Source: a virus. Taken from it: DNA of 64,000 nucleotides. The translations under genes were made by a program, and so were the position numbers. Under the pieces are notes generated by a model. It saw only the letters and a program-made list of their open reading frames with translations. It was not told where the DNA came from and did no database searches. Each line of letters begins with the position of its first letter. Position 1 is the first letter of the stretch. The stretch lies in the IMG/VR virus record IMGVR_UViG_3300045303_000221, positions 23,893 through 87,892 of that record. One strand, written 5' to 3'. Shown one piece after another: positions 1 to 64,000 of the stretch.

Positions 1-24
1 TCCCGCGGGCCTCTGTCCGCGGGC

Positions 25-240
25 GTGATCCGTCCCGGGGACGAGTGGGTACTGGTGGAGCTTCGGGACGGCGTGTGGAACGTCTCGCTGCTCCATCAGC
101 CCCCTCGCGGCTACCCGACGGAGGTGTGCCGGTGCGAGCGGCGCACGCGGTGGGGCGCGGGTCGAGCAGCGCGACGGATGCTGGACGGCTGGCGGCCACG
201 AGGTCGGAAGCCGCGGGAGTGGACGGTGCACCCGTGGTGA
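25..240 (+). CDS. hypothetical protein
   Basis: 71-aa ORF, GTG start; no recognisable motif. Confidence 0.4.
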   Translation: MIRPGDEWVLVELRDGVWNVSLLHQPPRGYPTEVCRCERRTRWGAGRAARRMLDGWRPRGRKPREWTVHPW

Positions 241-275
241 CAGAACGTGCGACACTGACCCCCCAGGAGGGGACG

Positions 276-632
276 ATGCGAACGGGACCACGGAAGACGA
301 GGGACGTGCTGCGGCGGCGTCTGGAGCACCTGGAGGCGAGGATCAGCGCCTCGCGGTCTTCGGATGGCGTGGACCTGTCGTTCGACCGCGCTGAATGCGC
401 GGCCCTGCGCTCCGCGATCCACGCTGTGGAGCGGACGATCATCCCCACGGAGGGGACGGCGCTGGTGCTGCGCGATGGCCGGGACGGCGGCGCGCAGTTG
501 CTGCTCGTGACGGACGGCGACGAGGTGGCCGAGGTGAATGCCTCGATCATCGATGGCCGGGTGCAGCTTGTCGCGAAGGGCGACGTGCTGGTGCGCTGGG
601 ACAGCGAGGTCGAGAGCGCGGACGTAGGCTGA
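276..632 (+). CDS. hypothetical protein
   Basis: ATG at 276 preceded by AGGAGG; shorter than the ORF-track call. Confidence 0.65.
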   Translation: MRTGPRKTRDVLRRRLEHLEARISASRSSDGVDLSFDRAECAALRSAIHAVERTIIPTEGTALVLRDGRDGGAQLLLVTDGDEVAEVNASIIDGRVQLVAKGDVLVRWDSEVESADVG

Positions 633-634
633 GC

Positions 635-1969
635 GTGGAGTGGGCGCTGGACGACGGCGACGTGCGGATCGCGCTGGGCGACGCGGCAGAGCGGCTGCGC
701 GAGATGGCCTCGGGGTCGGTGCAGATGGTCTGCTCCAGCCCGCCGTTCTGGGGTCTACGCGACTACGGGACGGGCACATGGGAGGGCGGCGATCCGGAGC
801 ATGAGCACGACCGGGTGGGCGCACGCGGCGGTAGGGGCGGCTCCGGATCGCCGGGCAAGAACACGGTCGGCGCGACCCCGGCGACGGTGCCGGTGCCGGA
901 GTGCTCGTGCGGCGCGCTCTACGTTGATCCGCAGATCGGGATGGAGGAGACGCCGGACGAGTGGGCGGCGCGGCTCGTGGGCGTGTACCGCGAGTGCCGC
1001 CGCGTGCTCCGCGACGACGGCGTGATGTTCGTGGAGGTCGGCGACAGCTACTCCGGGACTCCCCACTGGGGAGGGAACAACGGTCTGGGTCATCCTCCGA
1101 CCGATGCGCAGGCCGGTGGGCAGAGGGGGGCGCGTCGGAGCAACGTCGCCGACGCGATCAAGCCGAAGGACATGATCGGCCAGCCGTGGCTGCTCGCGTT
1201 CGCGCTCCGTGCCGACGGGTGGTTCCTGCGCTCGGAGATCATCTGGGCGAAGGCGAACCCGATGCCCGAGTCCGTCACGGACCGCGTGACGCGGGCGCAC
1301 TCCACGGTGTTCATGCTGTCGAAGCGGCCACGCTACTTCTGGGACGCGGACGCGATTCGCGAGGCGTACATCATGGACGGCCGGAAGGTGACGACGGTGA
1401 CCGGCACCGACGCTTCTGCGCAGCACCGCGACGGCGAGCGGTGGCCGAACCCAATGGGCGCGAACGCCCGCAGCGTGTGGACTCTCGCGACCGAGCCGAC
1501 GCCGTTCGCGCACTTCGCCACCTGGCCGCAGGCGCTGGTCGAGCGGATGGTGAAGGCGAGCACGAGCGAGTACGGATGCTGCGTGGCGTGCGGCGCTCCG
1601 TGGCGGCGCGTGGTGGAGCGCGAGGGCGAGTCCACTGGGGAGCGGCTGGCCCGGAAGACGAAGCGGGACGCCGCCGCGCCGATCGCACCGCGTAGCGATG
1701 GCGGCTTGACGCAGCACGCGGCGGGGAGCCTGCTCGCCGTTCCCCGCGAGGCTCGGATGGTCGGCTGGGAGCCGACGTGCCAGTGCGGCGTCGGCCCGGA
1801 GACGATCCCGGCGACGCGGCCGTGCGTGGTGCTCGACCCGTTCATGGGATCGGGCACAACGGCGCTGGTCGCGCGGCGGCTCGGGAGGCACGCCGTCGGG
1901 GTGGAGTTGAACCCGGACTACCTGGGCATCGCGGCGCGGCGGCTCCAGCAGTTGTCGCTGCTCGCGTGA
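635..1969 (+). CDS. DNA methyltransferase, N4/N6 class beta
   Basis: Motif IV SSPPFW near the N-terminus, IIWAKANPMPES, motif I VLDPFMGSGTT, GVELNPDY near the C-terminus; start approximate. Confidence 0.92.
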   Translation: MEWALDDGDVRIALGDAAERLREMASGSVQMVCSSPPFWGLRDYGTGTWEGGDPEHEHDRVGARGGRGGSGSPGKNTVGATPATVPVPECSCGALYVDPQIGMEETPDEWAARLVGVYRECRRVLRDDGVMFVEVGDSYSGTPHWGGNNGLGHPPTDAQAGGQRGARRSNVADAIKPKDMIGQPWLLAFALRADGWFLRSEIIWAKANPMPESVTDRVTRAHSTVFMLSKRPRYFWDADAIREAYIMDGRKVTTVTGTDASAQHRDGERWPNPMGANARSVWTLATEPTPFAHFATWPQALVERMVKASTSEYGCCVACGAPWRRVVEREGESTGERLARKTKRDAAAPIAPRSDGGLTQHAAGSLLAVPREARMVGWEPTCQCGVGPETIPATRPCVVLDPFMGSGTTALVARRLGRHAVGVELNPDYLGIAARRLQQLSLLA

Positions 1970-2006
1970 CCCCGCTGTGATCGTTGGTCGTGTACGCTCG
2001 CAGTCG

Positions 2007-2507
2007 ATGGCGGACCGTGGGCGTCACGAGCGGCAAGAGGTGGAACGGCGGGTGGCCCGAGAGCTAGGCCGGATCGCCGACGCCCTGGAGGCGCGCGTGC
2101 GTCGGCGCGACAAACTGCCCGCGTGGGCGGAGAGGATGGAAGCGAAGATGGCGGATCTCGATCAGGCGATTCTCGACCTGCAGGCGGCAACGAAGTCGGT
2201 CGTGGAGGACGCGAAGAACGCGGTCGTGAACGAGCTTCACCGGCTCTCGGACGAGGTGCGCAACGCGCCCGACACGGACGCGGCGGCCGAGAAGATCAGC
2301 GCGGTAGCGGAGTCGCTGTCGCAGGCGGCGGTGGACATGAAGTCGGCGGTGGACGAGACGGACGGCGACGAAGCCGCTCCGGCCGACCCCGGCACCGGCG
2401 AGGCTCCGGCGGACGGCACAGCGGAGCCGCTGCCCGACCTGCCCGGCGACCCGGTGAACACCGAGGATCTGGGCACCGGCGACGGCGGCGACCTCCCCCC
2501 CGCCTGA
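2007..2507 (+). CDS. coiled-coil protein with acidic tail
   Basis: Helical heptads then D/P/G-rich tail; start 1977 or 2007. Confidence 0.65.
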   Translation: MADRGRHERQEVERRVARELGRIADALEARVRRRDKLPAWAERMEAKMADLDQAILDLQAATKSVVEDAKNAVVNELHRLSDEVRNAPDTDAAAEKISAVAESLSQAAVDMKSAVDETDGDEAAPADPGTGEAPADGTAEPLPDLPGDPVNTEDLGTGDGGDLPPA

Positions 2508-2533
2508 CCGACCCCTCACGCCCGATGATGTAG

Positions 2534-2563
2534 CGAAGCCCGGCTCCGGCCGGGCTTCGTCGT
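2534..2563 (+). terminator. intrinsic terminator-like hairpin
   Basis: GAAGCCCGG/CCGGGCTTC inverted repeat after a stop codon. Confidence 0.6.
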
Positions 2564-2564
2564 T

Positions 2565-2618
2565 CTAGCTCACGACGTGTTATACTTGGGGTGCGGGGAG
2601 AGTCCCCGCAGAGAGGAG
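2565..2618 (+). promoter_or_regulatory. conserved phage promoter + leader hairpin + RBS (copy 1)
   Basis: CTAGCTCACGACGTGT-TATACT-TGGGG-TGCGGGGA-GAG-TCCCCGCA-GAGAGGAG; nearly identical to 6848-6899. Confidence 0.85.
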
Positions 2619-2627
2619 ACGCAGGAC

Positions 2628-3104
2628 ATGACCCGACGGTATGTGAGTTGCGCGGAGACGGCGAAGCTGGTTCGCGCCGCACTCAAGGCGAAGTTCCCGG
2701 GGGTGAAGTTCTCGGTCCGATCCCACACCTACTCGGGTGGGGCGTCGATCGACGTGACGTGGCTGGATGGGCCGACCGGCAAGGACGTGGCGCTGGTGAC
2801 GGAGCTTTACCGCGGCTCGACCTTCGACGGGATGATCGATCTGAGGACGAGCCACACGACGCTGCTCGCCAGCCCGGACGGGTCGGTCGAGGAGGTTCAC
2901 TTCGCAGCGGACTACGTGTTCACGCACCGCAACCTGTCGCCGGAGTTCCAGGCGACCCTGGGCGCGATGTACGAGGCGGAGTACGGCGCGGTGTACGACC
3001 GCGAGGCGTACGACAACAGCGCCGACCACTACTACCGCAAGCTCGTGAGCGAGACGTGGGGGCCGCTGCGGAAGGTCGCGAAGATGGAAGGGGCGACGAG
3101 GTGA
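2628..3104 (+). CDS. LPD29-like protein
   Basis: AKLVRAALKAKFPGVKFSVRS..YSGGASIDVTWLDGPT...FDGMID matches my recollection of LPD29. Confidence 0.75.
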   Translation: MTRRYVSCAETAKLVRAALKAKFPGVKFSVRSHTYSGGASIDVTWLDGPTGKDVALVTELYRGSTFDGMIDLRTSHTTLLASPDGSVEEVHFAADYVFTHRNLSPEFQATLGAMYEAEYGAVYDREAYDNSADHYYRKLVSETWGPLRKVAKMEGATR

Positions 3105-3394
3105 AGACCTCCATCCGGATCGCGCGGGTGCTGGACTCTGCGTCCGATCAGGTGCTCGCTTCCGGGGAGGGTGTGGAGGCCGCGATCGAACTCGGCATCC
3201 GCGCCGTCCCCCGCAACCAGGCCCCGACGAAGGCGGCTGTCATCGACCACCTGTGCATGTGGTGGAACGGCGTCGGTCAGATGAAGTCGAAGAACTACTG
3301 GACGTGGGACCGCATCCGCGACTACTTCGACAACGCGCCGAACCGGGCGAGCCTGCTCAACCAGTGCGCCGACTTCTGGCGCGGAGGGAACTGA
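3101..3394 (+). CDS. hypothetical protein
   Basis: GTGA overlap with upstream stop. Confidence 0.6.
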   Translation: MKTSIRIARVLDSASDQVLASGEGVEAAIELGIRAVPRNQAPTKAAVIDHLCMWWNGVGQMKSKNYWTWDRIRDYFDNAPNRASLLNQCADFWRGGN

Positions 3395-3579
3395 TGGCGA
3401 TGAACAAGCGCGAAGGCATCCGCTACCACGTGGACGCGCTCCCGCACGGCCGGGGGCAGATGGTGGCCGACCTGATCGACGGCGGCAAGCTCGTGCAGAC
3501 GTGGCCGGTCGGAAGCCCGGCCCCGTTCGACACGGTGCAGCGCGCGGCTGATGAGGCGAACGGCGAGCGCCGGGCATGA
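3394..3579 (+). CDS. hypothetical protein
   Basis: TGATG coupling, GGAGG RBS. Confidence 0.6.
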   Translation: MAMNKREGIRYHVDALPHGRGQMVADLIDGGKLVQTWPVGSPAPFDTVQRAADEANGERRA

Positions 3580-4061
3580 CGCTCGCGCCGGGTGATCGTG
3601 TCGCCTACGAGGCGCACGGCAACTTCGTGGTGATCGGCGACGACCACTGGCCGGGCAGGATCGGCTACGTGCTCGCCGTCGATCAGTCCTCCGCCGCCGT
3701 CGTCTGGGAGGGCGGCAGCACGAGCACGCTGCCGTTCTCGCGGCTGCGGCTGATCGCGCCGGAGCGGTTCTGTCAGATGTGCTTCCGCAACGTGTACCTC
3801 GCGCACGGCGTGCAGACCGGGCACCTGATGGAGTGGGTGCCGGACAGCGAGGGCGAGGTGACGCTGATCGGCGGCCGGGCGGTGTCGCTGGATTCGACGG
3901 AGGCTGACCGGCAGGTGCGGCGGCGGAAGATGATGCGCGCGAACGAGGAGATCAACAGGCTCGTCGCGCACTGGCGCATCTGCTCGTCGTCGCCGAAGTA
4001 CGTGGGTGTACCATCCCGACGTGGCTCACGACGTAGGCCAACTAGCGATCACCCGTCCTGA
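3576..4061 (+). CDS. hypothetical protein (SH3-like N-terminus, CxxC)
   Basis: ATGA coupling; PGDRV...IGYVLAV...VVW; CQMC. Confidence 0.55.
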   Translation: MTLAPGDRVAYEAHGNFVVIGDDHWPGRIGYVLAVDQSSAAVVWEGGSTSTLPFSRLRLIAPERFCQMCFRNVYLAHGVQTGHLMEWVPDSEGEVTLIGGRAVSLDSTEADRQVRRRKMMRANEEINRLVAHWRICSSSPKYVGVPSRRGSRRRPTSDHPS

Positions 4062-4278
4062 GCGGGCCTGGGACGTGCACCGGCTGACCGAGCGTCAGCA
4101 CGGCGTGCTGGAGTGGGCGCGGCTGCACGGCGACGTGCGTACCCGCGAGCTTCGCCGGGCGCATGGCTACTCGCGGCCGTCGGCGGCGTTGAAGGTGTTG
4201 GAGCGGCGGGGTCTGCTGCGGAAGGTCGGGCGCGGCCGGTACGTGCCGGTCGCCGCGCCGACCGAGGTGGCGGCATGA
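4006..4278 (+). CDS. winged-helix DNA-binding protein
   Basis: LTERQHGVLEW...ALKVLERRGLLRKVGRGRY. Confidence 0.65.
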   Translation: MYHPDVAHDVGQLAITRPERAWDVHRLTERQHGVLEWARLHGDVRTRELRRAHGYSRPSAALKVLERRGLLRKVGRGRYVPVAAPTEVAA

Positions 4279-4394
4279 AGATGCTGGCGGCGCTCGGTCT
4301 GATCCTGTGGCTGGCCGCCGACTCGCGGTTCGGGCTGATCCTGTTCTCGGGCAGCCTCGCGCTGGCGCTGATGAGCAGCGGGAGGACGGCGTGA
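4275..4394 (+). CDS. small membrane protein
   Basis: ATGA coupling; two hydrophobic stretches. Confidence 0.5.
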   Translation: MKMLAALGLILWLAADSRFGLILFSGSLALALMSSGRTA

Positions 4395-4876
4395 CGACGG
4401 ACGTGAAGCCGACGTTCACCGGGCCGGGCGGGAGCGCGTGGGAAGTGGCCGTGCCGGACGCGCCGGGCCACGGGCAGGTGTGCCAGTGGCTGCTGTTCGC
4501 GCCCACCGCGCACCCGTTCTGGAACTTCCACGTCATCACGGTCGCGCACCTGCTGCCGATCGAGGGCGTGAAGGACGCGCACGTCCAGTTCCCGGGCGCG
4601 TCGCACGAAATGCTCGTGCTGGCGCTCGATCCGGAGACGGAGGACGCGATCGACCCGGCTGACGCCGCGACGCAGAAGCAGTGGATGCAGCCGCCGGACG
4701 CCGTGGTGCAGTTCATCGTCGCGAACGACGAGCAGGCGTGCGCCGTGGCGCGGTTCTCGGCGCAGGCCGTGACGCAGGGACTGATCGCCCCGGACTCGGA
4801 CTTCAGGCAAGCGTGGGAGGTGGGCGTGGCGGCGACGGCTGAGCACGTCCGGCTCGGCGAGCACCCGGAGGGCTGA
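4391..4876 (+). CDS. hypothetical phage protein
   Basis: GGAGG RBS, GTG start, coupled to terminase by TGATG. Confidence 0.65.
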   Translation: MTTDVKPTFTGPGGSAWEVAVPDAPGHGQVCQWLLFAPTAHPFWNFHVITVAHLLPIEGVKDAHVQFPGASHEMLVLALDPETEDAIDPADAATQKQWMQPPDAVVQFIVANDEQACAVARFSAQAVTQGLIAPDSDFRQAWEVGVAATAEHVRLGEHPEG

Positions 4877-6648
4877 TGCCGTCGCACGCGATCACCACGC
4901 TGCGCGGGAAGATGGCCGGGGCGGCGACGCGGCGGCTCAACGAGGCGCGCGCGGTGCAGGCGCGGAAGGTCAGCGAGACGGGCTTCTACGAGTGGGCGCT
5001 GCGCATCCCGGAGCCGAAGACGGGGACGCTCGACTTCGACAAGTTCCCGTTCCAGAAAGAGATGTACCAGGAGTCCGGCGAGCGCGAGATCGTGGTGAAG
5101 AAGGCCACCCAGATCGGCGTGTCGGCGTACCTGATCCGGTGGTCGCTGTTCTACGCCGACACGCGCGGCTGGTCGGTGCTCTACATCTTCCCGACGGTGA
5201 AGCAGTTGTACGACCTGTCGGACGCGCGGGTGCAGCCGCTGATCGACAACACGGAGTACCTGCGCGGCCGGGTGCCGCGCACGCGGGTGCAGAACAAGGG
5301 CCTGAAGGGCGTCGGCCTCGGGCTGGTCTACTTCCGCGGCTCGGAGCGCAAGCGGGCGCTCGACTCGGTGGACGCGGACGCCATCGCCTTCGATGAGTAC
5401 GACACGCTGACGCAGGACAACCTGCCGGACGCCGAGCGGCGCGTGTCCGGCTCCGAGCACGGCCTGCTGCGCCGCGTCGGCGTGCCGTCGGTGCCGGACT
5501 TCGGGGTCAGCGCGGGGTACGAGCGCAGCGACCAGCGGCGGTGGCTGACGAAGTGCGAGGGGTGCGGCGAGTGGCAGCCGATCGACTTCTGGAAGAACGT
5601 GGACCAGGAGCGGATGATGGTCGTCTGTTTCGTGTGCCGGAAGCCGCTGGAGGTGGAGCGCGGCGAGTGGGTGGCGCAGTACCCGGAGCGCGACGTGCGC
5701 GGCTACCACGCGCCGCGGCTGATCGTGCCGCGCATCGCTCGGAACGAGAACGGTGCTCTGGAGGGCATCGTCAAGGAGAGCAAGAAGCGGAAGCCGTACG
5801 AGGTCACCGTCTTCCACAACAAGGACCTGGCCGAGGACTACGCACCGGCGGAGGGGCGGCTGACGCTGGCGGCCATCCAGGCGGCGCAGACGGCGGGCGG
5901 CGGCTACGCGCAGTTGACGGGGTACACCGGCGACCGGCTGGTGACGATGGGCGTGGACGTGGCGTCCACCCGGAACCTGAACGTGCGGATCTCTGAGCAC
6001 CTGCGCGACGGCGTGAAGCGGGCGCTCTACATCGGGGAGGCCAAGAGCTTCGATGAGGTGGGCGAGTTGATCCGCCGGTTCCGGGTGAACATGACGGCGA
6101 TCGACCACCTGCCCGAGCACCGGCTGGCGATGGGCCTGGCGGAGCAGTACGCGGGCCTCGTCTACCTGGTGAACTACTCGGCTCCGAAGGTGGGGCCGGT
6201 GCTGACCGTGAATGAGGGGCTGCGGACGGCGAGCGTGCGGCGGACGGAGGCGATCGACGCGACGTTCCAGCAGATGCGCGAGCAGCGCAACCACCTGCCG
6301 ATCGACCTGCCGGAGGGCTACGCGCAGCAGATGACGACGCTCGTGCGGCACGTGACGGTGGACGAGTCGGACAAGGTGGTCGTGAGCTACAAGGCGACCG
6401 GCCCGCACGACTATGCGCAGGCCGAGGTGTACGACCTGATCGCGGGCGAGTTGTGGACGTTCCGGCAGGCCGTCGATGCCGAGATGCAGTCGGAGCTTCG
6501 GCCGCTCGATGACATGCTGGAGTTTGAGCGCAGCGCGCTGTCGGACGAGAGCGTCGGCTACTCGCCGGGGCCGAGCCTGGACGAGGGGTTCGCGGAGGAT
6601 GAACTGCCGGACTACGACGATCCCGAGGTGGCTGGCGGCGACTGGTGA
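4876..6648 (+). CDS. terL: terminase large subunit (GpA-like)
   Basis: Walker A-like VVKKATQIGVS, LYIFPT, Walker B IAFDEYD, two CxxC pairs, nuclease MGVDV, C-terminal HDYAQAE. Confidence 0.9.
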   Translation: MPSHAITTLRGKMAGAATRRLNEARAVQARKVSETGFYEWALRIPEPKTGTLDFDKFPFQKEMYQESGEREIVVKKATQIGVSAYLIRWSLFYADTRGWSVLYIFPTVKQLYDLSDARVQPLIDNTEYLRGRVPRTRVQNKGLKGVGLGLVYFRGSERKRALDSVDADAIAFDEYDTLTQDNLPDAERRVSGSEHGLLRRVGVPSVPDFGVSAGYERSDQRRWLTKCEGCGEWQPIDFWKNVDQERMMVVCFVCRKPLEVERGEWVAQYPERDVRGYHAPRLIVPRIARNENGALEGIVKESKKRKPYEVTVFHNKDLAEDYAPAEGRLTLAAIQAAQTAGGGYAQLTGYTGDRLVTMGVDVASTRNLNVRISEHLRDGVKRALYIGEAKSFDEVGELIRRFRVNMTAIDHLPEHRLAMGLAEQYAGLVYLVNYSAPKVGPVLTVNEGLRTASVRRTEAIDATFQQMREQRNHLPIDLPEGYAQQMTTLVRHVTVDESDKVVVSYKATGPHDYAQAEVYDLIAGELWTFRQAVDAEMQSELRPLDDMLEFERSALSDESVGYSPGPSLDEGFAEDELPDYDDPEVAGGDW

Positions 6649-6851
6649 GCGATCAGTACGGGAAGCGGTGGCGCGGCGGGGTGGACTGGCACAAGTGGGG
6701 CGTCGCGCTGATCGTGATGGTCGGCGAGTCGCGCGACGTGCCGGGGGACACGACGGTCATGTACGTGGAGCCGTGGCAGATCCACGTGCAGGTCGGGCCG
6801 TGGTGGGGCGACGTGCGTGGCCGGTTCCCGGACACGCCTGGGCCTGCCTAG
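6645..6851 (+). CDS. hypothetical protein
   Basis: GTGA overlap with terL. Confidence 0.5.
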   Translation: MSDQYGKRWRGGVDWHKWGVALIVMVGESRDVPGDTTVMYVEPWQIHVQVGPWWGDVRGRFPDTPGPA

Positions 6852-6899
6852 CTCACGACGTGCTATACTTGGGGTGCGGGGAGGGACCCCGCAGAGAGG
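6848..6899 (+). promoter_or_regulatory. conserved phage promoter + leader hairpin + RBS (copy 2)
   Basis: CTAGCTCACGACGTGC-TATACT-TGGGGTGCGGGGAGGGACCCCGCAGAGAGG. Confidence 0.85.
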
Positions 6900-6909
6900 C
6901 AGGTGCGAC

Positions 6910-7185
6910 ATGGGCACGACGAGGACCCCGACCTTCCGCGTGGAGGCGACCTCGGTACGGCTGCGCGACGGCAAGCGGTTCCACGAGGTGCTGCTCGGCT
7001 GGCGCGGCACGGCGACGGACGCGAAGCTCGCGGAGTGGGTCGAGACGTTCGACACGGCGACCGCGCCGGGCGGCGTGAACGCCCACCTCGGGCAGCACCA
7101 GACGACGCGCGCGAAGGTCGTCCGGCAGACCACCGGCGAGACGGTCGCGACGTTCGTCCGCCCGATGTTTGAGGCGGTGGCGTGA
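6910..7185 (+). CDS. hypothetical protein
   Basis: ATG after conserved leader. Confidence 0.65.
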   Translation: MGTTRTPTFRVEATSVRLRDGKRFHEVLLGWRGTATDAKLAEWVETFDTATAPGGVNAHLGQHQTTRAKVVRQTTGETVATFVRPMFEAVA

Positions 7186-7445
7186 TGGCGGTTGACCACG
7201 CGACCTGGCCGTATCGCTACCCGAACACGTACGAGATGCACATGCGCAACGTCGTGACCGGCGAGGTGCGCCACGTGCTGGCGAAGGCGTTCGACTCCAC
7301 GACCGCGCTGGCGTACGTGCTGCGCAACGAGCGGACGGGCCAGTGGGTGCTGGACGGCTTCGTCTACGACGAGCAGACGGGCGGCGGAGGCCGTGCCGGG
7401 ACGCTCCACCCGCGGCAGGCCGGGACGCCGGGGTACGTGCCGTGA
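7182..7445 (+). CDS. hypothetical protein
   Basis: Translationally coupled. Confidence 0.55.
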   Translation: MMAVDHATWPYRYPNTYEMHMRNVVTGEVRHVLAKAFDSTTALAYVLRNERTGQWVLDGFVYDEQTGGGGRAGTLHPRQAGTPGYVP

Positions 7446-7678
7446 CGGCGCTGCGCCGGGCGTTCGCCTGGGACCTGATCGGCTTCGACGGCGCGTGCCG
7501 GACGCTCCCGAACGGCCGGGCGGTGTGGGAGGCCGTGGACTACGACGACTCCCGCACGCCCGCCCGCCGGAAGGTGAAACTGTCGCGGCTCGTGGTGGAC
7601 GAGTCCGGGCTGCGGCAGGTGACGCGCTACGTCGATCCGGACCAGCCGATGGAAGTGCTGGCGGAGCCGTCGGCGTGA
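7442..7678 (+). CDS. hypothetical protein
   Basis: GTGA coupling. Confidence 0.55.
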   Translation: MTALRRAFAWDLIGFDGACRTLPNGRAVWEAVDYDDSRTPARRKVKLSRLVVDESGLRQVTRYVDPDQPMEVLAEPSA

Positions 7679-8154
7679 TCATCCTGGCGTTCATCGTGCT
7701 GTGCGCGTTCGCCCCGCTGATGTGGGAGATGTTCAAGACCGCGCTGGTCGTGGCCGGGTGGGCGCTGGTCGCGGCCTGGGCCGCGCTGGTCGCGGTGTGG
7801 TGGATCGCCGTTGTGATCGTGACGGCGGTCGGCGAGGCGTGGCTGTGGTGGCGCGCTCGGCGGCGGCGGCGGGCGGAGTTGCTGGCGGCGGGCAGGTTTG
7901 TGCTGGAGGGCAAGCCGGTGGTGCGGCCGGTGGCGCTCGCGAACCCGGAGTGGTGGGACCTGATTCCGGACGATGCGTTCGTGCCGCCGCTCGGGTGGCG
8001 GGTGCGCAAGAAGCTGCGGCTGCCTGCGCGTCCGCTGCCGCAGGTGCCGACGCCGGGCCGGGCTGCGCTGCCTCCTGCCACGGTGCTGCCGCCGCCGCCC
8101 GCGCGGAAGAAGAAGCCGTCCGCCGAGGGCGCTACGCTTCGATCCTCAACCTAG
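7675..8154 (+). CDS. membrane protein
   Basis: Long hydrophobic N-terminus followed by an Arg run. Confidence 0.6.
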   Translation: MIILAFIVLCAFAPLMWEMFKTALVVAGWALVAAWAALVAVWWIAVVIVTAVGEAWLWWRARRRRRAELLAAGRFVLEGKPVVRPVALANPEWWDLIPDDAFVPPLGWRVRKKLRLPARPLPQVPTPGRAALPPATVLPPPPARKKKPSAEGATLRSST

Positions 8155-8168
8155 TCACTCCCGACCGA

Positions 8169-8192
8169 AGCCCGCCCCTCCGGGGGCGGGCT
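8169..8192 (+). terminator. terminator-like hairpin
   Basis: AGCCCGCCCC-TCCG-GGGGCGGGCT. Confidence 0.6.
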
Positions 8193-8214
8193 AGTCGCTC
8201 CCGGTGACTGGCGG

Positions 8215-8269
8215 CTAGCGCACGGTGTGTGTTACAATTGAGGTGCGGGGACGACCCCCGCAGAGAGGA
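8215..8269 (+). promoter_or_regulatory. conserved promoter + hairpin + RBS
   Basis: CTAGCGCACGGTGTGTGT-TACAAT...TGCGGGG-ACGAC-CCCCGCA-GAGAGG. Confidence 0.8.
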
Positions 8270-8275
8270 ACGCGG

Positions 8276-10663
8276 ATGAGCACAACGATCGCATCGCTGG
8301 AAGTGGCCGTTCAGACGCTCGCCGCGCGTGACACTGACCGCGCTTACGAGCGCAACGGCGTCGGCTACAACAAGGCCGACTCGTGGATCGGGCACGCGCT
8401 GGCCGAGATCCCTGCGGACACCTGGGGCGACGAAACGACGTACGCAGCGTGGGCGATGCTGCGGAAGTACCGCGGCCAGCTTGCGGGGGCCGGGATCGAC
8501 TTCGACGCGATCCCCGTCCCGGCTGAGCCGGAGTACGGCGAGGATGCGGCGCGCGACACGGCGCGCACGGCGGCGTACCGCTGGCGGGTCGAGAAGCGCC
8601 GCGCTGAGCGCCGCGCCGCGAACGTGCCGACGATCGAGATGGACGCCGGAGGGTTCGGCGTCCGGTTCCCGTACGACGAGGAGCTTGTCGCCGCGATCCG
8701 CGAGGTGCCCGACCGCCGCTGGGATCGCGACCGCACGGTGTGGGTCGTCGCGCCGAAGGGCGCTGCGGCGCTGGCGGCGTGGGCTGAGCAGTACGGCGCG
8801 CAGATGTCGGCAGAGGTGGAGTCGGCTCTCGCCGGGCTGGCCGAGTGGGCGGCGGCGGAGGCCGCGAAGCCCGCGAAGCGGCTGGAGATGAGCGGCGACA
8901 CGATCCTCGTCTACTTCCCCTACGACTCCAGCATCGTCACGATCATGCGGAGCCTGAACGGCCGCTGGGACAAGGCGGCGTCGGTGTGGAAGGTGGCCGG
9001 GCGGCAGGCCGCGAAGCTGATCGACATGGCGCGCGAGCACGACTTCGACATCGCGCCGGAGATCCTGGCGGCGGTCGAGGCGCTGGAGACGCGCCGGGCC
9101 GCGAAGGTCGATGCCTCCCGCGCGCTGGACGCAGACCTGGACATCCCCGGCATCCGCGACGGGATGAAGCTGCACCCGTTCCAGCGGGCGGGCATCCGCT
9201 ACCTCCTGGAGCACGCAGACGGGCGCGGGATCATCGGCGACGAGATGGGCCTCGGGAAGACGCCGCAGACGATGTGCACGGTGGAGCACGCCGACGCCTT
9301 CCCGTGCCTGGTGGTGGTGCCGAACCTCGTGAAGCTGAACTGGCTGCGCGAGATTGACCTGTGGCTGCCGGGCCGCTCGATCACCCTGCTCGACTCCAGC
9401 AAGACGGCCGAGGTGAAGACGGTGAGCTTCCGCCGCCATCTGCTCGCGGGCGGGGGTCGCCGGACGATCCGCACGAACGATCCGACGGCGGAGTTCATGG
9501 TCGTCAACTACGACATCCTGCACAAGCTCCTGCCGCGCTTCAGCGGCAAGTCGCTGGGCGCGGTGATCTTCGATGAGGCGCACTACCTGAAGAACCCGAA
9601 GGCGCTGCGCACGAAGGCCGCGAACGCCATCGCGTCGATCGCGAAGCTGCGCCTGATGGCGACCGGCACGGCGATCCTGAACCGGCCGATCGAGCTTCTG
9701 TCGCCGCTGGAGATTCTGGGCCGGGCCGGGGAGTTCGGTGGCCGGTCGAGCTACCAGCGCCGCTACTGCAACGCGCACGAGGACTCTCGCGGTCACTGGG
9801 ACGTGTCGGGTGCGAGCAACCTGCCGGAGTTGAACGAGCGGCTGCGCGAGGTCTGCTACGTGCGGCGCGATAAGCGCGACGTGCTGACCGAGCTTCCGCC
9901 GGTGCAGCGGCAGACGGTGCTGCTCCCGATCACGAACCGCAAGGAGTACGAGCGGGCCGAGGACGACGTGGTGCAGTGGGCACGCGACAAGGCCCGGACC
10001 GACCGCGCGTTCCACGCAACGCTGGGCGGCCTGACGGCGGCGGAGCGGACGGAGGCGATCCGGGCACACGCGGCGGAGGCTGGCACTCGCGCGATGGCGG
10101 CGGAGGCGCTGCGCCGGATGGGCGCGCTGCGCAAGCTGACCGGCGAGGGTAAGGTCGCTGCGGTGAAGGACTGGGTGACGGAGTTCCTGACCGAGGAAGA
10201 CAAGCTGATCCTGTTCACCTGGCACGTGGAGGGTGTGCAGGAGGCCCTGATCGACACCTTCCCCGGCTGCGCCCGGGTGCTGGCGTCGGACTCCAAGGAG
10301 CGCCGCGACGCGGAGGTGGAGCGGTTCCAGACCGACCCGGACTGCAAGCTGATCGTCATCAGCCTGAACGTCGGCGGGGTCGGCCTCACGATCACCGCCG
10401 CGCATCACCTGGCGTTCGTGGAGCTTCCCTGGCGGCCTGGTGATGTTGACCAGGCCGAGGGGCGCGCGTACGGTCGCCTGAACGATGCGCACGGCCTCAC
10501 GAGCTACTTCCTGCTCGGCGAGGACACCTTCGATCTGGACATGGCTGACTTGCTGGACGAGAAGCGGATGGTGACCGACGCGGTGAACAGCGGCGCGGAC
10601 GGCGCGAGCGGCGACTCGATCATGGCGAGCCTGGTCGCGAAGATGGCGGAGCGGGCGGCGTGA
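8276..10663 (+). CDS. SNF2-family ATPase with two HARP-like repeats (SMARCAL1-like)
   Basis: GDEMGLGKT, DEAH, TGTAILNRP, GGVGLTI, QAEGRAY; two FPYD...RWD....W repeats before the ATPase. Confidence 0.9.
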   Translation: MSTTIASLEVAVQTLAARDTDRAYERNGVGYNKADSWIGHALAEIPADTWGDETTYAAWAMLRKYRGQLAGAGIDFDAIPVPAEPEYGEDAARDTARTAAYRWRVEKRRAERRAANVPTIEMDAGGFGVRFPYDEELVAAIREVPDRRWDRDRTVWVVAPKGAAALAAWAEQYGAQMSAEVESALAGLAEWAAAEAAKPAKRLEMSGDTILVYFPYDSSIVTIMRSLNGRWDKAASVWKVAGRQAAKLIDMAREHDFDIAPEILAAVEALETRRAAKVDASRALDADLDIPGIRDGMKLHPFQRAGIRYLLEHADGRGIIGDEMGLGKTPQTMCTVEHADAFPCLVVVPNLVKLNWLREIDLWLPGRSITLLDSSKTAEVKTVSFRRHLLAGGGRRTIRTNDPTAEFMVVNYDILHKLLPRFSGKSLGAVIFDEAHYLKNPKALRTKAANAIASIAKLRLMATGTAILNRPIELLSPLEILGRAGEFGGRSSYQRRYCNAHEDSRGHWDVSGASNLPELNERLREVCYVRRDKRDVLTELPPVQRQTVLLPITNRKEYERAEDDVVQWARDKARTDRAFHATLGGLTAAERTEAIRAHAAEAGTRAMAAEALRRMGALRKLTGEGKVAAVKDWVTEFLTEEDKLILFTWHVEGVQEALIDTFPGCARVLASDSKERRDAEVERFQTDPDCKLIVISLNVGGVGLTITAAHHLAFVELPWRPGDVDQAEGRAYGRLNDAHGLTSYFLLGEDTFDLDMADLLDEKRMVTDAVNSGADGASGDSIMASLVAKMAERAA

Positions 10664-11181
10664 CGACGCCGGTCGAGGCGTTGCTGTTGCTGCTGGGCGA
10701 GGCGCACGACTACGTGGACCCGGCGCTGCATCCCGGCTTCCACGAGCGGGTGCACGAGGCCGTCGCTGCCTACGAGAAGCCCGGCTCGTTGTGGCTGGTC
10801 ACGTCCGGCGAATACAGCGGCTTCGGCGTGGAGTTCGCGATGCCGTCCGAGGAGGCGGCCGAGGCGTGGTGCCAGCGCGTCCTGGAGGTGCACGGCCTGC
10901 GCTACGACGTGCAGGAGGTGAGGCTGGTCGGCGACGAGGGGCCTGCGATCCTGACCTGGTACACGGCCCTCGTGACGCGGACGTTCCCGGACATGCAGGT
11001 CTTGACGCATCAGGAGTTGGAGTTCGTGATGCCGAATCTGGTGCAGGCGAAGACGACGACGCAGACCCTGCCGAACGGCGAGTGGTCGGTGCACTCGATC
11101 GGCACCGACAAGGATCGGGTGGTGAAGGCGGCGCACGATGCCGTCGCGACCGTTCGTGCCCGGGCGGCGGGCGTGTCGTGA
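10660..11181 (+). CDS. hypothetical protein
   Basis: Coupled ORF; WLVTSGEYS. Confidence 0.6.
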   Translation: MTTPVEALLLLLGEAHDYVDPALHPGFHERVHEAVAAYEKPGSLWLVTSGEYSGFGVEFAMPSEEAAEAWCQRVLEVHGLRYDVQEVRLVGDEGPAILTWYTALVTRTFPDMQVLTHQELEFVMPNLVQAKTTTQTLPNGEWSVHSIGTDKDRVVKAAHDAVATVRARAAGVS

Positions 11182-11420
11182 TCGACTCGGGGAAGGTCGA
11201 GCTTGTCGGCGTGGAGGACGACTACGAGGGCGGCGTGCGGCTCTACTACACGCACCGGTCGATGGGCGTCTACGCGCTCGTGACCGACCCGGAGTGGGTC
11301 GCGAAGGCGCGGCAGGCGTGGGCGGGGATGGGTCGCGTGTTCATCCCGCGGCCGGAGCGTGGGCGGCGGTTCCAGGATCGCGATGCAGAGCAGTTCCCCG
11401 GCCCCGAGTGGCGGCCGTGA
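11178..11420 (+). CDS. hypothetical protein
   Basis: GTGA coupling. Confidence 0.55.
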
Positions 11421-11503
11421 TGACGTGGCTGCAGCGGATCACGATGGGGATCGTCGCGGCGCTGATCGTCGTCGGCGTCGTGACGGTGCTGGTGCGGCTA
11501 TGA
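11417..11503 (+). CDS. small single-TM protein
   Basis: Coupled at both ends; hydrophobic. Confidence 0.45.
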
Positions 11504-11796
11504 CGAGCGAGCCGCGCCACTACCTGTTCGGCGGTGAGGACTACTACCCGAGCGCGCCGCCGGGCGACCTGATCCTTGTCGGCACGCTGGAGCAGTGCCG
11601 GGCGATGGCGGTGACGGTCGCCGACCGCGGCTACATACACCGCGAGGGCGGGATCGGCGGGACTCCGGTCTTCACGCTGCCGGAGAACAGCGACGACTTC
11701 TCGTTCATGCGAATGTCGATCGAGTGGTGGCGGATCCTGAACGCGGACATGGAGGTGGTCGAGCATGGTGCGGACGACAACCCCTACGGCGGCTGA
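11500..11796 (+). CDS. hypothetical protein
   Basis: ATGA coupling; [10 protein letters not shown]. Confidence 0.6.
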
Positions 11797-11799
11797 GCG

Positions 11800-12192
11800 G
11801 TGAGCGGCATCCCGATCCTGTTCCGGGGGCGCAAGCGCCAGCCGGTCACGCACCACCTGGTGAACGGCGTGGTGGTCGAGAACAACGATCCGGACAAGCC
11901 GCGCTACACGTACACGGACCTGCGGGGCGTGACGATCACGACTGACGACCGGCCGCCCGGGTTCAGCCGTCCGCCGTCGGTCTGGAGCATGAGGATCGCC
12001 GTGTCGTTGGCGGCGATCGCGGCGATAGGGATGTTCTCGCTGCTCGGCTACGTGACCGTCGTGTACGTCATCCAGGGGAAGCCGACGGCGCGCGAGCGCC
12101 AGAGGCAGAATGTCGCCGAGCTTCAGCGCGAGGTCGCCGAGTTGAAGCTGCGGGTCGATACGCTGTCTCTGCGGATCGAGGGAGAGCGATGA
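11800..12192 (+). CDS. membrane protein with coiled coil
   Basis: One TM segment then heptad repeats. Confidence 0.6.
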
Positions 12193-12530
12193 AGCCGGGC
12201 CAGTGGGTGCGCGACGTGAAGCTGTCGGACGGCCCGGAGGGTCAGGTGCTGAACGTGCGGGAGTGGTGGGGGCAGTCCGGCCAGCGGCCGACGTGGCTGC
12301 TCGTGCAGTGGCGCGGCGAGGCGGGGCCGCGATCGGTGGCGCTGGAGGCGGTGGAGTTCGTGCGCGAGGGGCCGGAGCGGATCGTCGTCGTGAGCCTGCC
12401 GGTGAGCGCGCTCGTGCAACTCGTGGACGCGGCGTTCTCGGCCGAGGGCGAGGGACAGGCGGACGCGGCGTGCTCGCGGAACCTGGTGGAAGCGCTCGGG
12501 GCGGAGTGGACTGGGATGGAGCCGTGGTGA
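12189..12530 (+). CDS. hypothetical protein
   Basis: ATGA coupling. Confidence 0.55.
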
Positions 12531-13234
12531 CCCGCGCCGCCGTGGGGTTCGTCGTCGTGCTGCTCGTGACGGCTCCGGGCTGGAACTGGCAGTCGAAGCC
12601 GGGGCCGCCGGGGCCGCGCGGGAAGCCGGGCAAGACGGGCAAGCAGGGGCCGCGCGGGCCTCGTGGGTTCCGCGGCGTGCCGGGCGTGCCTGGTGCCCCT
12701 GGTGCGCCGGGTGCGACCGGCCCGCAGGGGCCTGCAGGGCCAGCTACGGGCGTCCCTGGGCCGCCGGGGGCTACGGGCGCGCAGGGTCCGCAGGGCGCTC
12801 AGGGGCCGCAGGGGCCGCCCGGACCGCCCGGCGCGACCGGCGGGCAGGGCGAGACTGGGCCGCGCGGGTCACGCGGGCCGCGAGGTTTACGAGGCCCGCG
12901 CGGGCCGAGAGGCGTCAGGGGCCAGCGTGGACCGCGCGGCGTCCGGGGTCGCACCGGCCCGCAGGGACCGCCTGGTCCTGGGATCACGGAGCCGGAGGTC
13001 GTGACGCATCGCAGTGACAACAGCAATGCGGACGTGAAGACTTCGACGGCGACATGTCCACCAGGCACGTTTCTCACGGGCGGTGGATTCTCGACCAACC
13101 TGCTCGATGAGCGTCTGACTCCCTTGCGGATGTTCCCGCACGGGCCGTCTTGGACGGTCACGGTAGCTGAGATCAACGGCGTCCCGAACAACGTTCTGTG
13201 GGACGTGACGGCGTACGCTGTCTGCGTGTCGTAG
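12527..13234 (+). CDS. exported collagen-like protein
   Basis: Hydrophobic N-terminus, about 40 Gly-X-Y triplets, C-terminal CPPG..LTGGGF...AYAVC domain. Confidence 0.8.
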
Positions 13235-13251
13235 AGACGAGAGAGGAGAGC

Positions 13252-13467
13252 ATGATGGAAAGGCTCAGAGAGGCGCTGGAGCGCGTGGCGCAGGCCCTGG
13301 GGCGGCTGCTGGAGGCAGTCGCGACGGCGCTGGACAACCTCGCGCTGTTGATCGAGCGGTCGGTACGGCGGCGGACGAGGCGGCTTGAGACGCGGCGGCT
13401 CGGTGATGCGCGGAGGATGGCACGGGGCGAGCCGAGGTTCGTGGCCGCGACGGTGCGGCGACGGTGA
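13252..13467 (+). CDS. hypothetical protein
   Basis: GAGGAG RBS, ATG. Confidence 0.55.
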   Translation: MMERLREALERVAQALGRLLEAVATALDNLALLIERSVRRRTRRLETRRLGDARRMARGEPRFVAATVRRR

Positions 13468-13724
13468 ACTGCCGGGGCTGTGGTGCGCCGGTGAAGATGC
13501 TGGCGACGTACGGCGGGTGGCGCTACTCGCCGCCGAAGATGATGCCGCTCGACCCGGACCCGGTGGAGAACGGCAACGTCGTGATCGAACCGCCGGACGG
13601 CGCGATCCCGGCGCGGGCGCGGGTGCTGAAGAAGGGCGAGGCGGAGAACCTGCCGGAGGGCACCCTGCGATACAGGAGCCACTTCGCGACTTGCTCGGAG
13701 GCGGACAAGTTTCGACGCCGATAG
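13464..13724 (+). CDS. small Zn-binding phage protein
   Basis: CRGCGA...MPLDPDP..NGN...YRSHFATC. Confidence 0.65.
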   Translation: MNCRGCGAPVKMLATYGGWRYSPPKMMPLDPDPVENGNVVIEPPDGAIPARARVLKKGEAENLPEGTLRYRSHFATCSEADKFRRR

Positions 13725-13739
13725 TGCTAAGCTCGCGGT

Positions 13740-14195
13740 GTGAGTTTGGCTGACGGACTCAGAGAGGTGGCGATGGAGTGCGATCTACTTCTGCCGGACC
13801 AGGCGATGAAGCTCCGCGCGTTCGCGAGAACGCTGGACGAGGAGGCGGCGCAGGTGCTGGCCGCTCGCGAGGGGAAGTCGCACCGCTTCGGTCAGCCGAC
13901 GGAGCACAAGGCGGCGCAGCGTCGCCTGCCGGGGTGGGGAACGCAGTGCGGCCTGCTGCTGAGGTCGATCGTGGAGCGCGGCCACGACGGCTACACCCAG
14001 AACGAGATGGAGCGGATTCCGGGGATCAGGACGAACGCGCACCGCACCCGGAAGAACGACCTGGAGGACATGGGCCTGGTGATGGACTCGGGTCGCACCC
14101 GCAAGACGGAGACGGGCACGGACGCGATCGTGTGGATCGCGACGCTGAAGGGTCACCGCTGGCACGAGGAGAACGTACGACGCCGCGCGGGCTGA
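13740..14195 (+). CDS. winged-helix protein
   Basis: RKNDLEDMGLVMDSGRTR.T.TG..AIVW; leaderless TAAGCT-N6-GTG. Confidence 0.65.
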   Translation: MSLADGLREVAMECDLLLPDQAMKLRAFARTLDEEAAQVLAAREGKSHRFGQPTEHKAAQRRLPGWGTQCGLLLRSIVERGHDGYTQNEMERIPGIRTNAHRTRKNDLEDMGLVMDSGRTRKTETGTDAIVWIATLKGHRWHEENVRRRAG

Positions 14196-14349
14196 CGCTG
14201 GCGCGACTGGCGACGCTGGTGCTGGTGGCGGCGATGACGGTGGTCATCGCTCAGATGACGCCGCCGTGGGCGCAGTCGATCCTGCTGGCGCTGGTCGCGT
14301 TCTACGGGACGTTCGCGATGGCGATCTGGCAGGTCGTGGAGCGCGGCGA

Positions 14350-14445
14350 GTGAGCGCGATCGTCGTGTTCATCTGTCGGCGGTGCGGCAAGGAGATGCCG
14401 CCGATCCGGAAGTGCCCGCACTGCGATTACGAGCCTGGCCGATGA
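14350..14445 (+). CDS. micro zinc-ribbon protein (31 aa)
   Basis: CRRC...CPHC; overlaps neighbours at both ends; absent from ORF track. Confidence 0.5.
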   Translation: MSAIVVFICRRCGKEMPPIRKCPHCDYEPGR

Positions 14446-14723
14446 AGGCGATCTACAAGTACCCGCTGACGGTCGCCCGTGACCAGGAGGTGTGGCTGCG
14501 GGAGGGCGCGGCCATCCTGACGGTCGCGTACGAGGGGCAAGACCTGCGGCTGTGGGCGCTGTGCGACCAGTCGCGCGAACCGGAGATGCGGAAGGTCTGG
14601 GTGTTCGGCGACGGAGCGCCGGTGCCGGGCAGCGTCTATGCGGAGATGTACCTGACGAGCGTGTTCCATCCGGGCATCGGGCTGACGTTCCACGTGTTCG
14701 TGGAGCGCGAGGTGGCGGTGTGA
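14442..14723 (+). CDS. conserved phage protein
   Basis: MKAIYKYPL...GAAILTV...LWALCD...FHVF; similar pattern to 36794-37132. Confidence 0.65.
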   Translation: MKAIYKYPLTVARDQEVWLREGAAILTVAYEGQDLRLWALCDQSREPEMRKVWVFGDGAPVPGSVYAEMYLTSVFHPGIGLTFHVFVEREVAV

Positions 14724-14929
14724 CCCCGAGCGAGATAGTGGCGCGGCTGCGTGCTCGCGCCGATCTCGCGGAAGTGACGCTGGCGCGGGGCATCGGCGCG
14801 GGCGTGACAGGACACGGAACGCCGTACCCGCCGAGCCGGATCAAGCGCATCGAGGAGGCCGTCGCGCTCGACCGCGAGGCCGCCGACTTGATCGAGGTGC
14901 TGGGCGGCGTGCGAGAGGTGGCGGGGTGA
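14720..14929 (+). CDS. hypothetical protein
   Basis: Coupled ORF. Confidence 0.5.
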   Translation: MTPSEIVARLRARADLAEVTLARGIGAGVTGHGTPYPPSRIKRIEEAVALDREAADLIEVLGGVREVAG

Positions 14930-15303
14930 AGCGCTCGCCGATGAAGCGCACCCGGATCGAGCGGGACTGGACGGACGCGCGGGCGAAGTGCGTGGCCGAG
15001 GGCCGGTGCCGGGTGTGCGGGCGGAAGGGCAAGGTGGAGGCGGGGCACGTGATCGGCCGCGAGCATGACCGCCCGCGTACGCTGGGCGAGGCGAAGCTGT
15101 GGGTGAACCCGCTGGACGTGGTGCCGCTGTGCACGACGCATCACCGGGCGTACGATCACCGGAAGCTCGACCTGCTCGGGGTACTGACGGTGGAGGAGCA
15201 GGCGCGGGCGGTGTACGTGGCGGGCGGGATGATCACGGCGCTGCGCCGGATCACGGGCAATCGCGAGGTTGCTGTCACGGAAGGCGCGTCGGCAGGCTTG
15301 TAG
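14926..15303 (+). CDS. HNH-type endonuclease
   Basis: CRVC...AGHVI...VVPLCTTHH..YD. Confidence 0.7.
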   Translation: MKRSPMKRTRIERDWTDARAKCVAEGRCRVCGRKGKVEAGHVIGREHDRPRTLGEAKLWVNPLDVVPLCTTHHRAYDHRKLDLLGVLTVEEQARAVYVAGGMITALRRITGNREVAVTEGASAGL

Positions 15304-15307
15304 AGGT

Positions 15308-15487
15308 ATGGCGAATGACAAGACCCGACTCCACCAGGGCGCGCACGCGCGCACCGCATACGAGTGCTCGTGCGGCAAGATCGTCCACGGGAACGGTGCC
15401 CGCGCGTCGCACCGCGCAGCGCACGAGCGGCGCGGCGAGTTCGTGACCCTGCGGCGCTACAACCCGTACAACGCGGCGAAGCCCTAG
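15308..15487 (+). CDS. small C2H2-like Zn protein
   Basis: CSCGK-x10-H-x3-H; GAGG RBS. Confidence 0.55.
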   Translation: MANDKTRLHQGAHARTAYECSCGKIVHGNGARASHRAAHERRGEFVTLRRYNPYNAAKP

Positions 15488-15496
15488 ACTCACCGG

Positions 15497-15703
15497 ATGG
15501 CTGAATACCGACTGTGGCTGCGCGGTGGCGCGAGCCTTGAGATTGACGAGGAATCGCGCGAGCACCTGATCAGCTACTTCGCGGCGGAGGATCGCGGCGA
15601 CATCCACGACCCGCCGACGATGATGCAGTTGACCAGTCCGCAGGGCAAGCAGATGGACGTGCGGATCAAGGCCGTGGACGCGATCACGTTCAACACCGCC
15701 TAG
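15497..15703 (+). CDS. hypothetical protein
   Basis: Leaderless TAGACT-N6-ATG. Confidence 0.6.
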   Translation: MAEYRLWLRGGASLEIDEESREHLISYFAAEDRGDIHDPPTMMQLTSPQGKQMDVRIKAVDAITFNTA

Positions 15704-15711
15704 CGCTTGCC

Positions 15712-15735
15712 CTAACGCACGGCGTGTGTTAGGTT
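15712..15735 (+). promoter_or_regulatory. conserved promoter copy
   Basis: CTAACGCACGGCGTGTGT-TAGGTT; hairpin-AGAGAGG follows at about 15770-15794. Confidence 0.7.
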
Positions 15736-15802
15736 CCGTAGTACGCCGGGAGTGCAACCGGCAAAGAACGCCGAGCGGAGGCTCGGCAGAGAGGGGTACG
15801 AC

Positions 15803-16243
15803 ATGCGTGAAGGAATCAAGCGCGTCTGCATCGGGGTCGGCATTCTGCTGGCCGGTGTGGGCGTCGCGTCGGCGCTCGCTGCGTGCGGTAGCGCCGCGAC
15901 GGCAGGAACGGAGGCGGCCCCGGCCGCGACGGTGACGGTGCAGGCTCCGGCCGCTCCGGCGGTGACGGTGACGACGCCCGCTCCCGAGGACACCGCGACC
16001 GAGGACTCGACCACCGAGGACGCCCCGGCCGAGGACGTGAAGATGCCCGACTACGTGGGGCAGACGCTCGACATCGCCGAGGACGAGTTGGACTCGATGG
16101 GCGTCACCTACCACGAGGTCGGCGGCGGCACCTTCGGGATCGTCGTGCCGTCCAACTGGACGGTCTGTCAGACGAAGCCGAAGGCTGGCAAGTCGATCGA
16201 CATCGCGACCGACGTGGCCCTCATCGTGAAGCGGGAGTGCTGA
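15803..16243 (+). CDS. PASTA-domain lipoprotein
   Basis: Lipobox LAAC, Thr/Ala/Pro linker, MPDYVGQTL..AEDEL...NWTVCQTKPKAG. Confidence 0.8.
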   Translation: MREGIKRVCIGVGILLAGVGVASALAACGSAATAGTEAAPAATVTVQAPAAPAVTVTTPAPEDTATEDSTTEDAPAEDVKMPDYVGQTLDIAEDELDSMGVTYHEVGGGTFGIVVPSNWTVCQTKPKAGKSIDIATDVALIVKREC

Positions 16244-16244
16244 G

Positions 16245-16487
16245 ATGAGCGACCGGGCCTGGGCGATCATCGGCGTGCTCTGCGTCATCTCGATCTCGTC
16301 GTTCATCTACATGCACACGGTCGGCGCGAAGGGCGAGTCGGCCGGTCCGGCGACGCCGTTCGTCACGCCGTCGTCCGAGACGAACCTGGACGGCACGCCG
16401 CGGGTGCTGCCGCCGGGCATCTCGCTGGAGGATCTGTGTGCGCAGAACCCGGCTCCGTCCGGCTACACCGATCCGGCGTGTGGATGA
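16245..16487 (+). CDS. membrane-anchored protein
   Basis: N-terminal TM. Confidence 0.55.
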   Translation: MSDRAWAIIGVLCVISISSFIYMHTVGAKGESAGPATPFVTPSSETNLDGTPRVLPPGISLEDLCAQNPAPSGYTDPACG

Positions 16488-16744
16488 TGGGCAGGGTCAC
16501 TTCCGTGCTGGCCGTGCTGGCCTGTGCGCTCGCGGTTGCGAGCGTCCCGGCTGAGGGCGCGGCGAAGCACTACAAGAACTGCGGGGCCGTGCACAAGCGC
16601 TATCCGCACGGCATCGCGAAGTCGCGGGCGGCGGCGAACCGGCAGGTGTGGGTGACGGGCCGCCCGAAGATCAGCGCGTCGCTCTACAAGGCCAACAAGC
16701 GGCTCGACCGCGATCACGACGGGATCGCCTGCGAGGCACCGTAG
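16484..16744 (+). CDS. secreted Excalibur Ca-binding domain protein
   Basis: Signal peptide; YKNC...Y....LDRDHDGIACE. Confidence 0.85.
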   Translation: MMGRVTSVLAVLACALAVASVPAEGAAKHYKNCGAVHKRYPHGIAKSRAAANRQVWVTGRPKISASLYKANKRLDRDHDGIACEAP

Positions 16745-16755
16745 CTCGACCCACC

Positions 16756-16784
16756 GACCCCGCCGGTACGCGCGGCGGGGTCGT
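16756..16784 (+). terminator. terminator-like hairpin
   Basis: CGACCCCGCCG/CGGCGGGGTCG. Confidence 0.5.
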
Positions 16785-16856
16785 GGCTTGTGAGAGGCAC
16801 AAGCCGCTCATCCCCCCGAAGCCCGCCTGACCGGCGGGAGAGAGGAGCAAGCGCAG

Positions 16857-17426
16857 ATGCGCAAGCTCATCATGTTCGCGAGCGCCCTGGCGGCTCTCGT
16901 GGTTCCCTCGATCGCGTCGGCCGACGTGCCGCGCTATCAGACGCAGACGGCGAAGTTCACGATGATCCAGCCCGCGAACGAGTACCACCAGTTCGCCAAC
17001 GTCTGGACGCACGACTTCACCGTCACGACCAACCCGTGCAACGACACGTTCTCGGGCACCGGCGTGCAGACCGGCCACGACGGCAACGGCGACTACACCG
17101 CCACGTGGGACATCACCGGCAAGTTCGGCGCTGGCAACACGGTCACCTTCACGGCGACCCGCGCCGACACGCTCGTGCTCGGCCTGACCAACGCGCCGAT
17201 GGACAACGTGCTCGGCGGCACGAACGGCACCGTCACGATCGCCTCGACCGAGTTCGCCGGGCTTCCGCTCGTCACGCCCGACGTGATCGAGGAGAAGCTG
17301 TCGGCTCCGGTGTTCTCCAACCTGAGCAACTACCGCAACCACGGCGCGTACGTCTCGTCCGTCGGCGGCGGCAGCGATGCGGCTCACTCCTGCATCGGGA
17401 TGCCGATCGTCTCGGCTCGCTCGTAG
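16857..17426 (+). CDS. secreted beta-rich protein
   Basis: Signal peptide ending ASA; Thr/Gly/Asn-rich; NHGAYVS. Confidence 0.75.
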   Translation: MRKLIMFASALAALVVPSIASADVPRYQTQTAKFTMIQPANEYHQFANVWTHDFTVTTNPCNDTFSGTGVQTGHDGNGDYTATWDITGKFGAGNTVTFTATRADTLVLGLTNAPMDNVLGGTNGTVTIASTEFAGLPLVTPDVIEEKLSAPVFSNLSNYRNHGAYVSSVGGGSDAAHSCIGMPIVSARS

Positions 17427-17442
17427 CTCGACGCTGCGTGCT

Positions 17443-17600
17443 GCGCGGGCGACCAGCCTCCCCTGGTCGCCCGCGTGGTGCGGAGCGCCTGCTCCCGTGG
17501 AACGCCTCTCCCGCCGGGTCCCATACCGGCGGGAGAGTTCGTTCGTCCCCAGAACTCGCACGAAACTGGCCGAGCGCGCAGTATCGTGCGAGTTACGGGG
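17443..17600. other. cluster of three long hairpins
   Basis: Stems 17443-17476, 17500-17544, 17547-17600. Confidence 0.6.
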
Positions 17601-17606
17601 GTGCAG

Positions 17607-17792
17607 ATGGACTGCCCGAGGTGCGGCACGCCAATGGTGCGCGAGAAGGCTCACGACACCTGCCACTGGTGCGGCTACATCGAGCCGTGCTGCTCGGGCG
17701 AGTGCTCGCCGCCGGACTACCCCCCAACCGGCGTGCGCGCGGACCGTTCCCAACGATTCCAGGCCGCGCGTCCCTACTACCCGACAGGTTAG
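17607..17792 (+). CDS. small zinc-ribbon protein
   Basis: CPRCG...CHWCGY..PCC. Confidence 0.55.
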   Translation: MDCPRCGTPMVREKAHDTCHWCGYIEPCCSGECSPPDYPPTGVRADRSQRFQAARPYYPTG

Positions 17793-18205
17793 GCCGCTGC
17801 GGCGGCGACGCCAAGGCTGGCGACCCCGAGGATGCTCATCAGCGTGCCGCGCGGGATCGAGCGGTTGCCGTGCATCGGCACGACCACCTTCCGGCCGCCG
17901 CCGGGCGGCTCAAAGACGGCGTGCGATCCCTTCTGGCCGATGCGCTTGAACCCGGCCTTCACGAGCATCTTGTAGACCTGCTTGGGAGTCATCGCCGGGA
18001 GCCGCGAGCCGACGAAGCTGCGCGTCTCGATCGGGTGCCCTTGGCCGTCCATCGGGATGAACTCGCCGATGCGGTTGCGGCGGTGCAGAGCCTCGTCCCA
18101 CCGGACGGACGGAGGGCGGGCCTCCATGATCCTCGCGGCGCGCAGGGCGACCGCGAGGGACACGCCGCGCGACTCGTGGAGAGCCACCCGATCCCAGAAG
18201 TCCAT
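17789..18205 (-). CDS. hicA: HicA-family RNase domain with N-terminal HPR-type tag
   Basis: MTPKQVYKMLVKAGF..IGQKGSHAVF...VVVPMHGNRSIPRGTLMSIL; leader IMEA...WDEALHRRNRIGEF; leaderless TACGAT-N6-ATG. Confidence 0.85.
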   Translation of the reverse strand: MDFWDRVALHESRGVSLAVALRAARIMEARPPSVRWDEALHRRNRIGEFIPMDGQGHPIETRSFVGSRLPAMTPKQVYKMLVKAGFKRIGQKGSHAVFEPPGGGRKVVVPMHGNRSIPRGTLMSILGVASLGVAAAAA

Positions 18206-18248
18206 GCGTGGATCGTAGTACGACCGCTGCGACCTGTAGCATTCAGGC

Positions 18249-19844
18249 ATGGGATGGGAGGACTCCGAGGCGCGGCGGTGTGCCGTGGAGCGCCTTCTCG
18301 CGGAGGCGGACTTCAACCCGGGCCTGCACCCGCACGACCGGCGCGGCCGGTTCATGCGCACCTGGCACCGCCCGAAGATGCCCGACTACGCGCAGGGCGG
18401 GCACCCGTTCGCGTCGCGCTACAAGCCGCACATCGACGTGCTGCGCGCGCTGGACGACGCGACGATCAAGCAGCTTGCGACGGAGCACAACGCGGCGTAC
18501 CCCGAGGCGGCGGCGGAGATCGCGCAGGGCCACGGGATCGTGAAGGTGTCGATCAAGCCGGACAAGTACGGCAAGACGGCGGAGGTCGTGTTCGCGCCGC
18601 AGGTTGTGCTGGCGGACGGCGGCACGGCGTCGGCGGCCGAGCCGATGATCTTCCCGATCGCGCACGGCGGCGTGAACCGTCCGTTCCTGAAGCAGGTGAA
18701 GGGCCACTTCCGAGGGATGCAGGTGCCGGTGCACGTGGAGTCGGTGACCGGCTACTCGCGCGACACCGAGGTGATCCCTCCGACGATCCGCTCGCAGAGC
18801 CTGAGCCGTCAGGTCGCCACCGGGCAGGCCGACTCGCCGCAGCCGGTGATCCCGGGCCTCGACCCGCAGTCGCGCGCGGACGCGGTGCTGAAGCGCCTGG
18901 AGCCGCTGCGGACGATGCGGACGTACGGCGAGGGCTACGACCGGACGGTGGCGACGCACGCGAACGACGCGCAGCGGATGGCGCTGGCCGGGCGGGTGGA
19001 CGAGGCGGAGCACTGGGCGACGCACGCCGAGAAGGCGGCGGCGCACGTGCGGGAGCGAGCGGCGGAGCGTGCAGCGCGAGGCACGGAGGCGTGGTCGAGC
19101 ACGGCCTGGCAGCGCCAGCCGAGGATACGGGAGGGCGTCATGGAACTGGACCGGGACGAGGCGGTGGCCTACTACGGCCGCGCGATGGAGCGGCTGGCCG
19201 AGCACGGCTGGCGGCCTCAGCAGGCGCACACGATCGCGCTGGAGGCGGGACGCACGCGGTACGGCAGCGAGTTCAGCACGCTCGTCCTGAGCGAGGGCCT
19301 GTTCACGCGGCTCGGGCACGCCGTCGGCGGCGGCGCTACGCACTACGACAAGTCGAAGCACCCGCACGGCCGGGGCGGCAGGTTCGCGGAGACGCCGGAC
19401 GCGCCGAAGCCGGTGCGCCACGAGGCCCCGGAGCCGGAGGCGGCGCTGCCGTCCGAGCACGGCCTGGCGAACATGACGCCGAGGGCGAAGTCGCTGGTGA
19501 ACGCGGTCGCGCTCCACTACAAGGCGTTCGGCGGCTCCGACTCGGAGATGCGGTTCCGGTTTCAGTCCGGCAACCTGCATCCGCAGGATCTGCGGCGGAT
19601 GCGGGAGCAGGCGATGCGCGCTCGCGATGAGCGCAGCAAGTCGGGCGACGCGGCGGGTGAGAAGGCGGCGCGCGACACGCTCAGCGCGATCAGAGTGGTG
19701 GAGCGCGAGCTTGGTCTGAGCGCCCAGACAGCGCAGCAGGAGAAGCCTGTCTCGTCCGAGGAACTGCTACGGCGGGTGCGCAACCGGCCGGTGGAGCGGT
19801 CGATCGTTGACCCGTACGGGCACTACTCGTATCAGACGGGCTAG
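18249..19844 (+). CDS. putative head cargo protein with two HPR tags
   Basis: LAEADFNPGLHPHDRRGRF and YDKSKHPHGRGGRF; leaderless TAGCAT-N7-ATG. Confidence 0.75.
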   Translation: MGWEDSEARRCAVERLLAEADFNPGLHPHDRRGRFMRTWHRPKMPDYAQGGHPFASRYKPHIDVLRALDDATIKQLATEHNAAYPEAAAEIAQGHGIVKVSIKPDKYGKTAEVVFAPQVVLADGGTASAAEPMIFPIAHGGVNRPFLKQVKGHFRGMQVPVHVESVTGYSRDTEVIPPTIRSQSLSRQVATGQADSPQPVIPGLDPQSRADAVLKRLEPLRTMRTYGEGYDRTVATHANDAQRMALAGRVDEAEHWATHAEKAAAHVRERAAERAARGTEAWSSTAWQRQPRIREGVMELDRDEAVAYYGRAMERLAEHGWRPQQAHTIALEAGRTRYGSEFSTLVLSEGLFTRLGHAVGGGATHYDKSKHPHGRGGRFAETPDAPKPVRHEAPEPEAALPSEHGLANMTPRAKSLVNAVALHYKAFGGSDSEMRFRFQSGNLHPQDLRRMREQAMRARDERSKSGDAAGEKAARDTLSAIRVVERELGLSAQTAQQEKPVSSEELLRRVRNRPVERSIVDPYGHYSYQTG

Positions 19845-19848
19845 ACGC

Positions 19849-19906
19849 TAAGCACGCATCGTGCGCTATACTCCATGTGCGGGGCGAGTGCGCCGCAGAG
19901 AGGAGG
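19849..19906 (+). promoter_or_regulatory. conserved promoter + hairpin + RBS
   Basis: AGCACGCATCGTGCGC-TATACT...TGCGG..CCGCA-GAGAGGAGG. Confidence 0.8.
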
Positions 19907-19914
19907 AGCGAATC

Positions 19915-20484
19915 GTGTCTATTTTCGAGCAGCCGATCAACGTCGATACCCGAGTCGGGCGGATGCTGGACGCGCTTGCTGTGTCTGACAACCGGCGCGG
20001 GATGGTGCTCGTCACCGTCACCGTGAAGGCTGCGGACGGAGGGCGGCGCTACCACGAGGCGTTCGCGATCAAGCAGTGGGCTGGCCGGGACGGGACCCGC
20101 AACCTGAGCGTGAGCATCCACAACTCGGGCGACTGGGCGTCGGGGATCAAGCCGATCACCGTCATGCACCTGAACCTGCTCACCCGCGAGATGTTCCCGG
20201 GGCGGGACGAGCGCGGCGCTGCGCCGCTGATCCGGTACGCCGCGAACGCCGCGCTGCGGTTCGCGTGGACGGGGACGCTGCCGACTCCGGCGAACGGTTC
20301 GGTGGAGGCGGTCGAGGCGGCGAAGTGCGGCCGGTGCGGGGCGACCCTGGTCGATCCCGAGTCGATCGCGCGGGGCCTCGGGCCGGAGTGCGCGTCGAAG
20401 CCGACAGGCTCGCGGACGATCCGCTCCCGCGAGCGGCAGATGCAACTGGCCGAGCCGGAGCCGGACCTGGCTCCGACCGGCTGA
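19915..20484 (+). CDS. DUF6011-like Zn-finger protein
   Basis: CGRCGATLVDPESIARGLGPEC. Confidence 0.8.
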   Translation: MSIFEQPINVDTRVGRMLDALAVSDNRRGMVLVTVTVKAADGGRRYHEAFAIKQWAGRDGTRNLSVSIHNSGDWASGIKPITVMHLNLLTREMFPGRDERGAAPLIRYAANAALRFAWTGTLPTPANGSVEAVEAAKCGRCGATLVDPESIARGLGPECASKPTGSRTIRSRERQMQLAEPEPDLAPTG

Positions 20485-20489
20485 CTGAG

Positions 20490-20524
20490 AGAGGGGAGTG
20501 CCCTAGTCAGGGTGCTCCCCTTTC
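20490..20524 (+). terminator. intrinsic terminator
   Basis: AGGGGAGTGCCCT/AGGGTGCTCCCCT followed by TT. Confidence 0.65.
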
Positions 20525-20592
20525 GCTATCGTTCTCTGCCCGGCCGGACGGCTGGGAGTGCCACCGGGCGGACGCCCGGAGGGAGGACGACG

Positions 20593-21075
20593 ATGATCAC
20601 CCGCATCCGCGTAGAGGCCGAGGGCGAGTCCCTGGAGGTAGTGGAGCGCGACCTGCGAGCCGTTCACGCTCGGCTCGTGGCGCACCTACCGGAGCCGCAC
20701 GTCACGCACACGCGCGAGCACGTCTACGAGGAGGTCGATCACGCCGACGCGCCGATCAGCGCCCGGTGGTTCAAGGGCCGGTACGTGTTCGCGTTCCCGG
20801 TGGATACGGAGCACTCGGTGGACGCCGCTCGGCTGAACGGCGAGGCAGCGCCGCCGAGGGAGGGCTTCGTGCCCGGCTACCGGGAAGTGATCGCTGAGCC
20901 GGGGACGCCGGTGACGGCAGCCGGACTCATCGCGGAGTCACAGCGCGCGGACGCGATGGCCGACCGGATGGAGCAGGTCGCAGAGCGGATCGCCGAGAAG
21001 TCACCGGATCAGCGTGTGTCAGACCAGCTTGCCGCGATGGGCGGCGACGACGATGGAGCGCATGACGTGCGCTAG
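20593..21075 (+). CDS. hypothetical protein
   Basis: GGAGGA RBS, ATG. Confidence 0.65.
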   Translation: MITRIRVEAEGESLEVVERDLRAVHARLVAHLPEPHVTHTREHVYEEVDHADAPISARWFKGRYVFAFPVDTEHSVDAARLNGEAAPPREGFVPGYREVIAEPGTPVTAAGLIAESQRADAMADRMEQVAERIAEKSPDQRVSDQLAAMGGDDDGAHDVR

Positions 21076-21078
21076 ACT
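21056..21078 (+). promoter_or_regulatory. conserved promoter copy
   Basis: GAGCGCATGACGTGCGC-TAGACT. Confidence 0.6.
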
Positions 21079-21124
21079 GTGCGCAACGGCCCGCGACCGA
21101 CGGGCCTGACGGCAGGAGCAGGAG

Positions 21125-21478
21125 ATGCTTGACACAGTGATGGACGGTCTGCGCTCCGCTGCGGCGGAGAAGCAGAGCGAGATCGAGGCGATGGAGGCTC
21201 GACTGGCCGATGCCCGGAGCGAGCTTCGGCGCGTGCACAGGGCCATCGCCGCGCTCGATCCGACGGTCGGACACGCACGCCGGGAGACGCCGGTGTTCGC
21301 GAACGAGGTGCGTCGGCTGCTCGCGGACGGGCCGATGACGAAGGCTGAGATCAGCCGCAAGATCGGCGGGCACCGGACGCGCGCCACGTACGCGCTGCGG
21401 ACGCTGATCGCGGCCGGGGAGGTCACGGCCACCGGCGAGCAGCGGTCGCGGTCCGACGAGTACGCGCTGACGGGCTAG
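21125..21478 (+). CDS. coiled-coil + winged-helix protein
   Basis: GPMTKAEISRKIGG....TYALRTLIAAGEV. Confidence 0.65.
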   Translation: MLDTVMDGLRSAAAEKQSEIEAMEARLADARSELRRVHRAIAALDPTVGHARRETPVFANEVRRLLADGPMTKAEISRKIGGHRTRATYALRTLIAAGEVTATGEQRSRSDEYALTG

Positions 21479-21481
21479 CCG

Positions 21482-21745
21482 ATGCCCATGTACCGGAAGA
21501 AGCCGGTCGTCATCGAGGCGTTCCAGTTCGACTCGGAGACGACCGGCAACGCGATCGTGAAGTGGTCGGCGGGGATGGTGCGCGGCGTGTTCGATGACGA
21601 CGAGGGGCCGTACCTGTCGATCGAGACGCACGAGGGGATCATGCGAGCGACGCTCGGTGACTGGGTGATCAAGGGCATCGCGCACGAGTATTACCCGTGC
21701 AAGGACGACATCTTTCAGGCGACGTACGACCAGGCTGGCGAGTGA
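21482..21745 (+). CDS. conserved phage protein (RKKPVVIEA...GDW family)
   Basis: YRKKPVVIEAFQF...THEG.MRA..GDWVIKG...EYYPCKDDIF.ATY. Confidence 0.8.
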   Translation: MPMYRKKPVVIEAFQFDSETTGNAIVKWSAGMVRGVFDDDEGPYLSIETHEGIMRATLGDWVIKGIAHEYYPCKDDIFQATYDQAGE

Positions 21746-21873
21746 TGACGCCGGAGCAGATCAACGCGCTCACGAACTACTGCCTGTTGTCGGTCGAGAC
21801 GATCAACCCGCGGTTCGCGTGGGGGAGTCCGAGCGGCACGCATGTGCTGACCGTGAACGCGGGCTACGAGTGA

Positions 21874-22200
21874 ATGGAGCGCAGCCTGGGCGGGCCAGTT
21901 TGGCACGCGAGCGCAGTGGGTAGGTCGGTTCAGTCGAGCGAGGCGATGGCGCGGCACATGCTGCGCGGCGTCGGCGACTACCGGGCGGGCGAGTGGGTGA
22001 TGGGCGGCGAGGGCACCGTGGTGCACGTCCAGCGGCGGCTCAAGCCCGAGGAGGCGGAGACGACGGGCGCGATGCGTGACGTGCGCAGGACGCCGGAGGC
22101 GGTGGCCCGGGTGGACGTGCTGGTCGAGGCGCTGCTCGCGATCGGCCATCCGATGGCTGGGATGATCCGCGACATGAGCCGCGGACTGGGGGAGGTGTGA
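21874..22200 (+). CDS. hypothetical protein
   Basis: GGPVWHAS; ORF in operon. Confidence 0.55.
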   Translation: MERSLGGPVWHASAVGRSVQSSEAMARHMLRGVGDYRAGEWVMGGEGTVVHVQRRLKPEEAETTGAMRDVRRTPEAVARVDVLVEALLAIGHPMAGMIRDMSRGLGEV

Positions 22201-22454
22201 TGCCGCCAGCGCTCGTGTCGGTGCAGGTGCGGGTGCCGCCGGAGATGCGCGACCGGTGGGCGGCGAAGGCGGCGGGGCTGGGCGTGACGCTGCCGGAGTT
22301 CGTGCGCTCGTGCGTGGAGCAGACGCTGGCCGGGCCGGTGCCCGCGCCGCGCGGCTCCACGACCGGCGGCACGGGTCACGTGACGGTGGAGTGTCGCTGG
22401 CAGCAGCGGCACAAGAAGGGCGTCCGCTGCGGCTACTGCCACCAGACGCCATGA
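22197..22454 (+). CDS. ribbon-helix-helix protein with C-terminal Zn motif
   Basis: VQVRVPPEMRDRWAAKA..LGVTLPEFVR; C..H..CGYC. Confidence 0.7.
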   Translation: MMPPALVSVQVRVPPEMRDRWAAKAAGLGVTLPEFVRSCVEQTLAGPVPAPRGSTTGGTGHVTVECRWQQRHKKGVRCGYCHQTP

Positions 22455-22642
22455 CGCGCCCGTCGATGCTGAGGTGTCCGCGCGACGAGGTGCACGAGGC
22501 GCACGACTGGCTGTGTCCGTGGCAGACGCCGACGGAGCGGTGGTGCCCGGGCGTCGCGCGCACGGAGACGTTCTACTACCGGGCGAATCGGCCGCGCGCG
22601 ATGGACCTGCGCGATCGACCAAAGAAGATCGACATCCGGTGA
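22451..22642 (+). CDS. small Cys/His protein
   Basis: CP...HEAHDW......WCPG. Confidence 0.5.
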   Translation: MTRPSMLRCPRDEVHEAHDWLCPWQTPTERWCPGVARTETFYYRANRPRAMDLRDRPKKIDIR

Positions 22643-22688
22643 GTTTTGGCTGCCCGTAAGGGATTGCCGCGAGGGCTGCCGGAGGGCT

Positions 22689-22710
22689 ATCTCATAGCAT
22701 GTGCTATACT
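22689..22710 (+). promoter_or_regulatory. degenerate conserved promoter copy
   Basis: CTCATAGCATGTGC-TATACT. Confidence 0.6.
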
Positions 22711-22743
22711 TCGGTTGGGCGACAACCAACTGGAGGCACCGCC

Positions 22744-23040
22744 ATGACCGACGAGAACGCGCCGAACACCTACCAGATCAGCAAGCTGGAGTGGTCTGAT
22801 CTGGGGAGCGGGTGGAAGCAGGCCGTCGTGCGCGTGGAGCGCGGCGAGACGGCCGACAACCCGACCAGCACGAAGCCGTGGAAGCGGCTGCTCGGGCCGA
22901 GCCTCGTGACCTACGAGCAGGCCCCCGACGGCGGCATCCGGGTGCTCGTGCAGGACCTGCCGCCGAAGCCGCGGTTCACGGACGAGGAGAAGGAATCGCT
23001 GCGTCGGCAGAACGCCGCGATCGGCGACGCCCTGCTGTAG
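22744..23040 (+). CDS. hypothetical protein
   Basis: GGAGG RBS. Confidence 0.65.
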   Translation: MTDENAPNTYQISKLEWSDLGSGWKQAVVRVERGETADNPTSTKPWKRLLGPSLVTYEQAPDGGIRVLVQDLPPKPRFTDEEKESLRRQNAAIGDALL

Positions 23041-23044
23041 CAGG

Positions 23045-23129
23045 CTAGCGCACAACGTGTGATATGCTCCGGGTGCGGAGTGAGTGCAAGCTCCGCACCC
23101 GGAGGACGACGGGGACCCGTCAGAGAGGA
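23045..23129 (+). promoter_or_regulatory. conserved promoter + hairpins + RBS
   Basis: CTAGCGCACAACGTGTGA-TATGCT; CCGGGTGCGGAG/CTCCGCACCCGG; GACGGG/CCCGTC-AGAGAGG. Confidence 0.8.
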
Positions 23130-23138
23130 TGGAGCGAG

Positions 23139-23393
23139 ATGGCAGAGATCATCGCCACACGAAGGAAGATCGGCGATCGGCGCGTGATGTACCGGCACGA
23201 GGTGTGGGTCGGCGGCCGGACGAACGAGGACGGCACGTTCACTCCCGCTCGGAAGATCGGCCAGCGCGTGTCCACCGGCCAGTACGGCTTCGCGATCCTG
23301 GACAACGTGCGGATGGTCATCGACCGGTACACGAACTCGCCGCCGACGCGCAGGCCGATGGGCAAGACCATCGTCGGGTTCACGGACATCTGA
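23139..23393 (+). CDS. hypothetical protein
   Basis: After conserved leader. Confidence 0.65.
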   Translation: MAEIIATRRKIGDRRVMYRHEVWVGGRTNEDGTFTPARKIGQRVSTGQYGFAILDNVRMVIDRYTNSPPTRRPMGKTIVGFTDI

Positions 23394-23575
23394 TGGGCTA
23401 CGACGAGAACGCGCCGACGCGCGCCGAGGCTGAACTGGACGAGGCCGTGTGGGGCTGGGAGGAGAACGAGGACGGCGAGATGGTCTGGACGCCTCGCCCG
23501 CGCCCGTTCACGCCCGGGCCGCCGCCGCTGGTGCCGTGGAGCGTGTGGCGCGCGGGCAAGCGGGACCCGTTCTGA
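23393..23575 (+). CDS. hypothetical protein
   Basis: TGATG coupling. Confidence 0.55.
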   Translation: MGYDENAPTRAEAELDEAVWGWEENEDGEMVWTPRPRPFTPGPPPLVPWSVWRAGKRDPF

Positions 23576-23787
23576 TGCGCCGCCGCTATCGCGTCTACTG
23601 TCCCGGCCGCGAGCATTGGCGGACTGCCGCGAACGGCACCCGCTACAGGGCGTGGTGCAGCTTCGACTCGCACCGGAAGGCGGAGTCGCCGGAGGCGGCG
23701 GTCGCGAAGCCGTGTCCGCAGTGCGGCGGGTCGGTGCTGATCCACCCTGGCGACCCGGCCTACGTGTCGGGTTGGAGCAAGCAATGA
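23575..23787 (+). CDS. small Zn-ribbon protein
   Basis: TGATG coupling; CPQCGG. Confidence 0.55.
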   Translation: MRRRYRVYCPGREHWRTAANGTRYRAWCSFDSHRKAESPEAAVAKPCPQCGGSVLIHPGDPAYVSGWSKQ

Positions 23788-24017
23788 GCGTAGGCCGCAA
23801 GCCGTTCTCGCCGTGCACGAGGGGCTATCGCCACTGGTTCACGCGGTACAACCAGCCGGGCGAGCGGACGACGTTCTGCCAGCGGTGTGGCGGCGTCAAC
23901 CCGACGTGCATCTGGTGCGACGGGAAGGTGCGGGTGCTCGACTCGGGCCACGTCGAATGCAAGCGCTGCGGGAACATCACCGGCCCCGAGGAGAACCCGA
24001 TGCGGCGGTCGTCGTGA
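23784..24017 (+). CDS. small Cys-rich protein
   Basis: CQRCG, CIWCD, CKRCG. Confidence 0.6.
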   Translation: MSVGRKPFSPCTRGYRHWFTRYNQPGERTTFCQRCGGVNPTCIWCDGKVRVLDSGHVECKRCGNITGPEENPMRRSS

Positions 24018-24622
24018 TCCGTCGATGCACGTATGCCATCTGTGCATCGTTCGTGCTCGCGCTGTTCCCGACCACCGGCACGGCGCACACGAAGGCGGAC
24101 GAGGCGCGCGTGCTGCGGAGCCTGGCGGCGCTGACGACGGCCGCGCCGCTGTCGATGAGCGGCTACTCGCGGGACGAGTTCCCGCACTGGCGCGACCCGG
24201 ATGGCAACGGCTGCAACGCGAGGCAGGACACGCTCCGCCATGACGGCACCCGCGTCGTGGTCGGCGCGGGCTGCCGGATCGTGTCCGGCAGGTGGGTCGA
24301 TCGCTACTCGGGGACGGTGTACCGGGTAGCGAGGTCGCTCGACTGCGATCACCTGGTGCCGCTGGCCGATGCCTGGCGGAGCGGTGCTCGTCGGTGGAGC
24401 GACGAGCGGCGCGAGCGGTACGCGAACGACCCGGTGGTGCTGGTGATGACGAGCGCGCACCTGAACCGGCAGAAGGGCGACAGCGACCCGTCTGAGTGGG
24501 TGCCGCCGCGCCGGGCGTACTGGTTCACGTACGCGAAGCGGTGGGTGCGGATCAAGGCCCGCTACCACCTGGCCGTGACGCGGGCGGAGCGCAAGGCGCT
24601 GCGCGCGATGGTGACCGGATGA
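24014..24622 (+). CDS. secreted HNH nuclease (DUF1524-like)
   Basis: Signal peptide; GYSRDEF..W, CNAR, DHLVPLADAW.SGA..W, ANDP, NRQKGD.DP.EW.PP. Confidence 0.85.
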   Translation: MIRRCTYAICASFVLALFPTTGTAHTKADEARVLRSLAALTTAAPLSMSGYSRDEFPHWRDPDGNGCNARQDTLRHDGTRVVVGAGCRIVSGRWVDRYSGTVYRVARSLDCDHLVPLADAWRSGARRWSDERRERYANDPVVLVMTSAHLNRQKGDSDPSEWVPPRRAYWFTYAKRWVRIKARYHLAVTRAERKALRAMVTG

Positions 24623-24707
24623 CGCACAACGTGAGCACGTCAAGTGAGCGATCCCTGACGCAGACTCAAGGGTGCGGTTTGTCCTAGCGCGCATCGTGTG
24701 TTACCAT
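24621..24707 (+). promoter_or_regulatory. two palindrome copies, the second with a -10
   Basis: GACGCACAACGTGAGC (24621) and CTAGCGCGCATCGTGTGT-TACCAT (24684). Confidence 0.7.
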
Positions 24708-24792
24708 CCGAGGTACAACACAAGCCGGTCGTGAAGGGGCACCACGCTGACAATGAGTCCGCCGACGCCCTGACCGGAGATCGGAGAAACCC

Positions 24793-25713
24793 GTGAGTCC
24801 ACGGGAGAACGCGAAGCCTGAGCTTCGCCAGATCGCCGTTGGCGATCTCACTGTGCTGGCACATATCCAGCGCACCCCTCGTCCGGCCCGCGTCGCGAAG
24901 ATCGCGCGTGAGTGGGACGAGAGCAAGGTCGGCATCCTCAAGGTCGCGAAGATCACGACCGGCCGCAACAAGGGCAAGTACCACGTCGTTGACGGCGGTA
25001 CTCGCTGGAAGGCGGCCGAGCTTGCCTTCGGTGACGACTACCTGTTCTGGTGCGTCGTCACGGGCGGGACGGAGTTTGAGGCAGCGGAGGACTTCCTCGC
25101 GGCCAACAACCTGTCGAAGAAGCCGACCGCGTACGAGAACTACATGGTCGGCCTGCGAGCGGACGTGGACTACTGCAACGCGATGGCGAAGGCGTTCAAG
25201 GCCGTCGGTGTCGATGCGGACGAGTCCAGCACGCGCACGTCAGTCGGCTCCATCGCTGCGTGCCGCCGGATCGTGGACCGCGCCGAGGCCGAGGCCAAGC
25301 GGACGCTGAACGGCGACTACTCGCCCGAGGACAAGCAGGATGCGGCGTGGGAGTACGGCTCCGACCGGCTCCGCGACGTGCTGATCCTCACGCGCGAGAT
25401 GTACCTCGACCGGCCGGACGGCGGCCCTCGGGCGCACGATGCCGACATCATCCAGGCGGTCGCCCGCATCTGGGAGATCAACCCAGGCAAGCTCGGTACG
25501 AACGGCTGCCGCGCCCGGTTCGTGGAGCGGATCGCCGTGGTCCGCGTCGCCGAGTGGCGGCACGACGGGCAGAAGGACACCCGGACGTACGGCGGCTCCG
25601 AGTCGCGTGCGACGGCGATGGCCCGGCTGATGTGCATGGAGCACAACAAGCGCCTCAGCCCCGACTCGCCGTGCTTCCTGAAGGGTCCGGCTGACCCCAA
25701 GCCGCGCTACTAG
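24793..25713 (+). CDS. ParB/Srx-like domain protein (DUF6551-like)
   Basis: IQR....RVAKIAREWD...GILKV...YHVVDGGTRWKAA...EAAEDF. Confidence 0.7.
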   Translation: MSPRENAKPELRQIAVGDLTVLAHIQRTPRPARVAKIAREWDESKVGILKVAKITTGRNKGKYHVVDGGTRWKAAELAFGDDYLFWCVVTGGTEFEAAEDFLAANNLSKKPTAYENYMVGLRADVDYCNAMAKAFKAVGVDADESSTRTSVGSIAACRRIVDRAEAEAKRTLNGDYSPEDKQDAAWEYGSDRLRDVLILTREMYLDRPDGGPRAHDADIIQAVARIWEINPGKLGTNGCRARFVERIAVVRVAEWRHDGQKDTRTYGGSESRATAMARLMCMEHNKRLSPDSPCFLKGPADPKPRY

Positions 25714-25732
25714 CTCGACCTGATCGACCACG

Positions 25733-25770
25733 GGGGGGCGGCACCGGCGAGACGGGTGTCGCCCCCCTTC
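25733..25770 (+). terminator. intrinsic terminator
   Basis: GGGGGGCGGCACC/GGTGTCGCCCCCC-TTC. Confidence 0.6.
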
Positions 25771-25914
25771 TGCGTGGGGCTGCTGGCGCGGACCCGCGGC
25801 TCTGCGTATCCTGACCGTCGTGAGGCGGCTGACGCAACGGTGGGAAGCGGCGATGTTCTGGACGATCGTGCTCGCGGTCGCCGCCGTCTACGCACGCATC
25901 TTCTGGGGGGCCTG

Positions 25915-26178
25915 ATGCCGGACACGAGGGTGCGCCAGCGCGTCGGACTGCCGCGCGTGTTCGATCCGTGCGTGACCTGTCCGGGCGGTGCGCCGATCGG
26001 CGAGGCCCCGGGCGGGAGCGGCTGCGAGTGCCGGATCGAGCGGTCGGCGATCCTCGCGTCGATCGATCCGTCGTCTCTCGTGAAGTTCTGTCTGAGCGCG
26101 GACGGCTACCAGACGTGTCCGACCTGGCAGGCTGAGAAGCAGCGCGTGTGGGCACGCCGCGCACTGCTCCCCGACTGA
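25915..26178 (+). CDS. small Cys-rich protein
   Basis: Six Cys; FCLS..GYQTCPTW. Confidence 0.55.
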   Translation: MPDTRVRQRVGLPRVFDPCVTCPGGAPIGEAPGGSGCECRIERSAILASIDPSSLVKFCLSADGYQTCPTWQAEKQRVWARRALLPD

Positions 26179-26199
26179 CAGCGGACTATGCTGTGTCGC

Positions 26200-26424
26200 G
26201 TGGCGGACACGCCGATCAAGGTGCGCGAGCCTCGGCTCGGAAGGCGGTCGCCACGGATCGGCGACTTCTACACGAACGGCCGGGAGTTGTACGAGGTGCT
26301 GATCGTGGCGGACGGCCGGGCGGCGATGGAGAACTGCCGGACGGAGTTCACCACCGAGTACGACCTGGAGACGGTGCGCCGGATGCGGCTCGTGCGCGTG
26401 GGAGGTACTGATGGGCTGGCTTGA
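26200..26424 (+). CDS. hypothetical protein, first gene of the portal operon
   Basis: Leaderless TATGCT-N7-GTG. Confidence 0.55.
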   Translation: MADTPIKVREPRLGRRSPRIGDFYTNGRELYEVLIVADGRAAMENCRTEFTTEYDLETVRRMRLVRVGGTDGLA

Positions 26425-28303
26425 GGGCGTGTCGAAGCGGCTACAGGAGGCGGCTGGGGTGTCGCTGGTCGCGCCGGAGGAACGGGCGGTGGAGGAGCGC
26501 CTGTTGGAGGCGACGACGCGCGAGTTGAGCGCCACCCGGAAGGACCTCGACCTGCTCGGCTGGACGGCGCTGGACTACGTGGCCGGGATGCCGCAGGACA
26601 TGCCGGTGCAGAACCGGCGCGAGCTTGTCGCGCACGCCCGGCGGGTGTGGCGGCGCGACCCGATGGCGGGCGCGGCCGTTGACCTGCTGAACGACTTCAC
26701 GTTCTCGCGCGGCGTCCCGCTGCCGCGCGCTCGGGACGAGGAAGTGCAGATCGTGATCGATGAGGCGTGGAACGACGTGGACAACAAGGCGGTGCTGACG
26801 ACGTACGCGGCGCAGCTAGCGCTCGGCACCGACCTGACGCTCCAGTCCAACGTGTTCCTGGCCGTGTTCGATGACGGCGACGACGGCAAGGTGAAGCTGA
26901 CGATCGTGCCGCACGACTCGGTGATCGACGTGGTGCGCGACCCGGACAACCCGATGCGGATCCTCTACTACGTCGTGCAGGTGAACGACACGGAGTGGGA
27001 CTTCGACGCGGACGCGCCGAAGGTGAAGGCGGCGGCGGGCGCGGCGGCGGGCACCGGCGGCACGTACAAGGCGGGGCAAGCGCCGGTCGGCCGGGTGCTG
27101 TATTTCGAGCACTGGCTGAACTGCCGGATGCTGCGAGAGGAAGGGATCGACTTCCCCGAGCCGCCAGCGGAGAAGCAGGCGGCGGGCAAGATGTACCACA
27201 TCGCCACGAATCGCGGCTCGGAGATGGCGTTCGGCGTGCCGCGGATGGAGCGGACGCTGCGCTGGCTGACGGGCTACAACGAGATCGTCGCGGCGCGCGT
27301 GGACATGGCGAAGGCGGCGGCGGCCTTCATCATGAAGCGCAAGATCACCGGCACGAAGGGGCAGGTCGAGCGGCTGGCGTCGCAGGCCATCTCGCGCCGG
27401 TCGGAGCTTGGCGCGGCGAGCGCGGCGGGCACCGGCTCGCAGATTCCTCCGGCGACCGGTTCGATCCTGAACGAGAACGAGTCGGTGCAGCACGAGCCGT
27501 TGAAGCTGGACTCCGGGTCGAGCGGGGCGATGCAGGACGCGCAGATGATCCGCGCGCAGGTGTCGGCCGCGACGCGCTGGCCGCAGCACTACCTGGGCGA
27601 CGTGAACGCTGCGAGCCTGGCCGGATCGACGGCGATCGAGCTTCCCGTGCTGAAGCTCGTGGAGGCCAACCAGGAACTGTTTGAGAACCTGTTCCGGGCG
27701 TTCCTCGACCGCGTGATCGAGCGGGCGGTGGAGGTCGGGAGGCTCGACAAGAACGCGCCCGCGCCGGAGGGTGAGGCGCTGGAGGCGGCGGACAACGACG
27801 ACGAGGAATCGACCGAGCGCGACCTGAGCTACGAGTTCAAGATGCCGTCCGCGATGCGGCGGATGATGACCGACCTGGTGACTTCGGTCGCGACGACGGC
27901 GCAGACGTTCGACCCGAACAACTCCAACCTGGAACTGAGCCGGACGCTGCTCACGATCGTGCTGGGCGAGGCGTTTGAGCTACAGGACCCGGCGGAGGCG
28001 GTCGATCGCATCTTCCCCGAGGGCTATGTCGATCCGGCGGTGCAGGCGGCGCAGGCGCAGGCGGAGATCCCCGGCACCGAGGGGTTCGATCAGGCCAGCG
28101 AGGAAGGCGCTCCGACCGGCGGCGACGGGCAGGACCAGGCGACCAACCCGTACGGCGCTCCGATGAAGTCGCCGCCGCCGGAGCAGCGGGCGCGGATGGC
28201 GGAGGCCGCCGACGGCATCGAGGAGGCGCTGTTGGACGACCCGGCGTTCCGCGAGGCGTGGATCGCGGCGGTCGGCATCGGACGCAATGGCGACGGACAC
28301 TGA
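26411..28303 (+). CDS. portal protein
   Basis: 630 aa; DPMAGAAVDLLNDFTFSRG, RDPDNP, RGSEMAFGVP, PQHYLGD...ASLA.STAIELP; directly before MuF. Confidence 0.8.
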   Translation: MGWLEGVSKRLQEAAGVSLVAPEERAVEERLLEATTRELSATRKDLDLLGWTALDYVAGMPQDMPVQNRRELVAHARRVWRRDPMAGAAVDLLNDFTFSRGVPLPRARDEEVQIVIDEAWNDVDNKAVLTTYAAQLALGTDLTLQSNVFLAVFDDGDDGKVKLTIVPHDSVIDVVRDPDNPMRILYYVVQVNDTEWDFDADAPKVKAAAGAAAGTGGTYKAGQAPVGRVLYFEHWLNCRMLREEGIDFPEPPAEKQAAGKMYHIATNRGSEMAFGVPRMERTLRWLTGYNEIVAARVDMAKAAAAFIMKRKITGTKGQVERLASQAISRRSELGAASAAGTGSQIPPATGSILNENESVQHEPLKLDSGSSGAMQDAQMIRAQVSAATRWPQHYLGDVNAASLAGSTAIELPVLKLVEANQELFENLFRAFLDRVIERAVEVGRLDKNAPAPEGEALEAADNDDEESTERDLSYEFKMPSAMRRMMTDLVTSVATTAQTFDPNNSNLELSRTLLTIVLGEAFELQDPAEAVDRIFPEGYVDPAVQAAQAQAEIPGTEGFDQASEEGAPTGGDGQDQATNPYGAPMKSPPPEQRARMAEAADGIEEALLDDPAFREAWIAAVGIGRNGDGH

Positions 28304-31300
28304 CCCGCTACGGGCACGACTGCGGGCGCTGACCGAGCAGGTGGTCGCGGCCGAGCCGCCGCCGGTGGAGGAGCCTCCGGCCCGGCCTGACGCGGTGACG
28401 GCGGCGACGGGCCTGGCGGCGGCGCTCGCGGCTGGTGGGGCGGTCGCTCCGGTGGTGGTCGGCGTGCAGGCGTACAAGCAGGGCGCGGACACCGTGATGG
28501 CGGGGACGGCGATGGTGCTGGCGGCCCTCGCGCACCAGGCGGGCCAGATGGACGTGGCCGAGATCGTGGCGGCGGCGATGGACGACCCGGTGTTCGCCGA
28601 CGACGACATCGAGCAGGCCATCCAGGCCGAGCGGGCGATGCAGGAGACGTTCGTGCGCAAGCAGCGCGCCCGGGTGAAGCGCGACCTGCCGAAGGCGCTG
28701 AAGCTGGAGGACGCGGCCGAGCGACGGGCGGCCGTCCAGAAGCTCGTGGAGCGCGAGAAGCGCTACTCGCAACAGCGGATCGAGGCGTTGCGTGAGCGGC
28801 TGGCCGGGATGGCGGAGATGAAGCGGGTCGAGGCGCAGTCGCCGGGCGGCGCGCTGTGGCTGCTCTCGGACGGCGTGAAGGTGCACACGCCGGACTGCAT
28901 CGCGATGAGCGGGAAGGTGTGGCCGTGGCCGGTGCTGAAGCTGTGGCACCCGCCGCTGCACCACGGCTGTCCGTGCATCCTCGTGGGCATCCCGGACGCG
29001 CTCAAGCAGGGCCTGATCAAGCCGGGGATGATCCCCACCGACCACGCCGACGCGGTGAAGCGGGCGCGGGCGATCATGCGCAAGGCGCAGCGGTTGGAGG
29101 AGGTCGCGGCCGAGGGCGAGGTGGAGGCGTACCTGGAGGCCGTGGAGGCCCGCTGGGAGCGCCGCTTCCCGAAGGGCACCGACCGGGCCGGGCAGTTCAT
29201 GCCGCGCCGGGGAGGGTCGGCGCGCGCGTTGCTGCGCGACCTGGTGCCGCGCCAGCCTCGCCGTCGGGTGACGCGGATCGGTGGGCACCGGGTGGTGATC
29301 CCCGAGGAGCGCAGCTTCAAGCGGACGATCGGCGACCACACGTACACGTCGCCGCCGGGCACGACGAAGGTGCTGCGGGACGGCAAGCCGCTCGGGCGCG
29401 ACCCGGGGGGCGAGAAGCACGACCTGACGCTGACCCGGCCGACGGGCGACCTGCGGCCGTCCACGCCGGAGCGCGAGGCGCTGGCGAAGGTGCTGAACGG
29501 CGCGCAGGCGGACACGCTCACCGGGATGCGGTACGCGGGCGTGGAGGAGGGCCTGCTGGCGCACGGGTTCATCCCCGTGGCGGTGAAGGGGGAGGACCCG
29601 CTCAACCGCTACTTCTACCGGCACCCGTCCGGCTCCACGATGACGCTGAACCTGGTGCGGTGGGCTTCCGGGCGGATGGAGGTCGGCGTCGCGTACTACT
29701 CCCCGGCGCAGGTGCCGGTGCGCGCCGACTACCCGCGCGCGAGCAGGCCGCCGGAGACGTGGGACGAGTTCCTGAAGGACGCGACGGCGCTGGCGGCGAA
29801 CATCGCGGAGCGCACGAACGCGCACCTCGGGCTGGGGACGATCGCGACGAGCGAGCACCTTACTGACCACACCGGCGACCACTCATGGGATGGCGACATT
29901 CGGCTCGCGCCGAACGTGATGGCGGACGTGCAGGATGCGCTCAACAAGCAGGCGCGGGGCGAGACGATCACGCTCCCGTCCCCGGTGTACCGCGCGTACC
30001 ACACGACCGCACACGAGCTTCTGCACGCGATCAATGCGGGCACGGCGGGCGACTACCACACGCAGGGCGGCCGGACGCTGGAGGAAGCGCTGGTCGAGGA
30101 GTTGTCGCACGTAGTGGCGCAGGAACTGCTCTCCGATCACGGCCTGGGAGAGGTCGCGCAGTGGGCGGCGAACAACCCCTCCAAGGACGCCGCGCGCGGC
30201 ACGTACATCGGGTTCCGGGCGACGCTGGACGGGATGCTGAACGACGCGGGCGTGCCCGCCGCTGACCGGCCGGGCCTGCTCTGGGCGATGAAGACGGGGA
30301 TGCAGACGGACGACCGACTGGAGTTCCTGGCGGCGCTGATGAAGACGGACGTGGAGGCGGTGCGCGGGCGGCTCACATCCAACGCGACCGGCAAGGACAT
30401 GGCCGAGTACCTGCCGATGGTCGCCGCATCGACACGGCCTGTCGTGACGCCGGGCGTGTTCCGGATGGGCGGCGAGCAGGTCGGCCGGGGCGCGCTGCTG
30501 CGGCTCAAGGACGGCACGATCACGCGGGTGGCGGACGTGGGCGACCAGAACGGCGTCGTGTTCGCGTGGACGGACGACGAGGAGGGTCACGTGCACCTCG
30601 TGACCGAGGGTGACGTGGACAGGGTGCTGACCCCGCCGACCAGTCGCGGCGACCAGGGCAGGTCGCTGGCGCTGCGCTGGGAGGGCGCTGCGGAGCACGA
30701 GGACGTGGCGATCGGCGACGTGATCGACTTCGGCGACGGTACGCACGGCCGGGTGGAGGACGTGTTCGGCCGCGGTTCCGCGACGGCGATCAGGGTCGCG
30801 ACCGATCAGGGGTCGGTGTGGGTGACCGAGAAGCGGCGCACCGTGCACCCGATCAAGGTCACGACCGGACGCGGCCCCGAGATGGAGGAGCCGCCCGAGG
30901 CGAAGGCGACCGGCACGCAGTCGATCATCGACGCCGGGTTCGGCAAGGCGGAGCAGGCCGGGGAGGAACTGATGCTGCTCCAGAGCGTGCCGCACCTCCT
31001 GCGGATGTCGCTGCACCGGGTGCTGGTGCGGCAGCGCGAGCTACAGCGGATCGTCGGCCGCGACCCGATGGCCGCGAACGCCGACGTGGTGGAGGCGGAG
31101 GCGGAGCTTCGCCGGATCGAGCGGCTGATCAAGGCGCGAGAGGCGGCGCGCGACGCCCGCGCCAAGGCGTTCAAGCGCGAGCACGGCTACTGGGCGATCA
31201 CGCAAGCCGAGTACGACGCGGCGATGGACGAGCCGAACGTCACCACCGACGACCCGCACGTGGCGCTCCCCGGCGGCGTCGTCGCTCCGAAGTCCGTGAT

Positions 31301-31451
31301 CTTCGACCACGTGCATCGGCCGGACGGGAAGATCAGGATCGTGAAGGCGCTGCGCGACGCGCGGGACGCGCCGATGTACCGCAGCGACCTGCTCTCGCAG
31401 GAGCATCGCGAGGCGGCGCTGAGGTCAATCGGCGCGTACGATCCGGACTAG
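28287..31451 (+). CDS. MuF/gp7-like head morphogenesis protein fused to a zincin peptidase
   Basis: HTPDC...GKVW...PPLHHGCPC; AHELLH...LEEALVE; tag VEARWERRFPKGTDRAGQF. Confidence 0.8.
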   Translation: MATDTDPLRARLRALTEQVVAAEPPPVEEPPARPDAVTAATGLAAALAAGGAVAPVVVGVQAYKQGADTVMAGTAMVLAALAHQAGQMDVAEIVAAAMDDPVFADDDIEQAIQAERAMQETFVRKQRARVKRDLPKALKLEDAAERRAAVQKLVEREKRYSQQRIEALRERLAGMAEMKRVEAQSPGGALWLLSDGVKVHTPDCIAMSGKVWPWPVLKLWHPPLHHGCPCILVGIPDALKQGLIKPGMIPTDHADAVKRARAIMRKAQRLEEVAAEGEVEAYLEAVEARWERRFPKGTDRAGQFMPRRGGSARALLRDLVPRQPRRRVTRIGGHRVVIPEERSFKRTIGDHTYTSPPGTTKVLRDGKPLGRDPGGEKHDLTLTRPTGDLRPSTPEREALAKVLNGAQADTLTGMRYAGVEEGLLAHGFIPVAVKGEDPLNRYFYRHPSGSTMTLNLVRWASGRMEVGVAYYSPAQVPVRADYPRASRPPETWDEFLKDATALAANIAERTNAHLGLGTIATSEHLTDHTGDHSWDGDIRLAPNVMADVQDALNKQARGETITLPSPVYRAYHTTAHELLHAINAGTAGDYHTQGGRTLEEALVEELSHVVAQELLSDHGLGEVAQWAANNPSKDAARGTYIGFRATLDGMLNDAGVPAADRPGLLWAMKTGMQTDDRLEFLAALMKTDVEAVRGRLTSNATGKDMAEYLPMVAASTRPVVTPGVFRMGGEQVGRGALLRLKDGTITRVADVGDQNGVVFAWTDDEEGHVHLVTEGDVDRVLTPPTSRGDQGRSLALRWEGAAEHEDVAIGDVIDFGDGTHGRVEDVFGRGSATAIRVATDQGSVWVTEKRRTVHPIKVTTGRGPEMEEPPEAKATGTQSIIDAGFGKAEQAGEELMLLQSVPHLLRMSLHRVLVRQRELQRIVGRDPMAANADVVEAEAELRRIERLIKAREAARDARAKAFKREHGYWAITQAEYDAAMDEPNVTTDDPHVALPGGVVAPKSVIFDHVHRPDGKIRIVKALRDARDAPMYRSDLLSQEHREAALRSIGAYDPD

Positions 31452-31471
31452 CTCAAGGTGTGCGATACGCT
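31448..31471 (+). promoter_or_regulatory. conserved promoter copy
   Basis: CTAGCTCAAGGTGTGCGA-TACGCT. Confidence 0.6.
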
Positions 31472-31478
31472 GTGGGGC

Positions 31479-31679
31479 GTGTCCGCTCTCCCTGAATCCC
31501 GGCCCGAGGTGCTGATGCCTGGGGCGTCGTCGTGCGCCGGTCTGACGCCGTACGAGCCGCTGGGCCTGCCGGGCGGCGAGGTGCTGCGCAGGCGGGTCGA
31601 GGCGCGGCTGCGGCGCGAGGGCTACAACGTGGAGGGCCTGGCTCGGGAGATCGTGCGGATGGCTGAGGAGTGCCTGTGA
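31479..31679 (+). CDS. hypothetical protein
   Basis: GTG 7 nt after -10. Confidence 0.45.
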   Translation: MSALPESRPEVLMPGASSCAGLTPYEPLGLPGGEVLRRRVEARLRREGYNVEGLAREIVRMAEECL

Positions 31680-31692
31680 GAATGGAGACGAC

Positions 31693-31878
31693 ATGGCCTA
31701 CCTGGTGAACATCGCGCACGTCTGCGGGAAGGACGGGTGCTCGGCGCGTGCGACGGTGCAGCTTTACAACCTCTCCAACGCGCCTGCCGGGTGCTACTGC
31801 AAGCGGCACGGCGACGCGGCGCTGCGCGAGATGAAGCAGCGCGAGGACGACTGGTGGAAGGCGCAGCGAGAGGCGTAG
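31693..31878 (+). CDS. small Zn-finger protein
   Basis: CGKDGC..RA.......GCYCKRH. Confidence 0.6.
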   Translation: MAYLVNIAHVCGKDGCSARATVQLYNLSNAPAGCYCKRHGDAALREMKQREDDWWKAQREA

Positions 31879-31982
31879 TGGCGGAGCACAAGCTCATCGT
31901 CATCGCCGCGTTCGTCCTCGTCGTGATCGCCGTCGTGTGGGTGATCCTGGCGGTCGCCGCGAGCAAGAGCGACGAGTCGTAG
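31878..31982 (+). CDS. small single-TM protein
   Basis: TAGTG coupling; hydrophobic. Confidence 0.5.
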   Translation: MAEHKLIVIAAFVLVVIAVVWVILAVAASKSDES

Positions 31983-31984
31983 GG

Positions 31985-32338
31985 TCAGTGCTTCCGGCCC
32001 TTGTGGCCCTTGTGGCCCTTCCCCTTGGAGTGGCCGCGGGACGAATCTCGGCGGGGTTTCGTCCCGGCCTGACGGACGGAGCGCACGACGACTCGCCGGA
32101 CGACGACGTGGACGTGGTTGACGACCCGCACCTTCTCGTGCGTGACGGTGACCGGCGGCGGTGCGGGCACGGTGACGGGCGGCGGGGCGGGCGTCGTGAC
32201 GGTGGTCGTGCGGATGATCGGCGCGGGCGCGGCCGAGGTCGCAGCGGGCTGGCGGGCGACGTGCGTGGTGATCGCCGCGCTGGTGCTGACGCCGAGTCCG
32301 GCGGCGGCGAGCATGGCTGGGATGAGCGCGCGGTGCAC
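31985..32338 (-). CDS. secreted low-complexity protein
   Basis: Signal peptide, PVTV repeats, GHKG tail; leaderless TAGTGT-N7-GTG. Confidence 0.6.
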   Translation of the reverse strand: MHRALIPAMLAAAGLGVSTSAAITTHVARQPAATSAAPAPIIRTTTVTTPAPPPVTVPAPPPVTVTHEKVRVVNHVHVVVRRVVVRSVRQAGTKPRRDSSRGHSKGKGHKGHKGRKH

Positions 32339-32445
32339 GCGGTTGACACTACCCGCCGACGCCGATCCCGAATCCGGTAGTCTCCGCGCCGGAGGCGACC
32401 GTCGGGCGTGTACCGCGAAGCCGCGACCCGGCGGGCCTCCACCTA

Positions 32446-32521
32446 GCGCGGCTGGGCAAATGGTAAAGCCACCCGGTTCAACCCTCGGGAGACAGTCTGG
32501 GTTCGACTCCCAGGCCGCGCA
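32446..32521 (+). tRNA. atypical tRNA (Leu-CAA-like or pseudo-tRNA)
   Basis: Acceptor GCGCGGC/GCCGCGC; D arm GGC-AAATGGTAAA-GCC; anticodon arm CCCGG-TTCAACCC-TCGGG; T arm CTGGG-TTCGACT-CCCAG; discriminator A then CCT. Confidence 0.8.
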
Positions 32522-32522
32522 C

Positions 32523-32726
32523 CTACGGCAGAAGCGGCGGCGGCTGCTGCGTGATGGTGACCGGCGGCACGACGGTCACGGTGGTCACGACCGGGATGGT
32601 GAAGATGACCTGGCGCGGCTTCGGGGCGCTGATCGTGGTGGCGTAGATGAGGCCGACGCCGACGCCGAACACGAACAGCGCGAGGGCTGCGAACAACGGT
32701 GCTGCTATGCCGCGCGTCTCATCCAC
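32523..32726 (-). CDS. small membrane protein
   Basis: TM + Thr/Val/Pro tail; leaderless TACACT-N6-GTG. Confidence 0.55.
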   Translation of the reverse strand: MDETRGIAAPLFAALALFVFGVGVGLIYATTISAPKPRQVIFTIPVVTTVTVVPPVTITQQPPPLLP

Positions 32727-32753
32727 GGAGCGAGTGTAACGACACGGCGGCAT

Positions 32754-32775
32754 CGCGCACGGCGTGCGTTAGTAT
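32754..32775 (+). promoter_or_regulatory. conserved promoter copy
   Basis: CGCGCACGGCGTGCGT-TAGTAT. Confidence 0.65.
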
Positions 32776-32783
32776 GCGGTGTA

Positions 32784-32936
32784 ATGCTGATGCTGTACCT
32801 GATCTTCAAGGCGACCGCCGCGTTCCTCATGGCGGTGTTCGTGCTCGGCCTCCTGAGCATCGCCGCGCTCGTGTGGCTGACCGTGGAGGTCGCCCGGATG
32901 ATCGCCGAGTGGCGCGGCGACCAGCGTCGCGCGTAG
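32784..32936 (+). CDS. small membrane protein
   Basis: Hydrophobic 50-aa ORF. Confidence 0.5.
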   Translation: MLMLYLIFKATAAFLMAVFVLGLLSIAALVWLTVEVARMIAEWRGDQRRA

Positions 32937-32956
32937 CGCACAGCGTGTGTTACACT
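32934..32956 (+). promoter_or_regulatory. conserved promoter copy
   Basis: TAGCGCACAGCGTGTGT-TACACT. Confidence 0.75.
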
Positions 32957-32961
32957 GGGGG

Positions 32962-33150
32962 AGTACGACGATACCAACGGTCAAGTCGCGAGTGACCAAC
33001 AGGGGGCTGAAAGATCCTTCGGGAGCACGGACCACTCCCGCCCCCGATCAACCGCGAAGGTCAGGTGTCGCTGGTTCTGACAGGCAGACGCTCCCCCCGA
33101 CCTCACCGTGTGGGGAGCGCCGCTGGGTTCGACTCCCGGCAGCGACGTAA
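32962..33150 (+). ncRNA. structured RNA ending in a tRNA-like domain
   Basis: GCGA- and UUCG-capped hairpins; 33067-33146 cloverleaf GTCGCTG/CAGCGAC with T arm CTGGG-TTCGACT-CCCGG. Confidence 0.7.
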
Positions 33151-33185
33151 CGTAGGGCGGCACCAGCCGCAGAGAGGAGCACGAC

Positions 33186-33473
33186 ATGCACGAGGGAACG
33201 TTCGTGACGCTCACCGACCTGACCCGCCTGTCGATGATCGTGAGCATGGCGGGCCGGTGCGCGAAGGTCGCACGGCAGGTGGACGGCGTTGGCATCGTCT
33301 ACGGCCAAGCTCGCTCGGTCGGCGACGAGCGCGGCAACTTCACGCCGAGCGGCGGCAACGTGATCGGCGAGTACCTGCGCGTCACCACGCGCGAGGGGAT
33401 GGAGGCGTTCTGGCCGGTCGAGGACCTGGCCGACGAGATCGCCAGCGGCCACTTCGCGGAGTACGACTGGTGA
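33186..33473 (+). CDS. hypothetical protein
   Basis: Hairpin-AGAGAGGAG RBS. Confidence 0.65.
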   Translation: MHEGTFVTLTDLTRLSMIVSMAGRCAKVARQVDGVGIVYGQARSVGDERGNFTPSGGNVIGEYLRVTTREGMEAFWPVEDLADEIASGHFAEYDW

Positions 33474-33721
33474 CCGTCATCCCCGACCCGCTGATCACGA
33501 TCGAGATCCGCGCCGAGTCGCCGCCCTACGAGCGGCAGATGGGCGTGGACATGACGGGGCAGATCCTCGTCGCGGGCAACGTCGTCTGGGAGACGGAAAC
33601 CGAGTTCGCGAAGGGCATCCCGGACGAGCCGGAGCGGGTCGAGCGACTGCTCCGAACGAAGTGCGAGGTGCGACTCGGCGACGCCCTGGCGATCCTGCTG
33701 CGAATGCCGGAGCCGCTGTGA
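33470..33721 (+). CDS. hypothetical protein
   Basis: GTGA coupling. Confidence 0.55.
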   Translation: MTVIPDPLITIEIRAESPPYERQMGVDMTGQILVAGNVVWETETEFAKGIPDEPERVERLLRTKCEVRLGDALAILLRMPEPL

Positions 33722-34401
33722 ACGCGCCATCGCCGCTCGACCTGTTCCGGGAGCCACACGAACTGCCTGTCACCCGCGAGGAGTGGCTGATGGCCGCAGA
33801 CCTCGGGCAGAAACGGCGGCGCGCGAACGATGCGACGCGCACGGCCACCCAGGACCGCGGCGACAAGAACCTGATCGGCGACGTGATGGGGTGCCTCGCA
33901 GAACTGCGGGTCGTGAACCTGTGCAAGAACCTCGGCTACCACTACGAGGCGACGCTGCTGCACGACGGCGGCGGTGCGGCGGTGCGCTGGAAGCCGGACG
34001 TGCGCATCCAGCACGACCGGTGGCTGAACTACGACGTGAAGTGCCACATGACCATGAACGCGGCGCAGCGAGCGATGGTCAACGTGCCGCCCAAGAAGGA
34101 CATGGCGCTGAGCGTGCCGTCGATGGGGAAGGCGCTGAAGGGCGGCACGGCGAACCTGCTACCGGTGATGGCCGCGCCCGGCGGCGACGTGATACTGCTC
34201 GGCCGCGTCCTGCCGATCGCGGAGGTGCTGACGTGGCCGCAGCACGACTACGGCTACGGCAGCATCGTGTACCGGATGCCGATGGCGGTCGTCGCCCCAC
34301 ACCTGTTCGGCCGCACGTTCGCCGAGTGCGAGGAGATCGTGCTGGGCGGCGCGAGCATCGCGCGACTCCACACGCTGTTGACGTACAAGGCCGCAGCGTG
34401 A
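33718..34401 (+). CDS. PD-(D/E)xK nuclease-like protein
   Basis: GCLAE...KPDVRI...YDVKC. Confidence 0.55.
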   Translation: MNAPSPLDLFREPHELPVTREEWLMAADLGQKRRRANDATRTATQDRGDKNLIGDVMGCLAELRVVNLCKNLGYHYEATLLHDGGGAAVRWKPDVRIQHDRWLNYDVKCHMTMNAAQRAMVNVPPKKDMALSVPSMGKALKGGTANLLPVMAAPGGDVILLGRVLPIAEVLTWPQHDYGYGSIVYRMPMAVVAPHLFGRTFAECEEIVLGGASIARLHTLLTYKAAA

Positions 34402-34568
34402 TCCGCCGCGTGATCGCACTGGCGATGAAGGTCGAGTGCCCCGCGTGCGGGATGCCACCCGGCGAGCCGTGCAAGAGCCTCACCGCCTACTACCCGCAGC
34501 GCATCTTCCCACCACACCGCCAGCGCGGCGAAGCGGCGCTCAAGGCCGAGCAGAGCACGTCGGCGTAG
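34398..34568 (+). CDS. phage Zn-finger protein
   Basis: CPACG..PGEPC...HRQR. Confidence 0.65.
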   Translation: MIRRVIALAMKVECPACGMPPGEPCKSLTAYYPQRIFPPHRQRGEAALKAEQSTSA

Positions 34569-34578
34569 ACTGCGCGGC

Positions 34579-36762
34579 ATGGACCTGACAGCGCAGATCG
34601 AGGCGGCTGCGCAGACCGCCGACCCCAACGAGCGCCGGGCGAAGCTCCGCATCCTGCGAGAGGAAGCGGAGGCGCAACTGGGGACGATCGACACCCACCT
34701 CGCCGACGTGGACTACGAGCGCGAGGCCGCCGTCCACGAGTTCACCGCCAAGGAAGCCGCCGCGCGCCACAACGCCACCCTGCGCGAGGAACTGATCCGA
34801 CGCGGCATCTCCGACGAAGCGAGCATGGACGACGCCGGACTGCTCTCCCACGCCGACCTCGACGCGCTCTCCGAGGAGGGCCTGCTGGAGCACGCACTGG
34901 ACGTGCTGTTCCCCGTCACCGAGGGGGCGGGCGGGAAGGTGTTCGGCACCATGATCCACTTCCAGGAGAAGCTGCACCCGCGCGGCCGAGGCGGCAAGTT
35001 CGCGAAGAAGCCCGGCGGTGGCGGCCCCGAGCCGAAGGCCGCGAAGCGCGCCCCGAACGTGCCCGGCAACGGCGGCGGCAAGACCAAGGCGCAGTCGCGC
35101 GCCACACCGGCACCGGCCGCCAGCGCATCACACGCACGACGCGAGGCGGAAGCCGCCCGCGCGAAAGAGTTCAAGCCGGTCGTGCCGGAGGACGTGCCGC
35201 AGCGCCCGAAGGGCCAGAGCGAGGAGAACAAGGCGAAGGTCGCGAACCTCGCAGCACGCATCGGCAAGCGCATCGCCGGAGCCGCCGCAGGCCGCCAGTC
35301 CTCACCGGAGAACACGATCTTCAACGCGAAGGGCAGCGTCTCACAGCACACGCTGCTCCAGTACGTCCGCGACGCCGCCAGCGAGCCGGACACGATGCAG
35401 CTTCACTCGCGCATGGGCCAAGACGGCCGACCCGTGTTCACCGCGGAACGCAAGGCCCTGCACGAGGCGATCATCGACATGGCGCTGCGCGCACCACGCT
35501 TCCGCCCAGACCCGCAGAAGCCCGACAAGAAGCTCCTGGAGTTCGACCCGAACGGCGCATTCCTGGAACCCGACCCCGACGGCCAGCCCAAGACGCTATT
35601 CAGCGGCGGCGGCTACGCAGCGGGCAAGGGCGCAAGCCTCGCCCGACTCGGAGACGACGAGAAGCCACGCAACGCGATCCTGCTCGACCCCGACCGGATC
35701 AAGGCGCTCCTCCCCGAGTTCCACGACGGCCTGGACAGCGACGACCCCGAAGCGAACCTGCACGTCTACCGCGAAGCGTGGGAGATCGCGCAGGAAGTGC
35801 AGCGCCGCGCCCAGGCGAAGAAGCTGAACATGGTCGTGGACGGCATCTCGGACACGACGGTGGAGGAAATCGACTCGCGCGTGCAGAGCTTCCTCGACCA
35901 CGGCTACAAGGTGCACATGGTCTACACCGACATCCCCACGGAGGAAGCGATCAGCCGCGCAGCGGGACGCGCAGCCGGGGCGAAGGCCGACAGCGACCGA
36001 CGCCACATCCCCGACACGATCATGCGCGCAGTGCACCGCGACGTGGCCGCGACGATCCCAGCCCTCATGGAGCACATGCAGTCGAAGCCGGAAGGCACCG
36101 CAAGGCCACGCATCGAGGTGTACGACAACCACCAGGGACAAGCCGACGACGGATCGTTCAACCCGCCGAAGCGAATGGCGCTATTCGACCCGGAGACGGG
36201 CCAGTTCAACGTGGAGGACGACGCGCTGTGGCAGCGCCTGCAAGCGAAGGGCGACGAGAAGATCCCCGGCCTCGACGCGCCGGAACGACCCGCGCAACCC
36301 GCGCCGGTCAGCGAAGCGGCGGAACCGCCGCAGGAAGGAGCGCCCGCCGTGCAGCCGGACGCACCCACACCGACACCCGCAGACGAGCCGCCCGCACCGA
36401 CGCCCGGCCCGAAGACGACGGACGAGATCGTGCAGGCCGGACTGCGCGTGGACGTGCCGTACGAACTGCCCGCCAGCCAGCCACTGAAGTACGAGGAAGG
36501 CGAACCGGCAGCGGAGACGCCGCCGGTGAACGCGAGCGAGATGGCCGACCGCGCGAGCGACGCGCTGGAGCGCAGCGGCATGACGAACGACCCGGACAGC
36601 AGCGCCGCGACCGGCCTGTTCCAGTACGACGCGCACGACGAGGCGGATGCCGTGAATCAAGCTCCGAAGGATGATTCACAGCCGGAAGCGAAAACGCCTG
36701 CAAATCCGGCACCGGTGAATACACCGAAGCCACCTTCGCCCACCGGCGGGACGCAGGGCTAG
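34579..36762 (+). CDS. zeta-toxin-like P-loop kinase with HPR tag
   Basis: FSGGGYAAGKG, LDPDRIK, MVVDG, AISRA..RA, RHIP, EVYDN; FQEKLHPRGRGGKF; leaderless TAGACT-N7-ATG. Confidence 0.8.
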   Translation: MDLTAQIEAAAQTADPNERRAKLRILREEAEAQLGTIDTHLADVDYEREAAVHEFTAKEAAARHNATLREELIRRGISDEASMDDAGLLSHADLDALSEEGLLEHALDVLFPVTEGAGGKVFGTMIHFQEKLHPRGRGGKFAKKPGGGGPEPKAAKRAPNVPGNGGGKTKAQSRATPAPAASASHARREAEAARAKEFKPVVPEDVPQRPKGQSEENKAKVANLAARIGKRIAGAAAGRQSSPENTIFNAKGSVSQHTLLQYVRDAASEPDTMQLHSRMGQDGRPVFTAERKALHEAIIDMALRAPRFRPDPQKPDKKLLEFDPNGAFLEPDPDGQPKTLFSGGGYAAGKGASLARLGDDEKPRNAILLDPDRIKALLPEFHDGLDSDDPEANLHVYREAWEIAQEVQRRAQAKKLNMVVDGISDTTVEEIDSRVQSFLDHGYKVHMVYTDIPTEEAISRAAGRAAGAKADSDRRHIPDTIMRAVHRDVAATIPALMEHMQSKPEGTARPRIEVYDNHQGQADDGSFNPPKRMALFDPETGQFNVEDDALWQRLQAKGDEKIPGLDAPERPAQPAPVSEAAEPPQEGAPAVQPDAPTPTPADEPPAPTPGPKTTDEIVQAGLRVDVPYELPASQPLKYEEGEPAAETPPVNASEMADRASDALERSGMTNDPDSSAATGLFQYDAHDEADAVNQAPKDDSQPEAKTPANPAPVNTPKPPSPTGGTQG

Positions 36763-36793
36763 CCGAAATGATTCACGCGAAAGAGGTAGCCGC

Positions 36794-37132
36794 ATGGCGA
36801 TGACCGTCCGTCGGATCGTGCTGGACGACGTGGTGGGGCCGCAGAAGGTGCAGATGGCACCGGAGGGCTTCCCGATGACCGCCACCTACTGGAGGGACCC
36901 GGACGACGAGGGGATGACCGTCTCGGCGCTGGTGCTGTACGCGGCGGCGGACGAGGCCGACTCGACCGCGGAGTGGACGGTGACGGTGGTGCGGGCCGGG
37001 GACGTGGTGCCGGACGACGGCAGCTACGTCGCGTCCACGCTGGCCGCCGACGGCCGCGTCCGGCACGTGTTCGTGACGCCGCCGGACTGGGACATCGACG
37101 GCACCGACCCGCCGTCGTCCGACGCCGCGTAG
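36794..37132 (+). CDS. conserved phage protein
   Basis: GAGGT RBS; VLYA...GDVVP...YVAS....RHVF, similar pattern to 14442. Confidence 0.6.
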   Translation: MAMTVRRIVLDDVVGPQKVQMAPEGFPMTATYWRDPDDEGMTVSALVLYAAADEADSTAEWTVTVVRAGDVVPDDGSYVASTLAADGRVRHVFVTPPDWDIDGTDPPSSDAA

Positions 37133-37136
37133 ACCG

Positions 37137-37159
37137 GAGCGCACATCGCGTGTTAGGGT
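37137..37159 (+). promoter_or_regulatory. conserved promoter copy
   Basis: GAGCGCACATCGCGTGT-TAGGGT. Confidence 0.65.
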
Positions 37160-37164
37160 GGCCG

Positions 37165-37421
37165 CAGACCGAGCGGTGGGGAGACGCTGGCTCGGCAGAC
37201 GGTCACCCCACGTGGCCTTTGCACACGGACTCCCCCTGAGATACTGCCCCCCGAGCAGCCCCAATACGGTCGCGGCGTCCGACCCCCCGTAGGTCGCCGC
37301 GACCGGGGTGGTGGCCTAAGATGGAGGCCGGACCCACCTCCGGGTTGCCTCCCGAGTTGCACGCTAGGGTCCACGTGGGGCTGCGGCGTTTCACGCGAAC
37401 GTCGCAGTCCCACCCTGTCTG
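37165..37421 (+). ncRNA. candidate multibranch ncRNA
   Basis: Long-range pairs CAGACGG/CTGTCTG and CCCCACGTGG/CCACGTGGGG enclose several hairpins; no credible ORF. Confidence 0.55.
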
Positions 37422-37448
37422 ACGGTTGAGTGCGTAGAGTGCTCAAGG

Positions 37449-37739
37449 GTGAGCACCCCTCTGCCACTGCTCGCGTTGGACAGCACCGTCAGCGTGGTCA
37501 CGACGATCGTGGCGGTCGTGTCGGCGCTGTCGGCGATCGTGCTGGGCTGGCTGAAGTGGGGCCGGGAGGACGCCGGGCAGACCGCTTCGACGGCGAAGAC
37601 GCTGGTCGAGACGATGCGCGATGTGAGCGCTGAGGTGAAGGCGCAGCGGGACGAGTGCATGGTGGATCGTGAAGCGCTGCGCGTAAAGGCGCAGAATCTG
37701 GAGGCCGAGCTTGACCGGCGGGAGGCCGAGCGTGGCTGA
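37449..37739 (+). CDS. TM + coiled-coil protein (possible lysis accessory)
   Basis: N-terminal TM, C-terminal heptads. Confidence 0.65.
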
Positions 37740-38406
37740 GCAGCCCGAGGTCACCGAGGTGATCGAGCGAGAGGACGACGACGAGTCTGCGCTGGTGGGA
37801 GCGCTGGACGGGATGGCGGCCGAGATCCGGACGCTGCACTGGCGCTCGCGGCTGTCGCTGATCGTGATGGGCGTGCTGACGCTGTTGACGATCCTGGCGT
37901 TCGGGACGGCGGCGCTGTCGCTGCGGCAGACGGCGAACGCGGCGAAGGACCGGGCGTCGCAGGCGAAGGTGGAGGCGCAGGCGGCGAACGCCTTGCTGGT
38001 GCAGTGCCTGACGAAGCAGACGCAGGCGGAGATTCAGGCGTGCCTCGGGGTGATGCCGGGTGCTCCGGGCGAGCCGGGCGTGGAGGGCGCGGCGGGCGTG
38101 CCGGGAGTGCCGGGGACGCCGGGCGAGCAGGGCCAGCCGGGCGCGATCGGGAAGCAGGGGCCGCCGGGCGCGACGGGGCCTGCGGGTCCGGCCGGGCCGA
38201 CGGGGAAGGGAGGGCCGCGAGGCGCTACGGGATCGCGAGGGGCGACGGGTCCGACGGGGCAGACCGGCCCGCAGGGGACGCCTGGGCCGCCGGGTCGGCG
38301 TGGGCCAGCGGGGCCGCAGGGACGGCCGGGCGCTCCGGCGCAGTTCCCGCTGACGATGACGTGCCGCTCGCCGGATGGCCGCACGTTCACGTGTAACCCC
38401 GCGTGA
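37732..38406 (+). CDS. membrane-anchored collagen-like protein
   Basis: TM, about 30 Gly-X-Y triplets, C-terminal TC.....TFTC. Confidence 0.8.
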
Positions 38407-38426
38407 GCGACAGCTAGAGTCTGCTC

Positions 38427-41400
38427 GTGGAGCCGCACGACGATCTGTCTGAGGCCGCTGGCGGAACGCCGCCACCGAAGCGTCGCGGTGGGCAGGGCGC
38501 GAACCAGGAGTTTGAGGGCGCGCACCCGCGATCGGCGAAGGGCCGGGTGGGCGGCGGCGAGTTCGCGAAGAAGCCCGGGCAGGGCGGCGCGGCGAAGCCG
38601 AAGATGCAGGCGGTGTCGGTCGCGTCGGCGCTGAAGGCGGCCGGGGTGAAGTCGATCGCCGAGTTCCAGAAGACGCGCGGGCTGCCGGTGACGGGCAGGC
38701 TCGACTCGCGGACGATGGTGGCGCTGCGCAACGCCTACGTCGCGCACCTCGTGGACTTGCAGTCCGGCGGTGGGACGGCGGCCGGGACGAACGCGGCGGC
38801 GAAGGCCGGGGTGACGCTCGGGCTGCACGACTACGCGAAGCGCGGGATGGGCACGAAGGCAGACCCGGACTCGCGCGTGAGCCGGGTGCAGCAGACCCTG
38901 GAGCGGCTGGGCTACGACGTGCCGATCGACGGCGTGTATAGCTCCGAGCTTGAGACGGCCGTGAAGCAGTTCCAGGCCGACCACGGACTGCCCGCCACGG
39001 GCGTCGTGAGCGTGCAGACGCTGCGGCAGATGGACAAGCTCCACTCGCAGCGCGACGCCGGGAAGGAGCCGGGCGGCGGCCTGTCGGCGGACACGCCGGG
39101 CACGAAGCACCGGGTCGGCACGGACGAGGTGAAGTCGCTCGCGAACCGGGCACGCGCCGGGCGGATCGCGCGCACCGGCCGGGTGGCGGCGACGGTGAAG
39201 ACGACCACCCCGAAGGCGAAGGCGAAGCCGACCGGCACGAAGCCGCGCAAGCCGCCTGCGACGACGGCCGTGAAGATCACCCAGGCAGCGGTCGATGAGC
39301 CGGACGAGGCGCGCTTCGACGCGCTCGTGATCGACGGCGAGGAGGTCGAGCCGACGGACGTGACGACGCTCCCCTGGTGGGACGAGGACGAGACGTTCGC
39401 GCAGGAGGCGGCGATCGACTGGCGCGAGGTGCTGCACCCCCGGAACCGGCTCGGGAAGTTCCGGCGCGTGTTCGGCGACCCGCGCCCACAGACGCACACG
39501 CAGCGGCTGGTGGCGGAGCCGCCGGTGCAGACGCGGCGCACGGCCGGGAAGCTCGGGGCGCGTCGCACACGGCGCGAGACGCCGGTGCCGGACCAGTGGG
39601 GCCAGAAGCTGATCGAGCACGCCGAGTGGAGCGACAAGGACAACAAGTGGCTCCAGGAGGGCGGGGTGCTGGCGACGGTCACGCACCTGGCGACGGCGCA
39701 CCGCTGGCCGAGCATCGCGCCGTTCCAGGGGTTCGACGCGAAGTCGCTGCGCAACTCGGAGGGCGAGCTTCGGATCAGGCCGCCGCAGGAGGTGAACGGG
39801 CAGCGCATTTTCGAGCAGTGGTGGATCACGGCCGCGATCAGCGCGGCGAAGAAGGGCGTCACCGAGATGGTGATCGCGCACGAGGTGGGGCACATGCTGG
39901 ACGCATCGCTGATGCGCCCCGAGGACGGCCAGCCCGATCCGCGCAACAAGAGGATGGACTACCACTTCCACGGCAGCGAGGCAGCGGCGAACATGTCGAT
40001 CGAGACGATCGAGCGGCAGGGCTTCGCGATGTCGGCGGAGCAGCACGCGAGGTGGCGCGAGTTCCTGAAGATCGCCGTCACGCCGTCGGTGCTGGGGCAG
40101 ACGAAGTACGCGGCGAAGTACCACCGGTCGCCCGCCGAGTTGTGGGCGCGGGCGTATGCGCAGTGGGCGGCGTCCACGCAGGGGCCGCCGCTGGGGATCG
40201 AGCGGGCCGCGATTCCGGGCATGACGTGGCCTGCGGACGAGTGGGAGCCGGTCGGCCGGGCGGTGGAGTCGGTGCTTGGCAGCTACGGGCTGCTGCACAC
40301 GGACGGCGCGTTCAAGTGGGAGGTGCAGCCGGGCGGGATCGAGCCGCAGATCATGCCGGACGCGGCGCAGAAGACGATGAACGCTGTGCACAAGTTCATC
40401 GGCGACCAGCGGATGCACGGCGCGGCGCAGGCGCTGCAGGGCTTCGACTTCAAGTACGTCGATACGGTGGGCGGCGAGCACGAGTACGAGCGCGAGGTGG
40501 GTGGCGGTCTGCTCACCGGGTTCGTCAAGCCGAACGACCCGTCGATCCGGTGGGAGTTTGAGGCGGACGTGCAGGCGACGCCGCCGTATCAGCGGAGTCG
40601 GCGGGCACCGAAGCCGATGCCGGAGTACGTGCGGCAGGAGGGCCTGAACGCGGAGGCGGAGATGGAGTCGCGCGGGGTGCCGCCGATGGGCGTCCTGCTC
40701 GACCGCGGCTTCCGCTCCGAGGACTCGCCGTCGAAGGCGCACGCGGTGTACGCGAAGACGTTCCCCGAGGGGAAGCTGCGCGCCCGGTTCAAGCACGGCG
40801 AGCACAAGGTCGAGTGGAAGTGGGAGGGCGACCTGCCGGACATCACGTCGGAGGTGAGCGCGCCGCTGCCGGTGCCGCCGAAGCCGGAGTGGGTCCGACC
40901 GGATGATCCGGAGGGCGAGTCCTCGGACGAGTTCCTGGTGCGGATGGCCCGCGAGCGCGAGCGGACGATGACGTGGGAGCAGGAGGTGAAGCGGGGCCTC
41001 TCTGTTGGCCGGTGGACGGAGGCGGAGGCGAAGGAGGCTGGCTACCACACCCAGAGCCGCGGGGAGGGATGGGAGCCGCTGCCGGACGGGCCGCTGTTCC
41101 ACGTGACGACGGCCGCGAGCGCGGTGCGGGCTGGTGGGCTGAAGACACGGTACGAGCTTGCGCAGGGTTCGGGCGCAGGGCTGGGCGGCGGCGCGGAGGA
41201 CACGATCTCGTTCACCACGGACGAGACGATCGCGCGCGCCATCGCGCTGGGCCTGCGGGAGATGCGGATGGTCGCGCGCGGGGAGGTGTCGGCCGCCGAC
41301 CTGTTGCGGCACGCGGAGAACGGCACCGCGGCTGATAGGCCGTTCGCGACCGACCTGATCCGGTACTACGACTACGCGAACCGGGCGTGGTCGCCGGGAG

Positions 41401-44400
41401 ACGAGTTGCCGTCGGAGTTGCGGCTGTTGCTGGACGGCAAGCGACGGGTCGGTCACACGCACATGCCATCGACGCGAGAGGAGGCGGCGGCTGAGGCGGG
41501 GATCGCGCCGGAGCTTCTGACGCACTCAGATCAGTCGATGCCGTTCGGACGGGGGGCGCGGAACGACTGGGTGGGGCCGATGACGGACGCGCAGTTGCGC
41601 GAGAAGACGGTGGACTTTTACCGGGCGTTCCAGACGTTCCGCGAAGGCGCGGGCGGGCCGTTCAACCCGCTGTTCTTCTCGTCCGACACGGAGGCGCTGG
41701 CGAACGTGCATCCGTCGGAGATCCGCATCCTGCGGTTCCGGCGGAAGGCGAACGGGCACGGCTACCGGACGGCGGGGATGGAGGAGATCCGCACCGGCAG
41801 CGGCGAGGCGGTGCAGTTGGAGGACGTGCTGCGCGAGGACGCCTTCGACCTGTCGGAGGCGACGCACGAGTGGACGACGCTGCGGACGGACAAGGTGCGG
41901 GTCGGCGCTACCGAGGTGATCGGCCCGGACGTGACGACGCTCTCGTGGTGGCGCGAGGAAGCTGTGCAGGAGGCGTCCTGGCGCTCGGTGCTGCACCCTC
42001 GCGACCGGCGCGGCCGGTGGCGACACACGCTCGGGAAGCCGAAGGCGCGGAGCACGATCACGATCGACCCGGGCACGTTTATGCCGCCGTCGGGGCCGCT
42101 GGCGAATGGTCGGCCGCGCACGAGGGCGAAGACGCCGGTGCTGGACGAGACGCAGCGGATGATCCGCGACGCGCCGTTCCTCGATACCGACGTGGGCGAC
42201 GAGGTGCCGACGGAGTTCAACGTGGTGATGGCGCAGGCCGTCGTCGCGGAGGCACACCGGTGGCCGGAGTTGCCGCCGCTGACGTTCGTGCTGGGCGACC
42301 TGGAGCCGGGCGTGAAGGGAGAGTTGAGCATCACGCCGCCGGTGCCGCCGTTCCAGGAGGAAGCGTGGGAGTTGGCGCTGGACGAGAAGCTGATGGGCGT
42401 GGAGGGCGCGACGACGTTCGCGCACGAGATGGGCCACGCGGTGGACGCTGCGATGGCGCGCGACGTGGGGTATGTCGAGGGCAACAACGTGCGCGGCGCG
42501 GTCGGGAACTTCGGCTACTTCGCGTCGGGCATGGCGGCGGCCGACAACCCGTACGGCGAGGTGCTGCTCGGGCCGGAACGGTTCGCGGCGTGGCGGCACT
42601 TCCTGAAGATGGCCGTCACGCAGTCGATCGTGGACGAGATGTCGTCGCCGCCGGACTACTACCGCTCCCCGCACGAGTTGTGGGCGCGCGCCTACGCGCA
42701 GTGGGTGGCGACGCAGGACGAGGCGCTGATGGGCGAGATGCACGACGTGCACGAGCACGGCTGGCCGCAGGACGAGTGGGAACCGGTCGGACGGGCCGTG
42801 GAGCGGGTGCTGGGCGCGCACGGGCTGCTCTACGAGGGGGACGAGGCGTGGGTGGCGGAGGTCGGCCCGGAGCCTGAGAGGCGGCCTCTACGGCAGCCTC
42901 CGCGGTCGCAGATCGAGACGCCGCTCCCGCCCGTCATCCGCCAGAAGGCGGTCGCGGTGATGCACGACCTGACGCACATCGACCACAACCAGACGGGCGT
43001 GACGACGGACGACGTGATGCGGACGCACGGCTTCGCGGAGCCGGAGGGAGAGGCGCTGGCCGATGCGTTCCGGGAGGGCCTGGTCGGCGTCGGCTACAAG
43101 CTGTACGTGAGGGAGTTCCCGGTGGGCCGGGCGTGGTTCCGGGTGCGGACGGGCGAGCAGCCGCCGACGGAGCCGAACTTCTCGTGGATCGGCGAGGCGC
43201 TGCCCGACCCGCTGACGTTCGTGGTCGAGGCCCCGGATGACGAGGACGACCTGGAGTGGTTCCCGCTGGCGACGCCGGACGAGGTGATCGTGGACGGCGA
43301 GGTGATCGAGGGGCCGGACGTGACGACGTTGCCGTGGTGGGACGACGACGACGTGGTGGAAGCGGTGGACTGGCGGCCCGGCCAGCATCCTCGCGATCGG
43401 CGCGGTAGGTGGCGCGACGTGCTGGAAATGCCGAAGTCGAACGTGCTCGACAGGATCTCGGTGAAGTCAAGGGCGGAGCCGGACAAGCCGCTGACGACGA
43501 AGCTCGCGGGCCACGAGGTTCCGGTCGTGGTCGGCGAGATCGACATGTCGTACGCCACGACGACGCGCGTGGTTGCGGCGTTCGCGGCGGTCAAGGATCA
43601 TCGGTTCCCGGTGGGGTTCCTGACGATCGACCGGGACAAGCACCGGGTCGAGTTGATCTACGTGGAGACGGACAACCGGCGGCAGGGGATTGCGACGGCG
43701 CTGTACCGGGCGGGCCTGGCGCTGTACCCAGACCTGATCTTCGACGCCGACCGGACGGATGAGGGGGAGGCGTTCACGACGGCGACGGGCGGGAAGCGGG
43801 AGCGGCGCAGGAAGTTCGCGACGGCGGAGGCGCGGCGTATCGGTAGCCGGTTCCTGGGGGCGATGTACGGGGCGACGGCGGAGGACATCAAGCCGATCGA
43901 GCCGCCGCAGTCGGAGGGGCCGATCAGGGTCGCCTCGCGCTCGGGCTACCCGCCGGGCGGCGAGTGGCGGCGGGCGGTCGGCCTGGGGGAGGACGCCTAC
44001 CTGGTGGGTGGCGCTCCCCGGAACCGGATCTTCGGGGAGCCGGTGAAGGACGAGGACTTCATGGCCCTGCAGACGCCGGAGGCGATCAAGGCGGCGGCGC
44101 TGGCGGCTGGGCACACGGTGGAAGACCTGATGGTGCGCGACCGGCTGGTGGGCGTGCGCGTCACCGGGTCGAAGCTGCCGTCGGGCGGGATCGAGATTGC
44201 GCCGCCGAGGGTGGAGCGCTCGACCGGCGCGGGCCGCCACGACTTTGAGATCGTGCCGCACCCGGGGATCGGGTCGGAGACGCCGGAGGTGCTGCTCGCG
44301 GCGGACGCTGCGCGGCGCGACTTCACGTTCAACGCGCTGTACGAGGACGCGGCCGGGAACATCGTGGACCCGACCGGCACGGGCCTCGCGGATGCGCAGG

Positions 44401-62522: not shown

Positions 62523-62918
62523 ATGCCGTACAGCCGACCCGGCCGGATGTTCTACACGGTCGCGACCAAGGCAGTCAACCACGGTGCGCCAGTCATCGAG
62601 CAGGGCGTCCCGGGCGTTGCTGTCAAGCAGCGCCGGGCAGGCTCTGGCGCAGGCTCGGGCACCCCGCAGTACCAGATCGCGATCACCGAACCGTTCGCGA
62701 TCATCACGAAGGGGCAGGTGCAGGTGGTCAACACCGGCTCCGGCCTCTCGGCGGCAGCGCCGGGCACGCCGATCTACATCATCGCGGCGTCGAACCTGCT
62801 CACGACCACGGCCGCGGGCAACGTCAAGTTCGGGATGCTGGTCGAGAACGCAACCGTTCGCGGCACCCCGGCGGGCTACTGCCGGATCGACCTGGACAAG
62901 CGGGACCTGTTCGTCTAG
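62523..62918 (+). CDS. head decoration/cement protein
   Basis: Small Gly/Ala/Val beta-rich protein between protease and MCP; GVAVK, GTPIYI, KFGML. Confidence 0.65.
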   Translation: MPYSRPGRMFYTVATKAVNHGAPVIEQGVPGVAVKQRRAGSGAGSGTPQYQIAITEPFAIITKGQVQVVNTGSGLSAAAPGTPIYIIAASNLLTTTAAGNVKFGMLVENATVRGTPAGYCRIDLDKRDLFV

Positions 62919-62960
62919 GCCGCCTGGGCAACTACGAGGGACACGGGAGAGACACAGAAA

Positions 62961-64000
62961 ATGCGACCTTACGGCGAGTACGGCCGCCCGATCGCGATCT
63001 TCGAGGCGTATCGCGAGTGGTCGGACATGCGGCTCCAGGAGGCCGACAGCCGCGCGGACTTCCCCGAGTTCCTGTTCGGGCCGGTCCGGACGGCCCTGTG
63101 GCACGCCTACGCGCGTGTCAACCCCCAGTGGCGGCGGTACACCTCCGTCGTCCCGCTGACCGACTTCCGCGAGCGGCGGCTGCGCGGGATCAACGGCCTC
63201 CGCGGGTTCGGGTACGTGGGCGACCACGGCGAGTACCCGGGGATGCGCCGCACCGAGCGGCTGCCCGCTGTGATCGCGCTGGACACCTACGGCGGCGTCT
63301 ACTCGATCACCCGGCAGTTGATCCTGTCGGACGACACCGGCGAACTGCTGAACCGCAACCCGGGCGACATGGGCTGGGAAGCGGGCCGGTTCGTCGGCGA
63401 GGCGATCGTCTCGCTCATCGAGTCCAACCCGACGGCCGCCGACGGCACGGCGTTCTTCCACTCGTCTCGCGGCAACACCGGCGTCGCGCCCCTCTCCGAG
63501 GACGCGCTCGCGGATGCGATCTCCTGGATGGAGGCGCAGCTTGACGACGACGGCAACCACATCATGATCCGCGCCAACGCGCTGCTCGTGAAGACGGCGC
63601 GGCTCCAGATGATCGCGAACCGCGTGCTCCGCTCCCAGGAGACGGGCACGAGCGTCACGATCGCGTCGGCGGCGGGTGCCGGGTCGAACATCTTCGACAA
63701 GGGCACGATCAACTCGCTGGAGGGCATCCTTCCGGCGGACGCTGTGATCCGCGAGCCGTTCCTCACGGACGCCAACGACTGGTATCTGTTCGCCGATCCG
63801 GCGGACGTGCCAGCCTTCGCGGTCGGCTTCCTGAACGGGAACGAGCAGCCGTTCGTCGGCCTCAAGGACCCGACGGTGCGGAACGCGCTCGGGGCCGGGA
63901 TGGACCCCTACACGTACGAGTTCGACTCGATCGACTTCAAGGTCCGGCACGACTTCGGCCTCGCGGCCGTCGATCCGCGCGGGGCATTCCGGAGCGTCGC
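62961..64000 (+). CDS. major capsid protein (Mu gpT-like HK97 fold), runs off the window
   Basis: Missing from ORF track (no stop). Translated: MRPYGEY...LQEADSRADFPEFL...LTDFRE...TYGGVYSITRQLILSDD...GFLNG...KVRHDFGLAAVDPRG. Confidence 0.9.
   Translation, partial: MRPYGEYGRPIAIFEAYREWSDMRLQEADSRADFPEFLFGPVRTALWHAYARVNPQWRRYTSVVPLTDFRERRLRGINGLRGFGYVGDHGEYPGMRRTERLPAVIALDTYGGVYSITRQLILSDDTGELLNRNPGDMGWEAGRFVGEAIVSLIESNPTAADGTAFFHSSRGNTGVAPLSEDALADAISWMEAQLDDDGNHIMIRANALLVKTARLQMIANRVLRSQETGTSVTIASAAGAGSNIFDKGTINSLEGILPADAVIREPFLTDANDWYLFADPADVPAFAVGFLNGNEQPFVGLKDPTVRNALGAGMDPYTYEFDSIDFKVRHDFGLAAVDPRGAFRSV

Follow-up and report, generated by a model that had tools for sequence, protein, structure and literature searches.

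A HicA endoribonuclease domain behind a conserved leader and a header tag in an uncultured tailed phage

We analysed a 64-kb stretch of DNA (the window) from an uncultured tailed phage with 70% GC, and focused on a minus-strand gene that encodes a HicA protein with a header tag (tagged HicA; Table 1). The predicted plan of the protein is a two-helix leader (residues 1-28), a disordered header linker and a HicA endoribonuclease, with an Ala-rich C-terminal tail. The minus-strand open frame in the list of open reading frames is longer than the gene (17789..18361). We observed a coding signature only from the ATG at 18205 downwards (GC at codon positions 1/2/3 = 0.71/0.51/0.93), similar to the other genes of the phage. 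Codon-position GC between 18206 and 18250 looked intergenic (0.47/0.53/0.73), and the frame above 18250 is the antisense of the gene that starts at 18249. Because the coding signature begins only at ATG 18205, we place the gene at 17789-18205 and not at 17789-18249; the initial annotation had used the longer coordinates, and all the elements it described are present. In the alignment, all homologues start at the equivalent M-x-F-W. As had been claimed, minus-strand genes are few: tagged HicA is one of ~3 genuine ones in the 64 kb.

Table 1. Features of the tagged HicA locus and of the tagged and head genes in the window.
Feature	Position	Strand	Description
Tagged HicA CDS	17789..18205	-	138 aa plus stop TAA (17789-17791); ATG at 18205
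HicA RNase domain, residues 72-138	17792..17992	-	Pfam, PDB 1WHZ by sequence, Foldseek, invariant GSH
Catalytic-motif His95	17921-17923	-	Within invariant G93-S94-H95
Linker, residues 50-71	17993..18058	-	Low confidence (AF2 pLDDT 51-57)
Header tag W36-F49 (WDEALHRRNRIGEF)	18059..18100	-	Degenerate, Pro42 to Arg
I26-M27-E28-A29, candidate cut site	18119..18130	-	Hydrophobic-x-Glu-Ala at end of helix 2
Leader, residues 1-28	18122..18205	-	Predicted helical hairpin, helices 3-12 and 17-28
Intergenic gap, 43 bp	18206..18248		Divergent; no Shine-Dalgarno sequence
-10-like TACGAT	18212-18217	-	N6 to ATG; pattern match
-10-like TAGCAT	18237-18242	+	N6 to ATG; pattern match
Divergent neighbour, 531 aa	18249..19844	+	No known domain; two tags (His at nt 18327 and 19359)
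Portal protein	26411..28303	+	phrog_10963, E = 3e-27
Portal-adjacent protein, 1054 aa	28287..31451	+	N-domain (residues 103-306) homologous to P0020 N-domain
Tagged zeta-toxin-like kinase, 727 aa	34579..36762	+	Pfam Zeta_toxin, E = 2e-20; tag His at nt 34975
Polyvalent protein, 3915 aa	38427..50174	+	Seven tags, PG-binding domain, CCA-adding/poly(A) polymerase module, LPD1

The HicA domain was recognised by profile and by predicted structure. Pfam HicA_toxin (PF07927; cut-off 27 bits) matched residues 75-126 of 138 with a score of 60.2 bits (E = 2e-16), and phrog_353, a family named "toxin", matched the protein as well (E = 3e-13). AF2 predicted a dsRBD-like alpha-beta-beta-beta-alpha fold (helices 74-83 and 119-137; strands 87-92, 95-99 and 107-110) with a pLDDT of 79-90 across residues 71-130. 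Foldseek aligned the model to B. pseudomallei HicA (6G26_E; TM 0.88 by target, rmsd 1.5 Å), and further matched 1WHZ, 5YRZ, 6HPB and 4P78. G93, S94 and H95 were invariant in the 15-sequence family alignment, and the window's protein keeps all 28 invariant positions of the family, G-S-H included. On this sequence evidence tagged HicA is a predicted catalytically intact endoribonuclease, and the clear HicA domain with a GSH motif of the initial annotation is borne out.

Residues 1-71 form an N-terminal extension, which is conserved in 14 homologues (55-73% identity) and recurs in ~25 protein clusters from viral and metagenomic contigs. An extension of ~70 aa carrying IMEA and WDEALHRRNRIGEF had been described, and we found it present, with a coding signature and conserved in homologues. 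We consider exclusive initiation at the internal MTPKQ unlikely: the extension shares 51-60% identity with relatives, on a par with the terminase (47%) and portal (49%) of the same phages. The Met is also kept in modules deep inside proteins of 750-2000 aa, where it is unusable as a start.

The leader was predicted with an AF2 pLDDT of 84-87, and its consensus is M-x-F-W-x-x-V-A-L-H-E-x-R-G...V-A-L-R-A-A-R-I. It is almost confined to the HicA family. It also heads P0030, whose C-terminus is not HicA, and P0022 (ART, HicA and zincin), in which it lies ~350 residues away from the HicA module. The embedded HicA modules of P0019-P0021 have the tag and no leader. At the candidate cut site, E28 is invariant in the family alignment and the following residue is A, G or R. 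A hydrophobic-x-E-[A/S] motif stands 8-9 residues before the tag His in most tags of the window and of the complete relative G002, and is missing before some tags in other proteins. The tag region itself (W36-F49) was predicted to be disordered (pLDDT 51-57), and the linker that follows varies in length among homologues.

The canonical tag in homologues is W-D-E-x-L-H-P-R-x-R-x-G-E-F, an instance of a general header, [aromatic]-x-[D/E]-x-L-H-P-R-x-R-x-G-x-[F/W], of which the window's HicA copy is degenerate. In the portal-linked polyvalent proteins of this phage group, every module, be it an enzyme or a toxin, is preceded by the header at a distance of 10-35 residues. The change of Pro42 to Arg was seen only in the window's copy (15 aligned homologues); the resulting HRR variant also occurs in P0175, and HRR and HLR variants are natural in other proteins. 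We built a tag HMM solely from 13 tags in window genes other than HicA. It found the tag at the equivalent place in 15 of 18 HicA-family members (E = 3e-8 to 3e-3). The window's own HicA tag, scored alone, was not significant (E = 1.7) because HRR replaces HPR, and its identity as a tag rests on the tags of its homologues.

The window holds 14 further copies of the tag, all in frames with a coding signature and none in non-coding frames; for 13 of these, the whole open reading frame scored as coding. Half of them (seven) lie in the 3915-aa polyvalent protein, and 12 of the 15 tags of the record lie between the portal and capsid genes. The tag precedes the start of a Pfam domain by 15-30 residues in P0173, P0176 and P0020, and in P0174 two tag-headed modules come after a Phage_portal domain (E = 9e-49). 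Pfam LPD1 was rejected as the identity of the tag, because its match in the giant protein falls on another stretch, and the tag-holding pieces of that protein had no Pfam match at E up to 10. By tblastn, neither a 28-aa tag peptide nor a tag-plus-zincin module matched cultured-phage records. We found no published description of the tag in the searchable literature, and no published virion proteome tied to a tag-bearing phage. The tag motif seems widespread.

Upstream, tagged HicA faces another tagged gene across a gap that the initial annotation had described as 43 bp with back-to-back leaderless -10 boxes. The gap is as described; the boxes are present as pattern matches only, and a scan for sigma-70 two-hexamer promoters and terminators returned nothing in 17300-18600. 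TANNNT-N6-[A/G]TG matched 12 times in the window, nine times at the start of an open reading frame with a coding signature, and a TANNNT-N6/7-start arrangement is common to tagged HicA and four other tagged genes. Tagged HicA may be expressed from its own leaderless-type promoter. The pairing with the divergent gene is local, since G002, the complete relative, lacks a homologue of this neighbour, and in three relatives (L002-L004) the HicA gene is codirectional with its neighbours. Only the window has the gene in the minus orientation.

In HicAB systems, HicA that lacks its HicB is normally toxic. We observed no match to the HicB profiles PF15919 and PF05534 in the 87.9-kb record (74% complete), and none to PF15919 in three relatives, one of them complete (G002). 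The reported lack of an adjacent HicB thus holds for both profiles at the window locus, and it extends to the whole record and to the complete relative. None of the neighbours at five tagged-HicA loci carried a HicB domain; these neighbours are not homologous to each other and none is conserved. The canonical HicA loci L020 and L027 have an adjacent HicB-like open reading frame. Tagged HicA shares the fold, Pfam family and G-S-H motif of HicAB toxins (E. coli 6HPB, B. pseudomallei 6G26, Y. pestis HicA3B3 4P78). It differs from them in that an adjacent co-transcribed hicB and any conserved operon partner are absent, in its presence on viral contigs only, and in its size, as it is a 138-aa protein with a 71-residue extension and not a lone-domain toxin of ~60-80 aa.

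The nearest relatives that do not stand alone are HicA modules behind the same tag in the polyvalent proteins P0019-P0023, which also carry CCA-adding, HD, ART or zincin-type modules. HicA lies inside P0019 (990 aa), P0020 (1198 aa; CCA-adding, HD and HicA), P0022 (754 aa; ART, HicA and HExxH) and P0023 (1971 aa). The embedded HicA of the polyvalent protein P0020 is tagged. A search for related loci returned three viral loci, one full-length metagenome locus and none in genomes, and the family was absent from 185,579 species-representative prokaryote genomes. In cultured-phage records, tblastn found no tagged HicA, only Streptococcus prophage HicAs that match the domain alone. In a HicA-domain tree (161 rows, 64 columns), the 17 solo tagged proteins formed the only supported clade (SH-aLRT 97). 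On these 64 columns the embedded modules were not resolved as sisters of the solo proteins (AU test for one clade, P = 0.30). Codon-position substitution counts were uninformative because GC3 is saturated, and neither the extension nor the divergent neighbour yielded a usable lead in the ESM Atlas. The genomic context of tagged HicA differs in every relative.

We also assessed the head genes and the lifestyle of the phage. The window phage encodes terminase, portal, cement and capsid genes. In G002 the tagged HicA gene and the portal block are separated by ~13-23 kb, with the terminal repeat between them. Its capsid and cement proteins are of the phi24B/933W type (capsid identity to phi24B ~28%). 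The N-domain of the portal-adjacent protein aligned with the N-domain of P0020 (BLASTP, 39% identity, E = 4e-36). Pfam Phage_Mu_F was not detected in the portal-adjacent protein or elsewhere in the record. Because no integrase was found in four phage records (the window's and three relatives, one complete), the phage is probably virulent. The same four records had no match to the protease families PF04586, PF00574 and PF01343, for which positive controls were detected; PF03420 also had no match, and its positive control likewise went undetected. No recognisable prohead protease (S78, S77, ClpP, S49) was therefore found in the four records, with the result for S77 limited by the PF03420 control. 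The only protease candidates are the four A-H-E-x-G-H zincin motifs of the 3915-aa protein, which lie ~150 residues after tags.

We regard tagged HicA as a probable phage weapon rather than the remnant of a toxin-antitoxin system. We do not consider it an ordinary toxin of this kind because its extension is conserved, its tag is the header of polyvalent modules and no HicB was found. In this respect comparison supports the earlier proposal of a captured toxin, whose use as an injected effector is inferred. We see about an even chance that tagged HicA belongs to the phage's set of polyvalent head-cargo proteins, as an effector module that stands alone behind a header tag. This reading draws on the homology between the P0020 N-domain and the portal-adjacent protein and on P0174, which joins a portal to tagged modules; a precedent for packaging comes from the phi24B/933W type of capsid and cement and from gp47, which has been found in phi24B virions. 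In this scenario a phage that is probably virulent would have acquired a HicA toxin but not HicB, and the toxin would move back and forth between genes of its own and proteins with several modules. Leader and header would recruit HicA to the destination of the other tagged modules, the capsid interior, via portal-linked proteins. The protein would then be delivered with the DNA, and early in infection a small number of copies would cleave RNAs of the host or of defence systems. We infer the capsid loading, the delivery and the RNA targets.

We found no support for cleavage at E|A or for inhibition by a propeptide. The initial annotation had suggested that the propeptide keeps HicA inactive until head maturation. 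The four related records lacked a recognisable prohead protease, and the capsid type is that of phi24B, a phage whose capsid protein is unprocessed. No observation shows that the leader inhibits HicA. T4 internal proteins and Alt carry an N-terminal capsid-targeting sequence that is removed by the gp21 prohead protease at L/I-x-E. The header tag is similar in being a short N-terminal peptide common to unrelated small cargo, with a hydrophobic-x-Glu nearby. It differs in that neither a gp21-type nor any other prohead protease was found in the window phage and its relatives, that the tag also occurs internally between modules, and that it has no sequence similarity to the T4 sequence. The putative cut also precedes the tag, so that, unlike the T4 sequence, the tag would stay on mature tagged HicA. 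If I-M-E|A is processed at all, the zincin modules of the giant protein would be likelier agents than a head-maturation protease.

Published systems offer partial parallels. Phage polyvalent proteins, and the solo versions of their domains that are also noted to exist, have been predicted to be packaged and injected (Iyer, Burroughs, Anand, de Souza and Aravind 2017; PMC5512222). Tagged HicA is similar in that it belongs to a portal-terminase phage and its HicA module occurs beside ART, nucleotidyltransferase and zincin modules, the domain being shared with P0019, P0020, P0022 and P0023. It is different in having a single effector domain where polyvalent proteins have two or more, in a header that is not among the LPD domains and in a gene outside the head block, and HicA is mentioned 0 times in PMC5512222. 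HicA is known as a delivered toxin of bacterial polymorphic toxin systems, in S8-PTS and in an RHS toxin (PMC9424270). This sets a precedent for a HicA of the toxin-antitoxin type being captured to serve as the toxic terminus of a protein that is trafficked. In those secreted bacterial toxins the domain sits at the C-terminus, whereas tagged HicA stands alone behind a leader and tag of its own. MuF polymorphic toxins of temperate phages are head-associated proteins with variable toxin ends and a downstream immunity gene (Jamet et al. 2017; PMC5576092). Unlike these, tagged HicA has no MuF domain, no conserved downstream or immunity gene was found, and its phage is apparently virulent. In phi24B, mass spectrometry of virions detected the 2811-aa polyvalent protein gp47, for which a role as an ejection protein was proposed (bioRxiv 10.64898/2026.04.10.717836). 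The capsid and cement families of phi24B are the same as those of the window phage; in contrast, phi24B is distant and gp47 has no HicA.

Several observations weigh against the head-cargo reading. Tagged HicA is encoded outside the head block, on the other strand and 8 kb upstream of the portal. The degenerate HRR tag may work poorly or not at all. No Pfam MuF domain in the portal-adjacent protein and no prohead protease were found, and the HicA tree lacks a clade of solo and embedded modules, which the AU test neither rejected nor supported. We consider it rather unlikely that tagged HicA is instead an unpackaged host-takeover or anti-defence RNase, made from its own promoter and acting inside the infected cell, with the header shared for some other purpose, for example to dock to a common regulator, inhibitor or chaperone, to aid folding or to mark a domain boundary. 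Such an RNase would fit the position and strand of the gene, its own promoter-like box and a context that changes from relative to relative, as is the case with morons and accessory genes. In an apparently virulent phage, an unneutralised toxin made during infection would also need no antitoxin. Against this, the tag follows the portal domain in P0174 and heads modules in homologues of the portal-adjacent protein, the tags of the record cluster between portal and capsid genes, and phage transcripts, too, would be cut by an RNase that stayed active through the whole infection.

The near-restriction of the leader to the HicA family could mean a HicA-specific role, such as inhibition in cis. This leads to a further alternative, a toxin-antitoxin or abortive-infection toxin whose leader is a built-in antitoxin or propeptide, or whose partner went unrecognised, for example a small protein such as the convergent zinc-ribbon open reading frame at 17605-17792, or an RNA. 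The well-predicted leader (pLDDT ~85), the normal toxicity of HicA without HicB, and the chance that a HicB is too divergent for PF15919 and PF05534 or lies beyond the 74% complete record all speak for it. We nevertheless judge it improbable, given the five loci with no conserved neighbour, the complete relative with no HicB and a family found in 0 of 185,579 species-representative cellular genomes. The leader is also distant from HicA in P0022, at the head of the HicA-less P0030 and absent from the tagged modules of P0019-P0021. A non-functional, decaying remnant in the window's phage is very improbable. The loss of the header proline in this copy among 15, its tag HMM score (E = 1.7) and the inversion of the gene relative to L002-L004 would fit decay; the frame, however, is open with a full coding signature and 28 of 28 invariant positions (G-S-H included), a promoter-like box is present, and HRR and HLR tags occur naturally elsewhere.

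A broader claim builds on the head-cargo reading, that the leader and the H-P-R header are a portable label sufficient to load any small protein into the capsid for delivery with the DNA. We hold this only tentatively. If true, nature's minimal example would be solo HicA, in which a single label precedes a single toxin of 65 residues, and phages would draft toxins of toxin-antitoxin systems without their antitoxins as first-strike RNases. The label would then amount to a widespread equivalent of the T4 capsid-targeting sequence, as yet undescribed and retained on mature cargo, and to a tool for packaging chosen proteins into phage particles. Tagged HicA offers a handle on an unstudied motif; if the header addresses the head, the 138-aa protein would be the simplest natural test construct, with RNase activity or growth arrest as the read-out. 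As head cargo, HicA would join the effectors of phage polyvalent-protein systems and would show the use of a toxin-antitoxin toxin by a virulent phage without an antitoxin.

We delimited the HicA gene by codon-position GC, which gave a normal coding signature (0.71/0.51/0.93) from the ATG at 18205 to the stop at 17789 and none over 18206-18250. The gene is therefore 17789-18205. The initial annotation had begun it at 18249; this 5' limit did not hold, and the 43-bp gap to the divergent plus-strand gene starting at 18249 did. As proposed there, a HicA domain with a G-S-H motif is clearly recognisable, in the C-terminal half (Pfam, E = 2e-16); it is similar in sequence to 1WHZ. Its AF2 model has an alpha-beta-beta-beta-alpha fold that superposes on Burkholderia pseudomallei HicA (TM 0.88, rmsd 1.5 A), and G93-S94-H95 was invariant in a 15-sequence family alignment. 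Met72, opening an MTPKQ stretch, aligns with the point at which canonical HicAs of 70-80 aa begin. The same methionine is present in HicA modules deep within 750-2000-aa proteins, so its conservation is no argument for an internal start; sequence inspection found no Shine-Dalgarno sequence or -10 box upstream of it. A small Cys-rich, zinc-ribbon-like ORF (no Pfam match) runs towards HicA from the other side, and the stop codons of the two overlap (17790-17792 for the ORF, 17789-17791 for HicA), with no terminator between them.

The N-terminal extension proved to be conserved. A word-indexed search returned 14 homologues (105-180 aa, 55-73% identity), with query coverage of at least 91% in 11 and 79-83% in three called from shorter N-termini; a profile of the extension alone matched ~10 further clusters. 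The family consensus is M-x-F-W-x-x-V-A-L-H-E-x-R-G-x-x-R-P-V-A-L-R-A-A-R-I-x-E-A-R...R-W-D-E-x-L-H-P-R-x-R-x-G-E-F, with E28, W36, H41, G47 and F49 invariant. Extension identity to three related phages was 51-60%, and identity of the window to one of them, the complete related genome G002, was 47% for terminase and 49% for portal; judged by sequence identity, the extension is conserved in the same range as these two proteins. AF2 predicted a two-helix hairpin at residues 3-28 (pLDDT ~85), then a low-confidence linker (29-70) holding the header tag, then HicA. The two-helix leader has a narrower range than the tag, occurring in the HicA family and in proteins P0030 and P0022. P0030 (118 aa, on a 1764-nt JGI metagenome contig) combines this leader with an HLR tag variant, but its C-terminus, rich in Ala and Thr, is not HicA; the protein represents either another cargo or a remnant left by a frameshift.

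We scanned the six-frame translation of the window with a loose tag pattern, H-[P/R]-[R/H]-x2-5-G-[R/K/E/Q]-[F/W/Y]. All 15 matches lay in coding-signature frames, 14 on the plus strand and one in HicA. Seven fell within a 3915-aa protein, and the others in a zeta-toxin-like kinase, four smaller portal-to-capsid proteins and the divergent neighbour at 18249-19844 (two). An HMM built from 13 window tags, HicA sequences excluded, recovered the tag at the equivalent position in 15 of the 18 proteins of the HicA family (E = 3e-8 to 3e-3). The window's own HicA tag reached only E = 1.7; it is degenerate, the sole Arg-for-Pro copy among 15 aligned, and HRR and HLR variants are present in other proteins. 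Most tags in this phage and G002 have hydrophobic-x-E-[A/S] 8-9 residues ahead of the His; in HicA, I-M-E-A sits 13 residues ahead. This element is missing at some tags elsewhere (P0174, P0175, P0177) and is thus separable from the core tag. We found no published description of the tag in the searchable literature. The zeta-like kinase, with a homologue in G002 at ~22-24 kb, gives a second case of a TA-type toxin domain recruited with no antitoxin.

In an exhaustive HMMER search, long multi-module proteins ranked right behind the solo tagged HicAs, and in these the tag plus HicA was one module of several. P0020 reads N-domain, tag, CCA-adding plus HD, tag, HicA, tag, C-terminal domain; P0019 reads N-domain, tag, HicA, tag, HExxH domain, tag, HExxH domain; P0022 reads leader, tag, ART, HicA, HExxH domain. 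P0021 and P0023 are organised likewise. The tag stands 15-30 residues ahead of each enzyme domain's Pfam start in P0173, P0176 and P0020. The P0020 N-domain matches residues 103-306 of a 1054-aa window protein encoded directly after the portal gene (39% identity, E = 4e-36), and P0174, a genuine portal protein (Phage_portal, E = 9e-49), continues into two modules headed by the tag. G002 has seven tags, in HicA, a 613-aa PG-binding protein and the two ~1050-aa proteins encoded shortly after the portal. These data show that tag-headed modules are linked to portal and portal-adjacent proteins.

Besides an LPD1 match, the 3915-aa protein has PG_binding_1 at its N-terminus and a CCA-adding/poly(A) polymerase module, and is a phage-type polyvalent protein as described by Iyer et al. 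2017 (PMC5512222). Its four A-H-E-x-G-H-x-L-D zincin motifs each follow a tag by ~150 residues, and this repeated unit suggests internal duplication. A second conserved stretch lies just upstream of four junctions. The LPD29 and DUF6011 proteins add two small domains of polyvalent-associated or phage-typical kind, one gene each.

Coordinates of features in the window
Feature	Position	Strand	Remarks
Solo LPD29 domain protein	2577-3104	+	E = 4e-24
Large terminase	4876-6648		~20 kb upstream of portal gene
Zinc-ribbon-like ORF	17605-17792	+	61 aa; converges on HicA
Tagged HicA (P0002)	17789-18205	-	138 aa; limits from codon-position GC
DUF6011 protein	19861-20484	+	
Portal	26411-28303		
Zeta_toxin/AAA_33 kinase	34579-36762	+	727 aa; core E = 2e-20; one tag
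Polyvalent protein	38427-50174	+	3915 aa; seven tags; modules ~310-850 aa
D-V-T-T-L-P/S-W-W stretches	39300-39440, 41900-42000, 43280-43390, 48050-48150		in 3915-aa protein

The tagged HicA is an orphan. Neither PF15919 nor PF05534 matched anywhere in the window's record, nor did PF15919 match in the records of the three relatives, of which G002 is complete. We compared the neighbours at five loci, namely the window, L002, L003, L004 and L016, and none had a HicB domain. The neighbours vary between loci, and among them are an amidase, a GMC/FAD-SLDH oxidoreductase pair and small ORFs that are unknown; at canonical HicA loci in the same scan (L020, L027), a HicB-like ORF lies just upstream. In L002 (5899-7991, a related 127-kb phage), the genes directly ahead of the tagged HicA encode an FAD-SLDH small subunit and a GMC-type FAD oxidoreductase of 567 aa; auxiliary metabolic genes of this pairing are unusual in a phage. 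The divergent pairing with a tagged gene is real in the window and local to it, as HicA is co-directional with its neighbours in L002-L004; G002 lacks a homologue of the tagged neighbour.

The gap between the pair is flanked by TACGAT-N6-ATG (HicA) and TAGCAT-N6-ATG (neighbour), and neither start has a Shine-Dalgarno sequence. Back-to-back boxes are present on both strands, and their reading as leaderless -10 boxes is at most suggestive. TANNNT-N6-[A/G]TG shows no overall enrichment in the window (12 observed, 11 expected). Nine of the 12 fall exactly at the start of a coding-signature ORF (4021, 13740, 15497, 18205(-), 18249, 32726(-), 38427, 53845, 54778), including those of HicA, its neighbour, the giant protein and a 492-aa tagged protein; the zeta-like gene carries an N7 form. 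This pattern suggests that leaderless transcripts may be common in this phage.

The window is the final 64 kb of an 87.9-kb IMG/VR virus record (CheckV completeness 74%), has 70% G+C, and encodes nearly all genes on the plus strand. It includes large terminase, SNF2 helicase, portal, cement protein and a Phage_capsid_4-type capsid protein ~28% identical to that of 933W/phi24B-type Stx phages. The helicase and many small genes, HicA among them, lie between terminase and portal; G002 (125 kb, complete, terminal repeats) likewise has scattered terminase (89.6 kb), portal (102.7 kb) and capsid (53 kb). No tyrosine or serine recombinase was found in the four records, and a search of 185,579 species-representative prokaryote genomes gave no member of the tagged family. 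Such an absence fits a virulent lifestyle, under which a toxin requires no antitoxin for its maintenance.

The initial annotation had also suggested that a propeptide possibly keeps the toxin inactive until head maturation. Cleavage at I-M-E|A would keep the tag on the mature protein. No S78, ClpP or S49 protease was detectable in the four records, and phi24B, of the same capsid family, leaves its major capsid protein uncleaved (bioRxiv 10.64898/2026.04.10.717836); such cleavage is thus possible but unsupported. An S77 search was uninformative, as its positive control was likewise unmatched. The sole protease candidates are zincin motifs, found in the giant protein and in the portal-adjacent one, and metallopeptidases of this kind have been proposed to process polyvalent proteins (Iyer et al., PMC5512222).

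We weighed four readings of the tagged HicA. A decaying copy would account for the degenerate tag and is very improbable beside the intact coding signature and invariant G-S-H. Control by a cis-inhibitory leader, or by an unrecognised antitoxin, would suit the conserved hairpin and the orphan state; the varied neighbours and the HicA modules inside long proteins that carry the tag but not the leader (P0019-P0021) sit poorly with it, and we consider it improbable. The main alternative, an RNase that stays unpackaged within the cell and has its tag for some other shared purpose, is rather unlikely; it accommodates the gene's place outside the head block on the opposite strand, and the tag's link to portal proteins speaks against it. 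We give about an even chance to a solo header-tagged HicA effector within the phage's polyvalent, head-cargo protein set. The polyvalent domains of Iyer et al. 2017 (PMC5512222) do not include HicA; it is known as a captured, delivered toxin from bacterial polymorphic toxins (PMC9424270), and phi24B virions contain the large polyvalent gp47 by mass spectrometry (bioRxiv 10.64898/2026.04.10.717836). As such an effector, the tagged HicA would be loaded into the capsid, possibly cleaved, and delivered to act on RNA targets.

Follow-up and report, generated by a model that had tools for sequence, protein, structure and literature searches.

The one tRNA gene that ARAGORN calls in the phage record studied here is a short tRNA-Leu(CAA) with an intact body and an altered anticodon loop, and we read it tentatively as a decoding-impaired, probably still leucine-chargeable remnant of a lost or shrinking tRNA array. 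The probability of this reading, which depends on the comparison of sequences, is put at about 0.45. The window, i.e. the whole stretch of DNA analysed, consists of 64,000 nt (bases 23893-87892 of IMGVR_UViG_3300045303_000221), and the record has 87.9 kb, 70% G+C, an estimated completeness of 74% and a soil origin.

In the whole record the single ARAGORN tRNA lies at 32446-32523 (+) and is labelled tRNA-???(caac), corresponding to an 8-nt loop. The full RNA reads GCGCGGC UG GGC AAAUGGUAAA GCC A CCCGG UUCAACCC UCGGG AGACAGU CUGGG UUCGACU CCCAG GCCGCGC A CC-U, and the tRNA-Leu(CAA)-class gene proper, positions 1 to 73, occupies 76 nt at 32446..32521 (+) according to ARAGORN and the class model R1 (see below). 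On the same strand, the acceptor stem GCGCGGC / GCCGCGC (32446-32452 / 32514-32520) forms 7/7 Watson-Crick pairs and is followed by the D arm GGC-AAATGGTAAA-GCC (32455..32470), a 3-bp stem with A14, A15 and G18G19. The anticodon arm CCCGG-TTCAACCC-TCGGG (32472..32489) is closed by G31.U39 and carries the 8-nt loop UUCAACCC (TTCAACCC in DNA; 32477..32484) with the anticodon CAA at 32479-32481. The variable loop AGACAGU (32490..32496) has 7 nt, the last U being able to form A15-U48, and the T arm CTGGG-TTCGACT-CCCAG (32497..32513) has 5/5 pairs. A73 stands at 32521, and the 3′ trailer CCT (32522..32524) encodes CC without the terminal A and overlaps the TAG stop (32525-32523) of a reverse-strand ORF at 32523-32753 in the ORF list.

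A sequence-only reading of this DNA had described perfect acceptor and T arms, a 3-bp D stem, A73, either an 8-nt loop or a 7-nt CAA loop with a bulged U, a pyrimidine at 37, a variable region of 7 nt and the end A-CC-T; all of these are present, and ARAGORN, named there as a check, calls the gene with the four-base anticodon. In the alternative fold of the anticodon arm the 7-nt loop is TTCAACC with a bulged U, so that C follows CAA in both versions. The calculated RNA energies are −32.7 kcal/mol for the cloverleaf with the 8-nt loop, −30.9 for the bulged-U version and −33.1 for the MFE; the 8-nt-loop form is thus 0.4 kcal/mol from the MFE, and the bulged-U version lies 1.8 kcal/mol above it. 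All of the 20-21 stem pairs are intact, and the canonical 7-bp acceptor, 5-bp T stem, T loop UUCGACU and GG in the D loop AAAUGGUAAA are found, while a canonical 7-nt anticodon loop with U33 and purine 37 is not. The general Rfam tRNA model RF00005 (gathering threshold 29 bits) gave no match in the whole record, and the best tRNA-clan score of the gene was 22.4 bits, with tRNA-Sec. A reading with UCA (opal) as the anticodon was dismissed because no stem register places these letters in a 7-nt loop. Function on the reverse strand was likewise dismissed, since it is the + strand to which all homologs correspond and on which GG of the D loop and UUCGA of the T loop fall into place; a minus-strand Rfam match to Plastid-ycf2 (30 bits vs a threshold of 65.7) is the mirror cloverleaf.

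Bacterial tRNA-Leu normally carries a long variable arm (class II). The phage tRNAs returned by pattern scans of IMG/VR with the D arm of the window gene are 74-77 nt long and form a coherent set: their D stem has 3 bp and the loop AAAUGGUAAA, their variable loop comprises 5-6 nt and usually begins with AG, and they have A73. Their anticodons are those of leucine only (UAG, CAG, UAA, CAA), and they are encoded in phages whose G+C content ranges from 32 to 67% and in one Streptomyces mobile element (members L004-L010, L042, L088-L094, L107:259-413 and L112:781-857). The D arm is the same as that of the window gene in L004-L010 and reads GGC-AAATGGTAAA-GTC in L042 and L088-L094. Among 24 members 99.4% of the stem cells are paired and double-sided changes occur in 18 of the 20 pairs, and by this covariation the class is kept under structural selection. 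Its members share the 3-bp D stem, A73 and a variable loop of medium length, and these are therefore traits of the class rather than aberrations of the window gene. In 185,579 bacterial/archaeal species genomes the pattern used to find the class gave just 7 hits, counted as pattern matches alone, and a literature search for phage tRNA-Leu with a short variable arm found no paper.

The training set of the covariance model R1 comprised 11 phage short-variable-arm tRNA-Leu genes and excluded the window gene. The model matched the window gene with 72.7 bits (E 3e-18) over model positions 1-74 of 74, the sole match in the 64-kb window; scores were 77-95 bits for the training members and at most 48.5 bits for non-Leu tRNAs. 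The leucine identity rules for bacterial LeuRS have been documented, together with the finding that the enzyme can do without the anticodon arm of the tRNA (PMC9976931). The bacterial identity set, A73, A14, A15-U48 and G18G19, is complete in the window gene, in which the 3′ part of the D loop also contains an A, and the T loop U54, U55, C56 and A58. Since all of the LeuRS identity nucleotides are present, charging with leucine may reasonably be expected. The Leu-like character noted in the sequence-only reading is thus borne out by its D arm, A73, A15-U48, G18G19 and the R1 score, and by these sequence features the gene is a phage short tRNA-Leu(CAA), an assignment that we regard as firm. The more solid by-product of the study is the class itself, a coherent group of 74-77-nt leucine tRNAs without a long variable arm in phages and a Streptomyces mobile element, which fits the finding that bacterial LeuRS can dispense with that arm.

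Three genes are the closest homologs of the window gene. A tRNA-Leu(CAA) of 74 nt was found in G003 (IMGVR_UViG_3300037510_000569), a related phage of 135 kb, at L107:340-413, with the sequence GCCCCGC UG GGC AAAUCGGCAAA GCC G CCCGC UUCAAAC UCGGG AGCUU CCAGG UUCGACU CCUGG GCGGGGU A; it scores 48.3 bits with RF00005, as against no match for the window gene. A lone tRNA-Leu(CAA) occurs in a mobile element of Streptomyces sp. CC53 (NZ_MKXB01000189.1, L112:781-857; CCCGA UUCAAGA UCGGG AGACU), and a third one in L042 (IMGVR_UViG_3300028800_000219) has the arm CCCCG CUCAAGA CGGGG and the variable loop AGUUUU. The stems of the window gene and of its G003 counterpart differ by compensatory changes on both sides of four pairs (3-70, 5-68, 50-64 and 51-63), with zero broken pairs; UUCAA, the 3′ anticodon-stem strand UCGGG and the T loop are common to both. 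The phage short tRNA-Leu(CAA) genes resemble the window gene in the 7-bp acceptor, U8, the 3-bp D stem, the D loop AAAU(C)GG(U/C)AAA, CAA after U33, the 3′ strand UCGGG, the AG-initial variable loop, the T loop UUCGA(C/G/A)U, A73 and, in the high-GC members, an absent or partial CCA. They differ from it in the 7-nt anticodon loop, the purine at 37 and the variable loop of 5-6 nt.

The lesion can be located by this comparison. The loops of the homologs all have 7 nt (UUCAAAC in G003, UUCAAGA in CC53, CUCAAGA in L042), and UUCAACCC is found in the window gene only; a 7-nt loop with purine 37 is likewise present in all of the at least 12 class members examined, the window gene with its CAA followed by CCC being the exception. 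As U39-CGGG is retained in G003 and CC53, the extra base of the window gene lies in the anticodon loop, where CCC has taken the place of R37-N38 (AC or GA) of the homologs. Starting from an ancestor like G003, the path would require one A-to-C change and one inserted C. The variable loop has 7 nt as against 5-6 nt in the homologs (AGCUU, AGACU, AGUUUU) and is longer by two bases, AGACU having become AGACAGU. No CCA is encoded in G003 and CC only in CC53, so that the incomplete CCA of the window gene is ordinary; completion of the end is needed, as had been claimed, but it is needed in these high-GC homologs as well. An incomplete CCA is normal wherever a CCA-adding enzyme is present. Alignment with the three closest homologs leaves the CCC 3′ of the anticodon, with its 8-nt loop and pyrimidine 37, as the one true anomaly. 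The description of the gene as an aberrant tRNA consequently holds for the 3′ side of the anticodon loop, while the D stem, the variable loop and the partial CCA are normal for the class.

The phage belongs, by its portal homologs, to a large family of uncultured phages, in which the tRNA content varies widely. The members G002, G003 and G005 (130-135 kb) have 19-25 tRNAs each, while G001 (portal 64% identical, 88% complete), the closest relative compared, and G004 gave no tRNA with RF00005, and G001 gave no Leu tRNA with R1. The presence of 19-25 tRNAs, including the canonical ortholog, in distant members and the lack of a Leu tRNA in the closest relative compared are what suggest the status of a remnant. 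The same status is supported by the failure of the general tRNA model on the window gene, by the lack of a second instance of its loop and by the lack of an upstream promoter palindrome. The sequence-only reading had taken lack of expression together with degeneracy across related phages as the sign of a pseudogene, and this is half borne out: the odd loop is conserved in no relative, a canonical Leu(CAA) being found in G003 and no Leu tRNA in G001, which leans to a decaying gene. In the mechanism that we propose, the transcript would be released by RNase P and 3′ trimming, its end would be finished by the CCA-adding enzyme and it would be charged with leucine, but UUG would be read poorly because the purine-37 platform is gone and the loop enlarged. 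The sub-lineage would be shedding its tRNA array, and the window gene would be a recently crippled member of it rather than a purpose-built decoder.

Phages quickly delete useless DNA. With the stems and tertiary nucleotides intact, this would mean that the inactivation is recent or that the gene is still selected. In being a single survivor, absent from the closest relative and missed by the general model, the gene resembles the tRNA pseudogenes of decaying phage arrays; typical ones, however, have broken stems, and here none is broken. Further observations argue against a remnant. UUG is used 109 times (6.2% of the Leu codons of the phage), so that there is work for a UUG reader; pyrimidine 37 and 8-nt loops recur in tRNAs of phage loci; and a conserved non-decoding tRNA-like RNA 545 nt downstream indicates that the lineage keeps tRNA-shaped RNAs for other uses. 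As the record is 74% complete, the status of the gene as the last tRNA is unproven. If it is a relic, it would give a snapshot of array loss in which the loop fails first and the body is still perfect, and it would illustrate that tRNA-??? calls with four-base anticodons require comparative support.

Searches for further copies of the loop covered 2.9 million viral contigs and 185,579 species genomes with exact and degenerate patterns, and no second case of the window arm, or of a Leu-type body with the window loop, was found in them. Other matches to TTCAACCC were dismissed as Glu, Gly and opal-type tRNAs whose loop and stem are both spanned by these letters. Among 466 distinct phage-locus tRNAs, a sample partly chosen by a pattern favouring some such loops, pyrimidine 37 occurs in 2.6% and 8-nt loops in about 1%, and because of this recurrence such loops are not automatically dead. 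U37 was observed in five unrelated tRNA-Asp(GUC), a recurrent exception to purine 37, in four viral contigs (L030:5919-5992, L063:10651-10722 (-), L090:8660-8734 and L094:3799-3870) and one bacterial MAG contig (L099:2733-2808). Another observation was that three distinct sequences, L046:3584-3659, L048:1690-1766 (-) and L067:6966-7040, share the same 8-nt loop, AUUUCAAC or UAUUUCAAC, and are labelled tRNA-???(ttca) by ARAGORN; these phage tRNAs may be opal suppressors or readers of UGA-N.

The gene is flanked by the reverse-strand ORFs 31985-32338 and 32523-32753 rather than placed in a 5′ leader. Gene calling based on GC3 puts 98 of the 101 genes of the 88-kb record on the + strand, and these two ORFs are two of the three reverse-strand genes. 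Their proteins are small and of membrane type, with a hydrophobic N-terminal segment, P/T/V-rich repeats (PAPPPVTV..., VVTTVTVVPPVTIT...) and GC3 of 0.88-0.92; no match to either was found in the relatives or in PHROGs, and the relatives lack counterparts of the small genes that surround the tRNA. The recurrent promoter palindrome was not found upstream of the tRNA, its nearby copies being at 32756 and 32937, and scans for consensus promoters and terminators over 31400-33600 found nothing. By eye only, a TANNNT box TAGTCT (32379-32384) and a lone TTGACA (32343-32348) can be seen. The 9-mer ACCGCGAAG stands upstream of both tRNA-like elements of the phage and is weakly enriched, with 4 copies vs 1.1 expected; 2 of 100 shuffles reach 4.

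The second tRNA-like RNA is at 33067-33146 (+), with a leader from ~32964, between the promoter palindrome at 32937 and the RBS of the gene 33186-33473. It has the 7-bp acceptor GUCGCUG/CAGCGAC, shares its T arm (CTGGGTTCGACTCCC) with the Leu gene and carries an 8-bp stem with a 15-nt loop where the anticodon arm would be. Its ortholog in G001 (L115:1501-1575 (-), i.e. G001:64463-64537) conserves the loop letters CGAC.C.CAC.GUG and the downstream AGAGAGGAG leader with the RBS, and a strain variant, T33124C, converts U.G to C-G and strengthens the T stem. This conservation shows that the lineage maintains non-decoding tRNA-shaped RNAs, but the Leu gene is not among the conserved ones. Elements similar to the second RNA, with CUCCAAA loops, were seen in G003 (L107:9130-9210) and G005 (L108:310-388, -). 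We also noticed an unannotated minihelix composed of 6 bp, a 9-nt bulge, CCUGGG-UUCGACU-CCCAGG, 6 bp and A, in a ~100-bp intergenic gap, at L002:1483-1527 in Mycobacterium phage Wildcat (gp156/gp155 gap) and at L003:1483-1527 in Streptomyces phage phiScoe54. It shows a compensatory acceptor change between Wildcat and phiScoe54, receives no ARAGORN call, and occurs in one Streptomyces phage and in 6 records of cluster V mycobacteriophages, two of which are accessions of Wildcat.

Several other explanations of the loop have to be weighed against a fading remnant. The foremost of them, possible by analogy though doubtful, would make the gene a working tRNA-Leu(CAA) whose C37 and extra C were selected to escape a host anticodon nuclease or tRNA-targeting defence, UUG reading being kept while the host tRNA-Leu(CAA) is destroyed. 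The intact body with all of its LeuRS identity elements, the amount of UUG in the phage and the recurrence of pyrimidine 37 in unrelated phage tRNAs are consistent with it, as is the lone gene of the Streptomyces mobile element, which implies that this isoacceptor is worth carrying. The changes are moreover limited to the anticodon loop, where phage tRNAs reportedly differ from those of the host, and such differences have been proposed to evade VapC/PrrC-type nucleases (van den Berg et al. 2023, PMC10264068). In those cases, too, the differences are concentrated in the anticodon loop, but they are substitutions in 7-nt loops and were compared with known host tRNAs and nucleases (PMC10264068), whereas the window gene also has an insertion and has lost purine 37. 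It also weighs against selection for evasion that the window loop was seen in no other phage, that all class members including the G003 ortholog keep purine 37 and a 7-nt loop, and that G001 manages without the gene. The loss of purine 37 combined with an 8-nt loop is expected to cause a strong deficit in decoding. Least probable of all is that the gene works as a natural tRNA of SufB2/sufA6 type for +1 frameshifting or for quadruplet decoding (the latter put forward in the sequence-only reading) and would read UUG-N or GUUG at programmed sites. The 8-nt loop with its extra base 3′ of the anticodon is like that of SufB2 (10.1101/2020.12.31.424971), and ARAGORN reports a four-base anticodon. 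SufB2/sufA6 tRNA-Pro and sufD tRNA-Gly of Salmonella share the 8-membered loop, likewise enlarged 3′ of the anticodon; they are, however, laboratory frameshift suppressors with purine 37 that act on homopolymeric codons (CCC-C, GGG-G) allowing re-pairing, while the window gene has the anticodon CAA, C37 and zero target sites above chance. Every in-frame TTG and GTTG in high-GC3 frames was scanned for a long coding +1 frame. Only three TTG sites qualified, two at the methylase gene end and one at the portal/MuF junction, where the downstream genes have their own start codons; a rough chance estimate is ~3-4, and none of the sites was at GTTG. Re-pairing of CAA in the +1 frame on UUG-N is impossible except in rare contexts, and all large ORFs, including one of 3915 aa, are open under the standard code.

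An unlikely explanation from the sequence is that the gene is a repurposed non-decoding tRNA-like RNA, serving as an RNase P/RNase Z processing or transcript-boundary signal, as a decoy for a defence protein or as a non-ribosomal leucine donor. It would be favoured by the second RNA of the phage, with its shared T arm, its conservation in G001 along with the leader and its stem-strengthening variant, by the acceptor-plus-T-arm minihelices with the same T arm in the intergenic gaps of cluster V mycobacteriophages and phiScoe54, and by the dispensability of the anticodon arm for LeuRS (PMC9976931). The Leu gene, however, unlike the second element, has no conserved counterpart in G001 or elsewhere, retains a near-normal anticodon arm with the ancestral CAA and lies between two reverse-strand ORFs instead of a 5′ leader, and among 39 scanned proteins none was seen that would be a partner enzyme repairing or using tRNA. 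An artefact or integration relic, with the extra C arising from misassembly of a homopolymer or the gene being an attP copy of a host tRNA, is very improbable. The short homopolymer CCC would suit the former, but C37 persists after removal of one C, and 99% of the sampled words of a 6-kb stretch were found in an independently assembled contig set of the likely source sample. Phages often use tRNA genes as integration sites. Here, a complete tRNA is present, beyond a mere 3′ half, its body is the phage-specific short Leu body and not that of a host class II tRNA-Leu, its 25-nt 3′ end has 0 exact matches in 185,579 bacterial/archaeal species genomes, and no integrase was seen among the proteins scanned, so that neither a host tRNA equal to the 3′ part nor a nearby integrase speaks for attP. 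Across these alternatives, it appears rather unlikely from the sequence that a leucine-chargeable body was deliberately kept with a rebuilt loop (C37, 8 nt) for a non-ordinary role, be it surviving or titrating a tRNA-Leu(CAA) nuclease, +1 shifts at UUG or a tRNA-mimic module with 33067-33146. If the odd loop were selected, the gene would be a natural leucine-identity tRNA breaking two near-universal rules, the seven-nt loop and purine 37, and would bear on the ways in which phages counter defences that cleave tRNA, as well as on natural precedents for decoding with an expanded loop.

The phage encodes a large terminase, a portal, a MuF-like protein of 1054 aa, a zeta/AAA_33 kinase-domain protein and the 3915-aa ORF. 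Its portal relatives closest by identity are P0002 (82%), P0003 (79%) and P0004 (72%); no relative of the portal was found in the bacterial/archaeal species genomes, and no loci related by the neighbouring 1054-aa protein were found. Among INPHARED phages there is no close relative, the terminase being at most 32% identical and the portal matching only two archaeal viruses, and DNA matches are confined to a 190-bp stretch in Gordonia phages. The metagenome contigs matched in one scan are only 1.5-4 kb and end short of the tRNA interval; near-identical contig pieces came from four other soil runs, of which none listed spans the tRNA and no variant is reported inside it. The palindrome CRCAC-N3-GTGYG followed by TA is enriched throughout the window, with 59 matches (at most 2 mismatches) vs 24 expected and 0 of 100 shuffles reaching 59, and it usually stands just upstream of small + strand genes, e.g. 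at 8219, 15716, 23049, 32756, 32937, 56792 and 58353 (+).

Follow-up and report, generated by a model that had tools for sequence, protein, structure and literature searches.

A tRNA-shaped and non-decoding element behind a family-type promoter in a predicted mRNA leader of a phage from soil metagenomes

tRNA genes are common in phages, and the tRNA cluster of phage T4 includes stable small RNAs as well. RNase P, RNase Z and the CCA-adding enzymes identify their substrates by the acceptor/T-arm stack and the elbow. In the thrU-tyrU-glyT-thrT-tufB operon of E. coli a single promoter serves tRNAs that lie ahead of an mRNA, and RNase P releases the RNAs. To our knowledge, non-decoding tRNA-shaped RNAs with a promoter of their own inside an mRNA leader have hardly been described in bacteria or phages. 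Some phages carry tRNAs whose anticodon loops are altered (eLife 2023, PMC10264068), non-canonical tRNAs including tRNA-Pyl and mt-tRNA-Ser(UCN) have been reviewed (PMC7609411), and large screens list 'tRNA-like' phage RNAs (PMC10690425). The t-elements of plant mitochondria are tRNA-like signals for mRNA ends (PMC1920247). The tRNA shape described here is clearly non-decoding and lies behind a promoter in a predicted mRNA leader, a variation on the tRNA-like phage RNAs.

The element is encoded by a phage whose sequence is present in soil metagenomes. The window, that is the whole stretch of 64,000 nucleotides that was analysed, corresponds to positions 23893-87892 of an 87.9-kb IMG/VR virus record with a CheckV completeness of 74%. 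The genome has a GC content of about 70% and carries nearly all of its genes on the plus strand. No close relatives of the phage were found in IMG/VR or among the GenBank phages; a relative is represented by the 3.4-kb JGI contig L006, which encodes a terminase that is 65% identical and contains the same promoter boxes.

The element is preceded by the promoter box TAGCGCACAGCGTGTGTTACACTGGGGG (32934-32961, plus strand), with a -10 sequence TACACT at 32951-32956 and a predicted transcription start at about 32962-32964. The TAG within the box also serves as the stop codon of the gene at 32784-32936. The box matches positions 10-35 of the profile of repeat family D9 (nhmmer, 9.5 bits, E 0.064), and the promoter, which the sequence-only reading had called conserved, indeed belongs to a family, with about 19 clear copies (nhmmer E<0.01) and about 8 partial ones. 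A unit of this family was defined as a TAGCNCAC..GTGTTAYACT box whose -10 lies 6-7 nt ahead of a GC hairpin and AGAGAGG, and the family consensus reads TAGCNCACGACGTGTGTTAYACT, 6-7 nt, GCGGGG-N-CCCCGC, AGAGAGG and then ATG. At this locus the hairpin half is represented by GCGGC-ACCA-GCCGC (33157-33170, plus strand), which is followed by the ribosome binding site (RBS) AGAGAGG (33171-33177). The hairpin-RBS of 33157-33177 corresponds to profile positions 50-63 of the family and folds with -9.8 kcal/mol (z -1.93). Both halves therefore match the profile, but they are 200 nt apart here as opposed to 6-7 nt in the family, so that about 200 nt of extra non-coding RNA would precede the translation start region of a 95-aa gene. 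In L006 the homologous gene has the same hairpin-RBS, which directly follows the preceding ORF, and the RNA module is absent. The roughly 200 nt of additional promoter-driven RNA would be unnecessary for expressing the 95-aa gene. As for the family hairpin, it could act as a 5' stem-loop of the RNA or as a DNA operator, and the early promoters of the Streptomyces phage phiC31, which also carry conserved inverted repeats, may offer a precedent. Within 37138-37423 a further family-type promoter, GCGCACATCGCGTGTTAGGGT, precedes about 260 nt in which no gene is obvious and which are unlike the element at 33067-33147.

The stretch around the element is non-coding. In the flanking genes one codon phase has a GC content of at least 0.9; across 32930-33155 no phase exceeds 0.80. 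The only long ORF, 32947-33150 (67 aa), spans the region, and a gene for a small protein is one of three barely credible readings, the others being a chance fold of the spacer and an attP-type fragment of a host tRNA, under which the locus would hold no RNA feature. The position-wise GC content of the ORF is 0.60/0.69/0.63 as compared with a GC3 of 0.87-0.96 in genes, and all four of the strain SNPs inside it are non-synonymous, both of which argue against a 67-aa protein.

The first 105 nt of the predicted transcript (32962-33066, plus strand) form a leader segment that carries no coding signal and no structure above chance, and that ends in U33066. The sequence-only reading saw in it a structured 5' domain. 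The strings that it quoted are all in place, GGTCA..C-GCGA-G.TGACC at 32978-32996, GGGGGC at 33002-33007 with GCCCCC at 33040-33045, between which TCC-TTCG-GGA lies, and ACC-GCGA-AGGT at 33051-33061. The domain itself did not hold up, as the leader folds no better than chance (z +0.26) and contains a single tetraloop hairpin with a stem of at least 3 bp, TCC-TTCG-GGA, where 31% of the 105-nt segments of this sequence have at least one. The two GCGA 'tetraloops' of the leader have a closing stem of 1 bp or are really a pentaloop.

The tRNA-shaped element (33067-33147, plus strand) is 81 nt long. Its acceptor stem of 7 bp (33067-33073/33140-33146) is followed by GU and a D stem of 4 bp (33076-33079/33085-33088) with the 5-nt loop ACAGG, in which the GG is present. 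The place of the anticodon arm is taken by a long arm of 8 bp (33089-33096/33112-33119) with a 15-nt loop. A variable region of 3 nt, CCG, lies between the long arm and the T stem, which comprises 5 bp (33123-33127/33135-33139) and carries the canonical loop TTCGACT. The discriminator G33147 is followed by TAA, and CCA is not encoded. The cloverleaf of 33067-33146 that had been read from the sequence, with its stems and loops and its lack of CCA, is thus found exactly as described. When the 81 nt are folded in isolation, the minimum free energy (MFE) structure is identical to the cloverleaf at -40 kcal/mol, with a z-score of -2.52 and 3 of 200 shuffles equally stable. All 24 pairs of the cloverleaf are standard and the T loop equals the consensus. 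The element can be assigned to the plus strand because its sole G-U pair (U33124-G33138) and the T-loop consensus are valid on that strand only. The long arm folded alone is far more stable than its shuffles (z -3.46), and in the ViennaRNA fold it extends to 11 bp with two 1-nt bulges and the 7-nt loop ACCUCAC. At the core tertiary positions G8 is found instead of the near-universal U8, A14 and the GG are present in the 5-nt D loop and there is no base 26, the D stem and the long arm adjoining directly with no base to separate them. The features of a processing substrate comprise the 12-bp acceptor/T-arm stack, the T loop, the D-loop GG, a U at position -1, the UAA after the discriminator and the lack of an encoded CCA.

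The structure of the tRNA-like half at 33067-33147 is non-random. A descriptor of the tRNA top half was defined as an acceptor stem of 7 bp, in which no more than one G-U pair is allowed, that directly abuts a 5-bp T stem with a TTCRANN loop, at a total length of 68-95 nt. Applied to both strands, it finds exactly two sites in the window and no others in the 88-kb genome as a whole, 33067-33146 and 32446-32520. When the window was shuffled 300 times with its dinucleotides preserved, the average was 0.013 matches, with one match in 4 of the 300 shuffles and two in none. A chance fold might be suspected because most sequences fold well at 70% GC and the whole 189 nt, leader included, have a z-score of only -0.27; the expectation of 0.013 top halves per window speaks against it. 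An attP-type tRNA fragment agrees poorly with the presence of both acceptor strands, which are unneeded in an attP core, and searches of the 88 kb revealed neither a tyrosine nor a serine integrase. Furthermore, none of the 68 genome hits to tRNAs with the acceptor stem of the element is actinobacterial.

The element does not belong to the tRNA (RF00005), mascRNA-menRNA, tmRNA or YrlA families. With RF00005 (family threshold 29 bits) nothing is matched at E<=10, be it around the element or genome-wide, and ARAGORN makes no call on the element even at -ps90. The 'tRNA-Ala with a 168-nt intron' that ARAGORN reports with -i -ps reaches into the upstream gene, is one of 21 such calls and was discounted. 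The only Rfam match is to mascRNA-menRNA (RF01684), whose full model aligns with the acceptor and T arm and scores 27.5 bits, short of its gathering score of 42.5; the E value is 0.0024 when 701 nt are searched and 0.22 for the window as a whole. A tmRNA was rejected on the grounds that C3-G70 takes the place of the alanine identity pair G3-U70, the loop is too short for a tag and RF00023 has no match at E<=10. A bacterial Y RNA (YrlA) was rejected likewise, as RF02553 has no match at E<=10 in the genome and no Ro protein gene (TROVE, PF05731) was matched in the 88 kb; the bulge-helix-bulge motif of an archaeal-type intron is absent. The Infernal comparison with the tRNA, Y RNA and tmRNA families of Rfam, which the sequence-only reading had put forward as the check on novelty, accordingly yields no family above threshold. 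What stands of the tRNA-like non-coding RNA first proposed is a tRNA-shaped and non-coding element behind a family-type promoter that exceeds the threshold of no known family; the structured 5' domain is not supported.

The element is not a decoding tRNA. Its upper half conforms to a tRNA, with an acceptor stem of 7 bp stacking on a T stem of 5 bp that bears a T-Psi-C-R-A-type loop. Its anticodon-side arm does not, having an 8-bp stem and a 15-nt loop versus the 5-bp stem, 7-nt loop, U33 and purine 37 of a tRNA, and the alternative loop ACCUCAC has C at position 33 and not U33. Judged by tRNA geometry, an arm of 8-11 bp could not bring an anticodon to its usual distance from the 3' end. Two other roles of the loop were considered and rejected: as an anti-Shine-Dalgarno sequence, since its CCUC becomes CCCC in a strain, and as the anticodon loop of a tRNA-Glu(CUC), since the strain SNP alters the middle base of ACCUCAC.

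About 620 nt upstream of the element lies a companion tRNA (32446-32523, plus strand) that is itself aberrant. ARAGORN reports it as tRNA-??? (caac), its only call in the 88-kb genome, in which neither Rfam RF00005 nor ARAGORN finds a canonical tRNA. Its D arm is Leu-like and its anticodon loop of 8 nt reads TTCAACCC (alternatively CAA, if a U is bulged, together with C37); it has A73 and a 3' end that reads CC-T, and its T arm differs from that of the element at 1 of 17 bases. The best match within the tRNA clan is to tRNA-Sec at 22.4 bits, below the threshold. Copies of a 6-nt direct repeat, CACCTA, border the companion on either side (32440-45 and 32520-25), and it sits between the minus-strand genes 31985-32338 and 32523-32753. 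Together with the plus-strand gene 32784-32936 these encode small secreted or membrane proteins with GC3-phase support; the products of the two minus-strand genes both carry (T/V)VT-PPPVT repeats, and the third gene, which encodes a 50-aa membrane protein upstream of the promoter, appears to be leaderless behind a TAGTAT -10.

No homologue of the element was found in the IMG/VR viral contigs with an exact 22-mer and two gapped patterns, nor in the JGI metagenome contigs with a gapped pattern, and distant blastn against the GenBank phages matched only the downstream gene, in Gordonia phages. The promoter-hairpin motif led to no relative among the IMG/VR viral contigs, where nothing close to the 95-aa and 727-aa proteins was found either. 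Across the window and 19 loci the covariance model R1 retrieved only the element itself, along with generic tRNAs at 17 bits or less, and the element is absent from all of the 14 metagenome loci and two Gordonia phage loci that carry homologues of the downstream gene. Among 185,579 species genomes, tRNAs with the same acceptor stem are the tRNA-Arg(CCT) of Clostridia and the class II tRNA-Leu(TAA) of Planctomycetota; an actinobacterial tRNA with this stem occurs in 0 of the 68 genome hits. The 9-mer GGCAGACGC is common to the element and to the D loop and stem of the bacterial tRNA-Leu with the same acceptor stem. Because of this shared 9-mer there is a hint, and no more, of a Leu-type tRNA ancestry, in which the anticodon and variable arms may have been remodelled into one hairpin of similar total length.

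Such an ancestry would also suit a relic, namely a phage tRNA gene, possibly class II and Leu-like, that a rearrangement has deprived of its anticodon arm and that now drifts without a function. The shared 9-mer, the equally aberrant neighbour at 32446-32523, the G8 and absent anticodon loop, and the failure to find a homologue, with even the closest relative (L006) lacking the element at the gene, are all consistent with this reading. It is nonetheless considered unlikely, as drift should strike stems as often as loops and the four helices are perfect, the T loop is of the consensus type and the long arm retains its excess stability over shuffles. A relic would also not be expected to have a family-type promoter of its own, and no strain SNP damages a helix while one improves one.

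These strain SNPs were taken from near-identical strain contigs of four other soil runs, and with n=6 they are too few for statistics. Two lie in the leader (33026 C>T and 33034 A>C) at opposite ends of a predicted 9-nt loop. Within the element 33103 T>C falls into the apical loop of the long arm, and 33124 T>C in the T stem turns the only G-U pair into G-C. The remaining two are 33156 G>A directly 5' of the RBS hairpin and 33164 C>T in the loop of that hairpin. Four of the six are thus in predicted loops and none breaks a pair, and for the two inside the element the chance expectation of the pattern is about one in four. The SNPs are compatible with the fold and do not count as evidence for it. 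The loop of a leader hairpin and that of the long arm contain the complementary sequences CACGG and CCGUG (33026-33030 and 33106-33110), a match that is not above chance and that the SNP at 33026 (C>U) would retain as U-G.

In the context of the full leader the acceptor stem has a competitor. The leader strand 32966-32975 (plus strand) is predicted to pair with 33064-33073 and would sequester the 5' acceptor strand before processing. This helix is preferred in the MFE structure of the full leader and in folds of the growing prefix, and the probability of the acceptor pairs in the full-leader ensemble is 0.00-0.02. The best full-leader fold that contains the cloverleaf lies 2.7 kcal/mol above the MFE in a nearest-neighbour model that ignores tertiary contacts. 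The two pairings could constitute a regulatory leader that switches the processing, stability or translation of the mRNA, in keeping with two mutually exclusive folds so close in energy and with a leader helix that can form before the 3' acceptor strand is transcribed. A switch of this kind is very unlikely, however. Complementarity of 7-10 bp over 100 nt is unremarkable at 70% GC, the 5' domain overall is no more stable than its shuffles, and neither a ligand, a protein nor conservation points that way.

The downstream gene (33186-33473, plus strand; GC3 0.94) encodes a 95-aa protein for which the AF2 model (pLDDT 90.8) predicts a helix and a small SH3/Tudor/WYL-like barrel. Its PDB matches are weak only (BrxR WYL domain, E 0.04) and no functional link emerged from them. 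Homologues are scattered through actinophage-like contigs, at the 14 metagenome loci and in the Pupper group of Gordonia phages (2 loci). At 44-79 nt ahead of the homologues elsewhere there are hammerhead type II-like cores (contigs L015 and L016) or tRNA genes (L017). The cores (CGAAAC...GUC...CUGAUGA), which score 24-27 bits and hence below the 37 of Rfam, lie 44-50 nt before the homologue in the two contigs. L015 has one at 495-552; in L016 they are located at 351-405, 986-1047, 1435-1489, 1780-1834 and 2296-2348, with a cut copy at 1-25. Lying between most of the small genes of L016, they look like ribozyme punctuation of a small-gene array. In L017 an uncalled tRNA-like sequence (574-650) with intact acceptor and T arm, a z-score of -2.9 and weak partial matches to YrlA and tmRNA is situated between tRNA-Glu(CTC) and tRNA-Asp(GTC), 79 nt before the 95-aa homologue.

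The occurrence of hammerhead-like cores and tRNA genes ahead of the homologues favours a purely cis-acting role, in which the tRNA shape is only a cutting signal for RNase P and RNase Z that sets the 5' end of the downstream mRNA. The leader would be trimmed, the mRNA would begin just before its protective hairpin and the excised RNA would have no role of its own. That the element ends 9 nt ahead of the family hairpin-RBS is in support of this, and the t-elements of plant mitochondria are a documented precedent (PMC1920247). Punctuation is possible, though not likely. About 19 other units put the promoter directly on the hairpin and need no processing, which makes a 200-nt insert a costly solution. 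The element also retains its D arm and a perfectly paired 8-bp long arm, although the acceptor/T minihelix is most of what RNase P and RNase Z require. The hammerhead matches are sub-threshold, and their placement between most genes of L016 means that adjacency to the homologue may be incidental.

It is tentatively proposed that 33067-33147 is a tRNA-derived, non-decoding module that is released by RNase P and a 3' nuclease and acts as a mimic of the tRNA top half. This released mimic or decoy ranks first among the readings considered, ahead of punctuation, the relic, the leader switch and, last, the chance fold, attP fragment or peptide. A role of the released RNA is favoured over punctuation because the other units form the same mRNA 5' end without processing, and also because the D arm and the long arm have been kept perfect. 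Several observations weigh against the proposal: the searches retrieved no homologue, neither RF00005 nor ARAGORN reports the element, G8 and the 5-nt D loop depart from a regular tRNA core, and in the full leader the energy model favours the competing helix. We infer the transcription, both cleavages, the addition of CCA and the role in trans. A transcript from about 32962 would comprise the 105-nt leader, the tRNA-shaped element, the hairpin with AGAGAGG and the 95-aa gene. The acceptor/T-arm stack is intact, as are the T loop and the D-loop GG. Cuts at 33066/33067 and after 33147 would therefore be expected, and the element is probably excised by tRNA-processing enzymes. Host RNase P would cut between U33066 and G33067, and a 3' nuclease of the kind that acts on CCA-less precursors (RNase Z or an equivalent) would cut after G33147. 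CCA could then be added to the product by the host enzyme or by the PolyA_pol/HD domain of a 3915-aa ORF. Within this ORF, at 43989-45356, a PolyA_pol head domain (E 1.3e-13) is accompanied by PolyA_pol RNA-binding and HD domains, a combination that is the architecture of CCA-adding enzymes. Neither of the two tRNA-like RNAs has a complete CCA encoded in the phage genome, and the phage carries this CCA-adding-type domain (43989-45356).

Processing would give rise to three products, a leader fragment, the 81-nt tRNA mimic and an mRNA whose 5' end would lie 9 nt upstream of the family hairpin-RBS. The trimmed mRNA would keep the same 5' hairpin-RBS as the other transcripts of the phage. With a rod of 8-11 bp in place of the anticodon arm the mimic would be unable to reach a codon, and it may instead engage tRNA-binding proteins, for example as a decoy or sponge. 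A more specific version holds that the RNA is a dedicated trans-acting mimic, either a decoy or sponge for tRNA-targeting defence nucleases of the host or for further tRNA-binding proteins, or a substrate reserved for the CCA/HD domain, and that its release is gated by the leader helix; this version is distinctly unlikely. Should excision yield a stable RNA, this would be a candidate decoy in the contest for host tRNAs that involves anticodon nucleases and tRNA repair, and the decoy idea is set in a phage that also carries a CCA-adding domain. It would equally be a counterpart of mascRNA or the t-elements in a virus of bacteria. As it stands the element is a singleton, and its value lies in being a well-defined candidate.

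Among known systems the aberrant phage tRNAs share with the element that they are phage-borne; it lies beside an odd tRNA, its acceptor and T arms and D-loop GG are intact and its CCA is unencoded. Its compact core, with a 5-nt D loop, a 3-nt variable region and a lengthened stem at the anticodon position, recalls tRNA-Pyl and mt-tRNA-Ser(UCN) (PMC7609411). The aberrant phage tRNAs and non-canonical tRNAs, however, keep a 7-nt anticodon loop on a stem of 5-6 bp and still decode, whereas the element has an 8-11-bp arm, a 15-nt loop (or a 7-nt loop without U33), G8 and no score with the tRNA model. Like tmRNA and YrlA it is non-decoding and combines a tRNA-like acceptor/T-arm module with a long helix at the place of the anticodon arm; YrlA differs in that its acceptor-like stem is closed, with the ends of the RNA forming the Ro-binding stem. 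With mascRNA/MEN-beta and the t-elements it shares a tRNA-shaped module within a longer transcript, for which excision by RNase P and RNase Z would be expected, and as in those RNAs the flanking RNA would owe its end to the cut. mascRNA and the t-elements are eukaryotic nuclear or organellar RNAs and the element is from a phage; common descent is not implied. mascRNA is located at the 3' end of a long non-coding RNA, whereas the phage element is found in a 5' leader. In the tufB operon, as at this locus, one promoter drives a tRNA-type RNA and then a protein-coding sequence, but the upstream RNAs of that operon are ordinary decoding tRNAs.
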